A stretch of DNA of 64,000 bases from an uncultured virus (IMG/VR IMGVR_UViG_3300009425_000016) (lineage: Duplodnaviria > Heunggongvirae > Uroviricota > Caudoviricetes): positions 1 to 64,000 of IMG/VR virus record IMGVR_UViG_3300009425_000016, one strand, 5' to 3'. The notes below the pieces were generated by a model. It was not told where the DNA came from, searched no databases, and saw only the letters and a list, made by a program, of their open reading frames with translations. Below are positions 1 to 64,000 of this stretch, one piece after another. Position numbers and translations under genes: made by a program. The number at the start of each line of letters is the position of its first letter. The first letter of the stretch is position 1.

Positions 1-168
1 AGTTGCTGACATTCCCATATTAATTACTAAATCAAGTAAAATCAACCATCCATGACCGCTATACTTATCCTTATTATCCTGTCTGTAATTAAACAGAAAT
101 ATCCAAAATGATGAAAATAATACCAATCCAAGCATCATCATTTCAGAAGTGTTAAATAAATCAATCAT
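1..168 (-). CDS. Membrane protein, possibly holin-like (3' end outside window)
   Basis: Read manually: ATG at 168, MIDLFNTSEMMMLGLVLFSSFWIFLFNYRQDNKDKYSGHGWLILLDLVINMGMSAT..., open to position 1; two hydrophobic segments. Confidence 0.6.
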   Translation of the reverse strand, partial: MIDLFNTSEMMMLGLVLFSSFWIFLFNYRQDNKDKYSGHGWLILLDLVINMGMSAT

Positions 169-180
169 ATTATGTTACCT

Positions 181-351
181 TTATTTTCCTTCAATTCTAT
201 TAAAAAATTCTATAGATTTTATAAGTTGTTCAATCTGATCTGTATGTGACAGTGATTGATATATAAGTAATCCAAATGTGAATAGAACTATAAACCATAA
301 ACATGTGAATGATATTAACACAAGTTTAGATATTAATTCTTCTTCTTTCAT
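181..351 (-). CDS. Small single-TM membrane protein (56 aa)
   Basis: Read manually: MKEEELISKLVLISFTCLWFIVLFTFGLLIYQSLSHTDQIEQLIKSIEFFNRIEGK*; ATGA overlap with the stop of 348-608. Confidence 0.65.
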   Translation of the reverse strand: MKEEELISKLVLISFTCLWFIVLFTFGLLIYQSLSHTDQIEQLIKSIEFFNRIEGK

Positions 352-608
352 TTATCTTCCAATTGATAATTAAATGCTTTTGTATCATTTGATGCTGGTT
401 TTGCCATTGGTCTAAGCCAAACATGAATTACCATACTACTCGTTGGTGATGGAAATTTAAAGGTTGGTTTACCCCTTCTCATACCAATATCATCAGTTGC
501 ATTTACTGGATGTCTTGCAAGTTTACGTTTCTTGATTTCATCACTAACTGCTTTGTCAAGTTTTCTGTCTAAACGCGTTTCTTTGAGATATTCTTTAAAA
601 TTTATCAT
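348..608 (-). CDS. Hypothetical protein (86 aa)
   Basis: ORF coupled to neighbours by ATGA overlaps; MINFKEYLKE start typical of T4-like head-associated proteins. Confidence 0.7.
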   Translation of the reverse strand: MINFKEYLKETRLDRKLDKAVSDEIKKRKLARHPVNATDDIGMRRGKPTFKFPSPTSSMVIHVWLRPMAKPASNDTKAFNYQLEDK

Positions 609-1009
609 TTATTCTTCTTATCCTTTATCAACTTTAATAAATCTGTAGTTGATCCAACATACAAATTATTATTAACTGATGCTGGTCCTGTTGGTCCTTT
701 ATTTGTTAATTCTTTTTTAACTTTTTGAAGATTTATCAATTTTTCATTAGTTTCACCAAGATTTTTAATCAACTGTGAAGCAACTTCAAAATGTCTTGCA
801 TGTTCAGTCGATTTTGCTATTTCTAATAATTCATCTAATGCGTCATGCCCCTTTTCCATTAGATTATAATAATTTTCTCTTGAGTATGTGTAATCAGTTT
901 TAAAATCCTCATCATCTGAATCTACTGTTAATCTTTTTTCTACCTTTTCTGGAAGAGTTGTTATTGGATCTTCAACCAAAACTTCTTGAACTAAATCTTT
1001 TACGTCCAT
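605..1009 (-). CDS. gp16: Terminase small subunit (T4 gp16-like)
   Basis: DYTYSRENYYNLMEKG...ARHFEVASQLIK...NNNLYVGSTTDL motifs of marine T4-like small terminases; follows gp15. Confidence 0.85.
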   Translation of the reverse strand: MDVKDLVQEVLVEDPITTLPEKVEKRLTVDSDDEDFKTDYTYSRENYYNLMEKGHDALDELLEIAKSTEHARHFEVASQLIKNLGETNEKLINLQKVKKELTNKGPTGPASVNNNLYVGSTTDLLKLIKDKKNK

Positions 1010-1905
1010 GCTACATCGTCTCCATCAAGTGTTAAACTAAACCCAAAATCATCATCCATCGCCGCATCCTCTGGTTTGGGTTTTATTCCAAGAGTTGCAG
1101 TTGTTTGTGTTGATGTATTTCCTAATAAATTTACGTCTGTAGATTCTAAATAAAGTGTTTCTGAATCTTCAGATATTACGCTATTAGTTGTAAATGCTGT
1201 ACTATCTTCCATAAGAATTGCATCTAAAGAACCAATATCTGGAGTCACCTCTCCCGCAACATTCCCAGGAACTATTAATTGAAGAGATATTTCCTTAATT
1301 TGTTTTCCAGCAGTCGATAATTCTGGATACAGAAAACTTTTCATTGTAAATTGCATATCCCATGATAAAGATCTTCTAGTTTCAAAATCTCCGTCATACG
1401 CATCTGTATAGTTAACAGAATTTAATATAATAGGACAATCGACTGCGATATCCATTAAAGGTACAGTTTTAATAGTTACTGTAAATTCTGGTGTAAAATT
1501 TGGTAAAATCTGTTCAACAATTTGTGCGGCATCTTCTGCATTTTTTGCTAAAATAGCCAAATCAAAAATAAAATTATAAGGAACAGGATTATATTGTGTT
1601 CTCATTGTTCCAGATATAGAAGAAGCATTCTTACCAACGGTATTCAATTTTCTTGTTCCATCATACATTATCTGACTCATCATAAACCCAATTCTAGGTA
1701 AAATTATTGCTGCGGTTCCTGTAAGAGTAGGATTCGCTATTCTAACCATGAATTTTTGTTTTGGGCCGTATGCAACAGGAATCTTTATGGTTTCAAATAC
1801 AACATTATTTGAATCGACTCTTTTAATTGAAATATCATTAAATAAAGAACCAAAGGCAACAACCATTTTTCTGATTGTTTGATGATACGTTGATGTTCCA
1901 AACAT
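1000..1905 (-). CDS. gp15: Tail sheath stabiliser/completion protein (T4 gp15-like)
   Basis: YHQTIRKMVVAFGSLFNDI, IPVAYGPKQKF, LPRIGF, PVPYN, QIVEQILPNFTP; gp13-gp14-gp15 order. Confidence 0.92.
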   Translation of the reverse strand: MFGTSTYHQTIRKMVVAFGSLFNDISIKRVDSNNVVFETIKIPVAYGPKQKFMVRIANPTLTGTAAIILPRIGFMMSQIMYDGTRKLNTVGKNASSISGTMRTQYNPVPYNFIFDLAILAKNAEDAAQIVEQILPNFTPEFTVTIKTVPLMDIAVDCPIILNSVNYTDAYDGDFETRRSLSWDMQFTMKSFLYPELSTAGKQIKEISLQLIVPGNVAGEVTPDIGSLDAILMEDSTAFTTNSVISEDSETLYLESTDVNLLGNTSTQTTATLGIKPKPEDAAMDDDFGFSLTLDGDDVAWT

Positions 1906-2750
1906 TATATGTTACCTTCAGAAAATGGATCTCTATCAGTGAAATCAAATATTGAATCACTTTCAGTTTGAATTCCTAAATTATTCGCCAGTGGATCTGT
2001 TAGAATTACCTGATTATTCGGCACTGCTGTCATAGACCAAGATGCAGTACTTGATGCACCCACAACATCATATACTGTAGTAATAGTACCAACAATATTT
2101 CCAACTCTCAAAGTTTTTGTAGTAGCATTCCAAGACAAAACTTTCATCGAAGCTTCGCCATTGTTGACTGTTTCTCCCGTCGAATAATTTCCTGATCCTG
2201 AAGTAAATACCAAGTCCATTGAATATCCATAATCCACTTCAATATCATCGATTGCTGAAATGCCAGTATCGATATCCTCATGACTGTACTCAAACGTTTC
2301 ACAAGTAAGAGTATATATTGGAAGATTCCCCAACTGATAAAATACCTTTTCGTGTTCAACAAATCTAACTTCAAATAATTTATCATTTAATGGAAAATAT
2401 ATTAAATCTCCTTCATATGGTCTATCAAGTCTTCCTACTATTTCTTCATCTTTCCACCGTCTTTGAGCAACATCTAAAATTACTTGATCTCGTATTTCAA
2501 GCCCAAATTGTCCTACCATATCACCTTCACCACTAAATCCATCAGTTGAATCTATATACATTTCTATTATATGTGCTCCTGTAAATTTAGAAGCGACGTC
2601 TTCACTATACAAATTATCTACTGCGACTGATGTTCTAGGCAGATAACTTATATCTATTCCATGTATTTTAATCGATTCTTCTACCAAATCGTTCAGTAAA
2701 TTTTGTTCTGGTTGAAAATCAACATTTTGAAAATATGTAGATACTGGCAT
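1905..2750 (-). CDS. gp14: Neck protein (T4 gp14-like)
   Basis: EQNLLNDLVEESIKIHG..YLPR, RPYEGDLIYFPL, FYQLG..Y.L.CE.FEYS, DF...DPF C-terminus. Confidence 0.92.
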   Translation of the reverse strand: MPVSTYFQNVDFQPEQNLLNDLVEESIKIHGIDISYLPRTSVAVDNLYSEDVASKFTGAHIIEMYIDSTDGFSGEGDMVGQFGLEIRDQVILDVAQRRWKDEEIVGRLDRPYEGDLIYFPLNDKLFEVRFVEHEKVFYQLGNLPIYTLTCETFEYSHEDIDTGISAIDDIEVDYGYSMDLVFTSGSGNYSTGETVNNGEASMKVLSWNATTKTLRVGNIVGTITTVYDVVGASSTASWSMTAVPNNQVILTDPLANNLGIQTESDSIFDFTDRDPFSEGNI

Positions 2751-2753
2751 TTA

Positions 2754-3500
2754 TTATCCTACTGCAAAGTCGACTGGGAATTGATATTTTCCTTCTAAAT
2801 CTTGTAACAATATTTCTATATTTGATTTAGCTTCATCTAAAATTCTACCACCATCTAAAGTGGTTCCTCCAGGTAATTGTGTACCTTGATATTTAATTAA
2901 ATTGTTTCCCCATTGTTTTCTAAACAATTCTGTAGTGTATTGTTTTAACCACATATCATTAAAAACATCCGTATGTGTAGTTGGATCAACGATTTGTACA
3001 CATTCAGCAACAAGATAATCCCCCACATTAAATTCCTTAGACCAATCAACATCAACATATAATCTATCCTGATGCCTAGAAAATCTCATTCCTGGTTTCC
3101 CACTAAATACTTCTTGAAGTACTCCTAAATGTTGTTGTACTTGATAGTATGATACTATTGAAGTTTTGGTCAAATCATAAATATCATTTAAATATAATTG
3201 ATATCTAACATCAAACATGTTCTTTGTTGATCCACTATCCAAAGGAAAAACGGCTATAACACCAATAGTTGCCTCTAATAATGTAACGTATGAGTTATCA
3301 ATATCATCTTGTGTTATTTCGTGTTTTAAATATGTTTTAATTGTGGCATCTCCATGAAATTCTTGATACATTTGAAGACCTTCTTCCAATCTATCTTCCA
3401 GTTGATCCTCTTCAACATTGATCTGAATAACTGGTTTCCCTAATGCCCTTAAACAATATTCTCTTAATTCTGTTCTTGACGCTGGTTGTGTAGCTGACAT
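2754..3500 (-). CDS. gp13: Neck protein (T4 gp13-like)
   Basis: LREYCLRALGKPVIQINVEEDQLEDR, WLKQY...KQWGNNLIKY..QLPGGTTLDG. Confidence 0.93.
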   Translation of the reverse strand: MSATQPASRTELREYCLRALGKPVIQINVEEDQLEDRLEEGLQMYQEFHGDATIKTYLKHEITQDDIDNSYVTLLEATIGVIAVFPLDSGSTKNMFDVRYQLYLNDIYDLTKTSIVSYYQVQQHLGVLQEVFSGKPGMRFSRHQDRLYVDVDWSKEFNVGDYLVAECVQIVDPTTHTDVFNDMWLKQYTTELFRKQWGNNLIKYQGTQLPGGTTLDGGRILDEAKSNIEILLQDLEGKYQFPVDFAVG

Positions 3501-3557
3501 AATGTTCCTATAACGGCGTTAATATATGTTATATTAACTATTTAGTAAGGTAAGTTT

Positions 3558-4229
3558 ATGGAAATTTTGATTACTGGACATAATGGTTTCATTGGATCTA
3601 ACCTTTACAATTTTCTTAATTCATATCATAATATTTATGGAATTGATTACCCAAATGATCTATTAACTGCCCCCCTACCCAAAGTTGACTGTGTAATACA
3701 CTTAGCCGGTTCAACAGGTGTTAGAGAGAGTCATAAAAATCCTAAAAAATATTTAGATAATAATATAAAAACAACTAAAAGAATATTTGACCACTATAAA
3801 GATACAAAAATATTATTTGCTTCTACTTCTTCTGTACAAGATCTTAAAAGTCCATATGCATGTTCCAAATATGCATGTGAACTTATGGCGCCGGAAAATG
3901 TTGTTATTATGAGGTTTTTTACTGTTTGGGGAGATTATAAGTATAGAAAAGATATGTTATATGGACTAGCCATAGAAGGTAAATTAGACTATATTACTGA
4001 ACATAAAAGAGATTTTACTCATGTATATGAAGTTTGTAGAGCCATTAAAATACTAATAGATAAAGGAGTTGGTGGAGAACTTTATGAAATTGGTCACGGA
4101 AAACCAATATCCCCCCTTGACTTTTTGAAAAAGATAGGGTATAATAAGGTGTTACCGTTTAGGAAAGTTGAAGGTGAATCTAATATAACTTGTGCAGATC
4201 CAACTAAAATGGAAGAATTGGGATGGTAA
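3558..4229 (+). CDS. NAD-dependent epimerase/dehydratase (extended SDR)
   Basis: ILITGHNGFIG Rossmann motif, VIHLA, YACSK (YxxxK), RFFTVWG, RDFTHV. Confidence 0.9.
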   Translation: MEILITGHNGFIGSNLYNFLNSYHNIYGIDYPNDLLTAPLPKVDCVIHLAGSTGVRESHKNPKKYLDNNIKTTKRIFDHYKDTKILFASTSSVQDLKSPYACSKYACELMAPENVVIMRFFTVWGDYKYRKDMLYGLAIEGKLDYITEHKRDFTHVYEVCRAIKILIDKGVGGELYEIGHGKPISPLDFLKKIGYNKVLPFRKVEGESNITCADPTKMEELGW

Positions 4230-4744
4230 TTGACTACTTTAAAAATGATTGGAAACCTAATTGGAGCAAATATTCTTATAGCGGTTGGGAACTTCTAAAC
4301 AAAATATCAAATAATGAAACCATACTTGATATAGGTTGTGGTTATAATCTCTTTAAAGGACGTTATGGTGATAAATTATATGGTATTGATCCCGCCAATG
4401 ACAGTGCAGATGAAGTAATATCTATTGAAAAATTCGATGCTGACGGTAAACAATGGGATGTGGTTTTATGTCTCGGTAGTTTAAATTTTGGATCTATAGA
4501 AGATGTTGAGCCACAAGTACAAAAAGCTGTAAAATTAACCAAAGTTGGTGGAAGATTATATTGGAGACAAAATCCAGGACTAAATGATCATCGTTGGAAA
4601 AATCAAGAAAATATTACATTTTTTCCTTGGACATTTGATCTGAATTATAAATGGGCAAAAAAATATGGATGCACAGTTATGGGAATGTTATGGGATGACG
4701 CTAGAATTTATTCAGAATGGATTAAGGAGAATGAATGTGTTTAA
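4223..4744 (+). CDS. Class I SAM-dependent methyltransferase-like protein
   Basis: ILDIGCG motif I, GIDP motif II, WDVVLCLGSLNF. Confidence 0.75.
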   Translation: MVIDYFKNDWKPNWSKYSYSGWELLNKISNNETILDIGCGYNLFKGRYGDKLYGIDPANDSADEVISIEKFDADGKQWDVVLCLGSLNFGSIEDVEPQVQKAVKLTKVGGRLYWRQNPGLNDHRWKNQENITFFPWTFDLNYKWAKKYGCTVMGMLWDDARIYSEWIKENECV

Positions 4745-5837
4745 CTACTGCTTTATAACCTAGTCCTTCATTAACAAATCTTACTGCATTTTTTAATGTT
4801 GATTCATTTACCGCTTCATACATTCTTTTTACAATAAACTCAGAGTCTTGTCCAATAAATACCCCATAATTTCCTAATTTTTTTAATCTTTCTTTTTGAA
4901 ATTCCTCATCGAACCACGTTTTTGTTGCAATTGTTACCATATCATGATAATATACACTATCCTTAGTCACAAAAAAACTTTTTTGAATACCATCTCTCCA
5001 CAATCTCAATAAAACATATGCATCATAAACCTCTCCTTTGGGTTTAAATCCATGAGTTTGTTCAAATATATAATCGAAACATAATCCTTTAAGTTCAGGA
5101 TTTGGATCATCTACCCATTGACCTGTTTTATAATTCATTTGACAATGATGAAACCATATTTCAAGTTCATTGTTAGATAATGCTTTTTTATATTTTGCAT
5201 TACCTGTATAATTCTGAAAGGTGTCTCTACTTACATTCAATTCTCCATTTACAAATGCTACAATCCGCGCTCCTCCACTTTTCATACCTTTAACAATAAT
5301 TACTCTATCTTTAAAACATTTCATAAATTTATCCATATCATTAGTCTCTGGACACACCATTAGTCCCGCCGCGAAATGGTCTGGTTCTGATCCACCCCCA
5401 GGATTAAGTGCGAATTTTTGTTTATGGAATTTTGGATTATAATCTATCCTTTTGGGAATAAGCATATTACCAGGATGAATTAATATTGGTTTATATTTTC
5501 TAAAATCATAATTTCCAACATCTTCTAATAATGTTGCCATAGCATTTCCACCATGACTAGTCATCATATAATTACCGTATTTCAATTTACTTTCAAATTT
5601 TCTTAGAGCATTTTTTCCTCTATTTCCTGGGATATATTTAAAATCTATTTGTTCAATATTACCTGATAAATTATTATTCATATGTTTACCCCAAAGCCAT
5701 GCCCATCTCGAGGTTCCTCCTGGCTTTGGTGAACTAGGAATAACTGCATACATTGTATCAGCATTAACCTGACTGACCATAACCATTGTACCAAAAACAA
5801 ACAACATACATAATACTAATTGAATAAATTTAAACAT
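4722..5837 (-). CDS. TctC/Bug-like substrate-binding protein of a tripartite tricarboxylate transporter
   Basis: Signal peptide ending VNA; VIP..PGGTSRWA resembles the Bug PGGxxD motif, YIPG..G; downstream of a TctA homolog; divergent. Confidence 0.65.
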   Translation of the reverse strand: MFKFIQLVLCMLFVFGTMVMVSQVNADTMYAVIPSSPKPGGTSRWAWLWGKHMNNNLSGNIEQIDFKYIPGNRGKNALRKFESKLKYGNYMMTSHGGNAMATLLEDVGNYDFRKYKPILIHPGNMLIPKRIDYNPKFHKQKFALNPGGGSEPDHFAAGLMVCPETNDMDKFMKCFKDRVIIVKGMKSGGARIVAFVNGELNVSRDTFQNYTGNAKYKKALSNNELEIWFHHCQMNYKTGQWVDDPNPELKGLCFDYIFEQTHGFKPKGEVYDAYVLLRLWRDGIQKSFFVTKDSVYYHDMVTIATKTWFDEEFQKERLKKLGNYGVFIGQDSEFIVKRMYEAVNESTLKNAVRFVNEGLGYKAVVKHIHSP

Positions 5838-7275
5838 AATCCACCTTTACTTTTTTACTCAAAATGACCATCAATATTGATAACAACATTATTATAATAA
5901 CGAATGGTCTTATAATTATTTCTTGAAAACTATACAAATCTATCAATTGATATGAAAATTGTTCTAATCTTTCACTCAAAATAAATCCCAACAATACCGC
6001 TGGCCTGCTAATTTTAAAATGCTTCAGCATAAACCCACAAAATGAAAACACAATAAAAAATATTGAATCTTCTAAAATAAATTCATAAAAATTTGAACTT
6101 ATTATTGCCCACCATGTAACAAGTGCAACAAATGCTATGAAAAAATATTTATTGATACGAAATATTTTAGATATCGGCCCAGCTAATAATAATCCAAAAA
6201 ATGTAACTGAAATAGTGCCGACTAGATAACCAATTATTATAGAATTTATAAAATTTTTATCCTCTAATATATATAAATCTCCCATAGGAAATCCAATATA
6301 TTCCCATAATCCCATCGCGATCATTGCCCATGTTGCACCAGGAATACCTATGAGAATAGTGGGTATTAATGCTCCTGCCTTGCCGGCATTATTAACTCCT
6401 TCTGGTGCGACTATACCTTCTGGCGCGCCCTTACCAAATGGAGTTGAAAATACCCTTTTCATTTTTGTCGCTATACTATAAGAAATCCATTCTGAACCGC
6501 CACCACCATATCCCGGCAATAGTCCATAGAAAAACCCAATTAATCCCCCAACAAAACCATGTTTCCATAAACGTATTGCATCAATTATACCTTTTTTTAT
6601 TTGTTTAAAGTCACTATTTTCTTTAACAGATTTCATATCAAATTTACACAATGTATATAATTCTGGAATACAAAATAATCCTGATGCCAATACTGCAATA
6701 CCTATACCGTCATAAAGATAATATTCCATTCCAAATGTAAATCTTGGATTTCCTGTAACATCAGAACCAATTGATCCTAAACCAACACCTATAATTACTG
6801 CTAAAATACCTTTTAATGGTTTATTACTTGATAATAAACTTACACTCAAAAAACTAAACAATATAATAACCCACATCTCAGGAACTTTCATATATTGTAA
6901 AATATATTCATATAATGGAAGAACAATAAGAAATGGAACAAACCAAATAATACCTTGTATACCACTAGTGGTTAATGCTAAACTAATTGCGTAAGAACTT
7001 TGTCCTGCTTTGGTGAGTGGGAATCCATCGACCATTGTCGCCGCAGAAGAATTAGATCCGGGAATTCCAATATAAACTCCTGAAAAACTATCCCCTATTG
7101 TGCACGCAACAACCGCTGCCATAGAAAATGCGACAAATTCATATGGTATATGTGAAAAGTGATTTACAACACTAAACAGCATTATTAGTGCTTTGGTGGG
7201 ACCTGAAACGGGAATTATACCTATAAATAATCCATAAAGTGAACCCAATATAGTCCACATCAACAATTCAAACAT
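5830..7275 (-). CDS. tctA: Tripartite tricarboxylate transporter large permease (TctA family)
   Basis: GLFIGIIP, IGIPGSNSSAATMVDGFPLTKAG, GLLPGYGG, GIVAPEGVNNA..AGALIPTILIGIPG, PAVLLGFIL; many TM segments. Confidence 0.88.
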   Translation of the reverse strand: MFELLMWTILGSLYGLFIGIIPVSGPTKALIMLFSVVNHFSHIPYEFVAFSMAAVVACTIGDSFSGVYIGIPGSNSSAATMVDGFPLTKAGQSSYAISLALTTSGIQGIIWFVPFLIVLPLYEYILQYMKVPEMWVIILFSFLSVSLLSSNKPLKGILAVIIGVGLGSIGSDVTGNPRFTFGMEYYLYDGIGIAVLASGLFCIPELYTLCKFDMKSVKENSDFKQIKKGIIDAIRLWKHGFVGGLIGFFYGLLPGYGGGGSEWISYSIATKMKRVFSTPFGKGAPEGIVAPEGVNNAGKAGALIPTILIGIPGATWAMIAMGLWEYIGFPMGDLYILEDKNFINSIIIGYLVGTISVTFFGLLLAGPISKIFRINKYFFIAFVALVTWWAIISSNFYEFILEDSIFFIVFSFCGFMLKHFKISRPAVLLGFILSERLEQFSYQLIDLYSFQEIIIRPFVIIIMLLSILMVILSKKVKVDYV

Positions 7276-7290
7276 AATTTTTATAATTCT

Positions 7291-7728
7291 TTATACGGGA
7301 AATACTTCTTTAGCTTCATTATTAAATATAGTTTGACAATTATCACATACTCTCTTTGCATAGTCATTTGCATCAGGAATACCTGTCTCACTTATAATAT
7401 AATGTGCTTTCTCTACTGTTCTAGTCCACCCAATTCCTGCAGGCAATGTATCAAGAGGTTCATCTTTTATTTGGTCCCATCTTTTGTCAGAAAATATAAA
7501 TGTTTTTTGAAATCCATTTCCATTTTGCGTAAGCTCGTCAGTTACTACTAAATCACCATTTTCTAGATCATCATTTATATTATTGTCAGATGCCAGTAGA
7601 TACTGTCCTTTGGCGGCGGCGGCAATGTCATCACTGAACATTGCTAAAGCCTCAGATAAAGTTTCAAATGATGAAAAATCTAATTTTGAAAAAGATTTTT
7701 GAAAAGTTACAATAAGTCTTGCAGACAT
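7291..7728 (-). CDS. Hypothetical protein, paralog of 7776-8168
   Basis: Shares ELT...GF...(F/W)(S/T)D.RW...G.GW.R with its neighbour; AAGGA RBS and late promoter motifs upstream. Confidence 0.7.
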   Translation of the reverse strand: MSARLIVTFQKSFSKLDFSSFETLSEALAMFSDDIAAAAKGQYLLASDNNINDDLENGDLVVTDELTQNGNGFQKTFIFSDKRWDQIKDEPLDTLPAGIGWTRTVEKAHYIISETGIPDANDYAKRVCDNCQTIFNNEAKEVFPV

Positions 7729-7741
7729 TTTAAATTCCTTT

Positions 7742-7769
7742 TATTTATATGGTTACATTTATATTTATA
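7742..7769 (-). promoter_or_regulatory. Two T4-type late promoter motifs (TATAAATA)
   Basis: tatttata at 7742-7749 and 7762-7769 on + (TATAAATA on -), in the short intergenic gap upstream of 7728. Confidence 0.65.
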
Positions 7770-7775
7770 TAAAGT

Positions 7776-8168
7776 TTAAATTTCTATTCGATTCCATCCG
7801 TTTCCTACTACAGGAACTGGAATTGATTGAACAATTGCCCATCGTTCATCAGTCCATGTTCTAGTAATTTTAAAACCAGTTTTATCGACTGTCAATTCTT
7901 GTATGTGTTTTTCATACAGATAAGAATTCCAGGAATCATCTATCTCGTCGCCCCCTTTTGCTATCGTCCTAATTTCTTTTACTCCAGCGCCTTCTATTAC
8001 TTTTTTAAATTTCGTATTAATTCCTAAAGTCTTAGATTGGGAGAGCTCCGCATCGAATGTATTAACTATATGAGGATTCGCCTTCTCAAATGCCATCTTT
8101 GCTTCCACGACAGTTGAATAAGTAGTTCCTGTAGTATTTGTGAATATGACTATGGTTGTTACTGACAT
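7776..8168 (-). CDS. Hypothetical protein, paralog of 7291-7728
   Basis: ELTVDKTGFKITRTWTDERW...GNGWNR. Confidence 0.7.
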   Translation of the reverse strand: MSVTTIVIFTNTTGTTYSTVVEAKMAFEKANPHIVNTFDAELSQSKTLGINTKFKKVIEGAGVKEIRTIAKGGDEIDDSWNSYLYEKHIQELTVDKTGFKITRTWTDERWAIVQSIPVPVVGNGWNRIEI

Positions 8169-8170
8169 TT

Positions 8171-8779
8171 CTATTCTTCTTCGTATATAATATAGTCCTT
8201 ATATTTGTTGATACTTCTTTTTAAAATTTCATAGTGTTTTTGTTTATTAACCCAAAAATGAGTAAAAAGTATAAATCTATCAGGATCATAATTACCACCA
8301 TGAGTTGTATCTGTACTTCGTATAACACACCAATCAGTATCTATTGGCATTTTAGCTAAAACTGTTTCTCCATTATTTTTTTGAATATAAGGATTTTTAA
8401 TATTGTTATCATATTGTATTGTCATTCGATAGCCACATGGTTGTAAACTTTTTTCATGTTTCCATAAATCTGCGTTTTTATCTGGTGTTAAAAAATCAAT
8501 ATGCATTTCAGTAGCTTTTAAATAATTATTAATTCTAACATTAACTAAATGATCAATTGGTAAATTTTTATCAATATATTTTGTTAGAGAAGATTCTTCA
8601 ATCCACGATGATTTACTATAATTTTTATTTGTTGTAGTAAATTTTTGATATTGAAATGCTTGAGCACCTGTTCCATCATCCGGCGGTGAGTCACCAACAA
8701 AATTATCTATAAGATCTTTTTTATATTGATATTTTGGAATGTCGACTGGCATCCATAAAATATTATCAAAATTATTCAT
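8171..8779 (-). CDS. Putative 2OG-Fe(II) oxygenase
   Basis: MHIDF (HxD), distal THGG and DRF pattern. Confidence 0.55.
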   Translation of the reverse strand: MNNFDNILWMPVDIPKYQYKKDLIDNFVGDSPPDDGTGAQAFQYQKFTTTNKNYSKSSWIEESSLTKYIDKNLPIDHLVNVRINNYLKATEMHIDFLTPDKNADLWKHEKSLQPCGYRMTIQYDNNIKNPYIQKNNGETVLAKMPIDTDWCVIRSTDTTHGGNYDPDRFILFTHFWVNKQKHYEILKRSINKYKDYIIYEEE

Positions 8780-8788
8780 ATTTCTTTC

Positions 8789-9370
8789 TTAACATTTTTT
8801 AAATACGGTCATAAAATGCCGTTGTTGTCCTTCATCTTCAGTAAGTATGGAATCAACTTTTTCTGAAGAAATAATATCCAAATATTCTTGATCTCTCCAT
8901 CCAAATGCTGTAAGAGGATCATCATTTCCATGAGCTGATACTGATGCTACCATCATTCCATTTTTTTCTAAAGAATCCGAAAAGAATTTTGCTGTATCTG
9001 ATTGAAGATGTGATTTGTTAAATCCTCCAATAATTGTTATACATTTATATTTTCTTGGTAATGGAAATTCTTTCATATCATGCAAAATTATGTCACGGTA
9101 ATTGGTCGCCTCAAATGTATCAATCATTTTTTGATTAACATCATATCCATCTATAATATAATCATTATTATTAAAACCAATACCAATCTGACCATTACCA
9201 CATGCAACATCTGCTATTTCAGTACCTAATTCAAAATTCTCATTTACCCAATCACATGCATAACGTATAGGACCTTCCATCCAACCAACCTTCGTGCACC
9301 AAGTGTGATAATCCCAATCCTTATATAATTCTTCAACACTTTTACTATAAACTTCATCAAGCCAAGTCAT
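8789..9370 (-). CDS. Class I SAM-dependent methyltransferase
   Basis: IADVACGNGQIG, DGYDVNQKM motifs; AAGGA RBS. Confidence 0.8.
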   Translation of the reverse strand: MTWLDEVYSKSVEELYKDWDYHTWCTKVGWMEGPIRYACDWVNENFELGTEIADVACGNGQIGIGFNNNDYIIDGYDVNQKMIDTFEATNYRDIILHDMKEFPLPRKYKCITIIGGFNKSHLQSDTAKFFSDSLEKNGMMVASVSAHGNDDPLTAFGWRDQEYLDIISSEKVDSILTEDEGQQRHFMTVFKKC

Positions 9371-9373
9371 ATT

Positions 9374-9499
9374 TTATTCCTTTATAATAGTTGTGTAGTC
9401 AAATGCGACTCTCCATAATTCTCTAGACTTATTCACAATATGTGAACGTCTATGTATAGTGTACAATTGATCCATAATTAATAAATCACCTACTTGCAT
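9374..9499 (-). pseudogene. C-terminal fragment of a TauD/TfdA-family dioxygenase (41 aa)
   Basis: Read manually: MQVGDLLIMDQLYTIHRRSHIVNKSRELWRVAFDYTTIIKE*, matching the TauD GDxxxWDN..xxH...R.LxR motif; no HxD half. Confidence 0.6.
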
Positions 9500-10924
9500 T
9501 TATATTTCACTATGTGGTTTAATACTCAATGTTGATATTATTTCATTAGGAAAATCATTTAACAAACTTACTAATTTTGATTTTTGATGTTTCGTTTTTC
9601 CACCATAATACAATTTATCAGTAACATGATATATATTATGTGGTCGTTTATATTCTTGAAGTTCTTCAAACCGTTTAGCAAGATTATTAATATCAGCCGA
9701 TCCTGTATAAATTACATAATGTATTTCATCACGAGAACAACTTGATACCTCATTAACTCCTGGTTCTAGTAATGCTTGAGCCTCTACTAATCCTGTGTAA
9801 ACTTTTACGCCATCTTTCATAAAAATTACATCATCAAAAACTCTACCATCATAATACCATTTTCCGTTCGCAATTTTCATTTTATCACCATCAGTCATCC
9901 AATCATTAAGTCCATACTTGTACCACAATACGCCCCCATCATCTACTTTTAATTCTCCCCAATAATAAGTTTTATAAAAACCATAAAAATTATCTAATGA
10001 ATCTCCTGGCCTATATTCAGATCTTGTATGACAATCCGCTTCAGTGCTCGCCATTACATTATAAATTACTTTCCATTTAAACTTTTTCTCAATATCTCTA
10101 ATAATATTTTCTCCCGTATGCCCTCCAGCAAATTCCCAATAATCTACCTCAAAATCAAAATCATCAGGACATGCATCAAGTAATCTTTTTACAGCATTAG
10201 GATAAGACGCCACAAGATTTGGTTTCACTTTTTGAAATTGTTCTGGAATATTATCCACTGTTTCATTTATAAAATGAATTGTTCCGCCTGTATAATAAGC
10301 TCTAGCTAAATTCCAAACAAGATAGGTTGATTCAAATCCTCCATTTTGTAACATTATGGGTCTTTTATTATTAAAAAGTTCAGGGGCTACTTCTTTCAAA
10401 TGTCCGGTCATAGAACCCATTGTACACCCTCTCAATGTTTCCCCATTAACATTAGCTTGAGCATGATCCTCATAATCCCAAAAAAATGGCCATAATTCAA
10501 ATATGGGTTTTACTGTAGTACCACTAGTCATTCCTCTATACATCTCATTGGGGTGTAATAATGTGGGAGGAATTTTGCCCTCACTATCTGGTTCATGTAA
10601 CATTTTAATTTTATTTGAACGTATAACACAACTGGCATTACTGTCACCAATTAAAGAATTTAATTCTATATTTGATTGATCTGCTGAAGCTTGACTAGCT
10701 GATCCACCATTTTTTATACTAGCAAGAATCCATAACATATCATCCAGAGTTTTAACTTCTTCAGCTACTACAAAAACAACATGAGGTCCCAATCCGTGTT
10801 TTTTTAAAATTTCAATTTTTTCATCTAACATGTTATGTAAATTTTTCCATGTAACATGTTCTGTTGCTAAACTTATGAATACATCATCTTCATTAAGCGG
10901 TGCTTGATATTGTTTTAGTGTCAT
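9500..10924 (-). CDS. AMP-dependent ligase/adenylation (ANL) family protein
   Basis: MTSGTT P-loop, YNVMASTE, MTDGD, YYDGR..D. Confidence 0.7.
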   Translation of the reverse strand: MTLKQYQAPLNEDDVFISLATEHVTWKNLHNMLDEKIEILKKHGLGPHVVFVVAEEVKTLDDMLWILASIKNGGSASQASADQSNIELNSLIGDSNASCVIRSNKIKMLHEPDSEGKIPPTLLHPNEMYRGMTSGTTVKPIFELWPFFWDYEDHAQANVNGETLRGCTMGSMTGHLKEVAPELFNNKRPIMLQNGGFESTYLVWNLARAYYTGGTIHFINETVDNIPEQFQKVKPNLVASYPNAVKRLLDACPDDFDFEVDYWEFAGGHTGENIIRDIEKKFKWKVIYNVMASTEADCHTRSEYRPGDSLDNFYGFYKTYYWGELKVDDGGVLWYKYGLNDWMTDGDKMKIANGKWYYDGRVFDDVIFMKDGVKVYTGLVEAQALLEPGVNEVSSCSRDEIHYVIYTGSADINNLAKRFEELQEYKRPHNIYHVTDKLYYGGKTKHQKSKLVSLLNDFPNEIISTLSIKPHSEI

Positions 10925-11370
10925 ATTTTCTCTTCAGGATAATACCACCATCCAGCATCTGGTTCATATTTAAATATCGATATTCCCACTCTTTCAGTTT
11001 CAATATTTTCTATTGAATGTTCTATACCAGCATTAAACTTGTGCCATTTTTTTTCTGGTATACATGTTCTATAAAGTTCTTTACCTTTGTCCCACCACAC
11101 AGTTTCTACATTGCTGCCACCTGCTTGTAAAATATAATTATAATTTGTAGTCCTATCAACATCAATATGTTTGGGTATACCATTTCTTAAAATTTGATAC
11201 TTGAAATTATCACATTCAGGAAATAAATGTTTTAGAAAATTTGTTAACTCATCTTCACAATAATAAATTCCGTATATTTCTTTATTTCCTGGCCAAATAT
11301 TTTCTTTTAATTTTATTGATTCAGTATCTAAAAAACAAGGTGGGCCCGGTAAATCTAAAAATTCAATCAT
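10921..11370 (-). CDS. Putative 2OG-Fe(II) oxygenase
   Basis: KHIDVDR (HxD), WHKFNAGIEHSIEN...R. Confidence 0.65.
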   Translation of the reverse strand: MIEFLDLPGPPCFLDTESIKLKENIWPGNKEIYGIYYCEDELTNFLKHLFPECDNFKYQILRNGIPKHIDVDRTTNYNYILQAGGSNVETVWWDKGKELYRTCIPEKKWHKFNAGIEHSIENIETERVGISIFKYEPDAGWWYYPEEKI

Positions 11371-12016
11371 TTTTTCTTATCTCTATCAAATTTTTAAGAG
11401 TTTCATATACATACATTTTATATTCTTCATCTGTACCCTCAAATAAATCACGCATAACTGCATCTTTATTTTCTTCTAATCTTTTTGCATGAGATGTGAG
11501 ATAATTTGGTCTAAAATCTGACAAGTTTAAATAAGCTGGAAAGTTTGCAGTAGTTTTTAAATAATGCTCAACAACAACATTTATATCATTTGGTATTATT
11601 TCTTCTATCCTAGCATTAGGAAACGTTGCTTTTATTTTTGACTTTGTTACATGCACAGGATACATTATATATTTTCCACTTTCCATTATTTCTAAACCAC
11701 CTCGTGCCTCAAACAGTTTTTCAAATAATGGATAATATTCATCAATATCATTATAGTAAGGTTCAATTACATTAAATAATGGGGGCAACATTTTGCCGTC
11801 TATCATTCTATCAAAATGATTTGGAGCAACTAATCTGCGTGATATTGAATATTCATTGATTGATGTATCAAGTGGAACTATACCATTTTCTTTACAAGAA
11901 TACCAATATACGTCATCATTATCATTAGCAAGATTTCTGCCCAATCTATGTCCACCCGCACCTTGTTCAAATGCAATGAATAAAAATTTATCATGTTCAA
12001 ATAAGTCTACCATCAT
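11363..12016 (-). CDS. Hypothetical protein (possibly sulfotransferase/P-loop-like)
   Basis: Operon-embedded ORF; FIAFEQGAGGHRLGR glycine-rich loop near the N-terminus. Confidence 0.55.
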   Translation of the reverse strand: MMVDLFEHDKFLFIAFEQGAGGHRLGRNLANDNDDVYWYSCKENGIVPLDTSINEYSISRRLVAPNHFDRMIDGKMLPPLFNVIEPYYNDIDEYYPLFEKLFEARGGLEIMESGKYIMYPVHVTKSKIKATFPNARIEEIIPNDINVVVEHYLKTTANFPAYLNLSDFRPNYLTSHAKRLEENKDAVMRDLFEGTDEEYKMYVYETLKNLIEIRKND

Positions 12017-12665
12017 AATACATTCTATTATTATTTAAATAAACTAAATCATTTGTATTATACCAATCATCATAGATACACGTATCTCCCCTTACAAATA
12101 ATTTATCATCTTCAATCTTCCAATCACAATAATACGTATCACCCAATATTGTTTCTTTTCTTTTAACTTCTTGTATTTGATCCAAATTATAAAACACTTT
12201 ATTGATTGTTAGGGGTCCTATTTCACTCATGCCCCAATTTGCCATAAATGTTGCTCCTTTGTTTACAAATAATTCTATAATATACCATTCAACAGGATTG
12301 GAACCACAAGTAATCCATATACCCTTTAAATTTAAATCCTTAAATCCTTTTGTTTTAATAATTGCTTTTGCATGATCTGGAGCTAAATGAGTATGAGTAT
12401 ATTTGTTTATTTCTTTAACAAATTTATAAGCATTAAATTGTTCAACTGTTACCTCTGCACCAATACTAAAGGCGGGTAAGGTTTGTGCCAATAATCCTCC
12501 TGCATGCTCCATTTTACATACAGTATAAATTTTAGATTTTTTTGTAATTTGTTGACATTCTATTGCTATCTTATTACATGCCTCTAAATTTTCTGGAGTC
12601 CTAAAAATATGTTTTTGTATTCCTGTTGTACCACTACTTTTAACAAAAACTCCTTCGCTTAACAT
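11997..12665 (-). CDS. Short AMP-binding (ANL) family protein
   Basis: KSSGTTGIQK, H.GGL, NWGMSEIGP, YNTNDL, YYDGR; likely start ATG 12665. Confidence 0.75.
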   Translation of the reverse strand: MLSEGVFVKSSGTTGIQKHIFRTPENLEACNKIAIECQQITKKSKIYTVCKMEHAGGLLAQTLPAFSIGAEVTVEQFNAYKFVKEINKYTHTHLAPDHAKAIIKTKGFKDLNLKGIWITCGSNPVEWYIIELFVNKGATFMANWGMSEIGPLTINKVFYNLDQIQEVKRKETILGDTYYCDWKIEDDKLFVRGDTCIYDDWYNTNDLVYLNNNRMYYDGRLI

Positions 12666-13179
12666 ATTCTTGTACATTTAATTTCCATATAGTTTGTTCT
12701 GTATGATATAATATAGTATCACATACTTTATCAAGTATTCCTTGTTTTGCTAATAAACCCATTAATTTATGATTTCGTAATGCCTTACCACTATGCTCAT
12801 TGGAAATATTTGTAGTTATATACAAATTATCTGTATGACAATAATCTATATAAACTGGGATAAAATCTCTCCATGTTATTGTATTCCAATTACCTTTATT
12901 CAGGCCTTTATAAGGACTTGCTCCGGGTAATTCACATCCTCGAAAATTAATCCTCCAACCATTTTCGTTTATTTCTGGTAAGGGATGACAACCTCCAACC
13001 GCAACAATTTCATCATCCTTGATAGCACAATAATATTCTCCCCAATCTTTACACCATTCTAATTTCATTGCTTTAAAAGAAGAGTTATTTGTATACCCCA
13101 AGTCTTTACATTTATCACAAAATATTTGGAGTTTGCTATGTAGTTGATTAGTGATTGGTTTTATATTGAAAATCCCCAT
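12640..13179 (-). CDS. GNAT-like hypothetical protein
   Basis: YCAIKDDEIVAVGGCH...WRINFRGC resembles GNAT beta strands; likely start ATG 13179. Confidence 0.5.
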   Translation of the reverse strand: MGIFNIKPITNQLHSKLQIFCDKCKDLGYTNNSSFKAMKLEWCKDWGEYYCAIKDDEIVAVGGCHPLPEINENGWRINFRGCELPGASPYKGLNKGNWNTITWRDFIPVYIDYCHTDNLYITTNISNEHSGKALRNHKLMGLLAKQGILDKVCDTILYHTEQTIWKLNVQEYVKRRSFC

Positions 13180-13805
13180 GCTCTTTCCTGACACCACCAA
13201 CATATACCACAATGTCCTAATTTTGGGTCTTTAACATTTTGTGCTTCCCATTCACATGATCTAGTATATACAAATAAACTATCTATTAAATTATATTCTT
13301 TATATATTTGGGCTAGTTTCTTTTTATCTATATTAATCCAGGGTGTATATGCTTTATTATTATTACGTAAAACGTCTTTCATAATAGTAGGATCTCTGTC
13401 TACTTCTGTAACTTCTTCTATAAATGTATCAGTAATAGATTTTGGTGGATTAGCAGTAATTCCTGTATAGAAAATATTTATTAATTTATTTTTTCTATAA
13501 TAATCTAATTTATCAAATATATTACTTAATGTTTGATGGTCACAAAATGTACTATGATGTTCTATGTTTATATTTCCGGTTAATTCGATACATTTTTGAA
13601 TAACATTATTAGTTGTTGTAACATTTTTAAATTGTCTTGCTTTATTTCCAGTAGATAAAATATAGATTTTATCATTAGAATATTTCATTAAAAAGTATAA
13701 AAGCAAAGAACTATCAGCTCCGCCGCTACAACTTATACCTATAGGACCTTCATATATTTTTAAATTGACTCCGGATAAATTTAATTCTTTTTTAATTAAA
13801 TTCAT
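13161..13805 (-). CDS. QueC-like PP-loop ATP pyrophosphatase
   Basis: ISCSGGADSS PP-loop; C-terminal TRSC...HCGICWWCQER zinc motif. Confidence 0.8.
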   Translation of the reverse strand: MNLIKKELNLSGVNLKIYEGPIGISCSGGADSSLLLYFLMKYSNDKIYILSTGNKARQFKNVTTTNNVIQKCIELTGNINIEHHSTFCDHQTLSNIFDKLDYYRKNKLINIFYTGITANPPKSITDTFIEEVTEVDRDPTIMKDVLRNNNKAYTPWINIDKKKLAQIYKEYNLIDSLFVYTRSCEWEAQNVKDPKLGHCGICWWCQERAWGFSI

Positions 13806-14470
13806 GCCTCTATTAGATTTGTTACTGTTGACACAGATTCTTCTGTTAATTTAATATTCATTATTAATACAATATGATCATTCACATCATTGGCATTAAA
13901 TATTGTATGCCGTTTACAAGTATTTAAAAAATATAAACTACCATAAGACCAATGTAATACATTATCATATTGATATATAAAATATCCCCCATCTAACGGA
14001 TTACATACTAGTAAAGGGACAATTAATCTAAAACTATCTATTGTAGATCCCATATTATCTACATGACTTGGAAAAAATCCGCCTGGTTTTAATTTTAAAA
14101 TATGAGATCTAAATAACCATTCTTTAAAAGGATCACAATATAATTTTAATACATCATAAACAGGTGTTGGTACAATAAAATTAGATTCAGTTATATTTGT
14201 ATTATTTTCTTTATTATATTCATATAAACTATCTAAATCAGGCCCAGGTCCTAAATTGCCGTCTAAATTAGTTACACTCAATCCCCAACGATTTATATGT
14301 TTTCTAGGATTATATTTTGTCCAATTATCATCAAATTGGATTAATCTTTCTAACATAGTCTTCGAATTTTGATATATGTTTAATTTAACTTGATCCCCAT
14401 ATGCTGTTAGAGTATTAAATAATTCAAAACTCATACGTTGTATCTCCTGGCCATAGCGGTAATTGTACAC
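13802..14470 (-). CDS. 2OG-Fe(II) oxygenase, aspartyl/asparaginyl beta-hydroxylase-like
   Basis: RSHILKLKPGGFFPSHVD (HxD), G.LYFLNTCKRHTIFN; true start may be near 14434. Confidence 0.75.
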   Translation of the reverse strand: MYNYRYGQEIQRMSFELFNTLTAYGDQVKLNIYQNSKTMLERLIQFDDNWTKYNPRKHINRWGLSVTNLDGNLGPGPDLDSLYEYNKENNTNITESNFIVPTPVYDVLKLYCDPFKEWLFRSHILKLKPGGFFPSHVDNMGSTIDSFRLIVPLLVCNPLDGGYFIYQYDNVLHWSYGSLYFLNTCKRHTIFNANDVNDHIVLIMNIKLTEESVSTVTNLIEA

Positions 14471-15455
14471 CCACTTTTCTTTTTGGTATTTTACTATCAG
14501 CAGAACTCACGCAATTATCAGTAATGCATGGCATAGGTTTGTCAAATAATTTAAATCCAGTTTGAATATTTCCTAAAGGTATATCAGAGCAAGAATATGA
14601 CCGCTTAATGCTCCCACAAGGCTCGCGTATAATAATACTACGATATCCCGACGAACAGATCCAGCCTTTGAATTCATTAAAATTAAACGCATTAAATCTT
14701 TCGGCTTGATCCATTTCATGCACAATCCCTTTCGAATCAATTAACTCTATTTCCATTTGTGGGGTTTGAGACTCATTATGCAATATGTCTAACTGACTTT
14801 TAGTATATCCATCTACTACTTTTGTCGCCGTAGGATTAGATTGGGGTTTTAAAGTTGTATGAATACCCCTCTCTTTAAAATATAAAACATGATCTGTTAA
14901 TGTCCAAAATTTCTCAGGTATCATTACCATATTAATAGTAATTCTTACACCATTATCTTGACAATATACTAATTTGTCTGTAAATTCTTCAATCTTTTTT
15001 TCAGTATCTAAATGTTCAAAATGAGCAGATGCGGTTATTGAAGCCCTATCAAATTTTTTAGCATATTTGATATATGTTTCAAACCATTTCATCTTTCTTG
15101 AACAGTTTGACGTCATATGTATTCTCTGTCTCTTAGAATATTTATCATCTGCAAGATATTTTAATATATCCAAATATCCAGGATGAAATGTTGGTTCTCC
15201 ACCAGACAAAGACCAATTAAATGAATTAAATCCTTGTTCTCTCGCCTGACGTTTTATTTCATCTATTGTTGTTAAACACAACTCTGTGGGTCTATGATCT
15301 TTCTTATCTGATCTCGCGTATGGCCAACAATAAGAACAGTGATAATTACAAAATCTTCCTAATAACCATGACACAGTAAAGGTATCATGATGTAACATGG
15401 TTTTTGTTCCTACAAGTTGTATATCATCAAATGGAATTTTAGTAAAATCATTCAT
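14424..15455 (-). CDS. Radical SAM enzyme with C-terminal Cys-rich (twitch-like) region
   Basis: CNYHCSYC, SGGEPT, TSN; C-terminal WICSSG...C...PCITDNC. Confidence 0.92.
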   Translation of the reverse strand: MNDFTKIPFDDIQLVGTKTMLHHDTFTVSWLLGRFCNYHCSYCWPYARSDKKDHRPTELCLTTIDEIKRQAREQGFNSFNWSLSGGEPTFHPGYLDILKYLADDKYSKRQRIHMTSNCSRKMKWFETYIKYAKKFDRASITASAHFEHLDTEKKIEEFTDKLVYCQDNGVRITINMVMIPEKFWTLTDHVLYFKERGIHTTLKPQSNPTATKVVDGYTKSQLDILHNESQTPQMEIELIDSKGIVHEMDQAERFNAFNFNEFKGWICSSGYRSIIIREPCGSIKRSYSCSDIPLGNIQTGFKLFDKPMPCITDNCVSSADSKIPKRKVGVQLPLWPGDTTYEF

Positions 15456-16756
15456 ATTAAATATTTTTTAATTCGTGGATGTAAACTTTCCGCAGCACTT
15501 GTATTTCTAATTTTGTCTTGTATTCTTGTATGTTTTTTAAAATGATGTCTTAATTCCTCTACACTATTTGGTTTAATAGTAGGAAATACAGTTGGTAAAA
15601 ATAAATCCCATATTGGATCATTTAAACATGTTTGAACAGGAGTTAATGTTTTTTCTATAAATTCCTCATCTTTAATATTTTCTTCTTTAATTAAATCATT
15701 GATTTCTTTTATTATAAATCTTTTATCTTCTTCAAATAAAATAGCAGGATGAAAATGTGGTGGATCTTCACACGCCTGAATATATGCAGCTCCAACAGAT
15801 GCACGCCCTTCAGGATATCCTTCTTTTCTCATATTATAAAAATATCTTGCCCATTCTTTTACATCAAAAATATTATACATTTGTACAACCATGTTAATTG
15901 AAAGATGTGTAAGATTGGGAAGAGTTTGTAATTCATTAATATTTTGTAATACTGCGTTCCATTTGGCATTTGTTCTTATATACTCATATGTTTTTCCTAT
16001 ACCATCTAAACTCGCGCAAATATTTAATTTATTAAATTGTTTAAATAATTGCCAATGTTTATTAAAATTTGTGCAATTAGAAGTGATATTTAAATGTAAA
16101 TCTGTATTATCTTCTTCAATTAACTTCTCTAAAAATGCTATTGAATCTGGATCTACTGTAGGTTCTCCACCCAATATGTTTAATCTCTCTATAAGTGTAA
16201 AATCAATATCAGAAAGAAAATTATTAATATCCATATTATTTGAAATTTTTCCTTCAGGTCTACCCATGTAATATTGATATAACACCGGATGAAGTTCTAA
16301 TTCTTTATATATTTCTGTACTATTTCCTGGATCACACATACGACATTTTAAATTACAAACATTACCAGGACGAATATCTAATGCCAATGGTTGTTTATCT
16401 CGATTTCCATATTTTAAATCTGGAGTAACATGGCCGTCTCGTTTTATAAATTCTTGTCTATCACTAGACCATCCCTTTCTTTCTCGATCACCACATACAA
16501 AACATTCAAGCGGTTCTTCCCCCTTTAATAATTTTTCTCTTATTTCCAAAAGTTGTTTATCATTATAAAAAAACTCCTTCAATCTTTCTTTTGCAGGAAT
16601 TCCTGAAGATTTTTCACTAAACTTTGCTTTCGTGAAGCGCGCTTCACAACACATCTTAATTGAATCTTTTGATGCGTTTACATAAGTATGCATAAATGGG
16701 GCGGGACAATGAAATCCCTTTTTATATTTTATTTTTTCATGAATTTCACGTCTCAT
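15452..16756 (-). CDS. N-terminal twitch-domain radical SAM enzyme
   Basis: HCPAPFMH..MCC...CFVC followed by CNLKCRMC, GGEPT, SLDG..YEYIR..W. Confidence 0.92.
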   Translation of the reverse strand: MRREIHEKIKYKKGFHCPAPFMHTYVNASKDSIKMCCEARFTKAKFSEKSSGIPAKERLKEFFYNDKQLLEIREKLLKGEEPLECFVCGDRERKGWSSDRQEFIKRDGHVTPDLKYGNRDKQPLALDIRPGNVCNLKCRMCDPGNSTEIYKELELHPVLYQYYMGRPEGKISNNMDINNFLSDIDFTLIERLNILGGEPTVDPDSIAFLEKLIEEDNTDLHLNITSNCTNFNKHWQLFKQFNKLNICASLDGIGKTYEYIRTNAKWNAVLQNINELQTLPNLTHLSINMVVQMYNIFDVKEWARYFYNMRKEGYPEGRASVGAAYIQACEDPPHFHPAILFEEDKRFIIKEINDLIKEENIKDEEFIEKTLTPVQTCLNDPIWDLFLPTVFPTIKPNSVEELRHHFKKHTRIQDKIRNTSAAESLHPRIKKYLI

Positions 16757-17925
16757 AAAAATTCCTTAATTAAAAATTTATCTTTTTCTAACCAATGTCC
16801 AACTTGATTTACTGGTATTCCTCCACGTCGGACATAAAAATTATCAATATCATTTAATTTATTTAATAATTCAATTTGCTTAGTACATCTATAATATAAT
16901 CCCATATATACTGCAGTGGGTCGATATTGAAAAATATTACTTAACCACATCAATTTTGTGCCCGAATTTTCATCCTCATCATGTTTAGAAATAAAATTAT
17001 GAATAGAAAATCTTGAATCCAATAAATCTACATGATCATAATATATGTTTACATTATCTTTAAATTCATTAAACCAGGATAACCAACTCTGCATTCCTCC
17101 AAAATAATCAGTATACTTTTCAAATTCGCCTTCTTTTATTTCACGAGCTCCATCCAAAACATCTACACTACTAATAAAATCTTTATAATTTAATCCATTC
17201 CAATTTTCATGTATTTGTTTCATCATATATAATGAATATTCATTACTATCAAAAAATACTAATTTCAAGTCTTTAGTATAACCTGTATCTTTTAAAATTT
17301 TTAAATGATTAAGTCCGCAAGCTACTGTATAAAATACAGATACATCTTTTATAAAATGATGACAATGAATAGATGGTTTATCTCCTTTAGGTAAAATTGG
17401 CTCCGTATTCCAAGGAAGAAAGGCTGAAAATGCACTATCCTTTATAAAATTATAAACATCATATTGATCAGCTATATAAGTAAGAGTTTTTTTAATTTGA
17501 GAACTAAATTCTCTTCTTTCTTTTATTTTTGATAATAAAGGACATCCTTTAGATTTCCATTGTTTAACATTTAAATAATATAATTCTTGATCTCCTATAA
17601 AAACATCATTATCTATAATATCTTGATCTAATTCTTGTATAAATGAATCATCCTCTGTTTCTAAATCATGTCCAACTTTTATTATTATTGCATGATCAAC
17701 TGATTTTGTTTTTAAAAATTCAAGAGCTTCAACATAAGTACCAAAAAGTTTAAAAGACTTCTCATATGAAGACGGCGGTGGATATGGATAAGGTTGGGGA
17801 TTTACTTGCCAATCTAATTCCAAAAACCAATATTCTGTTAAATTTTTATGAAGACCTTTAACAACAGGATCAACATTATTTGAATTGTCAATCCAACAAA
17901 TAAAATATTTTCTTTTTAATTCCAT
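16753..17925 (-). CDS. Hypothetical protein homologous to the N-terminal domain of 21754-25992
   Basis: WNTEP, ACGL, VFFDSN..SL, W, GG..W, WLSNIF correspond to FNSEP, SSGF, IFYDIS..SL, W, GG..W, WVSNVY. Confidence 0.75.
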   Translation of the reverse strand: MELKRKYFICWIDNSNNVDPVVKGLHKNLTEYWFLELDWQVNPQPYPYPPPSSYEKSFKLFGTYVEALEFLKTKSVDHAIIIKVGHDLETEDDSFIQELDQDIIDNDVFIGDQELYYLNVKQWKSKGCPLLSKIKERREFSSQIKKTLTYIADQYDVYNFIKDSAFSAFLPWNTEPILPKGDKPSIHCHHFIKDVSVFYTVACGLNHLKILKDTGYTKDLKLVFFDSNEYSLYMMKQIHENWNGLNYKDFISSVDVLDGAREIKEGEFEKYTDYFGGMQSWLSWFNEFKDNVNIYYDHVDLLDSRFSIHNFISKHDEDENSGTKLMWLSNIFQYRPTAVYMGLYYRCTKQIELLNKLNDIDNFYVRRGGIPVNQVGHWLEKDKFLIKEFL

Positions 17926-17931
17926 AATTAA

Positions 17932-19308
17932 TCATATTAAATATCGTTCAAGTTGTGGTGTAATATCTAAAACATTCGTTTTTCTTAATTTATCTGCTAA
18001 TCTGGTATGTTTAATAAATTGCTCTTTATTATATTTTATATTAGGTAACATCCATCTATCACCTCTTTTTTCAAGATCATCTGGTAACTTGTCTACAAAT
18101 TCTGAATCTTTTCTATAATGACTTACATCTTTATTAAGATCTGAATATACTTGCTGAAAACATTCTTGTTCTTCTTCATTAATATTATAATCATATATTA
18201 CTCTCTCTATTTCACTTCTAATAAAATCTTTATGATCATCATCTAACCAATGTATATTTAAATGCATTGGTTCAACTATTGGATGTAGTGCCGGTGGATC
18301 TATAAATTCAAATCTACGGCTTTGCTCTATCATCCATGCAACATGATTGTAAATATGAAAAATATTATATACATTTATTACACTATTAAATCCTATACTA
18401 TTAATATTTGGTAATTCACACGCTTTTAAGAAATTAGTATGAACTCTTTTCCACTCACATCCTGTTCTACAATATTCAAAAACTTTTCCCAATCCATCAA
18501 CACTAAACCGTAATTGTAACCCTTTAAATTGAGAAAGAAGATCAATAACTTTCTTAGGCCAAACTGTACCATTAGTAATTAAATGTAGTTGTATATTTTT
18601 AGCATCACCATGTTCAACTAACTGTTTCCATATTTTTATACAACTTGGATCTATAAATGTTTCTCCTCCAGACATTTTTAACCAACGGACACCTTCAAGA
18701 TTATAATTATCATATAATCGAGAATTATCTTGATCCCAATCAATAGATTCAGCCATTTTCATTTGCCACGGATTATCAGTCCACATATCCCAATATGTAC
18801 CTTCTAATAAATCATAATTATCTAAAACTTCCTTTTCTATTTTACTACTCCAAATACTACTACAAGATCGACATTTGGCATTACATAATTTTCCTGGTCG
18901 CAAATCTATGTCTATTGGATGGTCATATATATTTCCTGTTTCAACATTAAATCCCATATTATCCATCGTAATACCTTCTGGTGCATATCTGTTTATAAAA
19001 TCAATTCTAGCACTTTCTCTTTCAGCACCAATTTCTTCATAATGCTTACAATAATTACAAGGATTTGAACCATCTTCTAAAACGGGCCATTCATTTTTTA
19101 AAAAAGCTTCTCTAACAGTTTTAATCTTATCACTTGACCACCATTTTTCTTGTTGATTGGCTACAGTATCCCCTTCTCGAATTGCCGGTGTATCAATTCT
19201 ATCCATAATATCACTCATACAACATAATTTAAAAGCACTATTACCCATACTAGTATAGGTGTGTAAAAATGGTGCAGGGCAGAACACCTTCTTGATTTGC
19301 TCTTTCAT
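17932..19308 (-). CDS. N-terminal twitch-domain radical SAM enzyme
   Basis: FCPAPFLH..LCC...CNYC; CNAKCRSC; GGET; ITNGT; SVDG. Confidence 0.92.
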   Translation of the reverse strand: MKEQIKKVFCPAPFLHTYTSMGNSAFKLCCMSDIMDRIDTPAIREGDTVANQQEKWWSSDKIKTVREAFLKNEWPVLEDGSNPCNYCKHYEEIGAERESARIDFINRYAPEGITMDNMGFNVETGNIYDHPIDIDLRPGKLCNAKCRSCSSIWSSKIEKEVLDNYDLLEGTYWDMWTDNPWQMKMAESIDWDQDNSRLYDNYNLEGVRWLKMSGGETFIDPSCIKIWKQLVEHGDAKNIQLHLITNGTVWPKKVIDLLSQFKGLQLRFSVDGLGKVFEYCRTGCEWKRVHTNFLKACELPNINSIGFNSVINVYNIFHIYNHVAWMIEQSRRFEFIDPPALHPIVEPMHLNIHWLDDDHKDFIRSEIERVIYDYNINEEEQECFQQVYSDLNKDVSHYRKDSEFVDKLPDDLEKRGDRWMLPNIKYNKEQFIKHTRLADKLRKTNVLDITPQLERYLI

Positions 19309-21767
19309 AATTTTCCTTGTCTTCTTGCTTTTAATGCTTCGCGGATTCCAATTTTAACATACTTTTCATCATCTAAAAAATGCAAACTAGTATCTTTCCA
19401 TTCTGGCATTTTTTCAAATCCATCCCACATTTCCGTTAAAATCCAAGGGAATTCATGTGGACCTAACGCTACATGCATACATTTTGTTTCATATAATTTA
19501 AATTCTTTGCAAAGTTCTTTATGCCAGTTTAAATATTTATTAGGTATAAAATCACATGAAAAATTATTCATTTGATGATTCGCTATATGCGCCATTGATA
19601 ATGTTAAATGATTATAATCATTTGTTACAGCAATTGTACCATCAGTAAAATTACTATATCTAATTCCTATCCTCGAATGACCTAATCCCAAACTTTTACT
19701 TAAACTAAAACACACTTCTTTTATGGCAGGATGATTAACATCTATAGTAATATCATAACATGTACCATACCACGCACAATCAATAAGTACTGGTACATCT
19801 TTTTCTAAACATGAATCGAGAGTTTCTTGTAAAAATGGAACTTGATTCCCATTTCCACAAAATGGCATACTAATTATAACCCAATCATTTTTTTGTATTG
19901 GTTCTTGAATATCGTCGTGGGGATATTCCGTATCTATAAATTCCCATTCATTAAAGATTCTTCTATGATAATGATATTCCCCTCGATAAAATCTCAATCT
20001 TCTATCTTTATATCTAAAATAACTTTCATCAAGTGCTTGAGTAGTACCTATAATTATATGCTTTTGTTTGAATTTGTCTAATCCTTTTATTTTATTTAAT
20101 TTTGTTGATTTAATCCATGAGTCTATATTTTTTAAAAACTCTTCTTTACATTCCCAAAATCCCGAAGCTTCAAATTCCTCTTTCCAAGGTAATTCACCTA
20201 ATGATTTTTGAAAATTTGGATCAAAAATTGCGTGGTGCTTATCTTTGAATAATATACTATTCTCTTTTAAAATTCTTTTTTTCCTCGGATAATTTATATT
20301 TTTTAAATGTGCATAAATTGGTTCAGCTATCTCAGGTAAAGATTCTCGAAAATTCTGTGATCTATACTTATCAAGTGCCTCAGTACGATCAATAAACTCT
20401 CTAATATGATATGATTCATCTTGTGCCCACATATATTTTAAAATAGAATTTAAACAATTCGTTGTTACATCTATTACATAATCATTATCCACAATATTCT
20501 CATAATGTTTCCACACCTTTCTCTGTTCTATTAATTTGGGAAACCTTTCTAAAAAACTTTCATATTTAGATTGAACTAATAGTTTTATTCGTTCTGGCAA
20601 ACATCTAATATTATAATATAATGGATTATGTAAATGGTGCATACTAAAAAACATATGTTTACCATTTATATTAAATCTTTTAAAATTTTGTTCTATTGTC
20701 CATTCTATTAATTCAGGAATATTCAATACATTAAAAACTTGAACTGTTGTAGTAAACCATCCATTTATATTTGGAATTTGATCAATCTTATGAACCGTTT
20801 TTTCAATTTTTTTCCAATTACTCGGAAAGCGTATATATTCATTAACATCTTTAATACCATCAACACTTCCGCCCAATTCAACAAGTCTAAAATGTTTCCA
20901 TAATTCAAATGCCTTATCAGGTATATTAACTAAATTAGTATTATAATCTAATGCAATACGCTTAGATCTACCTGTGTCAATAAATTTTTGTAATAATTCA
21001 TAATTAGCTTTCGCTATAGTAGGTTCTCCACCACTGATATGAATCATTTCAATATTAGGGGCATTTTCAACTATTTGATTAAAAATATCACCACGTTCAT
21101 GCCAACTATAAGGATCAAAACCATCTATACATATTTGACCTTGTTTATCCTTTTTTAAATACAAATACTTATCATCTGCTGCATCATGTCTAAATCTATT
21201 CCATCCAAAAGCATTATACCAATCATCTTTCCAAGGGCTACTTTCTGTCGGTCCGCACATTCTACATTTTAAATTGCACAAATTCCCCAATCTAATATCA
21301 GTATGTAAAATAGGTGAAGAGAAGTCAATAGATCCGTCTGATTTTGTTAAATTTTTAGCGTCATCTATAGTAAAAGACTGTAGGGTTTTGTCTTCAACTA
21401 AAGGCTTTTCCCACGAAGGACATTGTAATTCAATTTGTCCTTCTCGCAATGCCCTCTGCTCATATCTTCTTCTATCCACAACTCTTCTACTTTGTTGTCC
21501 CGCATCTTCTTCCTCATTACATCTTTGACATACTGGATGCCTTTCACCTTTTAACATAGATGATCTAACGTCTTTTAATAATTTACAATTTCTTGCTTCA
21601 TTTATAGAAGCATTATCAGCTGTCATTATTTCATTATTATCTTTTCTGCAAACTCCTCTAGTTTTTCTATGAGTATTTGCTTGAACACACATACGATATT
21701 GTCCATTATTATTAATACTAAAACTAGTCCAAGGGACGGGACAATAACTTATATTATTTGTATTCAT
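19305..21767 (-). CDS. N-terminal twitch radical SAM fused to a PLP-dependent (fold type I) aminotransferase-like domain
   Basis: YCPVPW...CQRC; CNLKCRMC; GGEPT; C-terminal ~320 aa with GTTQALD, VLIDCAWYG, FSLSKSLGLGHSRIG. Confidence 0.85.
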   Translation of the reverse strand: MNTNNISYCPVPWTSFSINNNGQYRMCVQANTHRKTRGVCRKDNNEIMTADNASINEARNCKLLKDVRSSMLKGERHPVCQRCNEEEDAGQQSRRVVDRRRYEQRALREGQIELQCPSWEKPLVEDKTLQSFTIDDAKNLTKSDGSIDFSSPILHTDIRLGNLCNLKCRMCGPTESSPWKDDWYNAFGWNRFRHDAADDKYLYLKKDKQGQICIDGFDPYSWHERGDIFNQIVENAPNIEMIHISGGEPTIAKANYELLQKFIDTGRSKRIALDYNTNLVNIPDKAFELWKHFRLVELGGSVDGIKDVNEYIRFPSNWKKIEKTVHKIDQIPNINGWFTTTVQVFNVLNIPELIEWTIEQNFKRFNINGKHMFFSMHHLHNPLYYNIRCLPERIKLLVQSKYESFLERFPKLIEQRKVWKHYENIVDNDYVIDVTTNCLNSILKYMWAQDESYHIREFIDRTEALDKYRSQNFRESLPEIAEPIYAHLKNINYPRKKRILKENSILFKDKHHAIFDPNFQKSLGELPWKEEFEASGFWECKEEFLKNIDSWIKSTKLNKIKGLDKFKQKHIIIGTTQALDESYFRYKDRRLRFYRGEYHYHRRIFNEWEFIDTEYPHDDIQEPIQKNDWVIISMPFCGNGNQVPFLQETLDSCLEKDVPVLIDCAWYGTCYDITIDVNHPAIKEVCFSLSKSLGLGHSRIGIRYSNFTDGTIAVTNDYNHLTLSMAHIANHQMNNFSCDFIPNKYLNWHKELCKEFKLYETKCMHVALGPHEFPWILTEMWDGFEKMPEWKDTSLHFLDDEKYVKIGIREALKARRQGKL

Positions 21768-24700
21768 TATACAACTCCTTTAATTCAGGAAAAATTATAC
21801 TAAAATTAAGTTGTCTAATATTTTCTAAATTTTGTATGTATTCAAATGTCTGTGGCAATAAATTAGATTGATCCTCAGACCACATAAATTCAATTAATGA
21901 TTTTAATTTTTTAATTCCATTTGGTTTTTCCAATACTCGATCATAATATTCAAAATTTTCTTCCAACCATTTATAAAAATCATTATATTTGTCTGAAATT
22001 TTTTCTTTATATTCTTTTGTTAAACATTTTACACTTAAAAAATTAGGACTATGTAAAAAATGAATTCCTATCATTCCTCCATGTTCAGGCCATTTATTTA
22101 TTTCAGAAATTTCATCTTGTGTCAATTTCCATTTAATAAAATCTGGTATGTGCATTATATTAAAAATACTCGCAGTCGTGTCTATATTAATTTTTATATG
22201 TTCATTATTTTTTGCAAAATTATTATATTTTATAAGATTTTGCATTGTCGTATCCAATTTACTAGGATATCTTAACCATTCATGACGCTTCTCAACACCA
22301 TCCAGACTCACAGCAATTTCTACTAATGATAACCTCTTTAACATCGAAAATAATTTATCATCAATTTCTTCAGCATTTGTATTAAAGCGTAAATTTGTTG
22401 TTTTTGGAGAATTTTTAATAAAATCCTTAAATTCGTTTATAATTGTAGGTTCACCTCCTAATATATACGCATCTGATATTGGTTGTTCTGATAACTCTTT
22501 CCAAGTTTGTTCATTCTTATACCAATTATATCCACCATTTTGATCCTTCCCCTTAGACCAACTTAATTTGTTTTGTAAATCTGAACTTATATTACTATTC
22601 TTCATTTTTGTCCAATCCTTTATCCAAAAACTACTATCATCTGGATTACAAGTTGAACAGGCTAAATTACACTTATTTCCTAGTTTTAAATCAACATAAT
22701 GAATTTTTGCTGGTGCTTCTCCATCATCTTTAGTATGCCACACAATCGAATTATAATCCAATTTTTTCTTCCATTTTTTATTTTCCCAAATACGTTTGCT
22801 ATTATATCCAACTTCTTCTTCTTTGTAACATTTTTGACATTCTCGTGGTTTATTTCCTTTAATCATTTCTGAACGCACATTTTTCATATAATTGGTATTC
22901 CAATAATCTTTCCAATTATCATGTTTTAAATTAACCAATTGACCATCATCTTTTCTATTACAACCTATTTGTGGATGTTCATCATCACTACTACTATTAG
23001 CTGTACAACATAATTGCATATTGCCTGTAGTTCTAGTACTTAAATGCATCCAAGGCAAAATACAAAATCCACTATCCTCTTTTTTCCAAGGCGCGGGTGG
23101 TGCATTATCTAAATAATCAATCATCTCTGATGCTAAATGATTTTTATATTGTTGATTTCTAATATTATCATAAAATCTAGTTGTTTTCTTTAATTGATAA
23201 TGTTTTAAATCTTTTATATTATTGACAATTGTATTTTTAACAAAATTCTGAAAGAATTTTAAACGTGGTTTAATTCCTACAACTTCTTTTGTATTTGCTT
23301 CAAATTTTTCTAAAGCTAATTTTAATAAATCATGATCAATAAATTCAGAATTCAATTCACTACTTTGTGGTATCATTTGGAAATCAACAGCCACATCTAT
23401 CATTGCATCAGGGCCATCATGTTCTGAGAGATTTGTATAATATTTTTTATATAACTCGTCTGCCCATTTATAAATATCATCCAAATTAAATATGTTATAT
23501 GGTTGAGCAACTATAGAAAATCCTACTGAAACCCTGTTTTGTAAATATTCCTTTTCTTTAAAATGACTAAACATTAAATTAACACTCTTATTCAACATAT
23601 CCCAATTAAAAGGATACCGAATATAATCATAAAGCTTATCAGTACCATCTATAGAAATTCTAAAACGACAAAATTTAAAATGTGAAATTTTTTCTAATAA
23701 ATCTGAATTAAATTTTGTACCATTAGTAGTTAAATCTAATACTATATTTTTAGCATAATCATTTTTTATAGCATAATCAACTGCATTTAAAAATTTATGA
23801 TTAACTGTTGGTTCCCCACCAGTAACCTTTAAAACTTCTAATTCTGGTAAAGCGGAAATAACATCTTGTTCTAAAAATGGTTTTTCAGCATGAGATGATA
23901 ATCTATGAGACAATTCTTTTTTATACTTATTATTATTTTCATATTCACCATAATCAAAATGATTTGGTATGCGTTTACCATCATTGACTTGAATGAGTAA
24001 TTCCTTTTGATGTTGATCACTACTACCTGCGCTACACATTCTACATGCTAAGTTACACTTATTATCATACTTTATATCTAAATATTTTAATTTTGGTTTT
24101 TTCAAATTAAATGTATCAATATTATCCGCAAATCTCCCATTCATGGCAATTCGTAAACTTGCGATTCCCATATCTTCTCTTTTCCAACACGTTGAACAAA
24201 TATTTGGTCTTTCATTATTTAAAAATTGTTTTCTTATTTTATTCATTTCTGGACTATAAAATGCATCTTTAATTGTAGCAACATTTGCATGTAATGCATC
24301 TTGGGATGTAACATCTTTTGAATCACTACCCACTCGTAAATTTTTATTACTGTCACAACATACTCGATACCAACCAGCCACACTTGATGTCATATGTATC
24401 CACGGCAATATACAAAAATTTTTTGTAGGAATATTTATGTTTTCCTGTAAAAACTTTTTTGTATATATTTCACCTTGTAAAACTTTTCGACCAAAACTAT
24501 TATATATTCGTTCTGAATCATCATCATCTAATTTAATATCAGGTAAAAATCCGTACACATATACTTGATCATTTAACTTAGAAATAAGTTTTTTTAATTG
24601 CTTAAAAATATTTGAATAATTTTTATGTTCCCATAATGCATATTCATTAGCATAAACATTACTAACCCATATAAATGTATTTCCTTTGAGATTATTAATT

Positions 24701-25992
24701 TCATTAACCTGCCAACCCTCATAATTATTTAAAATGTCCCATCTCCAATATTGATGTCGCTGTCTATTTTTTACAAATGTTTCCCAATGTTGTACAAAAT
24801 TATCTAATCCTCCCCATCTAGTACATTCTTCTGTCCATAATTCATCAAATTCTTCAATATCATCACAAAATTCTATTAAACTATCCTCATTATTTTTCAA
24901 ATCTCTAAATTTTATATTAACCAATTCATTAAATATATCTTTAAATGTTTGTTCTTTTGGATTCCAATATTCTGATAATATTTTCTTAAAAGATAAAGAA
25001 GGTCCACTTATATCATAAAATATAACATTTTCTTTTCCTGAATAATTAAAAGTTTTTAAAATATGATTTCCAATAAATCCAGAAGATAAAATTACATAAT
25101 TATCAAATTGTTTTGGTGCGTTTATTTCTTCTAATAATTCATAAAAATTATTTTCAGGTATTTCTGTTGGATATGGTTCTGAATTAAATGCATATAATTT
25201 ACTAGAATATCCTCTAGTTGTAAGTGAAGTTTGATATCTAACCTTAGTTTCCAGTTCATTAAGTAATTCTTTATCTTTTTGTACTTCATCTAAATAAAAA
25301 AATTCTTTACTTTCTCTTATTTTATAATTAAATCCTTCAACATTATATCCATATTTAAAAACTGTATTTAAAAAGTTCCACCCCCATCCCATACGTGATC
25401 CCTTTTCAATTTTTTTCATTTTTAATTTATAATCTCTCGGCTTTAACCATAGAGGTGTATAATCATCATGAAAATCTTCAACACATCTTTCAGGTTCATA
25501 TAATTCTTCTATTGTCAAAATACTAGAAGTGTGCAGGTCAGGGCAATGAATATCTTTATAAATTTCCAAATTTAAAAACATCATTTGAGGATGTATACTA
25601 TACCAATTTCTATTCAAATGAATTCTACTTTTAGCATCATTGTCAACAATATGACAAAGCATAGCTGTATTTGGAGAAGCTTCTGCTTGTTCAATCAAAT
25701 AAAAACACGTATCATGACTAAGACGATGTCCCGGTTTTTGAATTAATGCATATTTCCTCTCACTAGATAATGCATCTTTGATACATTCTTGTAAATCATT
25801 ATTTTCACTGTAATATATGTTTGCATGAATGTTGGCCAATTGTCCTTGAAGTTTCGATTTTGTAAACTGATCTGCAAGATCAAGTAAATATGGATCATCA
25901 ATCTCATCTTCCCAATCAGAAAAAGTTCTCCAATAGCAAAAATAAATTTCTTTTTCAGCTATCTCATTTAATACTTTATTAGAATTTAACAT
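21754..25992 (-). CDS. Three-module protein: unknown N-terminal domain plus two tandem twitch-radical SAM domains
   Basis: FCILPWIH..CC..CSTC / CNLACRMC / GGEPT and FCILPWMH..CC..CQKC / CNLACSTC / GGEPT. Confidence 0.9.
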   Translation of the reverse strand: MLNSNKVLNEIAEKEIYFCYWRTFSDWEDEIDDPYLLDLADQFTKSKLQGQLANIHANIYYSENNDLQECIKDALSSERKYALIQKPGHRLSHDTCFYLIEQAEASPNTAMLCHIVDNDAKSRIHLNRNWYSIHPQMMFLNLEIYKDIHCPDLHTSSILTIEELYEPERCVEDFHDDYTPLWLKPRDYKLKMKKIEKGSRMGWGWNFLNTVFKYGYNVEGFNYKIRESKEFFYLDEVQKDKELLNELETKVRYQTSLTTRGYSSKLYAFNSEPYPTEIPENNFYELLEEINAPKQFDNYVILSSGFIGNHILKTFNYSGKENVIFYDISGPSLSFKKILSEYWNPKEQTFKDIFNELVNIKFRDLKNNEDSLIEFCDDIEEFDELWTEECTRWGGLDNFVQHWETFVKNRQRHQYWRWDILNNYEGWQVNEINNLKGNTFIWVSNVYANEYALWEHKNYSNIFKQLKKLISKLNDQVYVYGFLPDIKLDDDDSERIYNSFGRKVLQGEIYTKKFLQENINIPTKNFCILPWIHMTSSVAGWYRVCCDSNKNLRVGSDSKDVTSQDALHANVATIKDAFYSPEMNKIRKQFLNNERPNICSTCWKREDMGIASLRIAMNGRFADNIDTFNLKKPKLKYLDIKYDNKCNLACRMCSAGSSDQHQKELLIQVNDGKRIPNHFDYGEYENNNKYKKELSHRLSSHAEKPFLEQDVISALPELEVLKVTGGEPTVNHKFLNAVDYAIKNDYAKNIVLDLTTNGTKFNSDLLEKISHFKFCRFRISIDGTDKLYDYIRYPFNWDMLNKSVNLMFSHFKEKEYLQNRVSVGFSIVAQPYNIFNLDDIYKWADELYKKYYTNLSEHDGPDAMIDVAVDFQMIPQSSELNSEFIDHDLLKLALEKFEANTKEVVGIKPRLKFFQNFVKNTIVNNIKDLKHYQLKKTTRFYDNIRNQQYKNHLASEMIDYLDNAPPAPWKKEDSGFCILPWMHLSTRTTGNMQLCCTANSSSDDEHPQIGCNRKDDGQLVNLKHDNWKDYWNTNYMKNVRSEMIKGNKPRECQKCYKEEEVGYNSKRIWENKKWKKKLDYNSIVWHTKDDGEAPAKIHYVDLKLGNKCNLACSTCNPDDSSFWIKDWTKMKNSNISSDLQNKLSWSKGKDQNGGYNWYKNEQTWKELSEQPISDAYILGGEPTIINEFKDFIKNSPKTTNLRFNTNAEEIDDKLFSMLKRLSLVEIAVSLDGVEKRHEWLRYPSKLDTTMQNLIKYNNFAKNNEHIKINIDTTASIFNIMHIPDFIKWKLTQDEISEINKWPEHGGMIGIHFLHSPNFLSVKCLTKEYKEKISDKYNDFYKWLEENFEYYDRVLEKPNGIKKLKSLIEFMWSEDQSNLLPQTFEYIQNLENIRQLNFSIIFPELKELYNEYK

Positions 25993-26632
25993 TATTATAT
26001 CCGTTTATGAAATTTTTCCAACTTCTTCTGACAATAGGATTCCAAAATTCTGAATCCATATTACATCCATTAGTAAGAATATGATAACGTGGCTTATCAC
26101 TATTATTAATACACTCATGGTTCCATACATTAGAAAAAAGCCACGTAGATCCATTATCAATTGGGATATTGCCCCATCCTGATACATGAAAATCACAACC
26201 TTTTGGATGTTGAATAGAGAAATGTAGGATACTTGGGCCCATTATATCAAGGGTAAGTGGTTGGTCTTCAATATCTTTATCATTATGTAAAAAAATTGAA
26301 CCTCCCGGATCAATTTTCATAAATCTTGTTCTTTCATGAGATAATATTCCCGCATGATTTTGCAAAAAGTCTTTTGTTTTTGGACATTTATCCGCAATAC
26401 TTGTCCAATCATATCTAACATGTTCTAATTCTTCATGATAAACACTGCCGAATTCACCACCAACTCCATGTAATGCTAAACTAGACCAATTCTTTCCACT
26501 ACTTTCTCTATATGGTATCCATTCATCTAATTGTTCAACTTCATGTAAAATGTCTTCCCAACGAAATTGAAAGTCAAGCATTAACCACGGCAATGCACAA
26601 TTATTTATTGCGTAACTATAATCTTTATTCAT
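25979..26632 (-). CDS. 2OG-Fe(II) oxygenase, aspartyl/asparaginyl beta-hydroxylase-like
   Basis: W.SLALHG, RTRFMKIDPGGSIFLHND (HxD), NHECINNSDKPRYH. Confidence 0.8.
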   Translation of the reverse strand: MNKDYSYAINNCALPWLMLDFQFRWEDILHEVEQLDEWIPYRESSGKNWSSLALHGVGGEFGSVYHEELEHVRYDWTSIADKCPKTKDFLQNHAGILSHERTRFMKIDPGGSIFLHNDKDIEDQPLTLDIMGPSILHFSIQHPKGCDFHVSGWGNIPIDNGSTWLFSNVWNHECINNSDKPRYHILTNGCNMDSEFWNPIVRRSWKNFINGYNNVKF

Positions 26633-26933
26633 TTTTTTTATCTATAAAAGTGTCTCTATTTTTTAATTCACATGTCTGTTTACATTTTTTAACAGGTTCA
26701 TCTGAACTCCATGAATTTATAATACCATTAAATAATGGTCCGTCTAATATTTCTTGTATTGTTTGATTATGTAAACTATTATCATATTGTTGATTTAATT
26801 CACCAAATAACGTTTTTGGGGAATGCCCCGCCGCCATATTTAAAGATTCAGCATTTACATAACAACACGGTATTAATTCACCTACATGATTTATAAATAT
26901 CCTTTTTTGATTTCCATATTTACATTCTATCAT
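26625..26933 (-). CDS. Stand-alone SPASM/twitch iron-sulfur domain protein
   Basis: IECK..KRIFINHVGELIPCCY...SL...I.EILDG..F..I..SW...CKQTC; aligns with the C-terminus of 28890-29951. Confidence 0.8.
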   Translation of the reverse strand: MIECKYGNQKRIFINHVGELIPCCYVNAESLNMAAGHSPKTLFGELNQQYDNSLHNQTIQEILDGPLFNGIINSWSSDEPVKKCKQTCELKNRDTFIDKKNE

Positions 26934-28303
26934 ATTACTTTCTTTATACTATCCAAAAAATAATCCGCTAGCCATTGATTTGACTTTTTTCCAGGATGAC
27001 TTAAATCTCTTGCATAATCATCATAAGCAGAAGGAAGTTTATTTTTTTCAATGTATTCAATTACTTGTTCTCTCGTAGCCTGTTTTCCATCTTCAACAAA
27101 ATTCTCTATCATTTCTGCCATCTCACTAATTGATGTAACATTTATCTGTGCATCTACTTTATTAAAAGGTATCTCATAATCATCAGCCAAAAAATAATGA
27201 AAGGAAGCCTTATTTTCATAACAAACACCTTTAACAGCATTAATATTTCTTGATGCATTTAATTTATTCATATATATATTTCTGGACATATGATTAACCA
27301 ATTGTTTTACATATTGATCAAAATATATATCCCCCTCTTCACCCTGATGAGATCCGAACGGATTTGTACAAATATCAAATTCAAATAAGTCAGTATATTC
27401 AGTTTTATGTTGAATAAAAGAAACATCTTCCCACCAGTAAGGCTCTTTCTGGAGCTCCAATGTCCAATTAGATTCAAAACCCTTTAATATAAGATATTTA
27501 AGTAAATTTTCATTAAAATGAAAAGTACGAGTAATATTAGGACCTAAAAATACTACATGTTTCGGTTTTAAAAGAGGTATTAAATATTGACTAAAAAGAT
27601 ATGCTTGATCATGACTACCTCCTGATAGACCTACATTATAGTTTTTTAATCCCAAAGTTTTACTAAGTATATTAGAAAAACGATCTTTTTCTGCTAAACC
27701 TATACCATAAACATAACTACATCCTAATATTAAAATACTATCACCTTTATTGTCAAAATCAAATTCATCAGACCTAAATCCCCAACTATTATGTCTATAC
27801 CAAGGCACTTCTTCACATTCAGTCTGTAAATAATTTATTTGTTTTTTTGATAATGTATATGGCCAATCCTGGCCATCATGAATCATTTTAATTTTCTCAA
27901 ATTGTTCTGTATATCCACACATATCCAGTACATATTTGCCGTAACTGGAATTTTGAAATTTATCATATCGCTCTTTATTATCTTGCCCCATATAAAGATA
28001 ATCACCATTACGTCTATGCCAAGATGTATGCAAAAATGGTATAATTTGTTTTTCTGTAAAATCATGATTTTGTAAATATCCTATAAAATGAGTCAATTCT
28101 GTATCATGAACATTAAAATTTGTTAAATCAAATTCTCCATTATCAATTCTTTGACTAATTTTAGAAATCTTTTCTTCTGAACCATCTTTAATAGGGCATT
28201 TAGGTAAAATATCATCTTCCCATTCTAAACAAAATCCTTTAGTTTTGAAATCTTTTTCTAATTTAAACTTAGCGTTATGGGCATTTAGATGTTCTTCACT
28301 CAT
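26930..28303 (-). CDS. SGNH/GDSL hydrolase- or acyltransferase-like protein with N-terminal extension
   Basis: NSWGFRSDEF, LILGCSYVYG (block I), NVGLSGGS (block II), ARDLSHPG (DxxH, block V). Confidence 0.75.
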   Translation of the reverse strand: MSEEHLNAHNAKFKLEKDFKTKGFCLEWEDDILPKCPIKDGSEEKISKISQRIDNGEFDLTNFNVHDTELTHFIGYLQNHDFTEKQIIPFLHTSWHRRNGDYLYMGQDNKERYDKFQNSSYGKYVLDMCGYTEQFEKIKMIHDGQDWPYTLSKKQINYLQTECEEVPWYRHNSWGFRSDEFDFDNKGDSILILGCSYVYGIGLAEKDRFSNILSKTLGLKNYNVGLSGGSHDQAYLFSQYLIPLLKPKHVVFLGPNITRTFHFNENLLKYLILKGFESNWTLELQKEPYWWEDVSFIQHKTEYTDLFEFDICTNPFGSHQGEEGDIYFDQYVKQLVNHMSRNIYMNKLNASRNINAVKGVCYENKASFHYFLADDYEIPFNKVDAQINVTSISEMAEMIENFVEDGKQATREQVIEYIEKNKLPSAYDDYARDLSHPGKKSNQWLADYFLDSIKKVI

Positions 28304-28890
28304 TTCACTTCTCCACTACCTGTTCTATGTGAATATATTTTTCTAAATCTTTTAAATCCTTCAACTTTAGACATATTCTCTGCCTTCTTTATTAAATGTT
28401 CATTATGATCAAATACAATAAATTGCCATGTTGCATTGCCGCCCGCACCTATAAATGCTCTATAATTTTCCTGCACCTTTTTAAAATTAGATCCAATTCT
28501 ATATTTTTCCAATGATTTTTGATCTGTTCCATCAAGACCAAAAAATACAGATAACTTTCTTCTACCCAGATCTTCCCAGAATTTAATAGTTCGAGTAGAT
28601 CCATTAGTAGCAACATTAACATCTGAAAAATCTAAAAAATAATCTACTATGTCTATAAATTCCGGATGAGTAGTGGGTTCATCGACTGATCCACAAAAAT
28701 TTATAATTTTCAAATTGGGTAAATATCCTTTCGGAATCCATTTTTTTAAATCTTCAAATTTAATATAAGACTTATTAAGTAATGGTCCAACTTTATCATG
28801 CATTTCTTGACGAAGACATCCTGGACATTTAATATTACAAAAACTAGTAAGTTCTATATCAATCCATTCTATGGTATTTTTATTCCACAT
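28300..28890 (-). CDS. Radical SAM core lacking its C-terminal auxiliary-cluster domain
   Basis: IELTSFCNIKCPGC, CGSVDEP, ATNGS, FGLDG, WQFIVFDHNEH; paralog of the N-terminal part of 28890-29951. Confidence 0.88.
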   Translation of the reverse strand: MWNKNTIEWIDIELTSFCNIKCPGCLRQEMHDKVGPLLNKSYIKFEDLKKWIPKGYLPNLKIINFCGSVDEPTTHPEFIDIVDYFLDFSDVNVATNGSTRTIKFWEDLGRRKLSVFFGLDGTDQKSLEKYRIGSNFKKVQENYRAFIGAGGNATWQFIVFDHNEHLIKKAENMSKVEGFKRFRKIYSHRTGSGEVK

Positions 28891-29951
28891 TATAAAAATT
28901 GTTCATTATATGCATCAAATCCTATTCCACATTTGTTAGCGCAAACTTTAAGTTTTCCATCTTTAACACTGGAACATGACCAAGAGTCTTCTATGGCTTT
29001 GAAAAACGGGCCGTTAACTATTTCTTTTATAGTATGTTTTCTGAGACTGATATTTTCATAATCTCCTATTAATTTCCAAATAGGTGCTTCGCGGGGTTTC
29101 CAATACCATTTATATTGTTGTCCCGCTGTCCAACAACAAGGAAACACATGTCCTTCTGCCGTAACAAATATTTCCTTCTTATCTATTGCTTTACAATTAA
29201 TAGGTGTTGTATCATAATATGCATCCATGCTACCATGTTCAGTAACTAAATCTTTTTCTTTTTTTAGTGCAACATTAACAAACTCTAAACTGGGTTTTTC
29301 TAACTTCTGAGTATTTTCGCCTTTTCGATTTGTTGCTTGATGGACGTCTTTACCTTTATGTTGAACAGTCGAAAAGAAACGTCCTGTTTTTTTGACTTGA
29401 AATTTTTCAAAGCCCATATCCATCGCCAATTGTCTTGCCTCATCTACCTGATGTTCATTATGTTTAAACACTATAAAATCCCATTTAGCATGACCACCTC
29501 GATCAATAAACGCCTTGGCATTCTCCATTACTCTTTCCCATTTAACTTTTTGCCTATATAAATGATTAGTATCCTCTAAACCATCTATACTAAATGTTAC
29601 AACTACATCTATATCTGCTAAATCTTCCCAAAAATATTCTGGTTTAGCGCCTCCATTGGTATTCATACCTAACCACATATTGGGATTAGCATTTCTAAAA
29701 GATCTAAATCCCTCGATTGCATAATTGCTTATGCATGGATCACCCAAATTACCACACATATACATGGAGTCCAACTGTTCTACAAAATGCCAAGGAAACA
29801 TTTCATAATAATCCATAGAACTTAACATTGCATTTGTGAGATAGGGATTATCTTTACCACCATTTATATTACGGTCACATTGAGGGCAAGCGGCATTACA
29901 TCCCTGAGTAGGTTCAATATGCACACTTTTTATTTCATCATATCTATACAT
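28890..29951 (-). CDS. Radical SAM enzyme with C-terminal SPASM/twitch domain
   Basis: CNAACPQC, CGNLGDP, TNG, FSIDG, WDFIVFKHNEHQ; C-terminal NCK...FPCCW...CANKC. Confidence 0.92.
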   Translation of the reverse strand: MYRYDEIKSVHIEPTQGCNAACPQCDRNINGGKDNPYLTNAMLSSMDYYEMFPWHFVEQLDSMYMCGNLGDPCISNYAIEGFRSFRNANPNMWLGMNTNGGAKPEYFWEDLADIDVVVTFSIDGLEDTNHLYRQKVKWERVMENAKAFIDRGGHAKWDFIVFKHNEHQVDEARQLAMDMGFEKFQVKKTGRFFSTVQHKGKDVHQATNRKGENTQKLEKPSLEFVNVALKKEKDLVTEHGSMDAYYDTTPINCKAIDKKEIFVTAEGHVFPCCWTAGQQYKWYWKPREAPIWKLIGDYENISLRKHTIKEIVNGPFFKAIEDSWSCSSVKDGKLKVCANKCGIGFDAYNEQFL

Positions 29952-31309
29952 AATTCTGGAAAAACTCTTTCAAATTGTTTATGTGGTCTTAATCTATTTA
30001 AATGTGAAATATATTCTTGAAATTCGGGAAGTCTTTCAGACCAATCTTCATCATCCATGAAATTTAATAGTCCTTCATATCTTTTAATTCCATAGGATGA
30101 ATTTGCCCAATCATCAAATTCTATATTTTCTACACCGGTACATAATTTCCAATTATCTTCCATCCAAGGAAAAAACTCTTCTTCATATTTCTCTCTAATT
30201 TTATATTTTAATTCTTTTGGTATTATTTTAACATTTAATTGTGGTGGCCAATATGCCAAATGACAATTGATCATTCCTGCTCCCCCAGGCCATTTATTTA
30301 TTTTCTTATATCCTTGCTGAACTTTCCAAGATATAAATTCTGGAAGATAATTAATACTCAATGCCATAATAGTTGTTGCGGTTGTTACTGTAATATTATC
30401 ATCAGTCTGATCCATTAATTTTAAATTCTTTTCAATAATTTTCCATCTACTAGGATAGCGAATATAATCATTATATTTTCCCCAACTATCTATTGAAAAA
30501 TGAAATATTACATGTTTAAATTCACTCCACAATTTGAATAATTTATCTGGTAATTCGACTCCATTTGAATTATATCTTAATTCAATTTTAGAAGCATAGC
30601 CCATTTCAATTACTTTTTCAAGTAAAGTATAATGTTCCTCTATTATTGTACTTTCTCCTCCGGCAAAATACAATTGATAAATGTTGGGTATTTGACTGTA
30701 TAAATCTTCCCAAAAATGAGGACTTATTTTATGCCAATTATACGTTCCTCCATCTTCATTTTTTTTCCATTGACTAGTATCTTTTAATCTTTCATTTTTT
30801 ATTTTAGGATAAAAATCTAACCATTCTTTATTCCATCCAGAAGAATCATTTGGAGAACACATCACACAAGCTAATTGACATTTACTTCCTAATCGTAAAT
30901 CAATATATCTAAGTTTAGGTTCAACAGAACCATCTTCATTTGTATTTTTTATCAATTCATCTAAATCATAAATTTCTCCCCATTTATTAGTTTCCCAAAT
31001 TCTTTTGGGAATATGACCAGAATCCTCTTCTTTAAAACATTTAATACATTGAGGAGGACGTTCACCTTTCATCATCATTAATCTAGTACGCTTCATATAA
31101 TCATTATTCCACGCATCTAATAATCGAGTAGTGTTTAAATTAGCACATTGACCATCCTCATTTCTTATATTTGCCTTTGTTCTTATAGAAGAATTTGGGT
31201 CTTGAACAGCAGACGCATTCGCAGTACAACATACTCTCATATGTCCATTAGGTCTTGTTGATAAATGTATCCACGGCAATGCGCAGAAAGTTGGGGAAGG
31301 ATAATCCAT
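29930..31309 (-). CDS. N-terminal twitch-domain radical SAM enzyme
   Basis: FCALPWIH..VCC...CIKC; CQLACVMC; AGGES; likely ATG at 31309; closely resembles the second rSAM domain of 21754-25992. Confidence 0.92.
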   Translation of the reverse strand: MDYPSPTFCALPWIHLSTRPNGHMRVCCTANASAVQDPNSSIRTKANIRNEDGQCANLNTTRLLDAWNNDYMKRTRLMMMKGERPPQCIKCFKEEDSGHIPKRIWETNKWGEIYDLDELIKNTNEDGSVEPKLRYIDLRLGSKCQLACVMCSPNDSSGWNKEWLDFYPKIKNERLKDTSQWKKNEDGGTYNWHKISPHFWEDLYSQIPNIYQLYFAGGESTIIEEHYTLLEKVIEMGYASKIELRYNSNGVELPDKLFKLWSEFKHVIFHFSIDSWGKYNDYIRYPSRWKIIEKNLKLMDQTDDNITVTTATTIMALSINYLPEFISWKVQQGYKKINKWPGGAGMINCHLAYWPPQLNVKIIPKELKYKIREKYEEEFFPWMEDNWKLCTGVENIEFDDWANSSYGIKRYEGLLNFMDDEDWSERLPEFQEYISHLNRLRPHKQFERVFPELCIDMMK

Positions 31310-31343
31310 AAATTGTCTCACTAAATATTAATAACTATAATTA

Positions 31344-31351
31344 TATTTATG
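31344..31351 (-). promoter_or_regulatory. Possible late promoter (CATAAATA) ahead of the radical SAM operon
   Basis: tatttatg on + strand in the divergent intergenic gap; one mismatch to TATAAATA, in AT-rich context. Confidence 0.4.
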
Positions 31352-31361
31352 CTACTAAAAT

Positions 31362-32114
31362 ATGACTAATTTTTTTTGTTTGAAGTGGGGAAATAAATAT
31401 CCTCCAAAATATGTGAATCGATTATTCAATTCTTTAAAAATACACTATAATAATTCTTTTAATTTTCATTGTTTAACAGAAAATTCTAAAGGATTAAATA
31501 AAGATATTGAAATAAAACCAATTCCTACAACATTCGATGAATTTCCAAGAACTCAAATTTTCACTTCAGAAAAAATGTGTTATTTTGGAGATTATGCTAA
31601 CATGTCAGGTAAAAAGGCATGGTTTGATTTAGATATATTGATTCAAAATAACATAACAAAATACATACATAAAAATCATCCAAAACCAAAATTTATTTGG
31701 AATTATTGGAGAGATTCATCGGCCTCAAAATTAAATTATGGATATTTAACAACTCCTATAAATTCTTCATTTGTTGCTTGGGATAATGATGCTGGATATG
31801 AAATGTATGAAAATTTATTAAAAACAAAAAAGGAAGCATTCTTTTCATATCCATCTTTCGATAAATTCATATTTTATCAATGTCATCGCAAAAAAATGGT
31901 AGATTTCTGGCCTTCAACCACTGCCTATAATTACAATATAGGTGCAAAATTTCCAAATGATATGACTCCAACAGAATATAAAAAACGTTATAAAATATGT
32001 CTATTCAATACTTCACATAAAGCATGGGCAAAAGAACATGAACAACATGTAGAATTACATGATGCACAAGGATGGGCAAAAGAATTATGGGAAAGTTATA
32101 ATGTCATCTTATGA
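31362..32114 (+). CDS. Glycosyltransferase (GT-A, phage type)
   Basis: CLKWGNKY..YVNRL, FHCLTE, WFDLDILI (DxD), NSSFVAW. Confidence 0.8.
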   Translation: MTNFFCLKWGNKYPPKYVNRLFNSLKIHYNNSFNFHCLTENSKGLNKDIEIKPIPTTFDEFPRTQIFTSEKMCYFGDYANMSGKKAWFDLDILIQNNITKYIHKNHPKPKFIWNYWRDSSASKLNYGYLTTPINSSFVAWDNDAGYEMYENLLKTKKEAFFSYPSFDKFIFYQCHRKKMVDFWPSTTAYNYNIGAKFPNDMTPTEYKKRYKICLFNTSHKAWAKEHEQHVELHDAQGWAKELWESYNVIL

Positions 32115-32634
32115 AACTTTATTAAAAACAAAACATAAAAAATTTAAATATTTAATTGAATATTCTAATAATAAAGATGTTCAAAAAATATCATGGCGAG
32201 TATTTGACGAAATCATGATACATTATGAAGAAGAGCCCGTACATTTTTTATGTAGTTGGTTCTGTCATATAGAAGTGGATGATTTTGAATTATTCGGGTA
32301 TAAGTGCTATTATTATGATATAGATCCTATGGTATGCAAAATTAATAAATTAATAACAAAGAATGTTATTAATAAAGATGTTATATTTGATGATGTTAAA
32401 ATAGAAGACGGTATAATTGTAAACAAATATTGTGAAACATGTTATCCTGTTGGTAGAAAGTTCTCAGGAAAGTTTGTTTTAGTTGGTTCTGATAATCCAC
32501 ATCTATCTTGTATTAATCCGATAAATAGTTGTCAACAAATTATAGATCAAAATCAATTAACAACAATTCATTATAAAACTGAAATAAAAGGTAAACATAA
32601 TTATTATTTGGTGGTAGGATGCAATCAACTATAG
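32101..32634 (+). CDS. Degenerate methyltransferase-fold protein, paralog of 32619-33512
   Basis: LCSWF, YYDIDP, VNKYCE, GSDN..CIN parallel GGWF, FYEKD, INTSGEH, QSND..HINC; ATG at 32101. Confidence 0.55.
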   Translation: MSSYETLLKTKHKKFKYLIEYSNNKDVQKISWRVFDEIMIHYEEEPVHFLCSWFCHIEVDDFELFGYKCYYYDIDPMVCKINKLITKNVINKDVIFDDVKIEDGIIVNKYCETCYPVGRKFSGKFVLVGSDNPHLSCINPINSCQQIIDQNQLTTIHYKTEIKGKHNYYLVVGCNQL

Positions 32635-33512
32635 AAAAATTAAAAAAATTTGAAGATAATATTGAAAAGAAAAATCAAGAAATTAGAGATTCTGCAGGAA
32701 ATATTAGAAAAACTATTGGAAAATTAAAAAATGATGTTAGAAAAACTATTGGAAAATATAAAACAAATGTTGGAAAAAATAAAAAACATGTAAGTGATAC
32801 CACAAAAAAAATTAATAAATTACCATATCATAAAATAGAACAATGGATAATAAACAATCAGGTTGGTAGTTTAGAAAGTTATCAAGATTCTTTATCACAT
32901 GGACAATTATCTTCAAAACAATGGTTAGTTGACAAATTACCCAAAGGAAAAGATTTATATCTTGAAGTTATTTCAGACGGAACGCCAACTATTTTAGGAT
33001 ATACACAACATTTACCTTTGGTCAATAGTGAAGGTAATACTGACCCATACCCTGAATCATCTTTATATATTGAAATTATTGGTGGATGGTTTGGTTGTCC
33101 ATTAATAGATCTGTTACATTCTAAATTAGAAATAAAAAAAATAGACTTTTATGAAAAAGATGAATTATGTAAAAAAATATTAGCACAATATCTAAATCAT
33201 TTTGAATTTCCCTTTGAGATTTCTATTTTCGGAGATTTTTTTGAAAGAAAAGAAATTAGACGTAGAGATTTAATCATTAATACCTCAGGAGAACATATGG
33301 AAGATATTATAAAAATGAAACATTATTTTAAAGGAAATCCTGTAGTTGCTATACAATCAAATGATTATTTTGGATTAGATGAACATATCAATTGTGTTCA
33401 TAATGTTGAAGAATTAATTGAAAAAAATCAAATTAAAAATGTGGTATATAAAGGTAGATTAGATTTTCCAAAATATACAAGATATATGACCATAGGTCAT
33501 TGGTATGTTTAA
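32619..33512 (+). CDS. Phage methyltransferase-fold protein with N-terminal coiled coil
   Basis: GQLSSKQWLV, IIGGWFG, LIINTSGEHM, QSNDY...HINCV, RYMTIG. Confidence 0.65.
   Translation: MQSTIEKLKKFEDNIEKKNQEIRDSAGNIRKTIGKLKNDVRKTIGKYKTNVGKNKKHVSDTTKKINKLPYHKIEQWIINNQVGSLESYQDSLSHGQLSSKQWLVDKLPKGKDLYLEVISDGTPTILGYTQHLPLVNSEGNTDPYPESSLYIEIIGGWFGCPLIDLLHSKLEIKKIDFYEKDELCKKILAQYLNHFEFPFEISIFGDFFERKEIRRRDLIINTSGEHMEDIIKMKHYFKGNPVVAIQSNDYFGLDEHINCVHNVEELIEKNQIKNVVYKGRLDFPKYTRYMTIGHWYV
32704..32757 (+). repeat. 21-bp direct repeat with 33-bp period (RKTIGK x2)
   Basis: ttagaaaaactattggaaaat at 32704-32724 and 32737-32757. Confidence 0.85.
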
Positions 33513-34140
33513 ATACGCAGTCGCATGTATATGTGTTGGTGACAAATACAATGTAAAAGATATAAAACGTCTAGAAAAAATGGTTTTTGAAAATACCACA
33601 TATAATATAAACTTTCGAGTATTTGATGAACCAATTCTTCCCAAATGGTGGACTAAAGTTTTATATCATTCCCCCATGATAGAACAATTCGAAGAAGAAG
33701 TTGTATTAGCATTTGATTTAGATGTTATCATTAAGGGCAATATAGATAAACTATTTGATTGGGTTGAACAACAAAATTATCTATGTGCATGTTGGAGTAG
33801 ATGGAGAGAACATATGGAGAATTTTGAAAAGCGGAGGATACAAAAAGAATGTTGCACTCCTTATAACTCCTCTATATTAGGATGGAAACCAAATAACAGT
33901 TTAAAAGTATGGGAAGAATTTGAATTTGAAGATATTGAAAAATGTGGTGGATTTGATATATATCTTTGGATGAAATATCTTGATCCCATTCGTATACCAG
34001 ACCATTTTTATTATTCTGCTAGTCATTCTAATTATCAAGAATTAGATTATCCAATAGCCCTTTTTAATAAAGGATATTCTGACGGACTAGAAAAGGGGGA
34101 AATATATTCTACTGTTCATTGGACTAAAAAATATATCTAA
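33505..34140 (+). CDS. Glycosyltransferase (GT-A, phage type), paralog of 31362-32114
   Basis: CICVGDKY, PKWWTKV, AFDLDVII (DxD), YNSSILGW. Confidence 0.8.
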   Translation: MFKYAVACICVGDKYNVKDIKRLEKMVFENTTYNINFRVFDEPILPKWWTKVLYHSPMIEQFEEEVVLAFDLDVIIKGNIDKLFDWVEQQNYLCACWSRWREHMENFEKRRIQKECCTPYNSSILGWKPNNSLKVWEEFEFEDIEKCGGFDIYLWMKYLDPIRIPDHFYYSASHSNYQELDYPIALFNKGYSDGLEKGEIYSTVHWTKKYI

Positions 34141-34808
34141 TACCAAACACCATTAGGACTTTCATGTACTAATCCTATATCCTCTTTTAAAACTTCATTA
34201 CAAAATTCCACATCTTCATGAAGATCATTATTCATCATAAATCCAACTGAAAATCTATTACAATTTGTTCCCGCACAATGCCAAGCATATTCTTTATTTT
34301 CTTCAACATGATCTAAATGACTAATAATTTTCAAAGATTTAATATTCCATCCTACAGTATCTTGATATTCTTCAATTTCTTTTGAATCACCATAAATTCT
34401 AGAAATACCTGCACCCGTTTCTGACCAAGAAAATATTATATTTCTGCCTGGGATATTCGCATTATGATGCCATGCAACATATCCATCAGGGGGGTAATGT
34501 TGACATAAAGGACTTCTTCTTGCTCCCACTAAAGAAGCTAATTTATTTGATAATTTTAAAAGTTCTTCATGAGGTTCAGAAGCTTCCAGACCAAAATCAT
34601 TTGATAATATATGTGTAGGCCCGCCAGATCCTGAATCACCTTCCATCATATTAAACAAATATTCATCAGAAATAGCCTCTTCTTTTGAAATTATTTCTCT
34701 TTTATTACTATCTTCAATATTTCCATCACTTTTAATAAAATCGAATATAAAAGGTTCAAATAATTTTAAAATTTTTAAAATATCTTGTGGTATATCTTTT
34801 TCAATCAT
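34137..34808 (-). CDS. Putative 2OG-Fe(II) oxygenase-like (cupin) protein
   Basis: YPPDGYVAWHHNAN, WHCAGTNCNRFSVG. Confidence 0.65.
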   Translation of the reverse strand: MIEKDIPQDILKILKLFEPFIFDFIKSDGNIEDSNKREIISKEEAISDEYLFNMMEGDSGSGGPTHILSNDFGLEASEPHEELLKLSNKLASLVGARRSPLCQHYPPDGYVAWHHNANIPGRNIIFSWSETGAGISRIYGDSKEIEEYQDTVGWNIKSLKIISHLDHVEENKEYAWHCAGTNCNRFSVGFMMNNDLHEDVEFCNEVLKEDIGLVHESPNGVWY

Positions 34809-35532
34809 GCCAACCTGTTCCTTTGGGATAACTTAAAAATACAATATCTGAATAATTAACATTTTCTATTTCACAATCATATCCTGGTGCTGTAAAATTC
34901 CATAAACAATCATCATTTTTTATTGTATTAAAATACCAATTCCATTTTATATCATTTCTGTACCATTCATCTTCTTTATCACATAACATTAAATGTAATG
35001 GAAATTGATCCCACATTTCAACAGGACCTTTCTCATATTTAAAATCCCATCTTGAATGCCAATTATGCTCCATCTTCCATTGCCAATTATTCCACCATTC
35101 CTCCATAAATGTTTTCATTTTTTTATTATTTTTCCAAACAAAAGCACCACCATGAGGTCTTTCTTCTTCATGAATGTTCCACCAACATGCTGATGCACAA
35201 TAAGGTCTAATTTTCGTAAAAACTATATCATTATCACAAAGTGCATCAAATACATTATTTGCATTGTCTGATAAACAAACTACATCAGCATCTAAAAAAC
35301 ATGTAATATCATAGGGGGTTTTTGTTAATGCCCACAATTTAGCCCTGATTGTTTTAGGAGCACCGCCAATAACATTGTCAAATATATGATTTCCTGGATC
35401 TAAGATCCATTCATTGTCAGTAACTAATGTGATTGGATATTGTGTATATTCTTTTATGCTGTCGGCGAGGAGTTGTGCCGCAGTAAGAAATCTTTTATTT
35501 TTGGAAGCGACAACAAGAAATCCATTATTCAT
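34801..35532 (-). CDS. Glycosyltransferase (GT-A / nucleotide-diphospho-sugar transferase)
   Basis: RAKLWALTKTPYDITCFLDAD (DxD), HGGAFVW, WDQF; likely start MNNG at 35532. Confidence 0.8.
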   Translation of the reverse strand: MNNGFLVVASKNKRFLTAAQLLADSIKEYTQYPITLVTDNEWILDPGNHIFDNVIGGAPKTIRAKLWALTKTPYDITCFLDADVVCLSDNANNVFDALCDNDIVFTKIRPYCASACWWNIHEEERPHGGAFVWKNNKKMKTFMEEWWNNWQWKMEHNWHSRWDFKYEKGPVEMWDQFPLHLMLCDKEDEWYRNDIKWNWYFNTIKNDDCLWNFTAPGYDCEIENVNYSDIVFLSYPKGTGWHD

Positions 35533-35992
35533 TTTCTTCAATTGCTGGTTTGAGAACATTTCCCCATTCAGTAAGACCATGAATTGGATCACTGATTGAT
35601 TTTAGTAATAATACAGTAACCCACGCATTTAATTCTACAAGATTTGTTGATTTTCTTATTTTGGAACGAAGAATTTTATCTTTAGACTCTTTCACTTCTG
35701 ATATTTCAAATGCTTTTAATTTTGTATCAAATAATGTTTTTAAATCATCTTGAGCTTTATCTGATTCTTCTTCTTTTTTTTGATTTATTATTTTTCTTTG
35801 AGAATGGGCATGTGAGAAATCATCTATTTCTTTAGGAGTAAATTTTTTGAAAAATTCTTCCCAATGCTCTGTTCCTACAGAGGTTTGTATCGAATATGTA
35901 TCATCATCATTTGTGTTTTTTAATAAAATTGCAATAGAGGTTTTTTCAGAATTAGTCCAAATTCCTTCAACCACTTCATCACTAAATATCAT
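35525..35992 (-). CDS. Hypothetical protein (possible fibre/adhesin chaperone)
   Basis: Directly downstream of 36014-37108; C-terminal LFDTKLKAFEISEVKES...IRKS. Confidence 0.65.
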   Translation of the reverse strand: MIFSDEVVEGIWTNSEKTSIAILLKNTNDDDTYSIQTSVGTEHWEEFFKKFTPKEIDDFSHAHSQRKIINQKKEEESDKAQDDLKTLFDTKLKAFEISEVKESKDKILRSKIRKSTNLVELNAWVTVLLLKSISDPIHGLTEWGNVLKPAIEENE

Positions 35993-36013
35993 AATTTATC
36001 CTATTATATTGTA

Positions 36014-37108
36014 TTATCCAATTCTCTTATAAAGATTATAAGTGGTTATAATGTTAGAGCTACCATCATTTTGAATTGTAGCTCCTGTCCAATACCCAGT
36101 ATATTGTCCGGTATATTGTCCGCTATATTGTGTAGAATATTGTCCAGTGTAATATGGCCCGTATCGAGCTCCACCAAAGTTTCCATATTGTACTCTATAT
36201 TGTCCTGACCACTGACCAGTATATTGTCCGGTATATTGTCCGCTATATTGTGTAGAATATTGTTGATTTGCTACAGAACACATATAGTCAGTAAATCCAC
36301 CAACTTGTGTCCAAGTTCCAGATCCAGATGCTGATCCCGTTTTTATTTCATAATTTCCCACATTATTTCCACCACTGCCTCCAGTAATACGATTCATCCA
36401 ATGTGCGACTAATGTTTCTATTTCCGCATCTGTCATTTCTTGAACATCTCCACCAGTTCCCTTATATTTTACTGGTTGTTTGCTTCCCACACTACCTGTA
36501 GAAGTTTTTCTCCAAAGATAAATATTTGTGCTGTGTGAATCTTGTGCGGTTGTTTGTGCATAAGCTGCATGTTCTCCACCAGAGGGGGCATTAGTTCCTC
36601 CATGAACATCTATCCACGTTCCTCCTAATGAACCTGAGGGATTGCTTGCTCCCAAATAATATGAACCAACTCCCGTATTGGCTCCCGTTAAAACATATAC
36701 TTCTTGACAACATCTCATAATATCATCTACCAATTTAGCGGTATTCATTTCTTGTAAGACGCCCGATCCTTCCCAAGCTAAAGGCCATACTTCTCCTCCT
36801 GTGGCTTCTGCGGAATTATCATTTGCGCGAAGACCATATGAATTGACTGTAGAAGATCCACTACCAGTAGGATGATACCCCACAGCATCATCTCTTTTAG
36901 TATCAATGAAGTGTCCTAAATTTCCAGTTGTAGTTGTTGATCTTAATTGAATGTTTCCGCGTTGTGCATCAGATTGGTCACTTGCCCATTTTGCTAAAAT
37001 AACAGGAACAATTTTATCCTTTATATTAGCATCTGTCATTTCTCTTAAACTGCTGTTACCTGGGTCTAAATCTGATACCCACAACGGTCTATTATCACCT
37101 GCCGCCAT
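36014..37108 (-). CDS. Putative fibre-tip/adhesin virion protein with a QY/QW tetrapeptide ladder
   Basis: Last gene of the fibre block; G/S/T-rich; three P-L/V...EM(T/N) repeats; C-terminal (Q-Y/W-x-x)n tract. Confidence 0.7.
   Translation of the reverse strand: MAAGDNRPLWVSDLDPGNSSLREMTDANIKDKIVPVILAKWASDQSDAQRGNIQLRSTTTTGNLGHFIDTKRDDAVGYHPTGSGSSTVNSYGLRANDNSAEATGGEVWPLAWEGSGVLQEMNTAKLVDDIMRCCQEVYVLTGANTGVGSYYLGASNPSGSLGGTWIDVHGGTNAPSGGEHAAYAQTTAQDSHSTNIYLWRKTSTGSVGSKQPVKYKGTGGDVQEMTDAEIETLVAHWMNRITGGSGGNNVGNYEIKTGSASGSGTWTQVGGFTDYMCSVANQQYSTQYSGQYTGQYTGQWSGQYRVQYGNFGGARYGPYYTGQYSTQYSGQYTGQYTGYWTGATIQNDGSSNIITTYNLYKRIG
36096..36263. repeat. Exact 48-bp direct repeat, 120-bp spacing, within a 12-bp-period coding array
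   Basis: ccagtatattgtccggtatattgtccgctatattgtgtagaatattgt at 36096-36143 and 36216-36263. Confidence 0.95.
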
Positions 37109-37121
37109 ATTTTATCCTTTA

Positions 37122-38132
37122 TTATGGTCCTAATCTTGTTCCTGAGGTATTGAATACACCAAAAGTAACCCATTGTGCTAATCCATTTCCGTCAGAATCT
37201 TGTAACAATTTATATTGTGCGGGAGATCCGCCTGAAATTGTGACAGTATTAGATAAAGTTACAGTATTTCCATGTCCCATTGTTATAGCTACATCTCTAC
37301 CCAATCCACCAAGAAGACCACTATCAATAATGACTTCTTGTGCTGCATTCATTGTAATAGTATCTTCTGCTTCAGAATTTTGAATAATATTTCCGGATAA
37401 TTTAAGCTTATCAGCAGTTACTTGTACGGTTCCGTTTACAGCATTATCAATGGTTTCCCCGTTGCCAAATGTAATAGTATTCCCACCAAATGATACATTA
37501 TCACTAATTTCCCATTTGGTTCCTGTATCATTCCACAATATACTATGATCAGTCGCTCCATCATTTACTTGAATACCGGCACCAGTAGCAGTTGCTGTAG
37601 TTTTTGTCTCAGCATTTGATAATTCAATAGTTTTGTCTGTAACAACAACTGTCGTCGATTCTACTACAGTTTGTGTACCTTGAATAGTTAAATTTCCTGT
37701 AATAACTGTATGAGCCGCCGCCAATTGTAAATGAGAAGCACTTAGTCCAATTTTAGCTGAAGTTTCGGCTATGATTTGAGATGTATTAACTAATATTTTC
37801 TCATTCCCTGCACTAGCATTTCCTGCATAAATTTTTATTTCATCTTCATCATTACCCCATCCTTCATGGACTGTAATTTTTGTATCTTTATCTTTATCTG
37901 TTAAATCACCAAATGATACCCACTCCGCATCATGATATCCTTCATATTTTCCTAAAGTTGAATTATATCTAACTTGACCAGTATTCGGACCATACACTCC
38001 CGCGGGTCTTTGAGCAGTGGTTCCAACAGGAACGGTCATATAACCAGTAGTGTTGAAAATCGTGTTTCCTGTGATTACCTGATCACCATCGATATCAACT
38101 GTTTGTGATAATTCATAAGCTCGTGATGTCAT
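37122..38132 (-). CDS. Tail fibre-like virion structural protein
   Basis: VPVGTTAQRP...GQVRYNSTLGKYEGY..W, DKDKDTKITV, GNLTIQGT..VESTTVVVTDKTIEL fibre motifs. Confidence 0.75.
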   Translation of the reverse strand: MTSRAYELSQTVDIDGDQVITGNTIFNTTGYMTVPVGTTAQRPAGVYGPNTGQVRYNSTLGKYEGYHDAEWVSFGDLTDKDKDTKITVHEGWGNDEDEIKIYAGNASAGNEKILVNTSQIIAETSAKIGLSASHLQLAAAHTVITGNLTIQGTQTVVESTTVVVTDKTIELSNAETKTTATATGAGIQVNDGATDHSILWNDTGTKWEISDNVSFGGNTITFGNGETIDNAVNGTVQVTADKLKLSGNIIQNSEAEDTITMNAAQEVIIDSGLLGGLGRDVAITMGHGNTVTLSNTVTISGGSPAQYKLLQDSDGNGLAQWVTFGVFNTSGTRLGP

Positions 38133-38137
38133 TTTTA

Positions 38138-38656
38138 TTATTCCTTCGTTTTATTTTTAGTAATCCAATTGTCGATGGATGTCCAATCGACCCAATCTTC
38201 TAATTGATTTAATGCTTTAAAGGTCATATTTTGTAATCCTCCAAAATTAGGAGAAAATAGATCATTGTCTATCATATCACCCGCATCCATTTTTGTAATA
38301 TCTAATTCTATAATACTATCATTTAATATATTTATGTCATTTAATGATTCTTCGTGCTTACTCTGATCAACTGCCCAAGTATTTGTAGCTGGGTCATGTG
38401 TTCCATATTTACTTAATATTTCTGCTCTATTATTTAAATAAATTTGATGATGTTGTTTAATTGCTCTTGCGCATATAAACAATTTCCAAAAAATTGCAGT
38501 TTTTTCTACATCTCGTTGTAAATATGCACTTGTGTGAAAATCTTTTGTCCATAATTCATTTATAAAAATGACATATTCTTCATCAGTAAAATATGCATAT
38601 CTAATTTTCACATTTTTATCATTATTTACAACTTCTTCTTTTTTTTTATTACTCAA
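38138..38656 (-). CDS. Hypothetical protein (possible fibre assembly chaperone)
   Basis: Lies between two fibre-like genes; globular composition. Confidence 0.6.
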   Translation of the reverse strand: MSNKKKEEVVNNDKNVKIRYAYFTDEEYVIFINELWTKDFHTSAYLQRDVEKTAIFWKLFICARAIKQHHQIYLNNRAEILSKYGTHDPATNTWAVDQSKHEESLNDINILNDSIIELDITKMDAGDMIDNDLFSPNFGGLQNMTFKALNQLEDWVDWTSIDNWITKNKTKE

Positions 38657-41084
38657 TTTCTTCCATTAATATTTTATATTTTTTACCTGTCAAATTATTT
38701 GTTAATGACAAGTAATCGCTTTCCTCGACGACTTTCCAATCGCCACGTTCATTTTTCAAATTTAAGTCAGAAGTATATATGTTAGCCCATCTTAAAGCAG
38801 CACTTCCCATATCTCTCGTTCCATTAGCATCAGGTAAAACATCTGAAGCGAAATAACCTCCAGACATATCAATATTCGAGTTAAATGTCGCTAATCCTGT
38901 AAAAGAAGATGTAGTTCCCACCAAAAGATTATCTTCAATTTCTATTGCTCCACAATGGAAATTTTCATAATCCGCTATTGTTACATTTCCTGCTGCTGAT
39001 CCATCATCTCCTACACGACATGTTGAAAATTCATCTAAACTTTCATCCCAAATAAATGCCGTATTTCCAAGATCATTAGTTCCTCTAATGAATACAAATC
39101 CGGTATCATAAGCATTATTTGTTGGTACTGTTGAAAAATTATTAAGAACTATAAACGGATCTGTTATAGTCATAGTATCAGATTTAACTTCAGTAGTTGT
39201 TCCTGTAATATGTAAATTACCAATAAGAGTTGTGTCTTGACCTGACGGAGTTATTGTTAATTTTCCATCCGCAGCAACATCAAAAGTAGTATTTGCTGCA
39301 AAACTATGTTCTAATTTTAATTGAGTCGTCTCAAGTCCTCTAACGTGAAGTGTAGATTCAGGAACTTTAACACCAACGCCAATTCTATCATTATACGTAT
39401 CAACAGCAAATGTCGCGTTAGCATGTGATGAGACATCAACACCAATATAAGTATTAGCATAAACAGAAGACCATCCAGCTGTATTTGCCCATCTACTTTT
39501 AGTGTAAACATCAGTATTTTCAAAAGATGTCCACGCCAAAGATTCAACTATATTACCCACTGATTGTGCTGGAATAGTAACAGTAGTTCCGTTGGTCGAT
39601 GTCACCAAACTTTGATCAATTTTTACTCCCTCACTAAACATCTCTATTAATTGAGGGGTATAACCGCCGTTAATTGTAAAAACTGTCTGACTAGCGGTTG
39701 CTACAAATCTCTCTCTTGTCATTGCCGCTTTATGTAGATCTGATGCAGCCATTGACATAACATCTATTATATCGTCTACTCCAACGGTAAAGTTAAGAAA
39801 AGTTATAGCACTTCCTAATGTATCAGTACTATAATCAGCAGTATCTAATTTAATACCGTTCACGAATACTTGTACATAAGACGGATTATATAGTGCACTA
39901 ACTGAAGTAGTTGAGTCTGCGGGATTTGCAATTCTTGTATTATATACTGCTGTAGAGGGGGCGAGAGTATACCACGCTGCAGCGGTATTTGAATAATATT
40001 CCATCTGCCCCTTTGCACCATCCATCTCTTTATTAAATCTAAGCATGCCATCTTCAAGATCAGTTGACGGTCTCTGTGCTGTAGATCCTGATGGAACAGT
40101 AATAGAAGTCTCACCATCTCTTCCTAAAATATTATGACAAAATACGTTGTTAGCCCATACTGATTGTACTCTCTGGTCTGTTTTTCCTATATGAAGTTCA
40201 TTTCCGCTACCGGACCAACTACTTGGTAAAAAATATCCATCATCAGCATCAGCTCCAATATACCATCTCTCTGTTCCTTCAGTATAAAATTTAATTTGAT
40301 CTTCATCACCGCCATGAGTAGTTTCGACGGTTATTTTTGTGTCTTGGTCTGAATCAATAGTTCCACCCAATGACATAAAAGTATTAGAAACATGATCATA
40401 ACCCTCATATCTGTCTAATGTTGTATTATATCTAATTACTCCGCGTAAAGAATGATCTGCATTTGTGGTACTAGATAGATCTGTAATTTCTGGTCTATCT
40501 GAAGTTTCACCAGAAGGTATTTTTAAATGTGAAGTTGTGTTTGCTCCAACCGTGTCCCATACATAAAGGTTTTTCCATCTTTCTGAATTATTACCTAAAC
40601 TAATTGCAGTATTTGTTAAACCAACTTGAGGTAATGGTGTAAGATCTGCAGCAATGTCTGCTAGTATTGTTACAGTATCTACGTCTGGATCATCACCTAA
40701 TTGAATATTTCCTTCTGCTTTAACTACTCCTGCTACGTAAACTGATCCACCGACATTTAAACTTTTTTGAACTGAAACACCACCTTTAAATATAGCAGAG
40801 CCTGTGGACATACTTGCTGTAAAATCATCACTTGTGCCGTCTGTCACATCTCGTAAACTATTGGAGGTTATTCCACCTTCTCCTGTTGTATTAAATTCTA
40901 TTGATCCATTTGCTATTAAATCACCAATTCTTATTCCACCATTTCCATCATCATCTCTTCTTACTACTGTATTTGCGATACCTGCGTCTGTTCCAGCATT
41001 AACGTCGGCAATGACCAAGTTGGTCTGATTACGCCACGTTTCAAAGGTATCAGTTAAAGCTACGTTTGCGAATGAAGTTGCCAT
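38649..41084 (-). CDS. Tail fibre protein
   Basis: N-terminal TDTFETWR..TN; two PSG...RP...G..R(Y/F)N repeats; VFVNGIKL modules; C-terminal WANIYTSDL.L.NE.G.W...E....N..TGKKYK seen in marine T4-like fibres. Confidence 0.8.
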   Translation of the reverse strand: MATSFANVALTDTFETWRNQTNLVIADVNAGTDAGIANTVVRRDDDGNGGIRIGDLIANGSIEFNTTGEGGITSNSLRDVTDGTSDDFTASMSTGSAIFKGGVSVQKSLNVGGSVYVAGVVKAEGNIQLGDDPDVDTVTILADIAADLTPLPQVGLTNTAISLGNNSERWKNLYVWDTVGANTTSHLKIPSGETSDRPEITDLSSTTNADHSLRGVIRYNTTLDRYEGYDHVSNTFMSLGGTIDSDQDTKITVETTHGGDEDQIKFYTEGTERWYIGADADDGYFLPSSWSGSGNELHIGKTDQRVQSVWANNVFCHNILGRDGETSITVPSGSTAQRPSTDLEDGMLRFNKEMDGAKGQMEYYSNTAAAWYTLAPSTAVYNTRIANPADSTTSVSALYNPSYVQVFVNGIKLDTADYSTDTLGSAITFLNFTVGVDDIIDVMSMAASDLHKAAMTRERFVATASQTVFTINGGYTPQLIEMFSEGVKIDQSLVTSTNGTTVTIPAQSVGNIVESLAWTSFENTDVYTKSRWANTAGWSSVYANTYIGVDVSSHANATFAVDTYNDRIGVGVKVPESTLHVRGLETTQLKLEHSFAANTTFDVAADGKLTITPSGQDTTLIGNLHITGTTTEVKSDTMTITDPFIVLNNFSTVPTNNAYDTGFVFIRGTNDLGNTAFIWDESLDEFSTCRVGDDGSAAGNVTIADYENFHCGAIEIEDNLLVGTTSSFTGLATFNSNIDMSGGYFASDVLPDANGTRDMGSAALRWANIYTSDLNLKNERGDWKVVEESDYLSLTNNLTGKKYKILMEEIE

Positions 41085-41094
41085 GTGTTAATCC

Positions 41095-41298
41095 CTAATA
41101 GTTAATAAATTTTTTAATTTCTAATATTTCCGCTTTTATTTCAGAAATTTCCGTCTTTAGTGTATTTATCTCCGCTTGTCTACTGTCAGCTTGCCTTTTT
41201 ACTAATCTATGGGCAGTTAATGCATCTATATCATTTCTTAATATTGCATTGCTTTCAGTATCTTTCAGAAATCCTGGAGCGTCTGTTAAAATTTTCAT
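41095..41298 (-). CDS. Small coiled-coil hypothetical protein
   Basis: KDTESNAIL...EINTLKTEISEIK; ATGA-coupled to the 2003-aa gene. Confidence 0.7.
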   Translation of the reverse strand: MKILTDAPGFLKDTESNAILRNDIDALTAHRLVKRQADSRQAEINTLKTEISEIKAEILEIKKFINY

Positions 41299-44200
41299 GA
41301 ATCTAATGCTACAGCTCTTAAATCCTTAATTTTTGGTGGATCTATATTACTTGAAGATGTTAAAACAACTTTTATTGCAAAATATTTAAAATCTTTAAAA
41401 GTTGTAGATCCAACAGTATATGCAGCAGAATCATCTGCTGTTTTATAATTATATGTTAAGAAATCTGACTCATTTGCAGAATATACACTTGAATCGGTTT
41501 CTTGTGTCATTTTATTCCAATACTTATCATCAAATGATTCAGAATCAGTTGAACTAAGTGCTTTATAATAAATATTAATATTTGAGGTACTAGGTTTATA
41601 TGCTCTTATATATACTCTAACATCTTCAGCATCAAACCCGTCTTGTAATGTTACTCTTCTTGTTATATACCTCGCTATTCCATTTCCACCTTCTCTGTCC
41701 GTTTCTGCTGAAATTGTTACAGATCCAGTTGTACCACCAGACAAAGTAGCGGTAATATTATCAAAATATCCACTTCCCTCCGCTGAAGCATATGCATCTG
41801 TAATTATTCCTGTACCATCTGTGACTAATGTAACTCCCGCTCCCGTTCCTGTTGTTCCAGAAAGTGTGATATTACTAGTACCGTTTGCATATCCTGTTCC
41901 TCCCGCAACTACAGCCACATTATTATTACTAATTCCACCATTGTTAATATTATTTTCAACAGTTATTAAATTTAATCTGGATATATCTATAACTGGTGAA
42001 ACATCTGAATTTGTTGTGGACATTTTCACTTGTATTTTCATATCTGGATCAGTACCACCATCATATTTACCTGTTCTAATAGTTTTTCTACTATCATGCT
42101 TAATATTTTTATTTGATGTAAATTTAGTAAAAGAATTATCTCTAACAGCAATATGAGGATATGCTGCATTTTCAGTAGTTGTTTGATAAAAATAATCTAT
42201 TACTGAATCTGAAAATTTTAATTCTGATGTACTTAATTTCATCAAATCATATGCCGTATTAGCTGTTCCATTTGAAAGAGGATGTGGAATTACATCAAAT
42301 TGACACAAATTAGAATTAAAAGATGTTAATTGAAAAGAACATTTTTGTGTTTTAAACATCAAGCTTCTATTAGTAACCGGAGTCCATTTACTAGAATTAT
42401 TTGTAACAAAAAAGTCTCCAACTTCAGGGCCTTTTCCTGCTTTTGTATTTGTAGTATCACTGTTAGTTACTATATTTCCTTCAACAGAACTATAAACTTT
42501 ATATTTTGGACTATTTGTCATTAAAACAATAGCGAATTCGCCAGGTGGTAAATATACTGGTGATGGAAATTTAAATGTCGTTCCACTTGATGATTTTGTT
42601 GTATCAGGAGAAGAAGAATCAACAGTTATTTCATCAGGAACAAGAACTTTTTCACCAAATGGTAGGACTTGAGCAACGCTTGGTGTCCCATCTGTCATTG
42701 GTCTTACTTGTACTGTTACAGGCAAATAAGTATCCTTTTGTGAAAAATAGAATGTAACAGTTCTTAAAAACACTCCATTTGGATATCTAGACTCATCTAT
42801 CACTATAGACTGTGCCATCGGATTCACAAAATTCGAAGAAGAACTTTTATCAGAAACAGCTGATTTTGTCACAACAGCGGATCTAATATCTTGTCTTCTC
42901 ACTAAAGAAGATCTTGTTGAAATTATACTTCCATCTGATACAGATTCCATACCTTTTATATGAAATGTTTTTTCAGCTACAGAATTAGTTTTAGATAATG
43001 TATTGTCAGCTTGATCAGTAAGTCTTACTAATCTTTCTCCCATTCTAAATTGTCCAGCTGTAAATTCAAAATTTCCAACTACAGTACCATTTATATCAGA
43101 TTTAAGATTATTAACATATGCTGTTGGTACGGCTGATAAAGTCGCATTTGCTGTTACTGTTCCACTCGCAGAAACATAATCTGCTTCTACAATTGTTGAT
43201 GTACCTGTCGTAGTCCAATCACCAATTGTATTCGCAAGCATTAATGTAGTATTTCCCGTATAATCTGTATGAACCAATGTTCCAGAAATTGAACTATTCG
43301 CACTTACTGTTACATATTCTCCCTCATTCGCTATAAATTCTGAGTTTCCTCCGTCAGTAATGGATAATGTCACTCCAGTATTAGCCTGCCCTGTTAAATT
43401 TACACCATCTACATATAAGTAATGATCAGTACTTGGTTTTAATCCTTGTGCTTTAAATATAACAGTTTGTTTTCTATTCCATGAAACAATAGTATCATTA
43501 ACTTGTTTATTGTTTACTGTTTTCTTAACTGATTCTGGTTGATCTTTTGATAAAATCCCATCTCTTGTATTTTGTTGATCTATAGTCTTGGCTGATCTAT
43601 CTACTTTAGTAGAAGATGTTGATTTTTTATTCGCTTTTGAAACATCATCATTATTAATCTCTACACCACTCCAATTTTTTGACCAATTGTCCCATTGTGT
43701 ACCAAATCCATAATTATATTTACCAGATTCCCAATTATCACTACCTCCAGTTAAATTTATTAATACCTCTGGGCGCCTTCCATCATAAAACCATGTATCA
43801 CTAGGATTTGACATAGTTAAAATTCCATTAAACATACCAGAACCAAATGGATTTACTTCTTCAGTCGTTGTTGTAGCGGGTTGATCAACGAATCCCGTGT
43901 CTGTATAAGCAACAGAAACCAAATCTCCTGTTTTCATTATATTCGCACTATTAACATCAAGTTTAAATTTAAAATTATCAGATTCAAATGTCGGTCTTAA
44001 AAGTGTTTGATCAAAATCTATCGCTATTCTATAATCATCATCTAAAACATCACCAATTGCATGTCCCGCAAATTGGTCTACAAGTATACCATTCTTAAAT
44101 CTCTCCACTCCACCATCTGTAAATATCGCTTGTTCCTTTGCATCTTTTTCCAAAAATGAGAGAGATGTAAAATATTCAAGTTGTTCAACTCTTTTTTCTA

Positions 44201-47200
44201 TTTTACCAATATCCCTCATAGTAAATCTTTTATTTTCAATATATTGTAAATTTACATCAGTAACCTCAAATGTATATTCAGGAATATCTGCGATATAAAT
44301 TGTCATAGAATCTTCATCATCTGCCGGAACAATAGGATCAACTGAAGGATTTCCTTCAATTACACCAAATTCCCTATCTTTTGTTACAACAATTTTATCT
44401 TTTCTTGGTAAATAAAATTGTACATCTGTCGTTAAAACAACATCTGAATCTGGTAATCTTGGTAGAACTACAGATTGATTAATTGTCGCAGAATCTAAAG
44501 CAAATGACGCAGATTCATCACCATTTGTTCTCTTTGGTCTAAAATCTAAACAATCTCTTAAACTTACTGTTTTTCCAGTTATAGGACTTGTGTATGATGG
44601 GATATCAGAAAATTCTATGCCCGCAGTTGCTCCAAGATAAGTATCTACAGTAAATGGGCCGTCTGCAGCCTGATGTACAAAATAATCAAATACCGCCACT
44701 ATTGGAACTGCTGGGGCGGATTGACCTGGTTTCAATTTAACAAATCCAAAATCATATAAATTATCTCTCTGACCAGTTTCAAAATTATATTTGTCTGTTA
44801 TATTATTAGTATCACCAGCACTTGCACATGCTGTTGTAAACAATTCAGTAGTAAGGCTTGCAATATCAGTGTCTGGAGATTTAACAATTGCTTTCAAAGA
44901 TTTTACATCTGATGTTCTTAAACTAATCGTCGTATTAGCATAATCCGCGGCAGTAGTTGCTTTATATTGTCCTAATCCTCTTAAAGTTGTATTAGTATCA
45001 CCACTAGTAAAGGATGTTGTATTTGAATTAACAATAGTTTTAGTTCTAAAGGTAGAAGCGAGAGGGGATAATGAAATAGCCGCAGTTATTGTGGCAGTGA
45101 AATTATCATTATTTCCCACACCTGTATCTAAAGCCATTGAAGTACCAGCTGCGTCAACTGAAGAGGTGGCACCAGCACCAAAATTAATAATGTCTCCAAT
45201 GTTACGCGGACACAATGCACCAATACTCCCTGTAATAGTACACACAACATGATTAAGTAAATCTGCAGATCCTAAAGAAGCACCCTTACCCGGCAAAAAC
45301 ACTCCGCCAGTTTGAGTAATAGATGCAAGACCATTATTAAAAGTTACACTAAAAAATTGCTGTTTTACTGTGTAATCAAATTTAGAAGAGACAAGAGGAT
45401 TTAGGGTTTTTACTACTGCTTGTGGTAATTCATATATTAAAGAACTTCTATCAGTATCAAATATTTTAGTAAGACTATTTGGATCTAATTGATCAACTTT
45501 ACCAAATTGTGAAATGTCTGCATACTTTTCAATATTTCCAGAACCATCTGATTCTATAACACTTTCTAAATATTTTGCGGTAAAATCAATTTCACACGTA
45601 TCACTAACTCCAATATCTGCTAAAAATGCATTTGCTAAAGTAATAGTATTTCCTTGATGATCTGTGATGAGTCTTGATACTCCATCATTATAACCACTTG
45701 TCATTTTAATTGAAGCACCAGCATATGCTAAAGAAACATTAGTAGATTTTGTAGAATTTAAAACAAGTGTTGTTCCTCCTGCAGCAATACCCGTATGAAC
45801 ATTAGATGTTATACTTGACATTTTGGTATCATACAAATATAAATCATAAGTACCATTTGTTGCCCCAGGAGTACCAGAAAAATAATCTAATTGTCTAGGT
45901 CTAGCAGTTCCTATCTTTGATGTATTATATGTTGCTGCGGAAGTAGTATTGATATTTACTGTTCTTACACAATGTAAATCTATTGGTGCTTGTGTAGCGA
46001 CATTAAATGAACCATTCGCACTATCAATTCTTAAATTGTTTCCAAAATTTGTATTCATAACAAATTCTATCGCATTGTTAGTGTCTCTACCCTTTCTTAT
46101 ATCAGCATATTCTACGGCAACACTTTCATAATCATATCCTCTTACATAAGCTTTACCTGGTTCTAGTCCAACAGACAATTTATCTAAATTATGAATATAT
46201 TGTGTTTGTCCTGATCCAATAGCAGAAGCAACAGTCATATTCTCATCATCTGCGATTGCCGTAACTGTAGTTGTAGCAGAATTAAAAGATCCATTTGTTA
46301 AATAAACAGAATCACCAATTCTAAAATCTTTTAAAAATTTAGATTCAAGTCCAACTATTGATGCTGTTGTACTAGCTAATGTCCATCCACTCGCATTTTT
46401 ATGAGTATTTAAATTAGCCAAAAATGGTTTAACAGTATAGTTTCCTGATTCATCATAAGTTCTTCTTGCTAAAGTATCATCTAATGCAGAATATACTGGA
46501 TATTTTACAATTTTTGTTGGAAGGCCGCTAACAACTCTTAATAATTCTATAAAATTTTGTTCTGAAATAGTAGTGAGTGACTTTTTACCCAATATTAAAG
46601 CTATTTTATATCTATCTGCTCCAGGTGCATTAACGTTAAAAGATCCTGAAGCATTATCCAATAATGAAGAATCTGCGACATTATTTGTAATACTTTCTGT
46701 TATCGTTAATCCAACTTTATATGATGGTGTCGTTGCAAATTTTTCTAGAACAATGGTTTGAGCATCAACTGTAACAAAAAATCCGTTTATATAATAAATT
46801 CCAGCAGAAATACTTGCAATAGAACCATCTCCTGTAATGGTTCCGGCATCTGCGGTTTGTGCACTTATACCAGTACTGCCTGCAACATGTATCGTTGCTG
46901 ATGTTGTAGTAATCGTATCAGAACCAGAATATACTCCTATTAAAACGGGAGCATCGCTACCTTCAGCCTCTACAGTAGTAATTACATCAAAGGTAATTGT
47001 GTCCGCACCACTAAGTTGAATTTTTTGATTTGCGAAAGTTGATGCAGTTTCAGTTGATGCTAATCTAATATAACTAACGTTAGTATTTAAATTAATCTGT
47101 CCACCTGTAACAATACTACCATCCTTATAAAAGGAATCGCCCAATCTAGATATTTGATTTTGTAAAATTGTCTGAAGTTGTGTTAACTCTCTAACCTGAA

Positions 47201-47306
47201 GAGAAACTCCAGGTTGAAATAACATTCTAAGAAATTTCTTAGTTTCATCATAATCATCAAAATAAGGACTTTGCTGTAAAGATGAAAGTAAACTTAATGT
47301 AGCCAT
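41295..47306 (-). CDS. Large virion structural protein (DUF4815/VrlC-like)
   Basis: SPYFDDYD..K.F.R.LF.PG..LQ.RELTQLQTILQNQ, NAPGADRYKI, LARRTYDESGNY, RFKNGILVD.F, C-terminal FAIKVVL...PKIKDLRAVAL. Confidence 0.85.
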   Translation of the reverse strand: MATLSLLSSLQQSPYFDDYDETKKFLRMLFQPGVSLQVRELTQLQTILQNQISRLGDSFYKDGSIVTGGQINLNTNVSYIRLASTETASTFANQKIQLSGADTITFDVITTVEAEGSDAPVLIGVYSGSDTITTTSATIHVAGSTGISAQTADAGTITGDGSIASISAGIYYINGFFVTVDAQTIVLEKFATTPSYKVGLTITESITNNVADSSLLDNASGSFNVNAPGADRYKIALILGKKSLTTISEQNFIELLRVVSGLPTKIVKYPVYSALDDTLARRTYDESGNYTVKPFLANLNTHKNASGWTLASTTASIVGLESKFLKDFRIGDSVYLTNGSFNSATTTVTAIADDENMTVASAIGSGQTQYIHNLDKLSVGLEPGKAYVRGYDYESVAVEYADIRKGRDTNNAIEFVMNTNFGNNLRIDSANGSFNVATQAPIDLHCVRTVNINTTSAATYNTSKIGTARPRQLDYFSGTPGATNGTYDLYLYDTKMSSITSNVHTGIAAGGTTLVLNSTKSTNVSLAYAGASIKMTSGYNDGVSRLITDHQGNTITLANAFLADIGVSDTCEIDFTAKYLESVIESDGSGNIEKYADISQFGKVDQLDPNSLTKIFDTDRSSLIYELPQAVVKTLNPLVSSKFDYTVKQQFFSVTFNNGLASITQTGGVFLPGKGASLGSADLLNHVVCTITGSIGALCPRNIGDIINFGAGATSSVDAAGTSMALDTGVGNNDNFTATITAAISLSPLASTFRTKTIVNSNTTSFTSGDTNTTLRGLGQYKATTAADYANTTISLRTSDVKSLKAIVKSPDTDIASLTTELFTTACASAGDTNNITDKYNFETGQRDNLYDFGFVKLKPGQSAPAVPIVAVFDYFVHQAADGPFTVDTYLGATAGIEFSDIPSYTSPITGKTVSLRDCLDFRPKRTNGDESASFALDSATINQSVVLPRLPDSDVVLTTDVQFYLPRKDKIVVTKDREFGVIEGNPSVDPIVPADDEDSMTIYIADIPEYTFEVTDVNLQYIENKRFTMRDIGKIEKRVEQLEYFTSLSFLEKDAKEQAIFTDGGVERFKNGILVDQFAGHAIGDVLDDDYRIAIDFDQTLLRPTFESDNFKFKLDVNSANIMKTGDLVSVAYTDTGFVDQPATTTTEEVNPFGSGMFNGILTMSNPSDTWFYDGRRPEVLINLTGGSDNWESGKYNYGFGTQWDNWSKNWSGVEINNDDVSKANKKSTSSTKVDRSAKTIDQQNTRDGILSKDQPESVKKTVNNKQVNDTIVSWNRKQTVIFKAQGLKPSTDHYLYVDGVNLTGQANTGVTLSITDGGNSEFIANEGEYVTVSANSSISGTLVHTDYTGNTTLMLANTIGDWTTTGTSTIVEADYVSASGTVTANATLSAVPTAYVNNLKSDINGTVVGNFEFTAGQFRMGERLVRLTDQADNTLSKTNSVAEKTFHIKGMESVSDGSIISTRSSLVRRQDIRSAVVTKSAVSDKSSSSNFVNPMAQSIVIDESRYPNGVFLRTVTFYFSQKDTYLPVTVQVRPMTDGTPSVAQVLPFGEKVLVPDEITVDSSSPDTTKSSSGTTFKFPSPVYLPPGEFAIVLMTNSPKYKVYSSVEGNIVTNSDTTNTKAGKGPEVGDFFVTNNSSKWTPVTNRSLMFKTQKCSFQLTSFNSNLCQFDVIPHPLSNGTANTAYDLMKLSTSELKFSDSVIDYFYQTTTENAAYPHIAVRDNSFTKFTSNKNIKHDSRKTIRTGKYDGGTDPDMKIQVKMSTTNSDVSPVIDISRLNLITVENNINNGGISNNNVAVVAGGTGYANGTSNITLSGTTGTGAGVTLVTDGTGIITDAYASAEGSGYFDNITATLSGGTTGSVTISAETDREGGNGIARYITRRVTLQDGFDAEDVRVYIRAYKPSTSNINIYYKALSSTDSESFDDKYWNKMTQETDSSVYSANESDFLTYNYKTADDSAAYTVGSTTFKDFKYFAIKVVLTSSSNIDPPKIKDLRAVALDS

Positions 47307-47309
47307 GAA

Positions 47310-49058
47310 TTAAAACTCTATTATTAATTTGATATCTTCGGTTTGATCTGAGGCTCTTACAACAGGAGACCTATTTTCCACATACAAAAGTGTTCCAGAA
47401 TATGGTTTAAATTCTCCAGCAGTTAAAGAGGTGACGGTAGCCGTACTTCCATCACATGTAACAGTTTCAGCGTCCTGGAATCCTCCCGGCTTGCCAACAA
47501 TATCAGGACCTTGATTAGGATTTGTCAAATTTGAACCAGTACCTGCCGCAGTTCCTAGTAATCTATTTGCATTTGTTGGACCCAAAGACATTGATACTAA
47601 TCTCAAATCTTTTACGCCTGATGATATATCTAATTCATCAACAATTCTTCCTATTGCGCCTGACGTATTTCCTAGAACATATCCATCATCAATAAAATTT
47701 GAACCATTTATTGAAGAAACCCGCATTGTTACAGCCTGAGTCCCTGCCTGTGCCGTAAATCTATGTGTTGTATTAGCTGAAACAGGATTTTTTATTAATC
47801 CAACTTTTCTAAAATCATTAGTTACTGGAAATTTACCACTCTCACTTTGTTCTATTCTTTGATTAATCATGATAAAATTTCCCCCCAATTCTTCAACAAT
47901 ATCATATGCATGACCACCTAACGGGCCAATTCTTGGTACAACCACGCCACCGGAACCAGTTGCTCCTGTACCAGATTGTATTACTTTAACTTCTGCAGTG
48001 TTATAACCAGTACCTACTTCTCCCGCAAAAACCGCACCAAGTGTACCAGAAGTTCCCCCCTCTACACATCGAGCTGTTGCTCCTGTACCATCACCATAAA
48101 CGGCGAGTCGAGGTTGAACTGTAAATGATCCTGTTGCAACTCCCGCTAATGCAGTAGTTAAGGTAAATTGCCCTTTGGAGTTTCCTTCATCATATACATA
48201 AGTATCTATTATTCGAATATCATTATTAATATAAACTGCTGAACCATCATAAATTCCATCTGTAGAATTAATACCCGCTGTCGCAGTTTCAAAGAAAGTC
48301 GTAGTTGTAGAACCTACAGTTGCTCCGGTAAAAAATAAATAATTTGATCCTGCGTCTGTAATATTATAAACATCTACCGCACCTTTTACAGAATTCACCT
48401 CAATATCATATTGATTAGATCCATCATCCAAAGGCATTCCCGTAGATCCCGTTAATCCTATAGAATTAGCATTTCTTAATGTCTTACAAGGAATATAATT
48501 TGGTGTCACAAATTTTAATGCTTCAGCTGCAGTAATTGTATACAAAAACTTCCATTTATAATTATCCAATCCATATTTGTCTTCAATCGCGCTGGCCTCT
48601 GTACTAACAGAAGTTGGTACCGAAGTTGATGTTGAATTATTAGCATTATCCATACATTTGTATACATTAAAATCCGTAGTCATAACATGTATTGGGTTTG
48701 CAGTATTAGAATATAATGTATCTACATCTTCCTTATACATCGCATATACTGATCCTGAAGTCCAGTTATTTCTTGGTATTACATGTGAAGTATATGATTG
48801 TGTAACTTTTTTCGCGGCAATCATGGAGTCCCAAGAATCATGAGTATTTTCAAATACACTATCTCTTGGTGTGGGTGGAGCGTTATCATCAGACCATGCC
48901 GTTGTATTACCAATATACAAATAAATATGATCATCCAATGTCGTTGAATCTTCAGAACCTGAAACGTCCGATCCGCTCCAATCTATAGTTTCACCCAAAC
49001 CTTCTCTAAATTGTTTAGCTTGATGAGTTCTAAATTTTCTTGTTACTAAAGCTGGCAT
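47310..49058 (-). CDS. gp8: Baseplate wedge protein (T4 gp8-like)
   Basis: YLYIG...W....PP.P, VIPRNNW..G..Y, VYKCMDN, YKWKFLYT, DFRKVGLIKNP, YVENR.P..R..DQTEDIKLIIEF. Confidence 0.88.
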   Translation of the reverse strand: MPALVTRKFRTHQAKQFREGLGETIDWSGSDVSGSEDSTTLDDHIYLYIGNTTAWSDDNAPPTPRDSVFENTHDSWDSMIAAKKVTQSYTSHVIPRNNWTSGSVYAMYKEDVDTLYSNTANPIHVMTTDFNVYKCMDNANNSTSTSVPTSVSTEASAIEDKYGLDNYKWKFLYTITAAEALKFVTPNYIPCKTLRNANSIGLTGSTGMPLDDGSNQYDIEVNSVKGAVDVYNITDAGSNYLFFTGATVGSTTTTFFETATAGINSTDGIYDGSAVYINNDIRIIDTYVYDEGNSKGQFTLTTALAGVATGSFTVQPRLAVYGDGTGATARCVEGGTSGTLGAVFAGEVGTGYNTAEVKVIQSGTGATGSGGVVVPRIGPLGGHAYDIVEELGGNFIMINQRIEQSESGKFPVTNDFRKVGLIKNPVSANTTHRFTAQAGTQAVTMRVSSINGSNFIDDGYVLGNTSGAIGRIVDELDISSGVKDLRLVSMSLGPTNANRLLGTAAGTGSNLTNPNQGPDIVGKPGGFQDAETVTCDGSTATVTSLTAGEFKPYSGTLLYVENRSPVVRASDQTEDIKLIIEF

Positions 49059-49089
49059 TTTTAATTCCTTTATTATAGTCTATGTTTAT

Positions 49090-52000
49090 TTATGTCCGTT
49101 TCATAATGGAAATATTCTCAACTCCAAATAATGCCGGAGTCTGTGATGGGGAATATGCCCAATTACCTTGATTAATTTTATATCTTACACATTGGTCTAA
49201 AGTTATTTTTCGAGAAGCTATTGTATCAATTGTATGTAGTTGATAATCTGTCGTAAAAATTGGATTATCGACAAAACCTTTCGCTGCTCTGCCCTCTAAG
49301 GCTAATTCATAAGTCTCATCACCCATTAAATCTATTTTTCCACCGCCGGACGCGGTTTCTAATAATACATTTTCATTTAATCCAATATATTGTCTATCAA
49401 AAAATACTTCAGTATTAGCAGAATAATTTGAAAATTCAACATTTTGCAAATCATTTGTTAAACTATCAAATCTATAATCACTTATCTTAAAATCTTTATA
49501 ATATGACCAATGTTCTGATGATAAATTATCTATAGTAGATTGAGTAATAAGTTCTTTTGACAATCTAATAATTCTATATGGAACATCATCTAAAACTGTT
49601 ACTCCTGTATAATCTTTTACTGGTGACCCATCTACTTGTAATAATATTCCTGTATCTGCCGCGAGGTCAATATTATTTATTATAAATTTTTGATTATTTA
49701 ATGTTATTGAAGTATTACTAAATTCTGGAAAACCATCTATTTGAACGATATCATTATTACGCAACCATAAATCTGTATTAGTTTTAATTTTAATATAACT
49801 TTCGACCACTCTTACTTGTTCCGTGTGTGAAGCTGACGCCGTAATCGGAATTGTAAAAGCTGTTCCGCTAGTTTGTGTTATATCTGTATTAAGAATAATT
49901 TTATCATTTATAAAAACTGTTAATGTACTAGGTTCATATGTTTTAGTAAGTGTGTGAGATGTTGCAGCAGAATTGATTGTTTCTCCAGAAAGATCAAAAT
50001 AAGAAGTTTCATATTTTGTTGTAATACCATCATTTGTAGCCGCGTCTTCTTTTATAAAATATGTCTGACACAAAGACCAAAATCTAACATCATCATATGT
50101 TTGTTCTAAAAAGGATTCTTTCATTACCTGTTCTGTGGTCGCTGTATGCTTAACTTCACATTTATCTGCCTCACTTAACCAAACACCATCAATTCTTTCA
50201 TCATCTGATCCTGTTGTCCATTCAATATGAGACAAATCAAATTTTGGTTCAGGAACAGGCACCACTATAGGAATATCAAAAACTAATAAAAAGGATCTAT
50301 ATTTTATATTTTGATGAACATTTGAATTCTCAACAGTATTGACAGTTGTTACTGGATCAGTTTTAAACAATGACAGATCTAAAGTATTTCTCATAATTAC
50401 TTCACCAAACATATTTAATCCTGCTGGATGAATTGTATTTAAAATTAAATCCCTAAAAAGTTCAACTGATTTATCTGATTTTATAACATAAGAAAAATCT
50501 TGATAATATACACTATCTTGAAGCTTCTTTTGTGAACTACATTGACCATCCGCCCCCGCATAAAACCCAGGATAATATCTAACAGAATCCATAATGAGTG
50601 AAGCATTAGCAAGACCATTTCCAAAACCAGTAAAATCAAACGTTGGTGGAATTGGAGTTCCCCATTTATCCGTGCCATATCCTGTTCCAGGATTATCAAT
50701 GCGGACTGATGTAACACCTCCCCCCATAGTATCAACAATAAATACCGCATCCTGTCCTATAGGATAAGATCGACCACCAGTTGAAGGATATCCATTAGTT
50801 TCTATGTAATTAAAATTAGTATCTATTGAAAGAGTTGGCGTTGATTGATAACCTTTTCCATAATCCATTATTTCTACAGTTTCAATTTTACCTACCGTAA
50901 CATTTGAAAATGTAAGAGATTCTAATGTTGATGTATTAGTATTTGAAAGAAATGTGGCCGTGTGTCCCACATTAGCAGAAATTCCCCCGTAATCACCATT
51001 TATTTCGACAGAATTTGTATATGGATGATCACTTTCAATTTCAGAAATTAATGTAGGAGTAAATGCAAATCCATCTTTTCTAAAAGCATAAACAGTATCA
51101 TCTGAAGTAAAAGCCAGACTTGTATCTGCAGATGAATTTGCGGTTGGTGCATATCTAATAACCGTATTACTCAATACTTCAACTACAACTCCCCTCTTTG
51201 TTGATTGAGACGCATTATTCTGTATAAAATAATTTGAAAGTAAAAATTCCTCTCTTATGGGAATATCTGTTTCTGAAGAGAGTGTCATAACATGAGTATT
51301 CGCCAATTCAAAAATCTTCTCATTACATTTTTCTACGACGGAAAGTGAAAATTGATCTAATTCTGTAACTTTCGCTCTCGCGCTCTCCGTAGGAAGTGAT
51401 ACTGTATTATCAAAATCTACCCAATCTCCTACTTGATATCCTGAACCGACATTAATTCTTCGTAAACTTGTGACTTGATCCTCTGTAGTACTACCGACTT
51501 TTGCAACAACACCCACACCAATTCCACCAATTAAAGGAACAGTTTCCTCTTTTGTATATTGTCTACCCTCAGTAATCATAGTGGTTGTATTTGCGTTTGG
51601 ATTAGAAGAAACCATTCCCAAAACTGCAGAGTTTGCATAAGAACCATCATCGCTTTCTGAAGTTGCTTGAACTAGTTCTCCTATCTTAAAACTTCCAATT
51701 TGATTTTTTAAATATAACTCTGTAACATACGTAGTAGATACTTTATTAAGAGCTAATGAAGTTATAAATGCACTCGATCCAGTAGTTTGCCCTACTATAG
51801 TTCTACCTAAAAATTCACGATTTACAAATTCATCATTAACATGTAGGGTTATATTTCTAATCCAATCTCCATGAGACGGTTTGAGCATATCAACTTTTGG
51901 ATAATAAAAGTCTACGCTTTCTGTTGACAATGCTGCTCTAAAGAGTGTTTGATATGATCTTTCATCACCCTTTTCCATGTAAACTTCTTTAATTTTCGAT

Positions 52001-52482
52001 GCGAATATTTTTTTATCAATATCTAAATCTTCTGGCCAATTTTCAAAAAATTCATATCTAAAATTATAAAATAAATCATTATTAGGAGATGGAAATTCAC
52101 TCCAATCAAGAGCAACCTTCGAAGCATTTAATGGATTTCTTCTATAATGATGTATTGTCCCTGTCGCACCATTACTACCAGTTATAGTTTCACCAGCTTC
52201 AAATATTACATTATTAGTTTGTGACACATACAAGTATACTCCGGTTCCCAAATTCGTAGAAGTATCTATTGATAATATCTTAGCAGTAGCACTGTTCGTA
52301 TCACTTGTAATTACTTCTCCCTCAGAAAATGCACCAGTATTCGCGCTAAGATGTACTTGAATTGATTCTAAAAACTGATAATAACTTTTTAGAAACTGGA
52401 CAAACATCGCGTTTTCTTTTCGAAAACTAACGGGAAGCTGATTTTCTACAATACAAGATAAATTATTATTAACTACAGCCAT
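49090..52482 (-). CDS. gp7: Baseplate wedge protein (T4 gp7-like)
   Basis: FVQFLKSYYQFLE, KG...SY..LFR, P..DMLKPS.G.W, LQDSVYYQDFSYVIKS, HPAG..MFGE; lies between gp6 and gp8. Confidence 0.8.
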   Translation of the reverse strand: MAVVNNNLSCIVENQLPVSFRKENAMFVQFLKSYYQFLESIQVHLSANTGAFSEGEVITSDTNSATAKILSIDTSTNLGTGVYLYVSQTNNVIFEAGETITGSNGATGTIHHYRRNPLNASKVALDWSEFPSPNNDLFYNFRYEFFENWPEDLDIDKKIFASKIKEVYMEKGDERSYQTLFRAALSTESVDFYYPKVDMLKPSHGDWIRNITLHVNDEFVNREFLGRTIVGQTTGSSAFITSLALNKVSTTYVTELYLKNQIGSFKIGELVQATSESDDGSYANSAVLGMVSSNPNANTTTMITEGRQYTKEETVPLIGGIGVGVVAKVGSTTEDQVTSLRRINVGSGYQVGDWVDFDNTVSLPTESARAKVTELDQFSLSVVEKCNEKIFELANTHVMTLSSETDIPIREEFLLSNYFIQNNASQSTKRGVVVEVLSNTVIRYAPTANSSADTSLAFTSDDTVYAFRKDGFAFTPTLISEIESDHPYTNSVEINGDYGGISANVGHTATFLSNTNTSTLESLTFSNVTVGKIETVEIMDYGKGYQSTPTLSIDTNFNYIETNGYPSTGGRSYPIGQDAVFIVDTMGGGVTSVRIDNPGTGYGTDKWGTPIPPTFDFTGFGNGLANASLIMDSVRYYPGFYAGADGQCSSQKKLQDSVYYQDFSYVIKSDKSVELFRDLILNTIHPAGLNMFGEVIMRNTLDLSLFKTDPVTTVNTVENSNVHQNIKYRSFLLVFDIPIVVPVPEPKFDLSHIEWTTGSDDERIDGVWLSEADKCEVKHTATTEQVMKESFLEQTYDDVRFWSLCQTYFIKEDAATNDGITTKYETSYFDLSGETINSAATSHTLTKTYEPSTLTVFINDKIILNTDITQTSGTAFTIPITASASHTEQVRVVESYIKIKTNTDLWLRNNDIVQIDGFPEFSNTSITLNNQKFIINNIDLAADTGILLQVDGSPVKDYTGVTVLDDVPYRIIRLSKELITQSTIDNLSSEHWSYYKDFKISDYRFDSLTNDLQNVEFSNYSANTEVFFDRQYIGLNENVLLETASGGGKIDLMGDETYELALEGRAAKGFVDNPIFTTDYQLHTIDTIASRKITLDQCVRYKINQGNWAYSPSQTPALFGVENISIMKRT

Positions 52483-52493
52483 TAAAAATTACC

Positions 52494-54332
52494 TTAATAT
52501 GTTGTTGTGGTAGTTGTTGTTGAATTTGCGGTGACACTTCTTCTTTCTAAAATATTTACGTCTGTGACATTAACTGTAATATCACTATCTAAAATTTGAA
52601 AAATTTGTTCTCTTACTGGAATCATATCCTCTTCAACTGGTTCAAAATATACGTGAACAATATTATTTGTAATAGCTTGTGGTGCAAAAGCTACTAATAT
52701 TACTTGTCCTGAAGTATAATCAATAGATCCAATATTATTTCTTATTATAGTTTTTATAGTACCTGTCATTCTATAAACTCTTATAACTCCATTATAATCT
52801 TCCATTTTACATCCACCATATAAAGTGCCTGCTGTATCTTTATATGAAAAACTTGAACTAGATATAGCACCCAAATACCCATCAAATGGATGTGCTATCG
52901 CATTATTAAAATAAAATCTATAGGTTACTGCCGTAAGCAATGAGGGAATAAATGATGTATAAATTTTAAGCGTCATAAGACTATTAGTAATAGATTCATC
53001 TGATTTATCTATTTTTGTCAATAGTTTTGAAAATTTAAAATTAGTATCAAATAATCTTAAATCTGTGCTATTATAATTCTGCACTGTAGTTTTTACTTTT
53101 GCCGCAATCGCCGATGAAGATCCTGTAGTTAAAGCGGAATCATATTTTACTGTTATTGTTGGTTGAACTTTATAAATGATTGGGTCAGTTATTACTGGTT
53201 CAATTGCTACCATTTTTCTATCAGACAATAACGCTATAACCGTTTTTCTTTGTGCTGTTGTTAAAAATTCCGCACCTTTTGGTTTTATCGCAATATACAC
53301 TTTACCATAAACAGGAGTTGCGGAAGTTTCTCCTCCCCAAGACTGTATGCTTTCCGCATCTGGAAAATTTGCGAATATTAATGCTTTATAATCTTCTACT
53401 GTTACCGCTCGTCTTTGAGAAGAAAAAGTTTTTGGTGCATTAAATTTTACTGATTCAATCGATTCTCTTTCCGCTCCACCATATGCCGCGGTTGAAGTTG
53501 ATATGGTAATATTATCAAATCCTCCTATTGCATCTAATGATTTAAATGTTGTAGCTCCATTGGGTCCTTCTCCATTACATACTAATGCTCTAACCTGAAC
53601 TTGGTTTCCATGTGTTAACGCTCTTCCAATAGATCCATCACCAAATTGAATTTCATATCTACCATTAGACACTTCTGAAGTAAAATATATATTTGCTGTG
53701 CCAGATATGGCTGTAAAATCTCCCGCCTTTTCATATACATAAGATGTTGCATCAGATGGAGATACTTTAACAGTGACTTCTGCTGTCGATATATCCACAT
53801 TTGAATTTGGTAACACAAATCTTTGTTCTTTATCTGAAGTATCTTTAGTGAATGTATATACTGAAGGGACTCCCTCTTTTACATCTATTTGTTTTACATA
53901 AGCCCCCGCCAAACTTCTATCTATTTGAAATGCCTGTGTTGTAGCGAACACATATTGTTTTCCTTTAATTGTTGAATTAAATTTTGTAAATTTATCACAT
54001 GTAACAAAGGATGGGGAACCCGTCGGCACAACAGTAACAATGATTGCCGCACTTGCTCCAACTTGAGATCTTGGTGTATAATTTAACATTGCAGCTTTGG
54101 ATGCAACTGAATTTCTTATAGAAGCACTGCCTAAATACATTTCATTCGCTATCATATTTAAATAAAATGAGTTATAATGTGTATTATAAGCCAAAACATT
54201 AAGAATCGTATTTATTCCTGAAGCTGTAAAATCATAACCAGAAAAAACAGTCTGATTACCTAAAAATGATTTTAGATTATCTTTAATTTGAACAAAATCT
54301 AAATCTGTTACATCTAATTTTTCTGTTGACAT
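52494..54332 (-). CDS. gp6: Baseplate wedge protein (T4 gp6-like)
   Basis: LDFVQIKDNLKSFL, YDF..SG...LNVLAYNTHY, YEIQFGDG..G, ESIESVKFNAP..F.SQ.RAVT..DY. Confidence 0.93.
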   Translation of the reverse strand: MSTEKLDVTDLDFVQIKDNLKSFLGNQTVFSGYDFTASGINTILNVLAYNTHYNSFYLNMIANEMYLGSASIRNSVASKAAMLNYTPRSQVGASAAIIVTVVPTGSPSFVTCDKFTKFNSTIKGKQYVFATTQAFQIDRSLAGAYVKQIDVKEGVPSVYTFTKDTSDKEQRFVLPNSNVDISTAEVTVKVSPSDATSYVYEKAGDFTAISGTANIYFTSEVSNGRYEIQFGDGSIGRALTHGNQVQVRALVCNGEGPNGATTFKSLDAIGGFDNITISTSTAAYGGAERESIESVKFNAPKTFSSQRRAVTVEDYKALIFANFPDAESIQSWGGETSATPVYGKVYIAIKPKGAEFLTTAQRKTVIALLSDRKMVAIEPVITDPIIYKVQPTITVKYDSALTTGSSSAIAAKVKTTVQNYNSTDLRLFDTNFKFSKLLTKIDKSDESITNSLMTLKIYTSFIPSLLTAVTYRFYFNNAIAHPFDGYLGAISSSSFSYKDTAGTLYGGCKMEDYNGVIRVYRMTGTIKTIIRNNIGSIDYTSGQVILVAFAPQAITNNIVHVYFEPVEEDMIPVREQIFQILDSDITVNVTDVNILERRSVTANSTTTTTTTY

Positions 54333-54333
54333 T

Positions 54334-54786
54334 TTATTCTATTTCCAAAAATTCTGTAATAGTTATTGTTATCGGTTCTTTAACTGGTTTTACTGTGATT
54401 TGTACACTATATCCATTTTGATCTGGCCGTGGAATACACATAACGTTTTGAAGATCAACTATACCGCTTCCATTTTCTTTAATTGCATCTGTAATGGTAT
54501 TTTTAATTGCTTGTGCAGTAATATCATTAACCATTTCAAATAAATGATGGCCAATATCACAATAAAATTGTGCATTAAAAGGTACTTCATATCTTCTTGT
54601 TTTTAATAAATGCTTTATTCCCTGTGCAATAGATTCTGTTTTATTTTTAATAATAACATCCCCCGTCAAAGGATGTTTTGCGAAAGTTAAAGAAACGTCT
54701 GAAATCGTTTCTGATTTATTTATTTGAGTTTGGATATCTTTTTCGAACAGCCAATCTCTTTCTAAGTTTCCGTGTGTATATGCCAT
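54334..54786 (-). CDS. gp25: Baseplate protein (T4 gp25-like)
   Basis: DVSLTFAKHPLTGDV, I.Q.IK.LL.T..YEVPF; position just before gp6. Confidence 0.85.
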   Translation of the reverse strand: MAYTHGNLERDWLFEKDIQTQINKSETISDVSLTFAKHPLTGDVIIKNKTESIAQGIKHLLKTRRYEVPFNAQFYCDIGHHLFEMVNDITAQAIKNTITDAIKENGSGIVDLQNVMCIPRPDQNGYSVQITVKPVKEPITITITEFLEIE

Positions 54787-54794
54787 AATACTAA

Positions 54795-54802
54795 TATTTA
54801 TA
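54795..54802 (-). promoter_or_regulatory. T4-type late promoter TATAAATA
   Basis: tatttata at 54795-54802 in the intergenic gap just upstream of the gp25 ATG (54786). Confidence 0.7.
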
Positions 54803-54817
54803 TGTTATCTAACTAAA

Positions 54818-57800
54818 CTATACTAAACCCGCCGCTTCTAATAGTTTTGCGGTTTTTTGACTGCCATCCCCTCCTAAAAATAACATCATACCATAAGTAA
54901 AATCTATATTTTCTGGTGGTGGATTACCAGCGTTAATTAATTTATTCCTTACTCTCTCAGTTCCACCATTCGCAGGAGGAATATAAAGAAAATATATTCC
55001 AGCATCAACAATTCCTATTTTTATTAATGCTAAAAATTCTTCCATCAATTTTAATATTTTTACTAATTTTGGTATAATTTTTTCTTCAATAAATTCAATC
55101 AGATCGTCTATTTTTTTAATTAAACCTGAACCTATTCCTTTTAATCCTTCTAAAAAGTCTATTAATAATTCTAATATTGGTCTAAGTGCGGGTACTACAT
55201 CCTCTACATTCATGCTCCAAAAATCAGGATAAACTGATTCAGGTATATTTTCCTTTTTGAGTGTATTTTTATTAATTGCCTGAACAGAACAAACTCTTGG
55301 TGCGGGAAGATTAGCACTACCTTGATTTTTCCAATTAGGAAGCCATAGATATCCATCCAATATAGCTTCAAAATGTCTCAATAAATCAACATTAATGTCT
55401 GCAGCATTTAAACCTGATCCTTCTAATATCATTTGTGCTGCCCATGTACTTTCTTCATCTGTCAAATCTCCCAATTCATCGTCATCATAATCCGGCTTAT
55501 CTGGATCTTGGTCATCATCATCATCAATAACTAACTTGTGAAGAAGTTCTTCCCATAGTCTTGCTCCTTGTGGATCTGGTGCACCGGTTAATATTGGTTC
55601 ACCGCCGCCAGCACCACCTCCATCAGTCACTACACCAAAAGCTGTAGATTGGGTAGTAGCCTCGCGTAAGCTTTGAGCATCCTCGCTCCCAACATTATCA
55701 ATCTTTGCTGTTCTTTCTATTTCCTTTGCCGCTTCTAGTTTTGTTGTTAGATTTGAAAGCTCTAACTCCAACTCTTGAATTTTATCTTCAAATCTACTGT
55801 GAGTAGATGCTATCTCCAAGTTCCTAAGTGCAATGGCTTCATCGAGTTTTACTTTTTCCTCTTCTAAAGTTTCTATTTTAGTTTGTGAGGATTGTTTGTC
55901 CTCCTCAAAGCCATTTATCTCTACTTTCAGTTTTTCTATTTCCGCGTCATAATATTCTATTTGACCAGAATACTCTCCGGAACTGCCATCTTCATTTCGG
56001 CCTTCGACCGCGGCTGTTGCTGTTTCTAATGTTTGTGAAGCTTTTGATTTTTGGGATTTTAAGCTTGCCCACTCTAGGGAAATATCTCGATAATGTTGAT
56101 CGTCTCGATATAATTTTTCTTCAATCTTCGCTGGAGTCGATTCTTTAACACCATATTTGTAAGCGAGGACGTCTGCTTCACTAAATGTCATTGAATTGCC
56201 TATTCTCGACATTTCTACGTCATAAGCTTGCTGAAATATTTCTTGCCGTTTGGATTCTTCGTAGTCGCGTACCTCTTTCTCTATATTAATTAAATCTGTT
56301 TCTAAACTAGTTAAATTTTCTTGTGCATTTACTTGTTTAGATTCTGATTCTTGCACAGACTTCATTTCAGCTGATAGCGTTTCTAAAGCCTTATCTTTCT
56401 CCTCTTCCCTTGTTGATATTTCTGCTTCTTTTTCTAAAATCCTAGTCTCAGTACGTTCTATGCTTGATTCTATCTCAGCAATTTGTTTGTCTTTTTGAAC
56501 TTTGTCTGCTTCATGTTGTTGTAGTCTATCTGTAGGAGCTCCTATAGAGTGTTCAGGGACTTTTAACTGTCCTATTTGAGTTTTAATTTTCTCGATTTCC
56601 GCCTTAGTAGTACCAACCGCAGATGTTGCAGCAAGTACTGAATTTTCCATATTCTCCACTCTTTGAGCCGTTTCTTCCTGACTAAGTTTCCTATGATATG
56701 TTAATTCTTCCTCATATCCTCCTTGACCAATCTTATCATTATAATATTGATATAAAGCTACTTGTCTACCTTTCGCGCCTGAATCATGTTTCCATCGTCT
56801 CATCGCCATAATTCGTTTCATTATATCTTCTTTTTGATCATCCTCACCAAACACCTTTGTACCGTTTTTTAATACATAAGAATTAAAAACTTTAAATGCA
56901 TCACCTCCTCCTGGATCAGGTTTAGTGGGCTGTCCTTCTTCATCAATTACTCCAAGTCTATTATCAAGTTCGACTTCAACCAAAATATCTCCAGGTCTAG
57001 TATTTGGAAATATAGTCTCATGTAAGACATCAATTGCTTGTTCATATCTCTCTGTTGTTCCTTGAGTAAAAAGATCTACACTAGCATCTGCTGCAGTAGC
57101 ACTGACTCCTGGAGTAATATGATCATACCATTCCGTGTTTGATGTTTCATCAGTTCCACCACTCGTCGGAGCTTCAAATTTTGTTGCCGTTCCAGATTCA
57201 AGTATTTGCATTACTTCGCGAGTTCTTAAATTTTTAAAAAATACCTTATCCTCTTTATTAGAATTAATGTCAATTCCTCTTCTTCTAAATTTTTCTTTAT
57301 TATCACTATTTGTTCCTATTTTAAATATATCTCGTTCTGCTTTTATGCTTGATTTTTTTCCGGGCTTGATTGGCCATTTTTCTATTGGCGGATTTGTCAT
57401 GCCAGGATTAGGTGCACATAAATTTGTAACAATAATCTTTTCTTCTCTTAAAGCGTCTAAATCATTTGTCAATTCTACAGCTATATCAAATGCATCTTTA
57501 ATGGGTCTTATATCTGCAAAATAGTTATAAAGTTTAGCTAATTTTTCTACTATTTTAGCTGGATCTGATGTACCAAGAATTATTACTAATGCTCCAGCTA
57601 TTCCATCTTCTGATATTACTGGCCTGTTCACATCACCCTTATCATCAAAGGCTGCGTTCATTATTTCTATCATTTTACTTGGTTTGCAGATTTGCATTTC
57701 TCCCCCAAGAGCCCAAATAGAATCCGGATAAGTAATATCATGATACCCATCACCAGATTTCTCTAAAACTGGTTTTCCTTGAGCTGATCCAGATACTCCA

Positions 57801-58414
57801 GGTATTTCTCTATTATAAAAAACCTTTCCATTCCAAATTACATAATTTGTATGATTATTCACATACATTTCCCAAGATTTTTCATGAGGAACACCTGGCC
57901 TGTATGGTTGATTTCCTTCTGCTGCCTTCATATCATCAATATCAACAATCGGGTAAGCTGTAAATTCAATTTTATTCGTAAAGGGATTAACGTATATTCC
58001 TGATATTGCTGCTTTTTTTATTCGAAGATTTGGTGTTCTAGATTTGACATTATAGATTGATAATTTTGGATTTTGACCATTGATAAAAATAGTATATATT
58101 CCTGACCCCATAAAATCGTTAATTTGATTTTGAATCTTTGAGATCATTGCATCTAAAATTAAAAATAATGGATTTATCGACGCAAGAAGAAAAGCCTTAT
58201 TTGCCTTCAACAATAACTGACCAGTTTCCATTGCTTTTTTATATGCTGATATCGCCTCTGTTACATTTTCTATCAGCTCTGGAAAAAGTTGATTAGTTTT
58301 AACACTTGCCGCTAACCAATTTCCCTCCTTAATAGCTTTTTCCCGCAGCGCTCTTTTCTCTTCTGAACCGCCCTCAACTAAACGACTAACATTTCCACCT
58401 TTTCGAAAAGTCAT
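54818..58414 (-). CDS. Large hypothetical baseplate-region protein with a central coiled coil
   Basis: 1198-aa ORF; E/K/Q-rich heptads in the centre, acidic linker, amphipathic helical termini. Confidence 0.7.
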   Translation of the reverse strand: MTFRKGGNVSRLVEGGSEEKRALREKAIKEGNWLAASVKTNQLFPELIENVTEAISAYKKAMETGQLLLKANKAFLLASINPLFLILDAMISKIQNQINDFMGSGIYTIFINGQNPKLSIYNVKSRTPNLRIKKAAISGIYVNPFTNKIEFTAYPIVDIDDMKAAEGNQPYRPGVPHEKSWEMYVNNHTNYVIWNGKVFYNREIPGVSGSAQGKPVLEKSGDGYHDITYPDSIWALGGEMQICKPSKMIEIMNAAFDDKGDVNRPVISEDGIAGALVIILGTSDPAKIVEKLAKLYNYFADIRPIKDAFDIAVELTNDLDALREEKIIVTNLCAPNPGMTNPPIEKWPIKPGKKSSIKAERDIFKIGTNSDNKEKFRRRGIDINSNKEDKVFFKNLRTREVMQILESGTATKFEAPTSGGTDETSNTEWYDHITPGVSATAADASVDLFTQGTTERYEQAIDVLHETIFPNTRPGDILVEVELDNRLGVIDEEGQPTKPDPGGGDAFKVFNSYVLKNGTKVFGEDDQKEDIMKRIMAMRRWKHDSGAKGRQVALYQYYNDKIGQGGYEEELTYHRKLSQEETAQRVENMENSVLAATSAVGTTKAEIEKIKTQIGQLKVPEHSIGAPTDRLQQHEADKVQKDKQIAEIESSIERTETRILEKEAEISTREEEKDKALETLSAEMKSVQESESKQVNAQENLTSLETDLINIEKEVRDYEESKRQEIFQQAYDVEMSRIGNSMTFSEADVLAYKYGVKESTPAKIEEKLYRDDQHYRDISLEWASLKSQKSKASQTLETATAAVEGRNEDGSSGEYSGQIEYYDAEIEKLKVEINGFEEDKQSSQTKIETLEEEKVKLDEAIALRNLEIASTHSRFEDKIQELELELSNLTTKLEAAKEIERTAKIDNVGSEDAQSLREATTQSTAFGVVTDGGGAGGGEPILTGAPDPQGARLWEELLHKLVIDDDDDQDPDKPDYDDDELGDLTDEESTWAAQMILEGSGLNAADINVDLLRHFEAILDGYLWLPNWKNQGSANLPAPRVCSVQAINKNTLKKENIPESVYPDFWSMNVEDVVPALRPILELLIDFLEGLKGIGSGLIKKIDDLIEFIEEKIIPKLVKILKLMEEFLALIKIGIVDAGIYFLYIPPANGGTERVRNKLINAGNPPPENIDFTYGMMLFLGGDGSQKTAKLLEAAGLV

Positions 58415-58566
58415 TCATTCTCCTTCTTATTTTCTTTTAAAACATCCACTTCTTTTTTCAAACTAACAATAGTTCCTTTTATTATATCAATCATAGATTC
58501 TATTTGATCAGCCATTGGATTTGGTGGCAGTTCTTCTTCTGTAGTTTTCCATTTATCAGTTTCCAT
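58411..58566 (-). CDS. Small hypothetical protein (51 aa)
   Basis: Read manually: METDKWKTTEEELPPNPMADQIESMIDIIKGTIVSLKKEVDVLKENKKENE*; fills the gap, with ATGA overlap to the next gene. Confidence 0.65.
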   Translation of the reverse strand: METDKWKTTEEELPPNPMADQIESMIDIIKGTIVSLKKEVDVLKENKKENE

Positions 58567-61120
58567 AATATTTACTCCTTCCTTTCAACATATCATATTC
58601 ATTTCTTTTATCTCTAACTTCTTTATATTTAAACTGTAAAGAGTCTGCCTCTGCTACAACTTCATTAATTAACCCTATATCATCACCTAAAGCAACATTT
58701 ACCGCTTCATATATTGTTCTTCCATAAGGAACCAATGTCCCTGAAGCTTTAGCGGGGAGAGCTGAAACTCTTATACCAGGTTCAGTTCCATTAGATGATT
58801 GACCTCCACTATAAGTGGGATTTCCAATTCTAGCATTCAATTCTGTCAATCTTGTAGACATTTCAGAGTTACATGTATTTAAATCATCTCGTAAGGCATT
58901 AGCATCTGTCATACTATATGCTCGACCATCATAATTTTGACCATGATAAGTATCCAAATCAGTAAATTCTTGTTTACAATTTCCTACAGCGGTATCAAAT
59001 GTTTCCGCCGCCGTTTTCTTTGCTGCATCATATTCAGCTCCTGTTGAAACTTCTAAAAGAGGATCTCTATAAGATACTAATCCATCTAATGTATTAATTT
59101 TTCCTTGTACATATGGATAATCATTAGACGCTCCACCCTCATCTCCATTTATTATATGTTGAATATCATTCTCCAAACAATCTACTTCACTAATAGCATA
59201 AGTAATAGTGTGTCCATATGCGGGATTGCCAAAAGGTCCTCCGTGGCTACCTGAAAAAGAATGTGCTTCTATCAAGCTCGCTGAATTTTTCCAATACGTG
59301 GTATCACTAGTATATGTTTCTGTTGAATTAGTATTAAGGCTTACACTATCTGCAGATCCCCAAGTGAATTCTGAAGAATATGTACCCCAATTCCCCGCAT
59401 ATCCTGCATTAGTGGGCACGGTTCCTGCATTTGGGTGTTCTTTATTTTCCGCATGGCCGGAAGTAGAAGTTACTGTGTCTGTTGAATTAGAAGCACTGTT
59501 CAAACTCCCCGCCAAACTTGTCATTGCGGGTTGTAATTGTGGAGTGAATGTTGCTTGTGGTTCTGTTCCTCTAGCCGTTACAGTATTTGGTAATGCAGTA
59601 ACTGTTGGAGTATAATTATGAGCTCCCACAAATGGACTCACCAAATAAAAAAAATGAGCACTGAAATCTATCATATATCGATAATCACCAATCAACGCTC
59701 CAGTAGTATCTTTTCTTTTTTCTTCATATTTTACAAACCTTCCTGCAAATATATCTTTCATTCCTAATCCAGTCGGCTGTAATCCCCCATCATCATAATT
59801 ATCTCTGGCGCCTTGAACGGCAGGAAAAAGTGGATTTAATACGTTACCACCATAATTGCCCGTATCTTGTCCTACTTCTGAACTGGAGGAAACTAATTCT
59901 GTAGAAGCTGATTTAAATAAATCTAAAGAACTTGATTTCGCCGTTGGAGGATTAAATACACTAAGAGCGGTTTCAAATGCGGATTTGTCCATAACTGTTA
60001 AATCTTCAAATGATTCATTAGTTCCACCATAATTTCCATCATCATCACCAACAGGTTTCCAGGATGAATCAGGAACCATTCCCTCAGGAACAATTTGAGC
60101 AATTGCGAACATTGTATTTTCTTCTCTTGTTGGCATAATTTGTTTTGATGTAATCTCTAAATTAGTATATACCTTATCAACATTATCATTAAGTACTACC
60201 ACATTTAAATCTGTATCAATTGCGAGTACAGTAAGATTAGATGTCCATGCCGTACTTGATAATTCTGATCCCATTACTAATTTCGATGCATCAGAAGTAG
60301 ATATAGTATTTCCTGTAACATTTGTTACTAAATCTAATGTTGTATTAGCAGTTATAGTAAATTCTTCAAAATCATGAGTGAATCTTTTTAATCCAAAATA
60401 ATCTCCAATTTTAGGTGGAGAAACATCAATTTCATTAGACCCTTGTTCTAAAGTATGAGATAAAGTAACAAACTGGTCTTGGGTGGAATTAAATTCAACA
60501 TCACCAATATTAGCATATGCAAATTTTTCATTCCAGTTTCCCTCTTCCGCAGTAACACTATCCCCAAATGTAACGGTGTTTCCAAATGGCATATCAACTC
60601 CAGGATTGACATATGGTGTTGTATTAGCCATCAAATCTATTAATTTTCCCGTTTCTCTACTTCTAACAAAATAATAATCACCAATATAATTACTATAAGT
60701 ATTAGACGTTCCATCCGCCTCAGTTGATATCACAGTACTTCCAAGAGTATCACTTAAAGAAATTGTATAATTGAGATCTTTATCTCGAATCAAAACTCCA
60801 AATTTAGGTTTTCCTCCCGTTCCTGCAGTTAAAGAGGGATATGTAAAAGATGTTACTCCTGCATAATCACTTGGAGAACCTAAATTAAATTTTAAAATAT
60901 CACCAGAACTTGCTCCCAAACAATTTGCTCTTATTTGGGCATTTGCTAATGCTAATGCAGGAACATCTGCCGAAGCAGCCACACCTGCACATAAATTAGC
61001 AAACGCATCTTCAAATAATTCCAATTCTCCGATAATTCCTAATCTCGCATCTATCAAACTTTGAGGAAGTTTTTCAATATCTTCTTTAGTTTCTAATATT
61101 TTTTCAACTTGAGATGTCAT
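58556..61120 (-). CDS. Hypothetical virion/baseplate-associated protein (854 aa)
   Basis: Long S/T/G-rich ORF in the baseplate operon with helical termini. Confidence 0.65.
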   Translation of the reverse strand: MTSQVEKILETKEDIEKLPQSLIDARLGIIGELELFEDAFANLCAGVAASADVPALALANAQIRANCLGASSGDILKFNLGSPSDYAGVTSFTYPSLTAGTGGKPKFGVLIRDKDLNYTISLSDTLGSTVISTEADGTSNTYSNYIGDYYFVRSRETGKLIDLMANTTPYVNPGVDMPFGNTVTFGDSVTAEEGNWNEKFAYANIGDVEFNSTQDQFVTLSHTLEQGSNEIDVSPPKIGDYFGLKRFTHDFEEFTITANTTLDLVTNVTGNTISTSDASKLVMGSELSSTAWTSNLTVLAIDTDLNVVVLNDNVDKVYTNLEITSKQIMPTREENTMFAIAQIVPEGMVPDSSWKPVGDDDGNYGGTNESFEDLTVMDKSAFETALSVFNPPTAKSSSLDLFKSASTELVSSSSEVGQDTGNYGGNVLNPLFPAVQGARDNYDDGGLQPTGLGMKDIFAGRFVKYEEKRKDTTGALIGDYRYMIDFSAHFFYLVSPFVGAHNYTPTVTALPNTVTARGTEPQATFTPQLQPAMTSLAGSLNSASNSTDTVTSTSGHAENKEHPNAGTVPTNAGYAGNWGTYSSEFTWGSADSVSLNTNSTETYTSDTTYWKNSASLIEAHSFSGSHGGPFGNPAYGHTITYAISEVDCLENDIQHIINGDEGGASNDYPYVQGKINTLDGLVSYRDPLLEVSTGAEYDAAKKTAAETFDTAVGNCKQEFTDLDTYHGQNYDGRAYSMTDANALRDDLNTCNSEMSTRLTELNARIGNPTYSGGQSSNGTEPGIRVSALPAKASGTLVPYGRTIYEAVNVALGDDIGLINEVVAEADSLQFKYKEVRDKRNEYDMLKGRSKYYGN

Positions 61121-61599
61121 GCTGGTGGTCCTGTTACTACTACTGGTGGTGAACCAGGAATCATTGCTGTTATTACTATTTGTGTTGTATAATTATTTAT
61201 CGCATCTGCAATATCTGAGCCAAATTGTGCTCCAGATGCTGGCTGTTTTGAAAAAATTTTACCCATTTTTGTTAAAAACATTGGAAGACCCGCTGTCGTT
61301 ACTATAGAAATTTGGTTTGAACATTGTAATGTCATAAAAGCTCCATCAATTTTCTTTGCAACCTTTTGCCCTATTAGTGCTGGTATTGGTGATTGCTTTT
61401 GCATAATTTTCCCTATTTCTAAATTTAATGTTTGTAATTTCGGCATAGCTGCGAAATTTCCCCCAGCCGGATCCATTGCATTAGAAATATACTGTTCTAC
61501 TCCATCCTTAATTATCTTTCCTACATCTAATCCTGTAGTATTAGCTTTTGCGAATCCAGATTGTAATCCTGCTTTTATTTGTGGCATTCCTAAAGGCAT
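61117..61599 (-). CDS. Hypothetical protein with three internal repeats; candidate spike-tip protein
   Basis: Immediately downstream of gp5; three ~50-aa helical repeats. Confidence 0.6.
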   Translation of the reverse strand: MPLGMPQIKAGLQSGFAKANTTGLDVGKIIKDGVEQYISNAMDPAGGNFAAMPKLQTLNLEIGKIMQKQSPIPALIGQKVAKKIDGAFMTLQCSNQISIVTTAGLPMFLTKMGKIFSKQPASGAQFGSDIADAINNYTTQIVITAMIPGSPPVVVTGPPA

Positions 61600-61606
61600 A
61601 TTGTCC

Positions 61607-63457
61607 TTACATTATACATTGCATAATTTTTGTTTTAACTAAATTTAGTGCCGCAGTATTTAATGGCATTCCACTATTTCCTGAACCAGTGGGTACTGTT
61701 ATCTTTGTAATTTCATCTATTAAATCATCAAAACATGATTTTAAAGACTTTCCTGCGCCACTAATAGATAACGGTGCACCAGATTTTAAACTATACGTTC
61801 CAAACGTTCCTGAAAATGCGACGGGTGATTGCATCACTATTCCAGCTGGAGAAATTACAATTTTTCCAAGAGTTCCAGTATTACCTAAAAATAAATTAAT
61901 ATAACCTGTAGCACCAACCGCACTTTCTGCCGCATTGATCTCTATGGGTGCTAATCCTGTATGTAATTTAATTCCAGATCCCGCAAGAAATGGTGTTCCT
62001 ATTGTACTAATATCGACAGTTCCTATAGATGTGGTAATATTGATATCACCAGATCCAGATAATCCAACAGTACCTTCTGATCTCATCTTAATTTGTGAAG
62101 CATCTGCAAATAGGGGGCCTTCTGCATCAAGCCGCATTGATCCTGTTGTATTTAATTCTAAAGTACCACCACCAGAAATAGTAGATCCTTTTTTTGTACC
62201 CACCATAAAACTAGTTGTATTCGATTCATATCTATCAGAAGTAATATAATAATTTCCACCATCAACATTTGCATAATATGATCCACCCGCACCAATTTTT
62301 AAAGAAAAATTTCCTTGTGTAGATTGTTGATCTCTATTAACAAATAACTGAAAACTCTTATCAATTGTTTCAATCTTATGTCCTTCAATATGTTCATATG
62401 AATTTGAATGGACTATATTATACGCCTCATTTACTGATTTTGTTACTACAGTTCCGTCAGGATGATATTCTAAAAATGATCCTGACCTATGATATAAATG
62501 TACTCTTTCAGCATCAGGAGTATCATCAAATTCAAAAACATGTCCACTTTCCGTTTGTTGTACATGATTATATGGATATACTGCATTATATGGTGGTAGA
62601 GGTTCAGAAAATCTATTTATTATTGGTTTAAGTAATGCTTCTTTAAATTTATCAGAACTGAGCTGAAGTGGAGTAAGAAAGGGCAGGTCCATATTCTTTC
62701 TTATATTTACTATTGAACCAAAATCCCCACCAGTGCCCACATTTACTTGGCCGGCATTACGTGAATTTTTCTTTCTTTTTAAAATAGAATACTGACTTTC
62801 TGTTCTTTTTCCATCTTCAGAAGTTCTTAATTTTGATGTTGGATCACTATATCCTCTTGCTAATCTATTTGTGGTTGGTTCATTCAAATAATGATAAGAA
62901 GGAAAAGGAGAAAGTTGTTCTTGTTCAGTAATTATTACACCATCACCCGCACCAGAATATTCTAATATTTCCGGTTCTCGAGGAACTTTATCTGATTGTC
63001 TTGTATCAGCACCAAGTAATAAAGATCTAACTCTTTTTTTAGCGGCTTCTAAACTAAATGGGTGTGTATCAGATGCAATTGCATTGTCATACATCCTAGC
63101 ATCATAAAAACCAATTTGAGCCGTATAAATTTCTCTCACATCTTGTTCAGGAACTCCATGTAATGTGCCCATCATTACTGGTTCTTGTGCATCTCTTCCA
63201 TCACGAAAAAATCCCATCACCCAAGTTCCCTCTACAGGCCCAAGTGGGGTTTGTCCAACTCCCGTCTGAGAAGCGGATGTTATTGGCATCAATGGAAAAG
63301 CCCACGGCAAATCTATAGGAGGCATTAATTTTTTATCATCAGTATGCCAACCCAAACAACGAACTTTACATCTACCTAAGTACATTGGATCATGTCTATC
63401 TTCAACAACACCAACCCACCAAATAAATTCCATTCCCATAGAATCAGAAGTTAACAT
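61607..63457 (-). CDS. gp5: Baseplate hub/central spike protein (T4 gp5-like), no recognisable lysozyme domain
   Basis: FIWWVGVVEDRHDP..LGRCKVR..G.H, LPWA, GTWVMGFFRDG..AQEP (OB fold); YPYNHV..TESGHVFEFDDTP..ER.H.YH.SG; beta-helix repeats. Confidence 0.9.
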   Translation of the reverse strand: MLTSDSMGMEFIWWVGVVEDRHDPMYLGRCKVRCLGWHTDDKKLMPPIDLPWAFPLMPITSASQTGVGQTPLGPVEGTWVMGFFRDGRDAQEPVMMGTLHGVPEQDVREIYTAQIGFYDARMYDNAIASDTHPFSLEAAKKRVRSLLLGADTRQSDKVPREPEILEYSGAGDGVIITEQEQLSPFPSYHYLNEPTTNRLARGYSDPTSKLRTSEDGKRTESQYSILKRKKNSRNAGQVNVGTGGDFGSIVNIRKNMDLPFLTPLQLSSDKFKEALLKPIINRFSEPLPPYNAVYPYNHVQQTESGHVFEFDDTPDAERVHLYHRSGSFLEYHPDGTVVTKSVNEAYNIVHSNSYEHIEGHKIETIDKSFQLFVNRDQQSTQGNFSLKIGAGGSYYANVDGGNYYITSDRYESNTTSFMVGTKKGSTISGGGTLELNTTGSMRLDAEGPLFADASQIKMRSEGTVGLSGSGDINITTSIGTVDISTIGTPFLAGSGIKLHTGLAPIEINAAESAVGATGYINLFLGNTGTLGKIVISPAGIVMQSPVAFSGTFGTYSLKSGAPLSISGAGKSLKSCFDDLIDEITKITVPTGSGNSGMPLNTAALNLVKTKIMQCIM

Positions 63458-63463
63458 AATATC

Positions 63464-64000
63464 TTATCTCCCACTTTGACCTTTCATTCTTCCAGATACT
63501 GCAAGTGCTTCATCCGTATCTTTGCCTTCCCATGTACCAAAATCAGATGGAACATAATCAGTTCCTGGTAATTTTCTAGATAATCCATCTTTCATTACAT
63601 GTAAGTTTAAAGTATGTTCAACTCTACTCTGCGTTTTTTGAAAAATATGTGATAATCTTGTTACTACAAATTTTCCAGAAGCCAAAGTCGACTGCCTCAT
63701 TGTAATATTACCAGTAAGCTCACCTAATTTGGTCGGTAATTGTAAATTTATAACATCACCAACCTCTCTATGTGTATTTCCTGGAACCGTTATTTGATAT
63801 ATGAAATTATTCAATAATTGATTTTGCATTTTTCTTTTAGCATACCAATTTTCTATGTGTGTTTCTCTTAATCTAGAATCCTGAGGAGCCCCTTCACTAT
63901 TAACATCCGTAAATCTCACATAACAACCCTCATTCGTCGATTTTAATGAAACATTCGCTTGAGGTTTTCCTATTACGTCTGATCCTCTAGATATTACAGG
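63464..64000 (-). CDS. Baseplate hub-type protein, C-terminal part (5' end outside window)
   Basis: Frame open from 64000 to the stop at 63464; ITVPGN...VGDVI.L..P...SGKFVVTRLSH.F hub-like C-terminus; precedes gp5. Confidence 0.65.
   Translation of the reverse strand, partial: PVISRGSDVIGKPQANVSLKSTNEGCYVRFTDVNSEGAPQDSRLRETHIENWYAKRKMQNQLLNNFIYQITVPGNTHREVGDVINLQLPTKLGELTGNITMRQSTLASGKFVVTRLSHIFQKTQSRVEHTLNLHVMKDGLSRKLPGTDYVPSDFGTWEGKDTDEALAVSGRMKGQSGR

What the first reader, a model, noticed from the sequence alone, without database searches (positions are those of the whole stretch)
36084..36266. Strictly 4-periodic aromatic ladder: 7 Tyr/Trp, a turn, then 7 Tyr/Trp
Seen: QYSTQYSGQYTGQYTGQWSGQYRVQYGNFGGARYGPYYTGQYSTQYSGQYTGQYTGYWTG. 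Counting the first Y as 1, aromatics occupy positions 1,5,9,13,17,21,25 and 33,37,41,45,49,53,57, i.e. 14 of 15 register positions. The only break falls in the Gly-rich GNFGGAR centre. Inference: this is a long beta-hairpin needle whose two arms pair aromatic with aromatic, or an array of repeated Q-Y-x-x cores for radical SAM crosslinking. The loop tip could be the receptor-contacting element.
Basis: partly seen in the sequence, partly recalled or inferred. Interest (0 to 1): 0.9.

Follow-up and report, generated by a model that had tools for sequence, protein, structure and literature searches.

The report
Aromatic-ladder hairpin stalk of phage protein
A marine T4-like phage protein ends in a two-armed ribbon with a tyrosine at every fourth residue; it belongs to a large undescribed family whose two arms lengthen and shorten together, and it is most likely a length-adjustable host-contact stalk.

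Summary
On the minus strand, ORF 36014-37108 (364 aa) carries at residues 283-342 the quoted 60-mer. Aromatics fill 14 of 15 period-4 positions, and 0 of 100,000 shuffles reach this.

It is one member of a large unnamed viral family: 743 representative clusters and 58 IMG/VR loci, with no Pfam, PHROG, NCBIfam or PDB sequence match. All members share:
- a roughly 280-aa base made of three internal repeats, whose fold weakly resembles MABP/MACPF beta-prisms;
- a [Y/F]-[T/S/A]-G-x ladder of 15 to over 1,200 residues;
- a conserved C-terminal strand that AlphaFold2 returns into the base.

The two arms stay matched. In 23 proteins with a single register break, the arms differ by at most one unit in 19. 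In 34 nearest-neighbour pairs without a central gap, 31 have gaps in both arms and 24 have equal gaps. AlphaFold2 draws one long hairpin in a relative, at low confidence.

The hairpin reading is supported. The radical-SAM reading is not: the window's rSAM cluster is shared by only 4 of 58 loci, and 35 of 50 related records hold no rSAM.

The gene lies in the host-recognition cluster and is followed in 37 of 39 loci by the same three genes, one of them glycosyltransferase-like.

This scan found the same family before on other genomes.

The parts
36014..37108 (-). Gene of the ladder protein (364 aa, P0001), stop codon included
   Evidence: ORF list and translation. 40 homologs, 58 IMG/VR loci, 743 representative clusters at E<=1e-3.
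36263..37108 (-). Base domain, residues 1-282. It holds three internal repeats (about 17-108, 112-214 and 215-283). Each has an 'EMTDAEI'-type helix followed by G-x-G-x-Y...P..GTW strands.
   Evidence: Profile-profile self-alignment: R1-R2 97.2%, R1-R3 97.1%, R2-R3 98.6%. AF2 pLDDT is mostly 70-94. VIA-align gives Z 7.3/7.2/6.1 to MACPF C-terminal and MABP beta-prisms for the P0013 model, and Z 5.5/5.0/4.7 for the P0001 model.
36185..36259 (-). Arm 1 of the ladder, residues 284-308: seven aromatics at spacing 4 (six Y, one W)
   Evidence: AF2 strand 279-292.
36164..36184 (-). Turn, residues 309-315 (GNFGGAR), the only register break
   Evidence: Step string 444444-8-444444. The homologous turn YGN[FY]GGARYGP[YW]Y is kept in P0002 and P0003, and a closely related form in P0004.
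36083..36163 (-). Arm 2 of the ladder, residues 316-342: seven aromatics at spacing 4
   Evidence: AF2 strand 332-345.
36017..36082 (-). Conserved C-terminal tail, residues 343-364 (ATIQ...YNLYKRIG). It is the return strand that closes the third repeat of the base.
   Evidence: T344 and R362 are invariant in alignment A1. AF2 strand 352-362 has pLDDT 83-91. It corresponds to 'IYLWRKT' of repeat 2.
36083..36143 (.). DNA direct repeat, copy A (encodes arm 2)
   Evidence: the repeat finder family D1, reference copy.
36203..36263 (.). DNA direct repeat, copy B (encodes arm 1), 93% identical to copy A
   Evidence: In run X2 a 48-nt contig at 36216-36263 has about twice the depth of its neighbours.
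35525..35992 (-). Conserved downstream gene 1 (155 aa). It has a charged, probably helical C-terminal half. Function unknown; a chaperone role is only a guess.
   Evidence: Homolog in 48 of 58 loci. First of the ordered trio in 37 of 39 loci with room. Alignment A4. No Pfam, PHROG or NCBIfam match that reaches a family's cut-off.
34801..35592 (-). Conserved downstream gene 2 (263 aa), GT-A-like glycosyltransferase candidate with an invariant D101-x-D103
   Evidence: Homolog in 48 of 58 loci. 12 of 21 members weakly match Glycos_transf_2 (best E 0.0021) and one matches GT8 (5e-4), all below the cut-offs. Invariant columns.
34137..34808 (-). Conserved downstream gene 3 (223 aa), unknown. Invariant W113, H114, N116, D150, H177 and R185.
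   Evidence: Homolog in 47 of 58 loci. Alignment A3. Only faint leads to 2OG oxygenases: 1 of 21 members at E 0.037, and Atlas scores of 0.87-0.88, below the level that counts.
41295..47306 (-). Giant DUF4815 protein (2,003 aa). By its position I take it to be the VrlC-type baseplate protein that opens the host-recognition cluster.
   Evidence: Pfam DUF4815 at 1e-48. Homolog in 48 of 58 loci. In 21 of the loci listed the ladder gene starts 735-790 nt after it. The equation with VrlC is inferred from passages of PMC7029224.

Best explanation
Residues 283-342 are the shaft of a long beta-hairpin that grows out of the third repeat of a three-repeat, beta-prism-like base domain. Arm 1 runs out, a tight Gly-rich turn (GNFGGAR) reverses the chain, and arm 2 runs back. 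The conserved last 20 residues then re-enter the base as its closing strand.

The unit [Y/F]-[T/S/A]-G-x puts aromatic and Gly residues alternately on one face of each strand, and small or polar residues on the other face. The aromatic/Gly face is therefore the one that holds the ribbon together. It could do so within one chain or between copies; that is not resolved.

Each arm has about 28 residues, so the stalk would be roughly 9-10 nm long. This figure is inferred from the standard rise of about 3.3 A per residue in a beta strand.

Across the family the stalk is length-adjustable. Units are gained or lost in both arms together, or the distal part is lost whole. Larger members carry extra, mostly unrecognised segments near the midpoint, and one of these is a lectin-type domain.

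The gene lies in the host-recognition cluster of T4-like marine myoviruses, usually directly after the VrlC-type baseplate gene. Its most likely role is therefore a baseplate-attached contact or reach element for the host surface.

Shown here: the periodicity, the family, the three-repeat base, the matched arms and the synteny.
Inferred: cis pairing of the arms, attachment to the virion, and the role in host contact.
For: PERIODICITY
- 14 of 15 register positions are aromatic, and 0 of 100,000 shuffles reach this.
- Over 3,500 four-residue units in 133 family proteins: position 0 is Y 73%, F 25%, W 2%; position 1 is T 40%, S 23%, A 14%; position 2 is G 67%; position 3 is variable.

TOPOLOGY
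- The three base repeats align to each other at 97-98.6% probability.
- The ladder sits where repeats 1 and 2 have an ordinary loop, between the 'GTW..G.F.D' strand and the 'LW.R' strand.
- AF2 places the C-terminal strand 352-362 in the base at pLDDT 83-91, and makes strands of 279-292 and 332-345.
- For relative P0013, AF2 gives strands 239-272 and 279-323 around a 6-residue turn. Mean pLDDT is 83.9, and 50-61 in the ladder.

ARM SYMMETRY
- Of 23 proteins with one irregular step, the arms differ by at most 1 unit in 19 (r=0.96, range 1 to 33 units).
- Among 183 close pairs with different ladder lengths, differences of 8 aa (36 pairs) and 16 aa (21) far outnumber 4 aa (6) and 12 aa (2).
- Of 45 nearest-neighbour pairs, 11 have a gap across the midpoint. 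Of the other 34, 31 have gaps in both halves, 24 have exactly equal gaps, and 3 have gaps in one half only.
- The window protein and its 64%-identical relative differ by one unit in each arm.

MIRRORED PLACEMENT
- L020 and L024 each lose the unit next to the turn on both sides.
- Irregular elements sit mirror-wise in P0012/18/20/54, P0029, P0030, P0046 and P0089.

TIP
- Laminin_G_3 (E 1e-9, 39.2 bits, cut-off 27.6) lies in the insert of P0087 centred at 0.55 of its ladder.

CONTEXT
- The cassette is kept in 47-51 of 58 loci, and the trio is in order in 37 of 39 loci with room.
- Passages of PMC7029224 describe a host-recognition cluster between VrlC and gp14.
- Passages of PMC4621102 state that VrlC is a baseplate protein, and that in Listeria phage A511 the receptor-binding protein is encoded beside it and appears bound to it.
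Against: - AF2 confidence in the ladder is low. It is about 35 for residues 293-331 of the window protein, drawn as coil, and 50-61 in P0013. No coordinates are given, so arm-to-arm pairing is read from DSSP strands only.
- The two arms are direct DNA repeats, 93% identical over 61 nt. Gene conversion could therefore equalise them without any pairing.
- P0004 places its odd element directly, not mirror-wise.
- In the step-string test on 50 proteins, the mirror fit beat the direct fit in 20, tied in 21 and lost in 9. Only 10 of 50 beat the within-arm shuffles at 0.05 or below.
- In 30 long members (170 aa or more) the lengths of the clean periodic flanks do not correlate (r=0.05), although the irregular residues are concentrated centrally (mean interquartile range 0.26).
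- The pairs are not independent: several share one partner.
- Metagenome assemblies can collapse repeats, so some length variants may be artefacts. An example is P0017 against P0029, whose bases are 100% identical. Public contigs do break at the window's repeats.
- Only 1 of 6 tested mid-ladder inserts has a recognisable domain. The full-length scan of P0087 did not report it.
- No evidence places the protein in a virion.
Confidence: 0.62

Rival explanations
1. The ladder is a low-complexity, largely disordered Tyr/Gly/Ser/Gln linker, similar in composition to FUS-type [G/S]Y[G/S]Q domains (a resemblance I recall, not one I tested). Its two halves are equal only because they are direct DNA repeats kept alike by gene conversion and slippage. 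There is no defined hairpin.
For: - The arms are 93% identical over 61 nt as direct repeats.
- P0003 also has near-identical arms.
- P0004's arms are direct copies, including their odd element.
- AF2 pLDDT is about 35 and drawn as coil for residues 293-331.
- The direct fit equals or beats the mirror fit in 30 of 50 proteins.
Against: - Strict period 4 is kept over 3,500 units while position 3 varies freely. This points to a structural constraint, not a compositional one.
- Both ends of the ladder are anchored in one domain.
- Mirror-wise changes, such as loss of the turn-proximal unit on both sides in L020/L024, cannot come from copying one direct repeat onto the other.
- Arms that have diverged in sequence still match in length, for example P0011.
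- AF2 assigns continuous strands in P0013.
Confidence: 0.14
2. The Q-Y-x-x units are cores for crosslinking by the radical SAM/SPASM enzymes encoded 4.7 kb downstream (14424-31321).
For: - A cluster of at least 9 ORFs with Radical_SAM and/or SPASM matches lies nearby. Five reach the cut-off of NF033640.
- The cluster travels with the ladder gene in the closest relatives L001 and L003-L005.
- From memory, not from any call: rSAM/SPASM enzymes are known to act on repeated short aromatic motifs.
Against: - The window's rSAM ORFs have homologs in only 4 of 58 loci, and two of them in up to 7.
- PF04055 is absent from 35 of 50 related records. Where several copies occur (G010, G014) they lie more than 10 kb from the ladder gene.
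- The complete genome of phage C48C1 has one rSAM, 42 kb from its 3,347-aa ladder gene.
- The ladder is part of a 364-aa folded protein, not a leader-plus-core peptide.
- No rSAM here reaches the cut-off of any named peptide-maturase family.
- PMC7029224 describes rSAM cassettes as add-ons that differ between near-identical host-recognition clusters (passages).
Confidence: 0.04
3. The ladder is a shaft that exists only as an oligomer. Arms of two, three or more chains would interleave, for example as a six-stranded tube like the T4 gp37 needle (recalled), so cis pairing is not the native state.
For: - One face of every strand is aromatic/Gly, and such a face would prefer burial.
- Phage fibres are usually trimers (established knowledge).
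- AF2 monomer confidence in the ladder is low.
- Matched arms fit this reading as well as they fit cis pairing.
Against: - The base is itself a single-chain pseudo-threefold unit. That is the usual mark of a monomer standing in for a trimer.
- The ladder contains no HxH or other inter-chain motif (sequence).
- Nothing tested here shows self-association.
Confidence: 0.15

Closest known systems
Needle (tip) domain of the T4 long tail fibre protein gp37 (recalled from the literature; not retrieved here)
   Same: In both, the chain runs out to a tip and returns, so N- and C-terminal flanks sit together and the tip is the distal, host-facing point. Both are elongated beta structures in a host-recognition gene of a T4-type phage.
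   Different: - There is no sequence relation: no Pfam gp37 families match, and the Atlas names gp37 families only at the chance level of 0.80.
- The ladder has no His-x-His metal sites.
- gp37 is an intertwined trimer, whereas here the base is a single-chain three-repeat unit.
- The period-4 aromatic/Gly unit and the coupled unit-wise length changes have no counterpart in gp37.
MABP-type beta-prism domains: the C-terminal domains of Plu-MACPF (2qp2) and Mp2Ba1 (8b6v), the MVB12B MABP domain (3tow), and the perforin-2 P2 domain (6sb1)
   Same: These are the best structural matches of the base. For the P0013 model: Z 7.3 (rmsd 3.5, 119 aligned), Z 7.2 (116 aligned), Z 6.1 (109 of 152) and Z 5.4. 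The same four entries lead for the P0001 model at Z 5.5-3.9. Both folds are pseudo-threefold. The perforin-2 P2 domain is said to carry a protruding membrane-contacting hairpin; I recall this and did not check it.
   Different: - Z is below 8, which the tool itself says may reflect only a common arrangement.
- Sequence identity is 5-12%.
- The repeats here each include a helix.
- There is no MACPF pore-forming domain.
- The hairpin here is a repeat ladder of variable length.
T4 baseplate proteins gp10/gp11 (1el6, 2fkk) and a baseplate-cup protein of Klebsiella phage KP1 (9f4b_FD)
   Same: One repeat of the base (model residues 130-175) aligns with gp11 at Z 5.4 (45 residues, 20% identity) and with the KP1 protein at Z 4.7. 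Both contexts are baseplate.
   Different: The match is short and covers one repeat only. Those proteins build the unit from three chains, whereas here there are three repeats in one chain. There is no sequence-family match.
Radical SAM/SPASM-modified repeat peptides (RiPP precursors)
   Same: Both have short aromatic-containing units repeated many times, and in this window rSAM genes lie nearby.
   Different: Linkage to rSAM genes is not conserved. The ladder is a large folded protein without a leader. See the membership test.

Membership tests
T4 gp37-type needle / tail-fibre tip families (Pfam gp37_C, gp37_trimer) | Sequence match to the family models | tested here: not met
   0 Pfam families at E<=0.01 for P0001. 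0 PHROGs. The profile of A1 against PDB sequences gives only two chance-level rows (E 0.21 and 0.88).
T4 gp37-type needle / tail-fibre tip families (Pfam gp37_C, gp37_trimer) | His-x-His metal-binding repeats along the needle (feature recalled) | tested here: not met
   There is no His in residues 283-342 (sequence).
T4 gp37-type needle / tail-fibre tip families (Pfam gp37_C, gp37_trimer) | The chain reverses at a distal tip so that both flanks meet | tested here: met
   AF2 returns the C-terminal strand to the base at pLDDT 83-91 and draws a hairpin in P0013. Repeat homology places both flanks in one repeat. This is a prediction, not a solved structure.
T4 gp37-type needle / tail-fibre tip families (Pfam gp37_C, gp37_trimer) | Homotrimer | tested here: inconclusive
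   Nothing tested here bears on the oligomeric state.
Radical SAM/SPASM RiPP precursor | Conserved genomic linkage of precursor and maturase across relatives | tested here: not met
   The window's rSAM ORFs are found in 4 of 58 loci, and two of them in up to 7. PF04055 is in 15 of 50 records and absent from 35. In C48C1 the only rSAM is 42 kb away.
Radical SAM/SPASM RiPP precursor | Short precursor made of a leader (recognition) part and a core | tested here: not met
   It is a 364-aa protein with a confidently folded 280-aa base and a conserved C-terminal strand.
Radical SAM/SPASM RiPP precursor | Neighbouring rSAM belongs to a characterised peptide-maturase family | tested here: not met
   The only family reached above its cut-off is NF033640, 'twitch domain-containing radical SAM protein'. 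All named maturase models score far below their cut-offs.
Radical SAM/SPASM RiPP precursor | Crosslinks actually present on the protein | not testable with these tools
   This needs mass spectrometry.
MABP / MACPF-associated beta-prism fold | Three-fold internal pseudo-symmetry | tested here: met
   hhalign of the three segments gives 97.2%, 97.1% and 98.6% probability.
MABP / MACPF-associated beta-prism fold | Structural superposition well above background | tested here: inconclusive
   Z 7.3, 7.2, 6.1 and 5.4 for four entries of this fold class. The next full-length row is at Z 2.7. However, Z is below 8, and Foldseek finds nothing at E<=0.001.
MABP / MACPF-associated beta-prism fold | Sequence match to a family model | tested here: not met
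   No Pfam or NCBIfam match.
Disordered FUS-like Tyr/Gly/Ser/Gln low-complexity domain | Composition rich in Y, G, S/T and Q | tested here: met
   The 60-mer consists almost entirely of Q, Y, S, T and G.
Disordered FUS-like Tyr/Gly/Ser/Gln low-complexity domain | No fixed register and no predicted secondary structure | tested here: inconclusive
   A strict period of 4 holds in 133 proteins, and P0013 shows continuous strands. Both argue against disorder. pLDDT of about 35 with coil in the distal part of the window protein argues for it.

The most novel reading that the evidence does not exclude
The ladder is a new kind of fibre shaft: a single-chain, two-stranded 'tyrosine zipper' ribbon whose length is set digitally, in units of four residues per arm. 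The direct DNA repeats of the two arms let recombination add, remove or truncate units so that both arms change in step.

The ladder would also be the substrate of the three genes that always follow it. These are a glycosyltransferase-like enzyme, an H-x-N...H...R protein and a small charged protein. On this reading they glycosylate the exposed Thr/Ser face, or otherwise cure the aromatic face, so that the thin ribbon becomes rigid.

The phage would then tune the reach of a baseplate-mounted sensor by repeat arithmetic.
Probability: 0.2. Interest if true: 0.85.

Novelty: new variant of a known kind. Interest (0 to 1): 0.7.

Why it matters
The family is abundant in marine and freshwater T4-like phages: 743 representative clusters, and IMG/VR loci from many samples. 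It sits in the genome region that decides host range. Yet it has no name, no model in Pfam, PHROGs or NCBIfam, and no solved relative.

If the hairpin reading holds, three things follow.
- It adds a simple and unusually legible design to the catalogue of phage fibres: a period-4 aromatic/Gly ribbon on a single-chain pseudo-trimeric base.
- Its length can be read directly from the sequence, and it evolves by coupled unit changes. That makes it a natural system for studying how two-stranded beta ribbons are stabilised.
- It gives metagenome annotators a marker for a host-contact gene in the host-recognition cluster.

The constant trio of neighbours, one of them glycosyltransferase-like, raises a testable possibility of virion protein modification in marine myoviruses.

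Tried and rejected
- **Trimer prediction.** Three copies of relative P0013 with alignment A5 scored 0.01-0.02 against a mark of 0.42. The tool's verdict is 'no answer', so this counts neither for nor against self-association.
- **Foldseek.** Searches against PDB and BFVD with the P0001 model, and against PDB with the P0013 model, gave nothing at E<=0.001.
- **tblastn against 50,697 phage records.** P0001 found nothing. P0013 and the 263-aa neighbour each found only phage C48C1.
- **Pfam on 51 long homologs at E<=0.001.** The only result was a sub-threshold Gly-zipper in one protein.
- **Pfam on five mid-ladder inserts scanned alone.** The only result was a sub-threshold DUF4214.
- **Profiles of the 263-aa and 223-aa neighbours against PDB sequences.** Nothing meaningful came back.
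- **ESM Atlas.** For P0001 only unnamed viral clusters scored well, and tail-fibre families scored 0.80, the chance level. For the 223-aa protein, 2OG-oxygenase-type clusters scored 0.87-0.88, below the level that counts.
- **Median position of irregular residues as a test of a central tip.** I dropped this test because a uniform scatter would also give 0.5.
- **First regex-based delimitation of the ladder.** It mis-anchored, and I replaced it with HMM anchors.
- **Literature.** No paper describing this family turned up in six searches:
  - 'C48C1'
  - 'DUF4815' + 'phage'
  - 'pelagimyophage'
  - 'tail fiber' / 'tyrosine-rich' / 'repeat' / 'beta-hairpin'
  - 'VrlC' / 'cyanophage' / 'tail fiber' / 'structural protein'
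  - 'tyrosine ladder' / 'beta-hairpin' / 'glycine' / 'phage'
- **'Tentaclins' paper (PMC10743442, passages).** It concerns C-type-lectin/Ig proteins and is unrelated.
- **RNA-library contigs.** They cover parts of the gene (X15 at 100% identity; X16 a 90-99% relative). Such libraries can hold DNA, so transcription is not shown.
- **Stretches of the window without contig cover in runs X2, X15 and X16.** These say nothing.
Full report
**1. Observation**

The finding's coordinates translate to stops on the plus strand. On the minus strand they fall in ORF 36014..37108, 364 aa, P0001.

The quoted 60-mer is residues 283-342 (nt 36083-36262). With the first Tyr counted as 1, aromatics occupy 14 of 15 positions of one period-4 register, and the miss is Gly29 in GNFGGAR. 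Three more aromatics lie out of register. None of 100,000 shuffles of the 60-mer puts 14 aromatics in one register, and spectral power peaks at period 4.

At DNA level the arms are direct repeats: 61 nt at 36083-36143 and 36203-36263, 93% identical. TRF also reports period 12.

Contigs of two other DNA runs (X2, X3) and one RNA-library run (X15) reproduce the stretch between the arms without a mismatch. They break at the repeats, and one 48-nt repeat contig has about double depth.

**2. What the window is**

The window is part of a 75-kb viral record, estimated 30% complete. It carries T4-type genes:
- neck and sheath-stabiliser genes, at 1000-2750;
- baseplate genes: gp5 OB domain, gp25-like (below the Pfam cut-off), gp6 and gp8, at 47310-63457.

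Between them lie, on the minus strand:
- a 2,003-aa DUF4815 protein (41295-47306);
- fibre-like genes (37122-41084);
- the ladder gene;
- further downstream, a block of radical SAM genes (14424-31321).

Passages of PMC7029224 describe exactly such a 'host recognition cluster' between VrlC and neck gene gp14 in pelagimyophages and cyanomyophages. According to those passages it holds tail fibres, glycosyltransferases and, in some genomes, radical SAM cassettes that differ between near-identical phages. That the DUF4815 protein is the VrlC of that paper is my inference from its position.

**3. The family**

P0001 has no Pfam, PHROG or NCBIfam match and no relative among PDB sequences. It does have many unnamed relatives:
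- 40 relatives in the word-indexed search;
- 58 IMG/VR loci;
- 743 representative clusters at E<=1e-3, of which 378 are at 1e-30 or better; the listed lengths run from 226 to 1,490 aa.

The only cultured-type record found is phage C48C1 (Kyanoviridae, 156 kb). Its homolog is 3,347 aa long.

All members read share three parts:
- a base of about 280 aa;
- a ladder of [Y/F/W]-[T/S/A]-G-x units;
- a conserved end, 'G[AD]T[IV]Q...LW.R..'.

I delimited the ladder with HMM anchors in 106 of 185 stored proteins; the other 79 lacked one anchor or were fragments. I then added 27 ORFs from the loci. In the 106 delimited proteins the ladder is 15 to 712 aa long, with a median of 103. By eye it is over 1,000 aa in P0087 and P0117.

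Over 3,500 regular units in 133 proteins:
- position 0 is Y 73%, F 25%, W 2%;
- position 1 is T 40%, S 23%, A 14%;
- position 2 is G 67%;
- position 3 is free.

**4. The base and the topology**

The base consists of three homologous segments (residues 17-108, 112-214, 215-283). Profile-profile probabilities are 97.2%, 97.1% and 98.6%.

In repeats 1 and 2 the strand 'GTW..' is followed by an ordinary loop and then a strand such as 'IYLWRKT'. In repeat 3 the ladder takes the place of that loop, and the protein's last residues ('YNLYKRIG') take the place of the closing strand. Both ends of the ladder are therefore held in one small domain.

AlphaFold2 results:

| Model | Mean pLDDT | Ladder |
|---|---|---|
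| P0001 with alignment A1 | 73.8 | Strands at 279-292 and 332-345; C-terminal strand 352-362 in the base at pLDDT 83-91; residues 293-331 left as coil at about 35 |
| P0013 (relative, 55-aa ladder) with alignment A5 | 83.9 | Strands 239-272 and 279-323 around a six-residue turn; no segment of 3 or more residues below 50; ladder blocks at 50-61 |

Fold searches:
- Foldseek finds no relative.
- VIA-align on the P0013 model puts four beta-prism entries on top: Mp2Ba1 C-terminal domain (Z 7.3), Plu-MACPF C-terminal domain (Z 7.2), MVB12B MABP domain (Z 6.1) and perforin-2 P2 domain (Z 5.4). Short matches of one repeat to T4 gp11 (Z 5.4) and a KP1 baseplate protein (Z 4.7) follow.
- The same entries lead for the P0001 model at lower Z.
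- These Z values are below the level the tool calls safe. I take the fold resemblance as a lead that agrees with the three-fold repeat, not as membership.

**5. Do the arms pair?**

The test comes out in favour of symmetry.

(a) One register break. Of 23 proteins whose ladder has exactly one irregular step, that step splits the units evenly, within one unit, in 19. The correlation is r=0.96 over 1 to 33 units. The exceptions are P0049 (6|8), P0048 (9|6), P0026 (8|15) and P0042 (27|33).

(b) Length differences between close relatives. Among 248 pairs at least 60% identical in the base, 183 differ in ladder length. Differences of 8 aa (36 pairs) and 16 aa (21) dominate over 4 aa (6) and 12 aa (2).

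(c) Where the gaps fall. I took the 45 nearest-neighbour pairs with ladders of 330 aa or less.
- 11 have one gap across the midpoint, meaning loss of the distal part.
- Of the other 34, 31 have gaps in both halves, 24 have exactly equal gaps, and 3 have gaps in one half only.
- The window protein and its 64%-identical relative differ by one unit in each arm.

(d) Mirror placement. This cannot come from copying one direct repeat onto the other.
- L020 and L024 (84% identical bases) differ by the unit next to the turn on each side.
- The two-residue inserts 'AK' and 'TS', and the 17-residue odd element of P0012/18/20/54, sit at equal distances from the outer ends.

Against this:
- P0004 places its odd element directly.
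- A cruder step-string test gave mirror better in 20, a tie in 21 and direct better in 9 of 50 proteins. Only 10 of 50 beat within-arm shuffles.
- In 30 long members the clean flanks do not correlate (r=0.05).
- The pairs are not independent.
- Some length variants may be assembly collapses, for example P0017 against P0029 with 100% identical bases.
- The arms' DNA identity means gene conversion contributes to their likeness.

On balance, anchored ends plus coupled and partly mirror-wise changes make antiparallel pairing of the arms the best reading. Whether the pairing is within one chain or between chains is open.

**6. Tip and function**

Of 55 stored proteins of 500 aa or more, 26 have at least one non-periodic segment of 70 aa or more inside the ladder. 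These segments are often, but not always, near the middle.

The segment of P0087, scanned alone, is a Laminin_G_3 (concanavalin-like) domain: E 1e-9, 39.2 bits against a cut-off of 27.6. The full-length scan had missed it. Five other segments gave nothing. The C48C1 protein has several globular inserts, each flanked by ladder runs.

Three lines of context point to a baseplate-mounted host-contact element whose reach is set by ladder length:
- the gene's place in the host-recognition cluster;
- in many loci, its position 735-790 nt after the VrlC-type gene;
- the statement in PMC4621102 (passages) that VrlC is a baseplate protein, and that in Listeria phage A511 the receptor-binding protein is encoded beside VrlC and appears bound to it.

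For the window protein the stalk would be about 9-10 nm long, inferred from about 28 residues per arm. None of this function is shown.

**7. Neighbours**

Three genes follow the ladder gene in the same order and on the same strand in 37 of 39 loci that have at least 2.6 kb of room. They also follow it in C48C1.
- The 263-aa protein has an invariant D-x-D. It weakly matches glycosyltransferase families in 12 of 21 members, with a best E of 0.0021, below the cut-off.
- The 223-aa protein keeps W113, H114, N116, D150, H177 and R185. It has only faint leads to 2OG oxygenases. The likeness of the H-x-N...H...R pattern to the oxygenase motif rests on my recall.
- The 155-aa protein has a charged C-terminal half.

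Such tight linkage suggests that these proteins assemble or modify the ladder protein. That is the basis of my 'novel case'. It is untested.

**8. Radical SAM reading**

The window holds at least 9 ORFs with Radical_SAM or SPASM matches. Five reach the cut-off of NF033640, 'twitch domain-containing radical SAM protein', and none reaches the cut-off of a named peptide maturase.

- These ORFs recur only in L001 and L003-L005, and two of them in up to 7 of 58 loci.
- Of the 50 related records searched (50 of my 60 loci), 35 have no PF04055 match. Most of the others have a single rSAM of about 330 aa far from the ladder gene.
- C48C1's only rSAM lies 42 kb away.

These records are fragments, so absence is not proof for each one. 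The pattern still shows that the ladder does not depend on rSAM genes. A lineage-specific modification cannot be excluded without mass spectrometry.

**9. Comparison, novelty, verdict**

In working principle the nearest thing I know is the out-and-back needle of T4 gp37 (recalled). In fold, the nearest is a beta-prism carrying a long hairpin. Membership in either family fails on sequence, and for gp37 also on the metal motif.

Six literature searches found no description of this family.

Earlier notes of this scan describe the same family on four other genomes and reach the same reading. They are AI notes and not independent support. I saw them after my own tests, which reproduce their main claims.

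I rate the feature as real, non-random and undescribed. It is a new variant of a known kind: a phage host-contact appendage with an unusually legible, length-adjustable design.

Noticed in passing
window 14424-31321 (minus strand): A block of at least 9 ORFs with Radical_SAM and/or SPASM matches. Five reach the cut-off of NCBIfam NF033640 (twitch-domain rSAM): 29930-31321, 21754-25992 (1,412 aa, two rSAM stretches), 19305-21767, 17932-19308 and 15452-16756. An Asp/Arg beta-hydroxylase-like ORF lies among them (25979-26632). The block is shared only with the closest relatives L001 and L003-L005. Neither substrate nor product is known.
   Followed up: partly
window 3558-13805: Unusual cargo for a phage: a full-length TctA tricarboxylate-transporter subunit (5830-7275, Pfam E 4.7e-79), an NAD-dependent epimerase (3558-4229), two ORFs with partial AMP-binding matches (9500-10924 and 11997-12677), a PP-loop/QueC/TilS-like ORF (13161-13805) and a methyltransferase-like ORF (8789-9370).
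   Followed up: no
L060 21012-31055 (GenBank OQ984149.1, phage C48C1, CDS0201): The family's homolog here is 3,347 aa long. It has runs of a 12-residue variant of the unit (for example Y-x-R-x-R-x-S-x-Y-x-G-x), several globular inserts each flanked by ladder runs, and an apparent exact tandem duplication of about 75 residues near residue 2,000.
   Followed up: partly
window 36419-36440 and 37022-37043: The 'EMTDAxI' helix starts of base repeats 3 and 1 are still 86% identical at DNA level over 22 nt. This hints at recent exchange between the internal repeats.
   Followed up: no
window 37122-38132 and 38649-41084 (minus strand): Two fibre-like proteins (336 and 811 aa) lie between the VrlC-type gene and the ladder gene. 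They share a short N-terminal motif with cyanophage P-HM1 gp7 and with phrog_6005. They occur in only 7 and 17 of 58 loci, so they are an insertion specific to this lineage.
   Followed up: no
window 31362-34140 (plus strand): Four plus-strand ORFs lie between the conserved trio and the rSAM block. Those at 31362-32114, 32619-33512 and 33505-34140 recur in 22, 17 and 10 of 58 loci. The last has a D-x-D-like 'DLD' stretch. None has a family match.
   Followed up: no
window 36083-36263, runs X2, X3, X15: Public short-read contigs break exactly at the two 61-nt arm repeats, and one repeat contig has about double depth. Ladder genes of this family are therefore prone to fragmentation or collapse in short-read assemblies.
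   Followed up: partly
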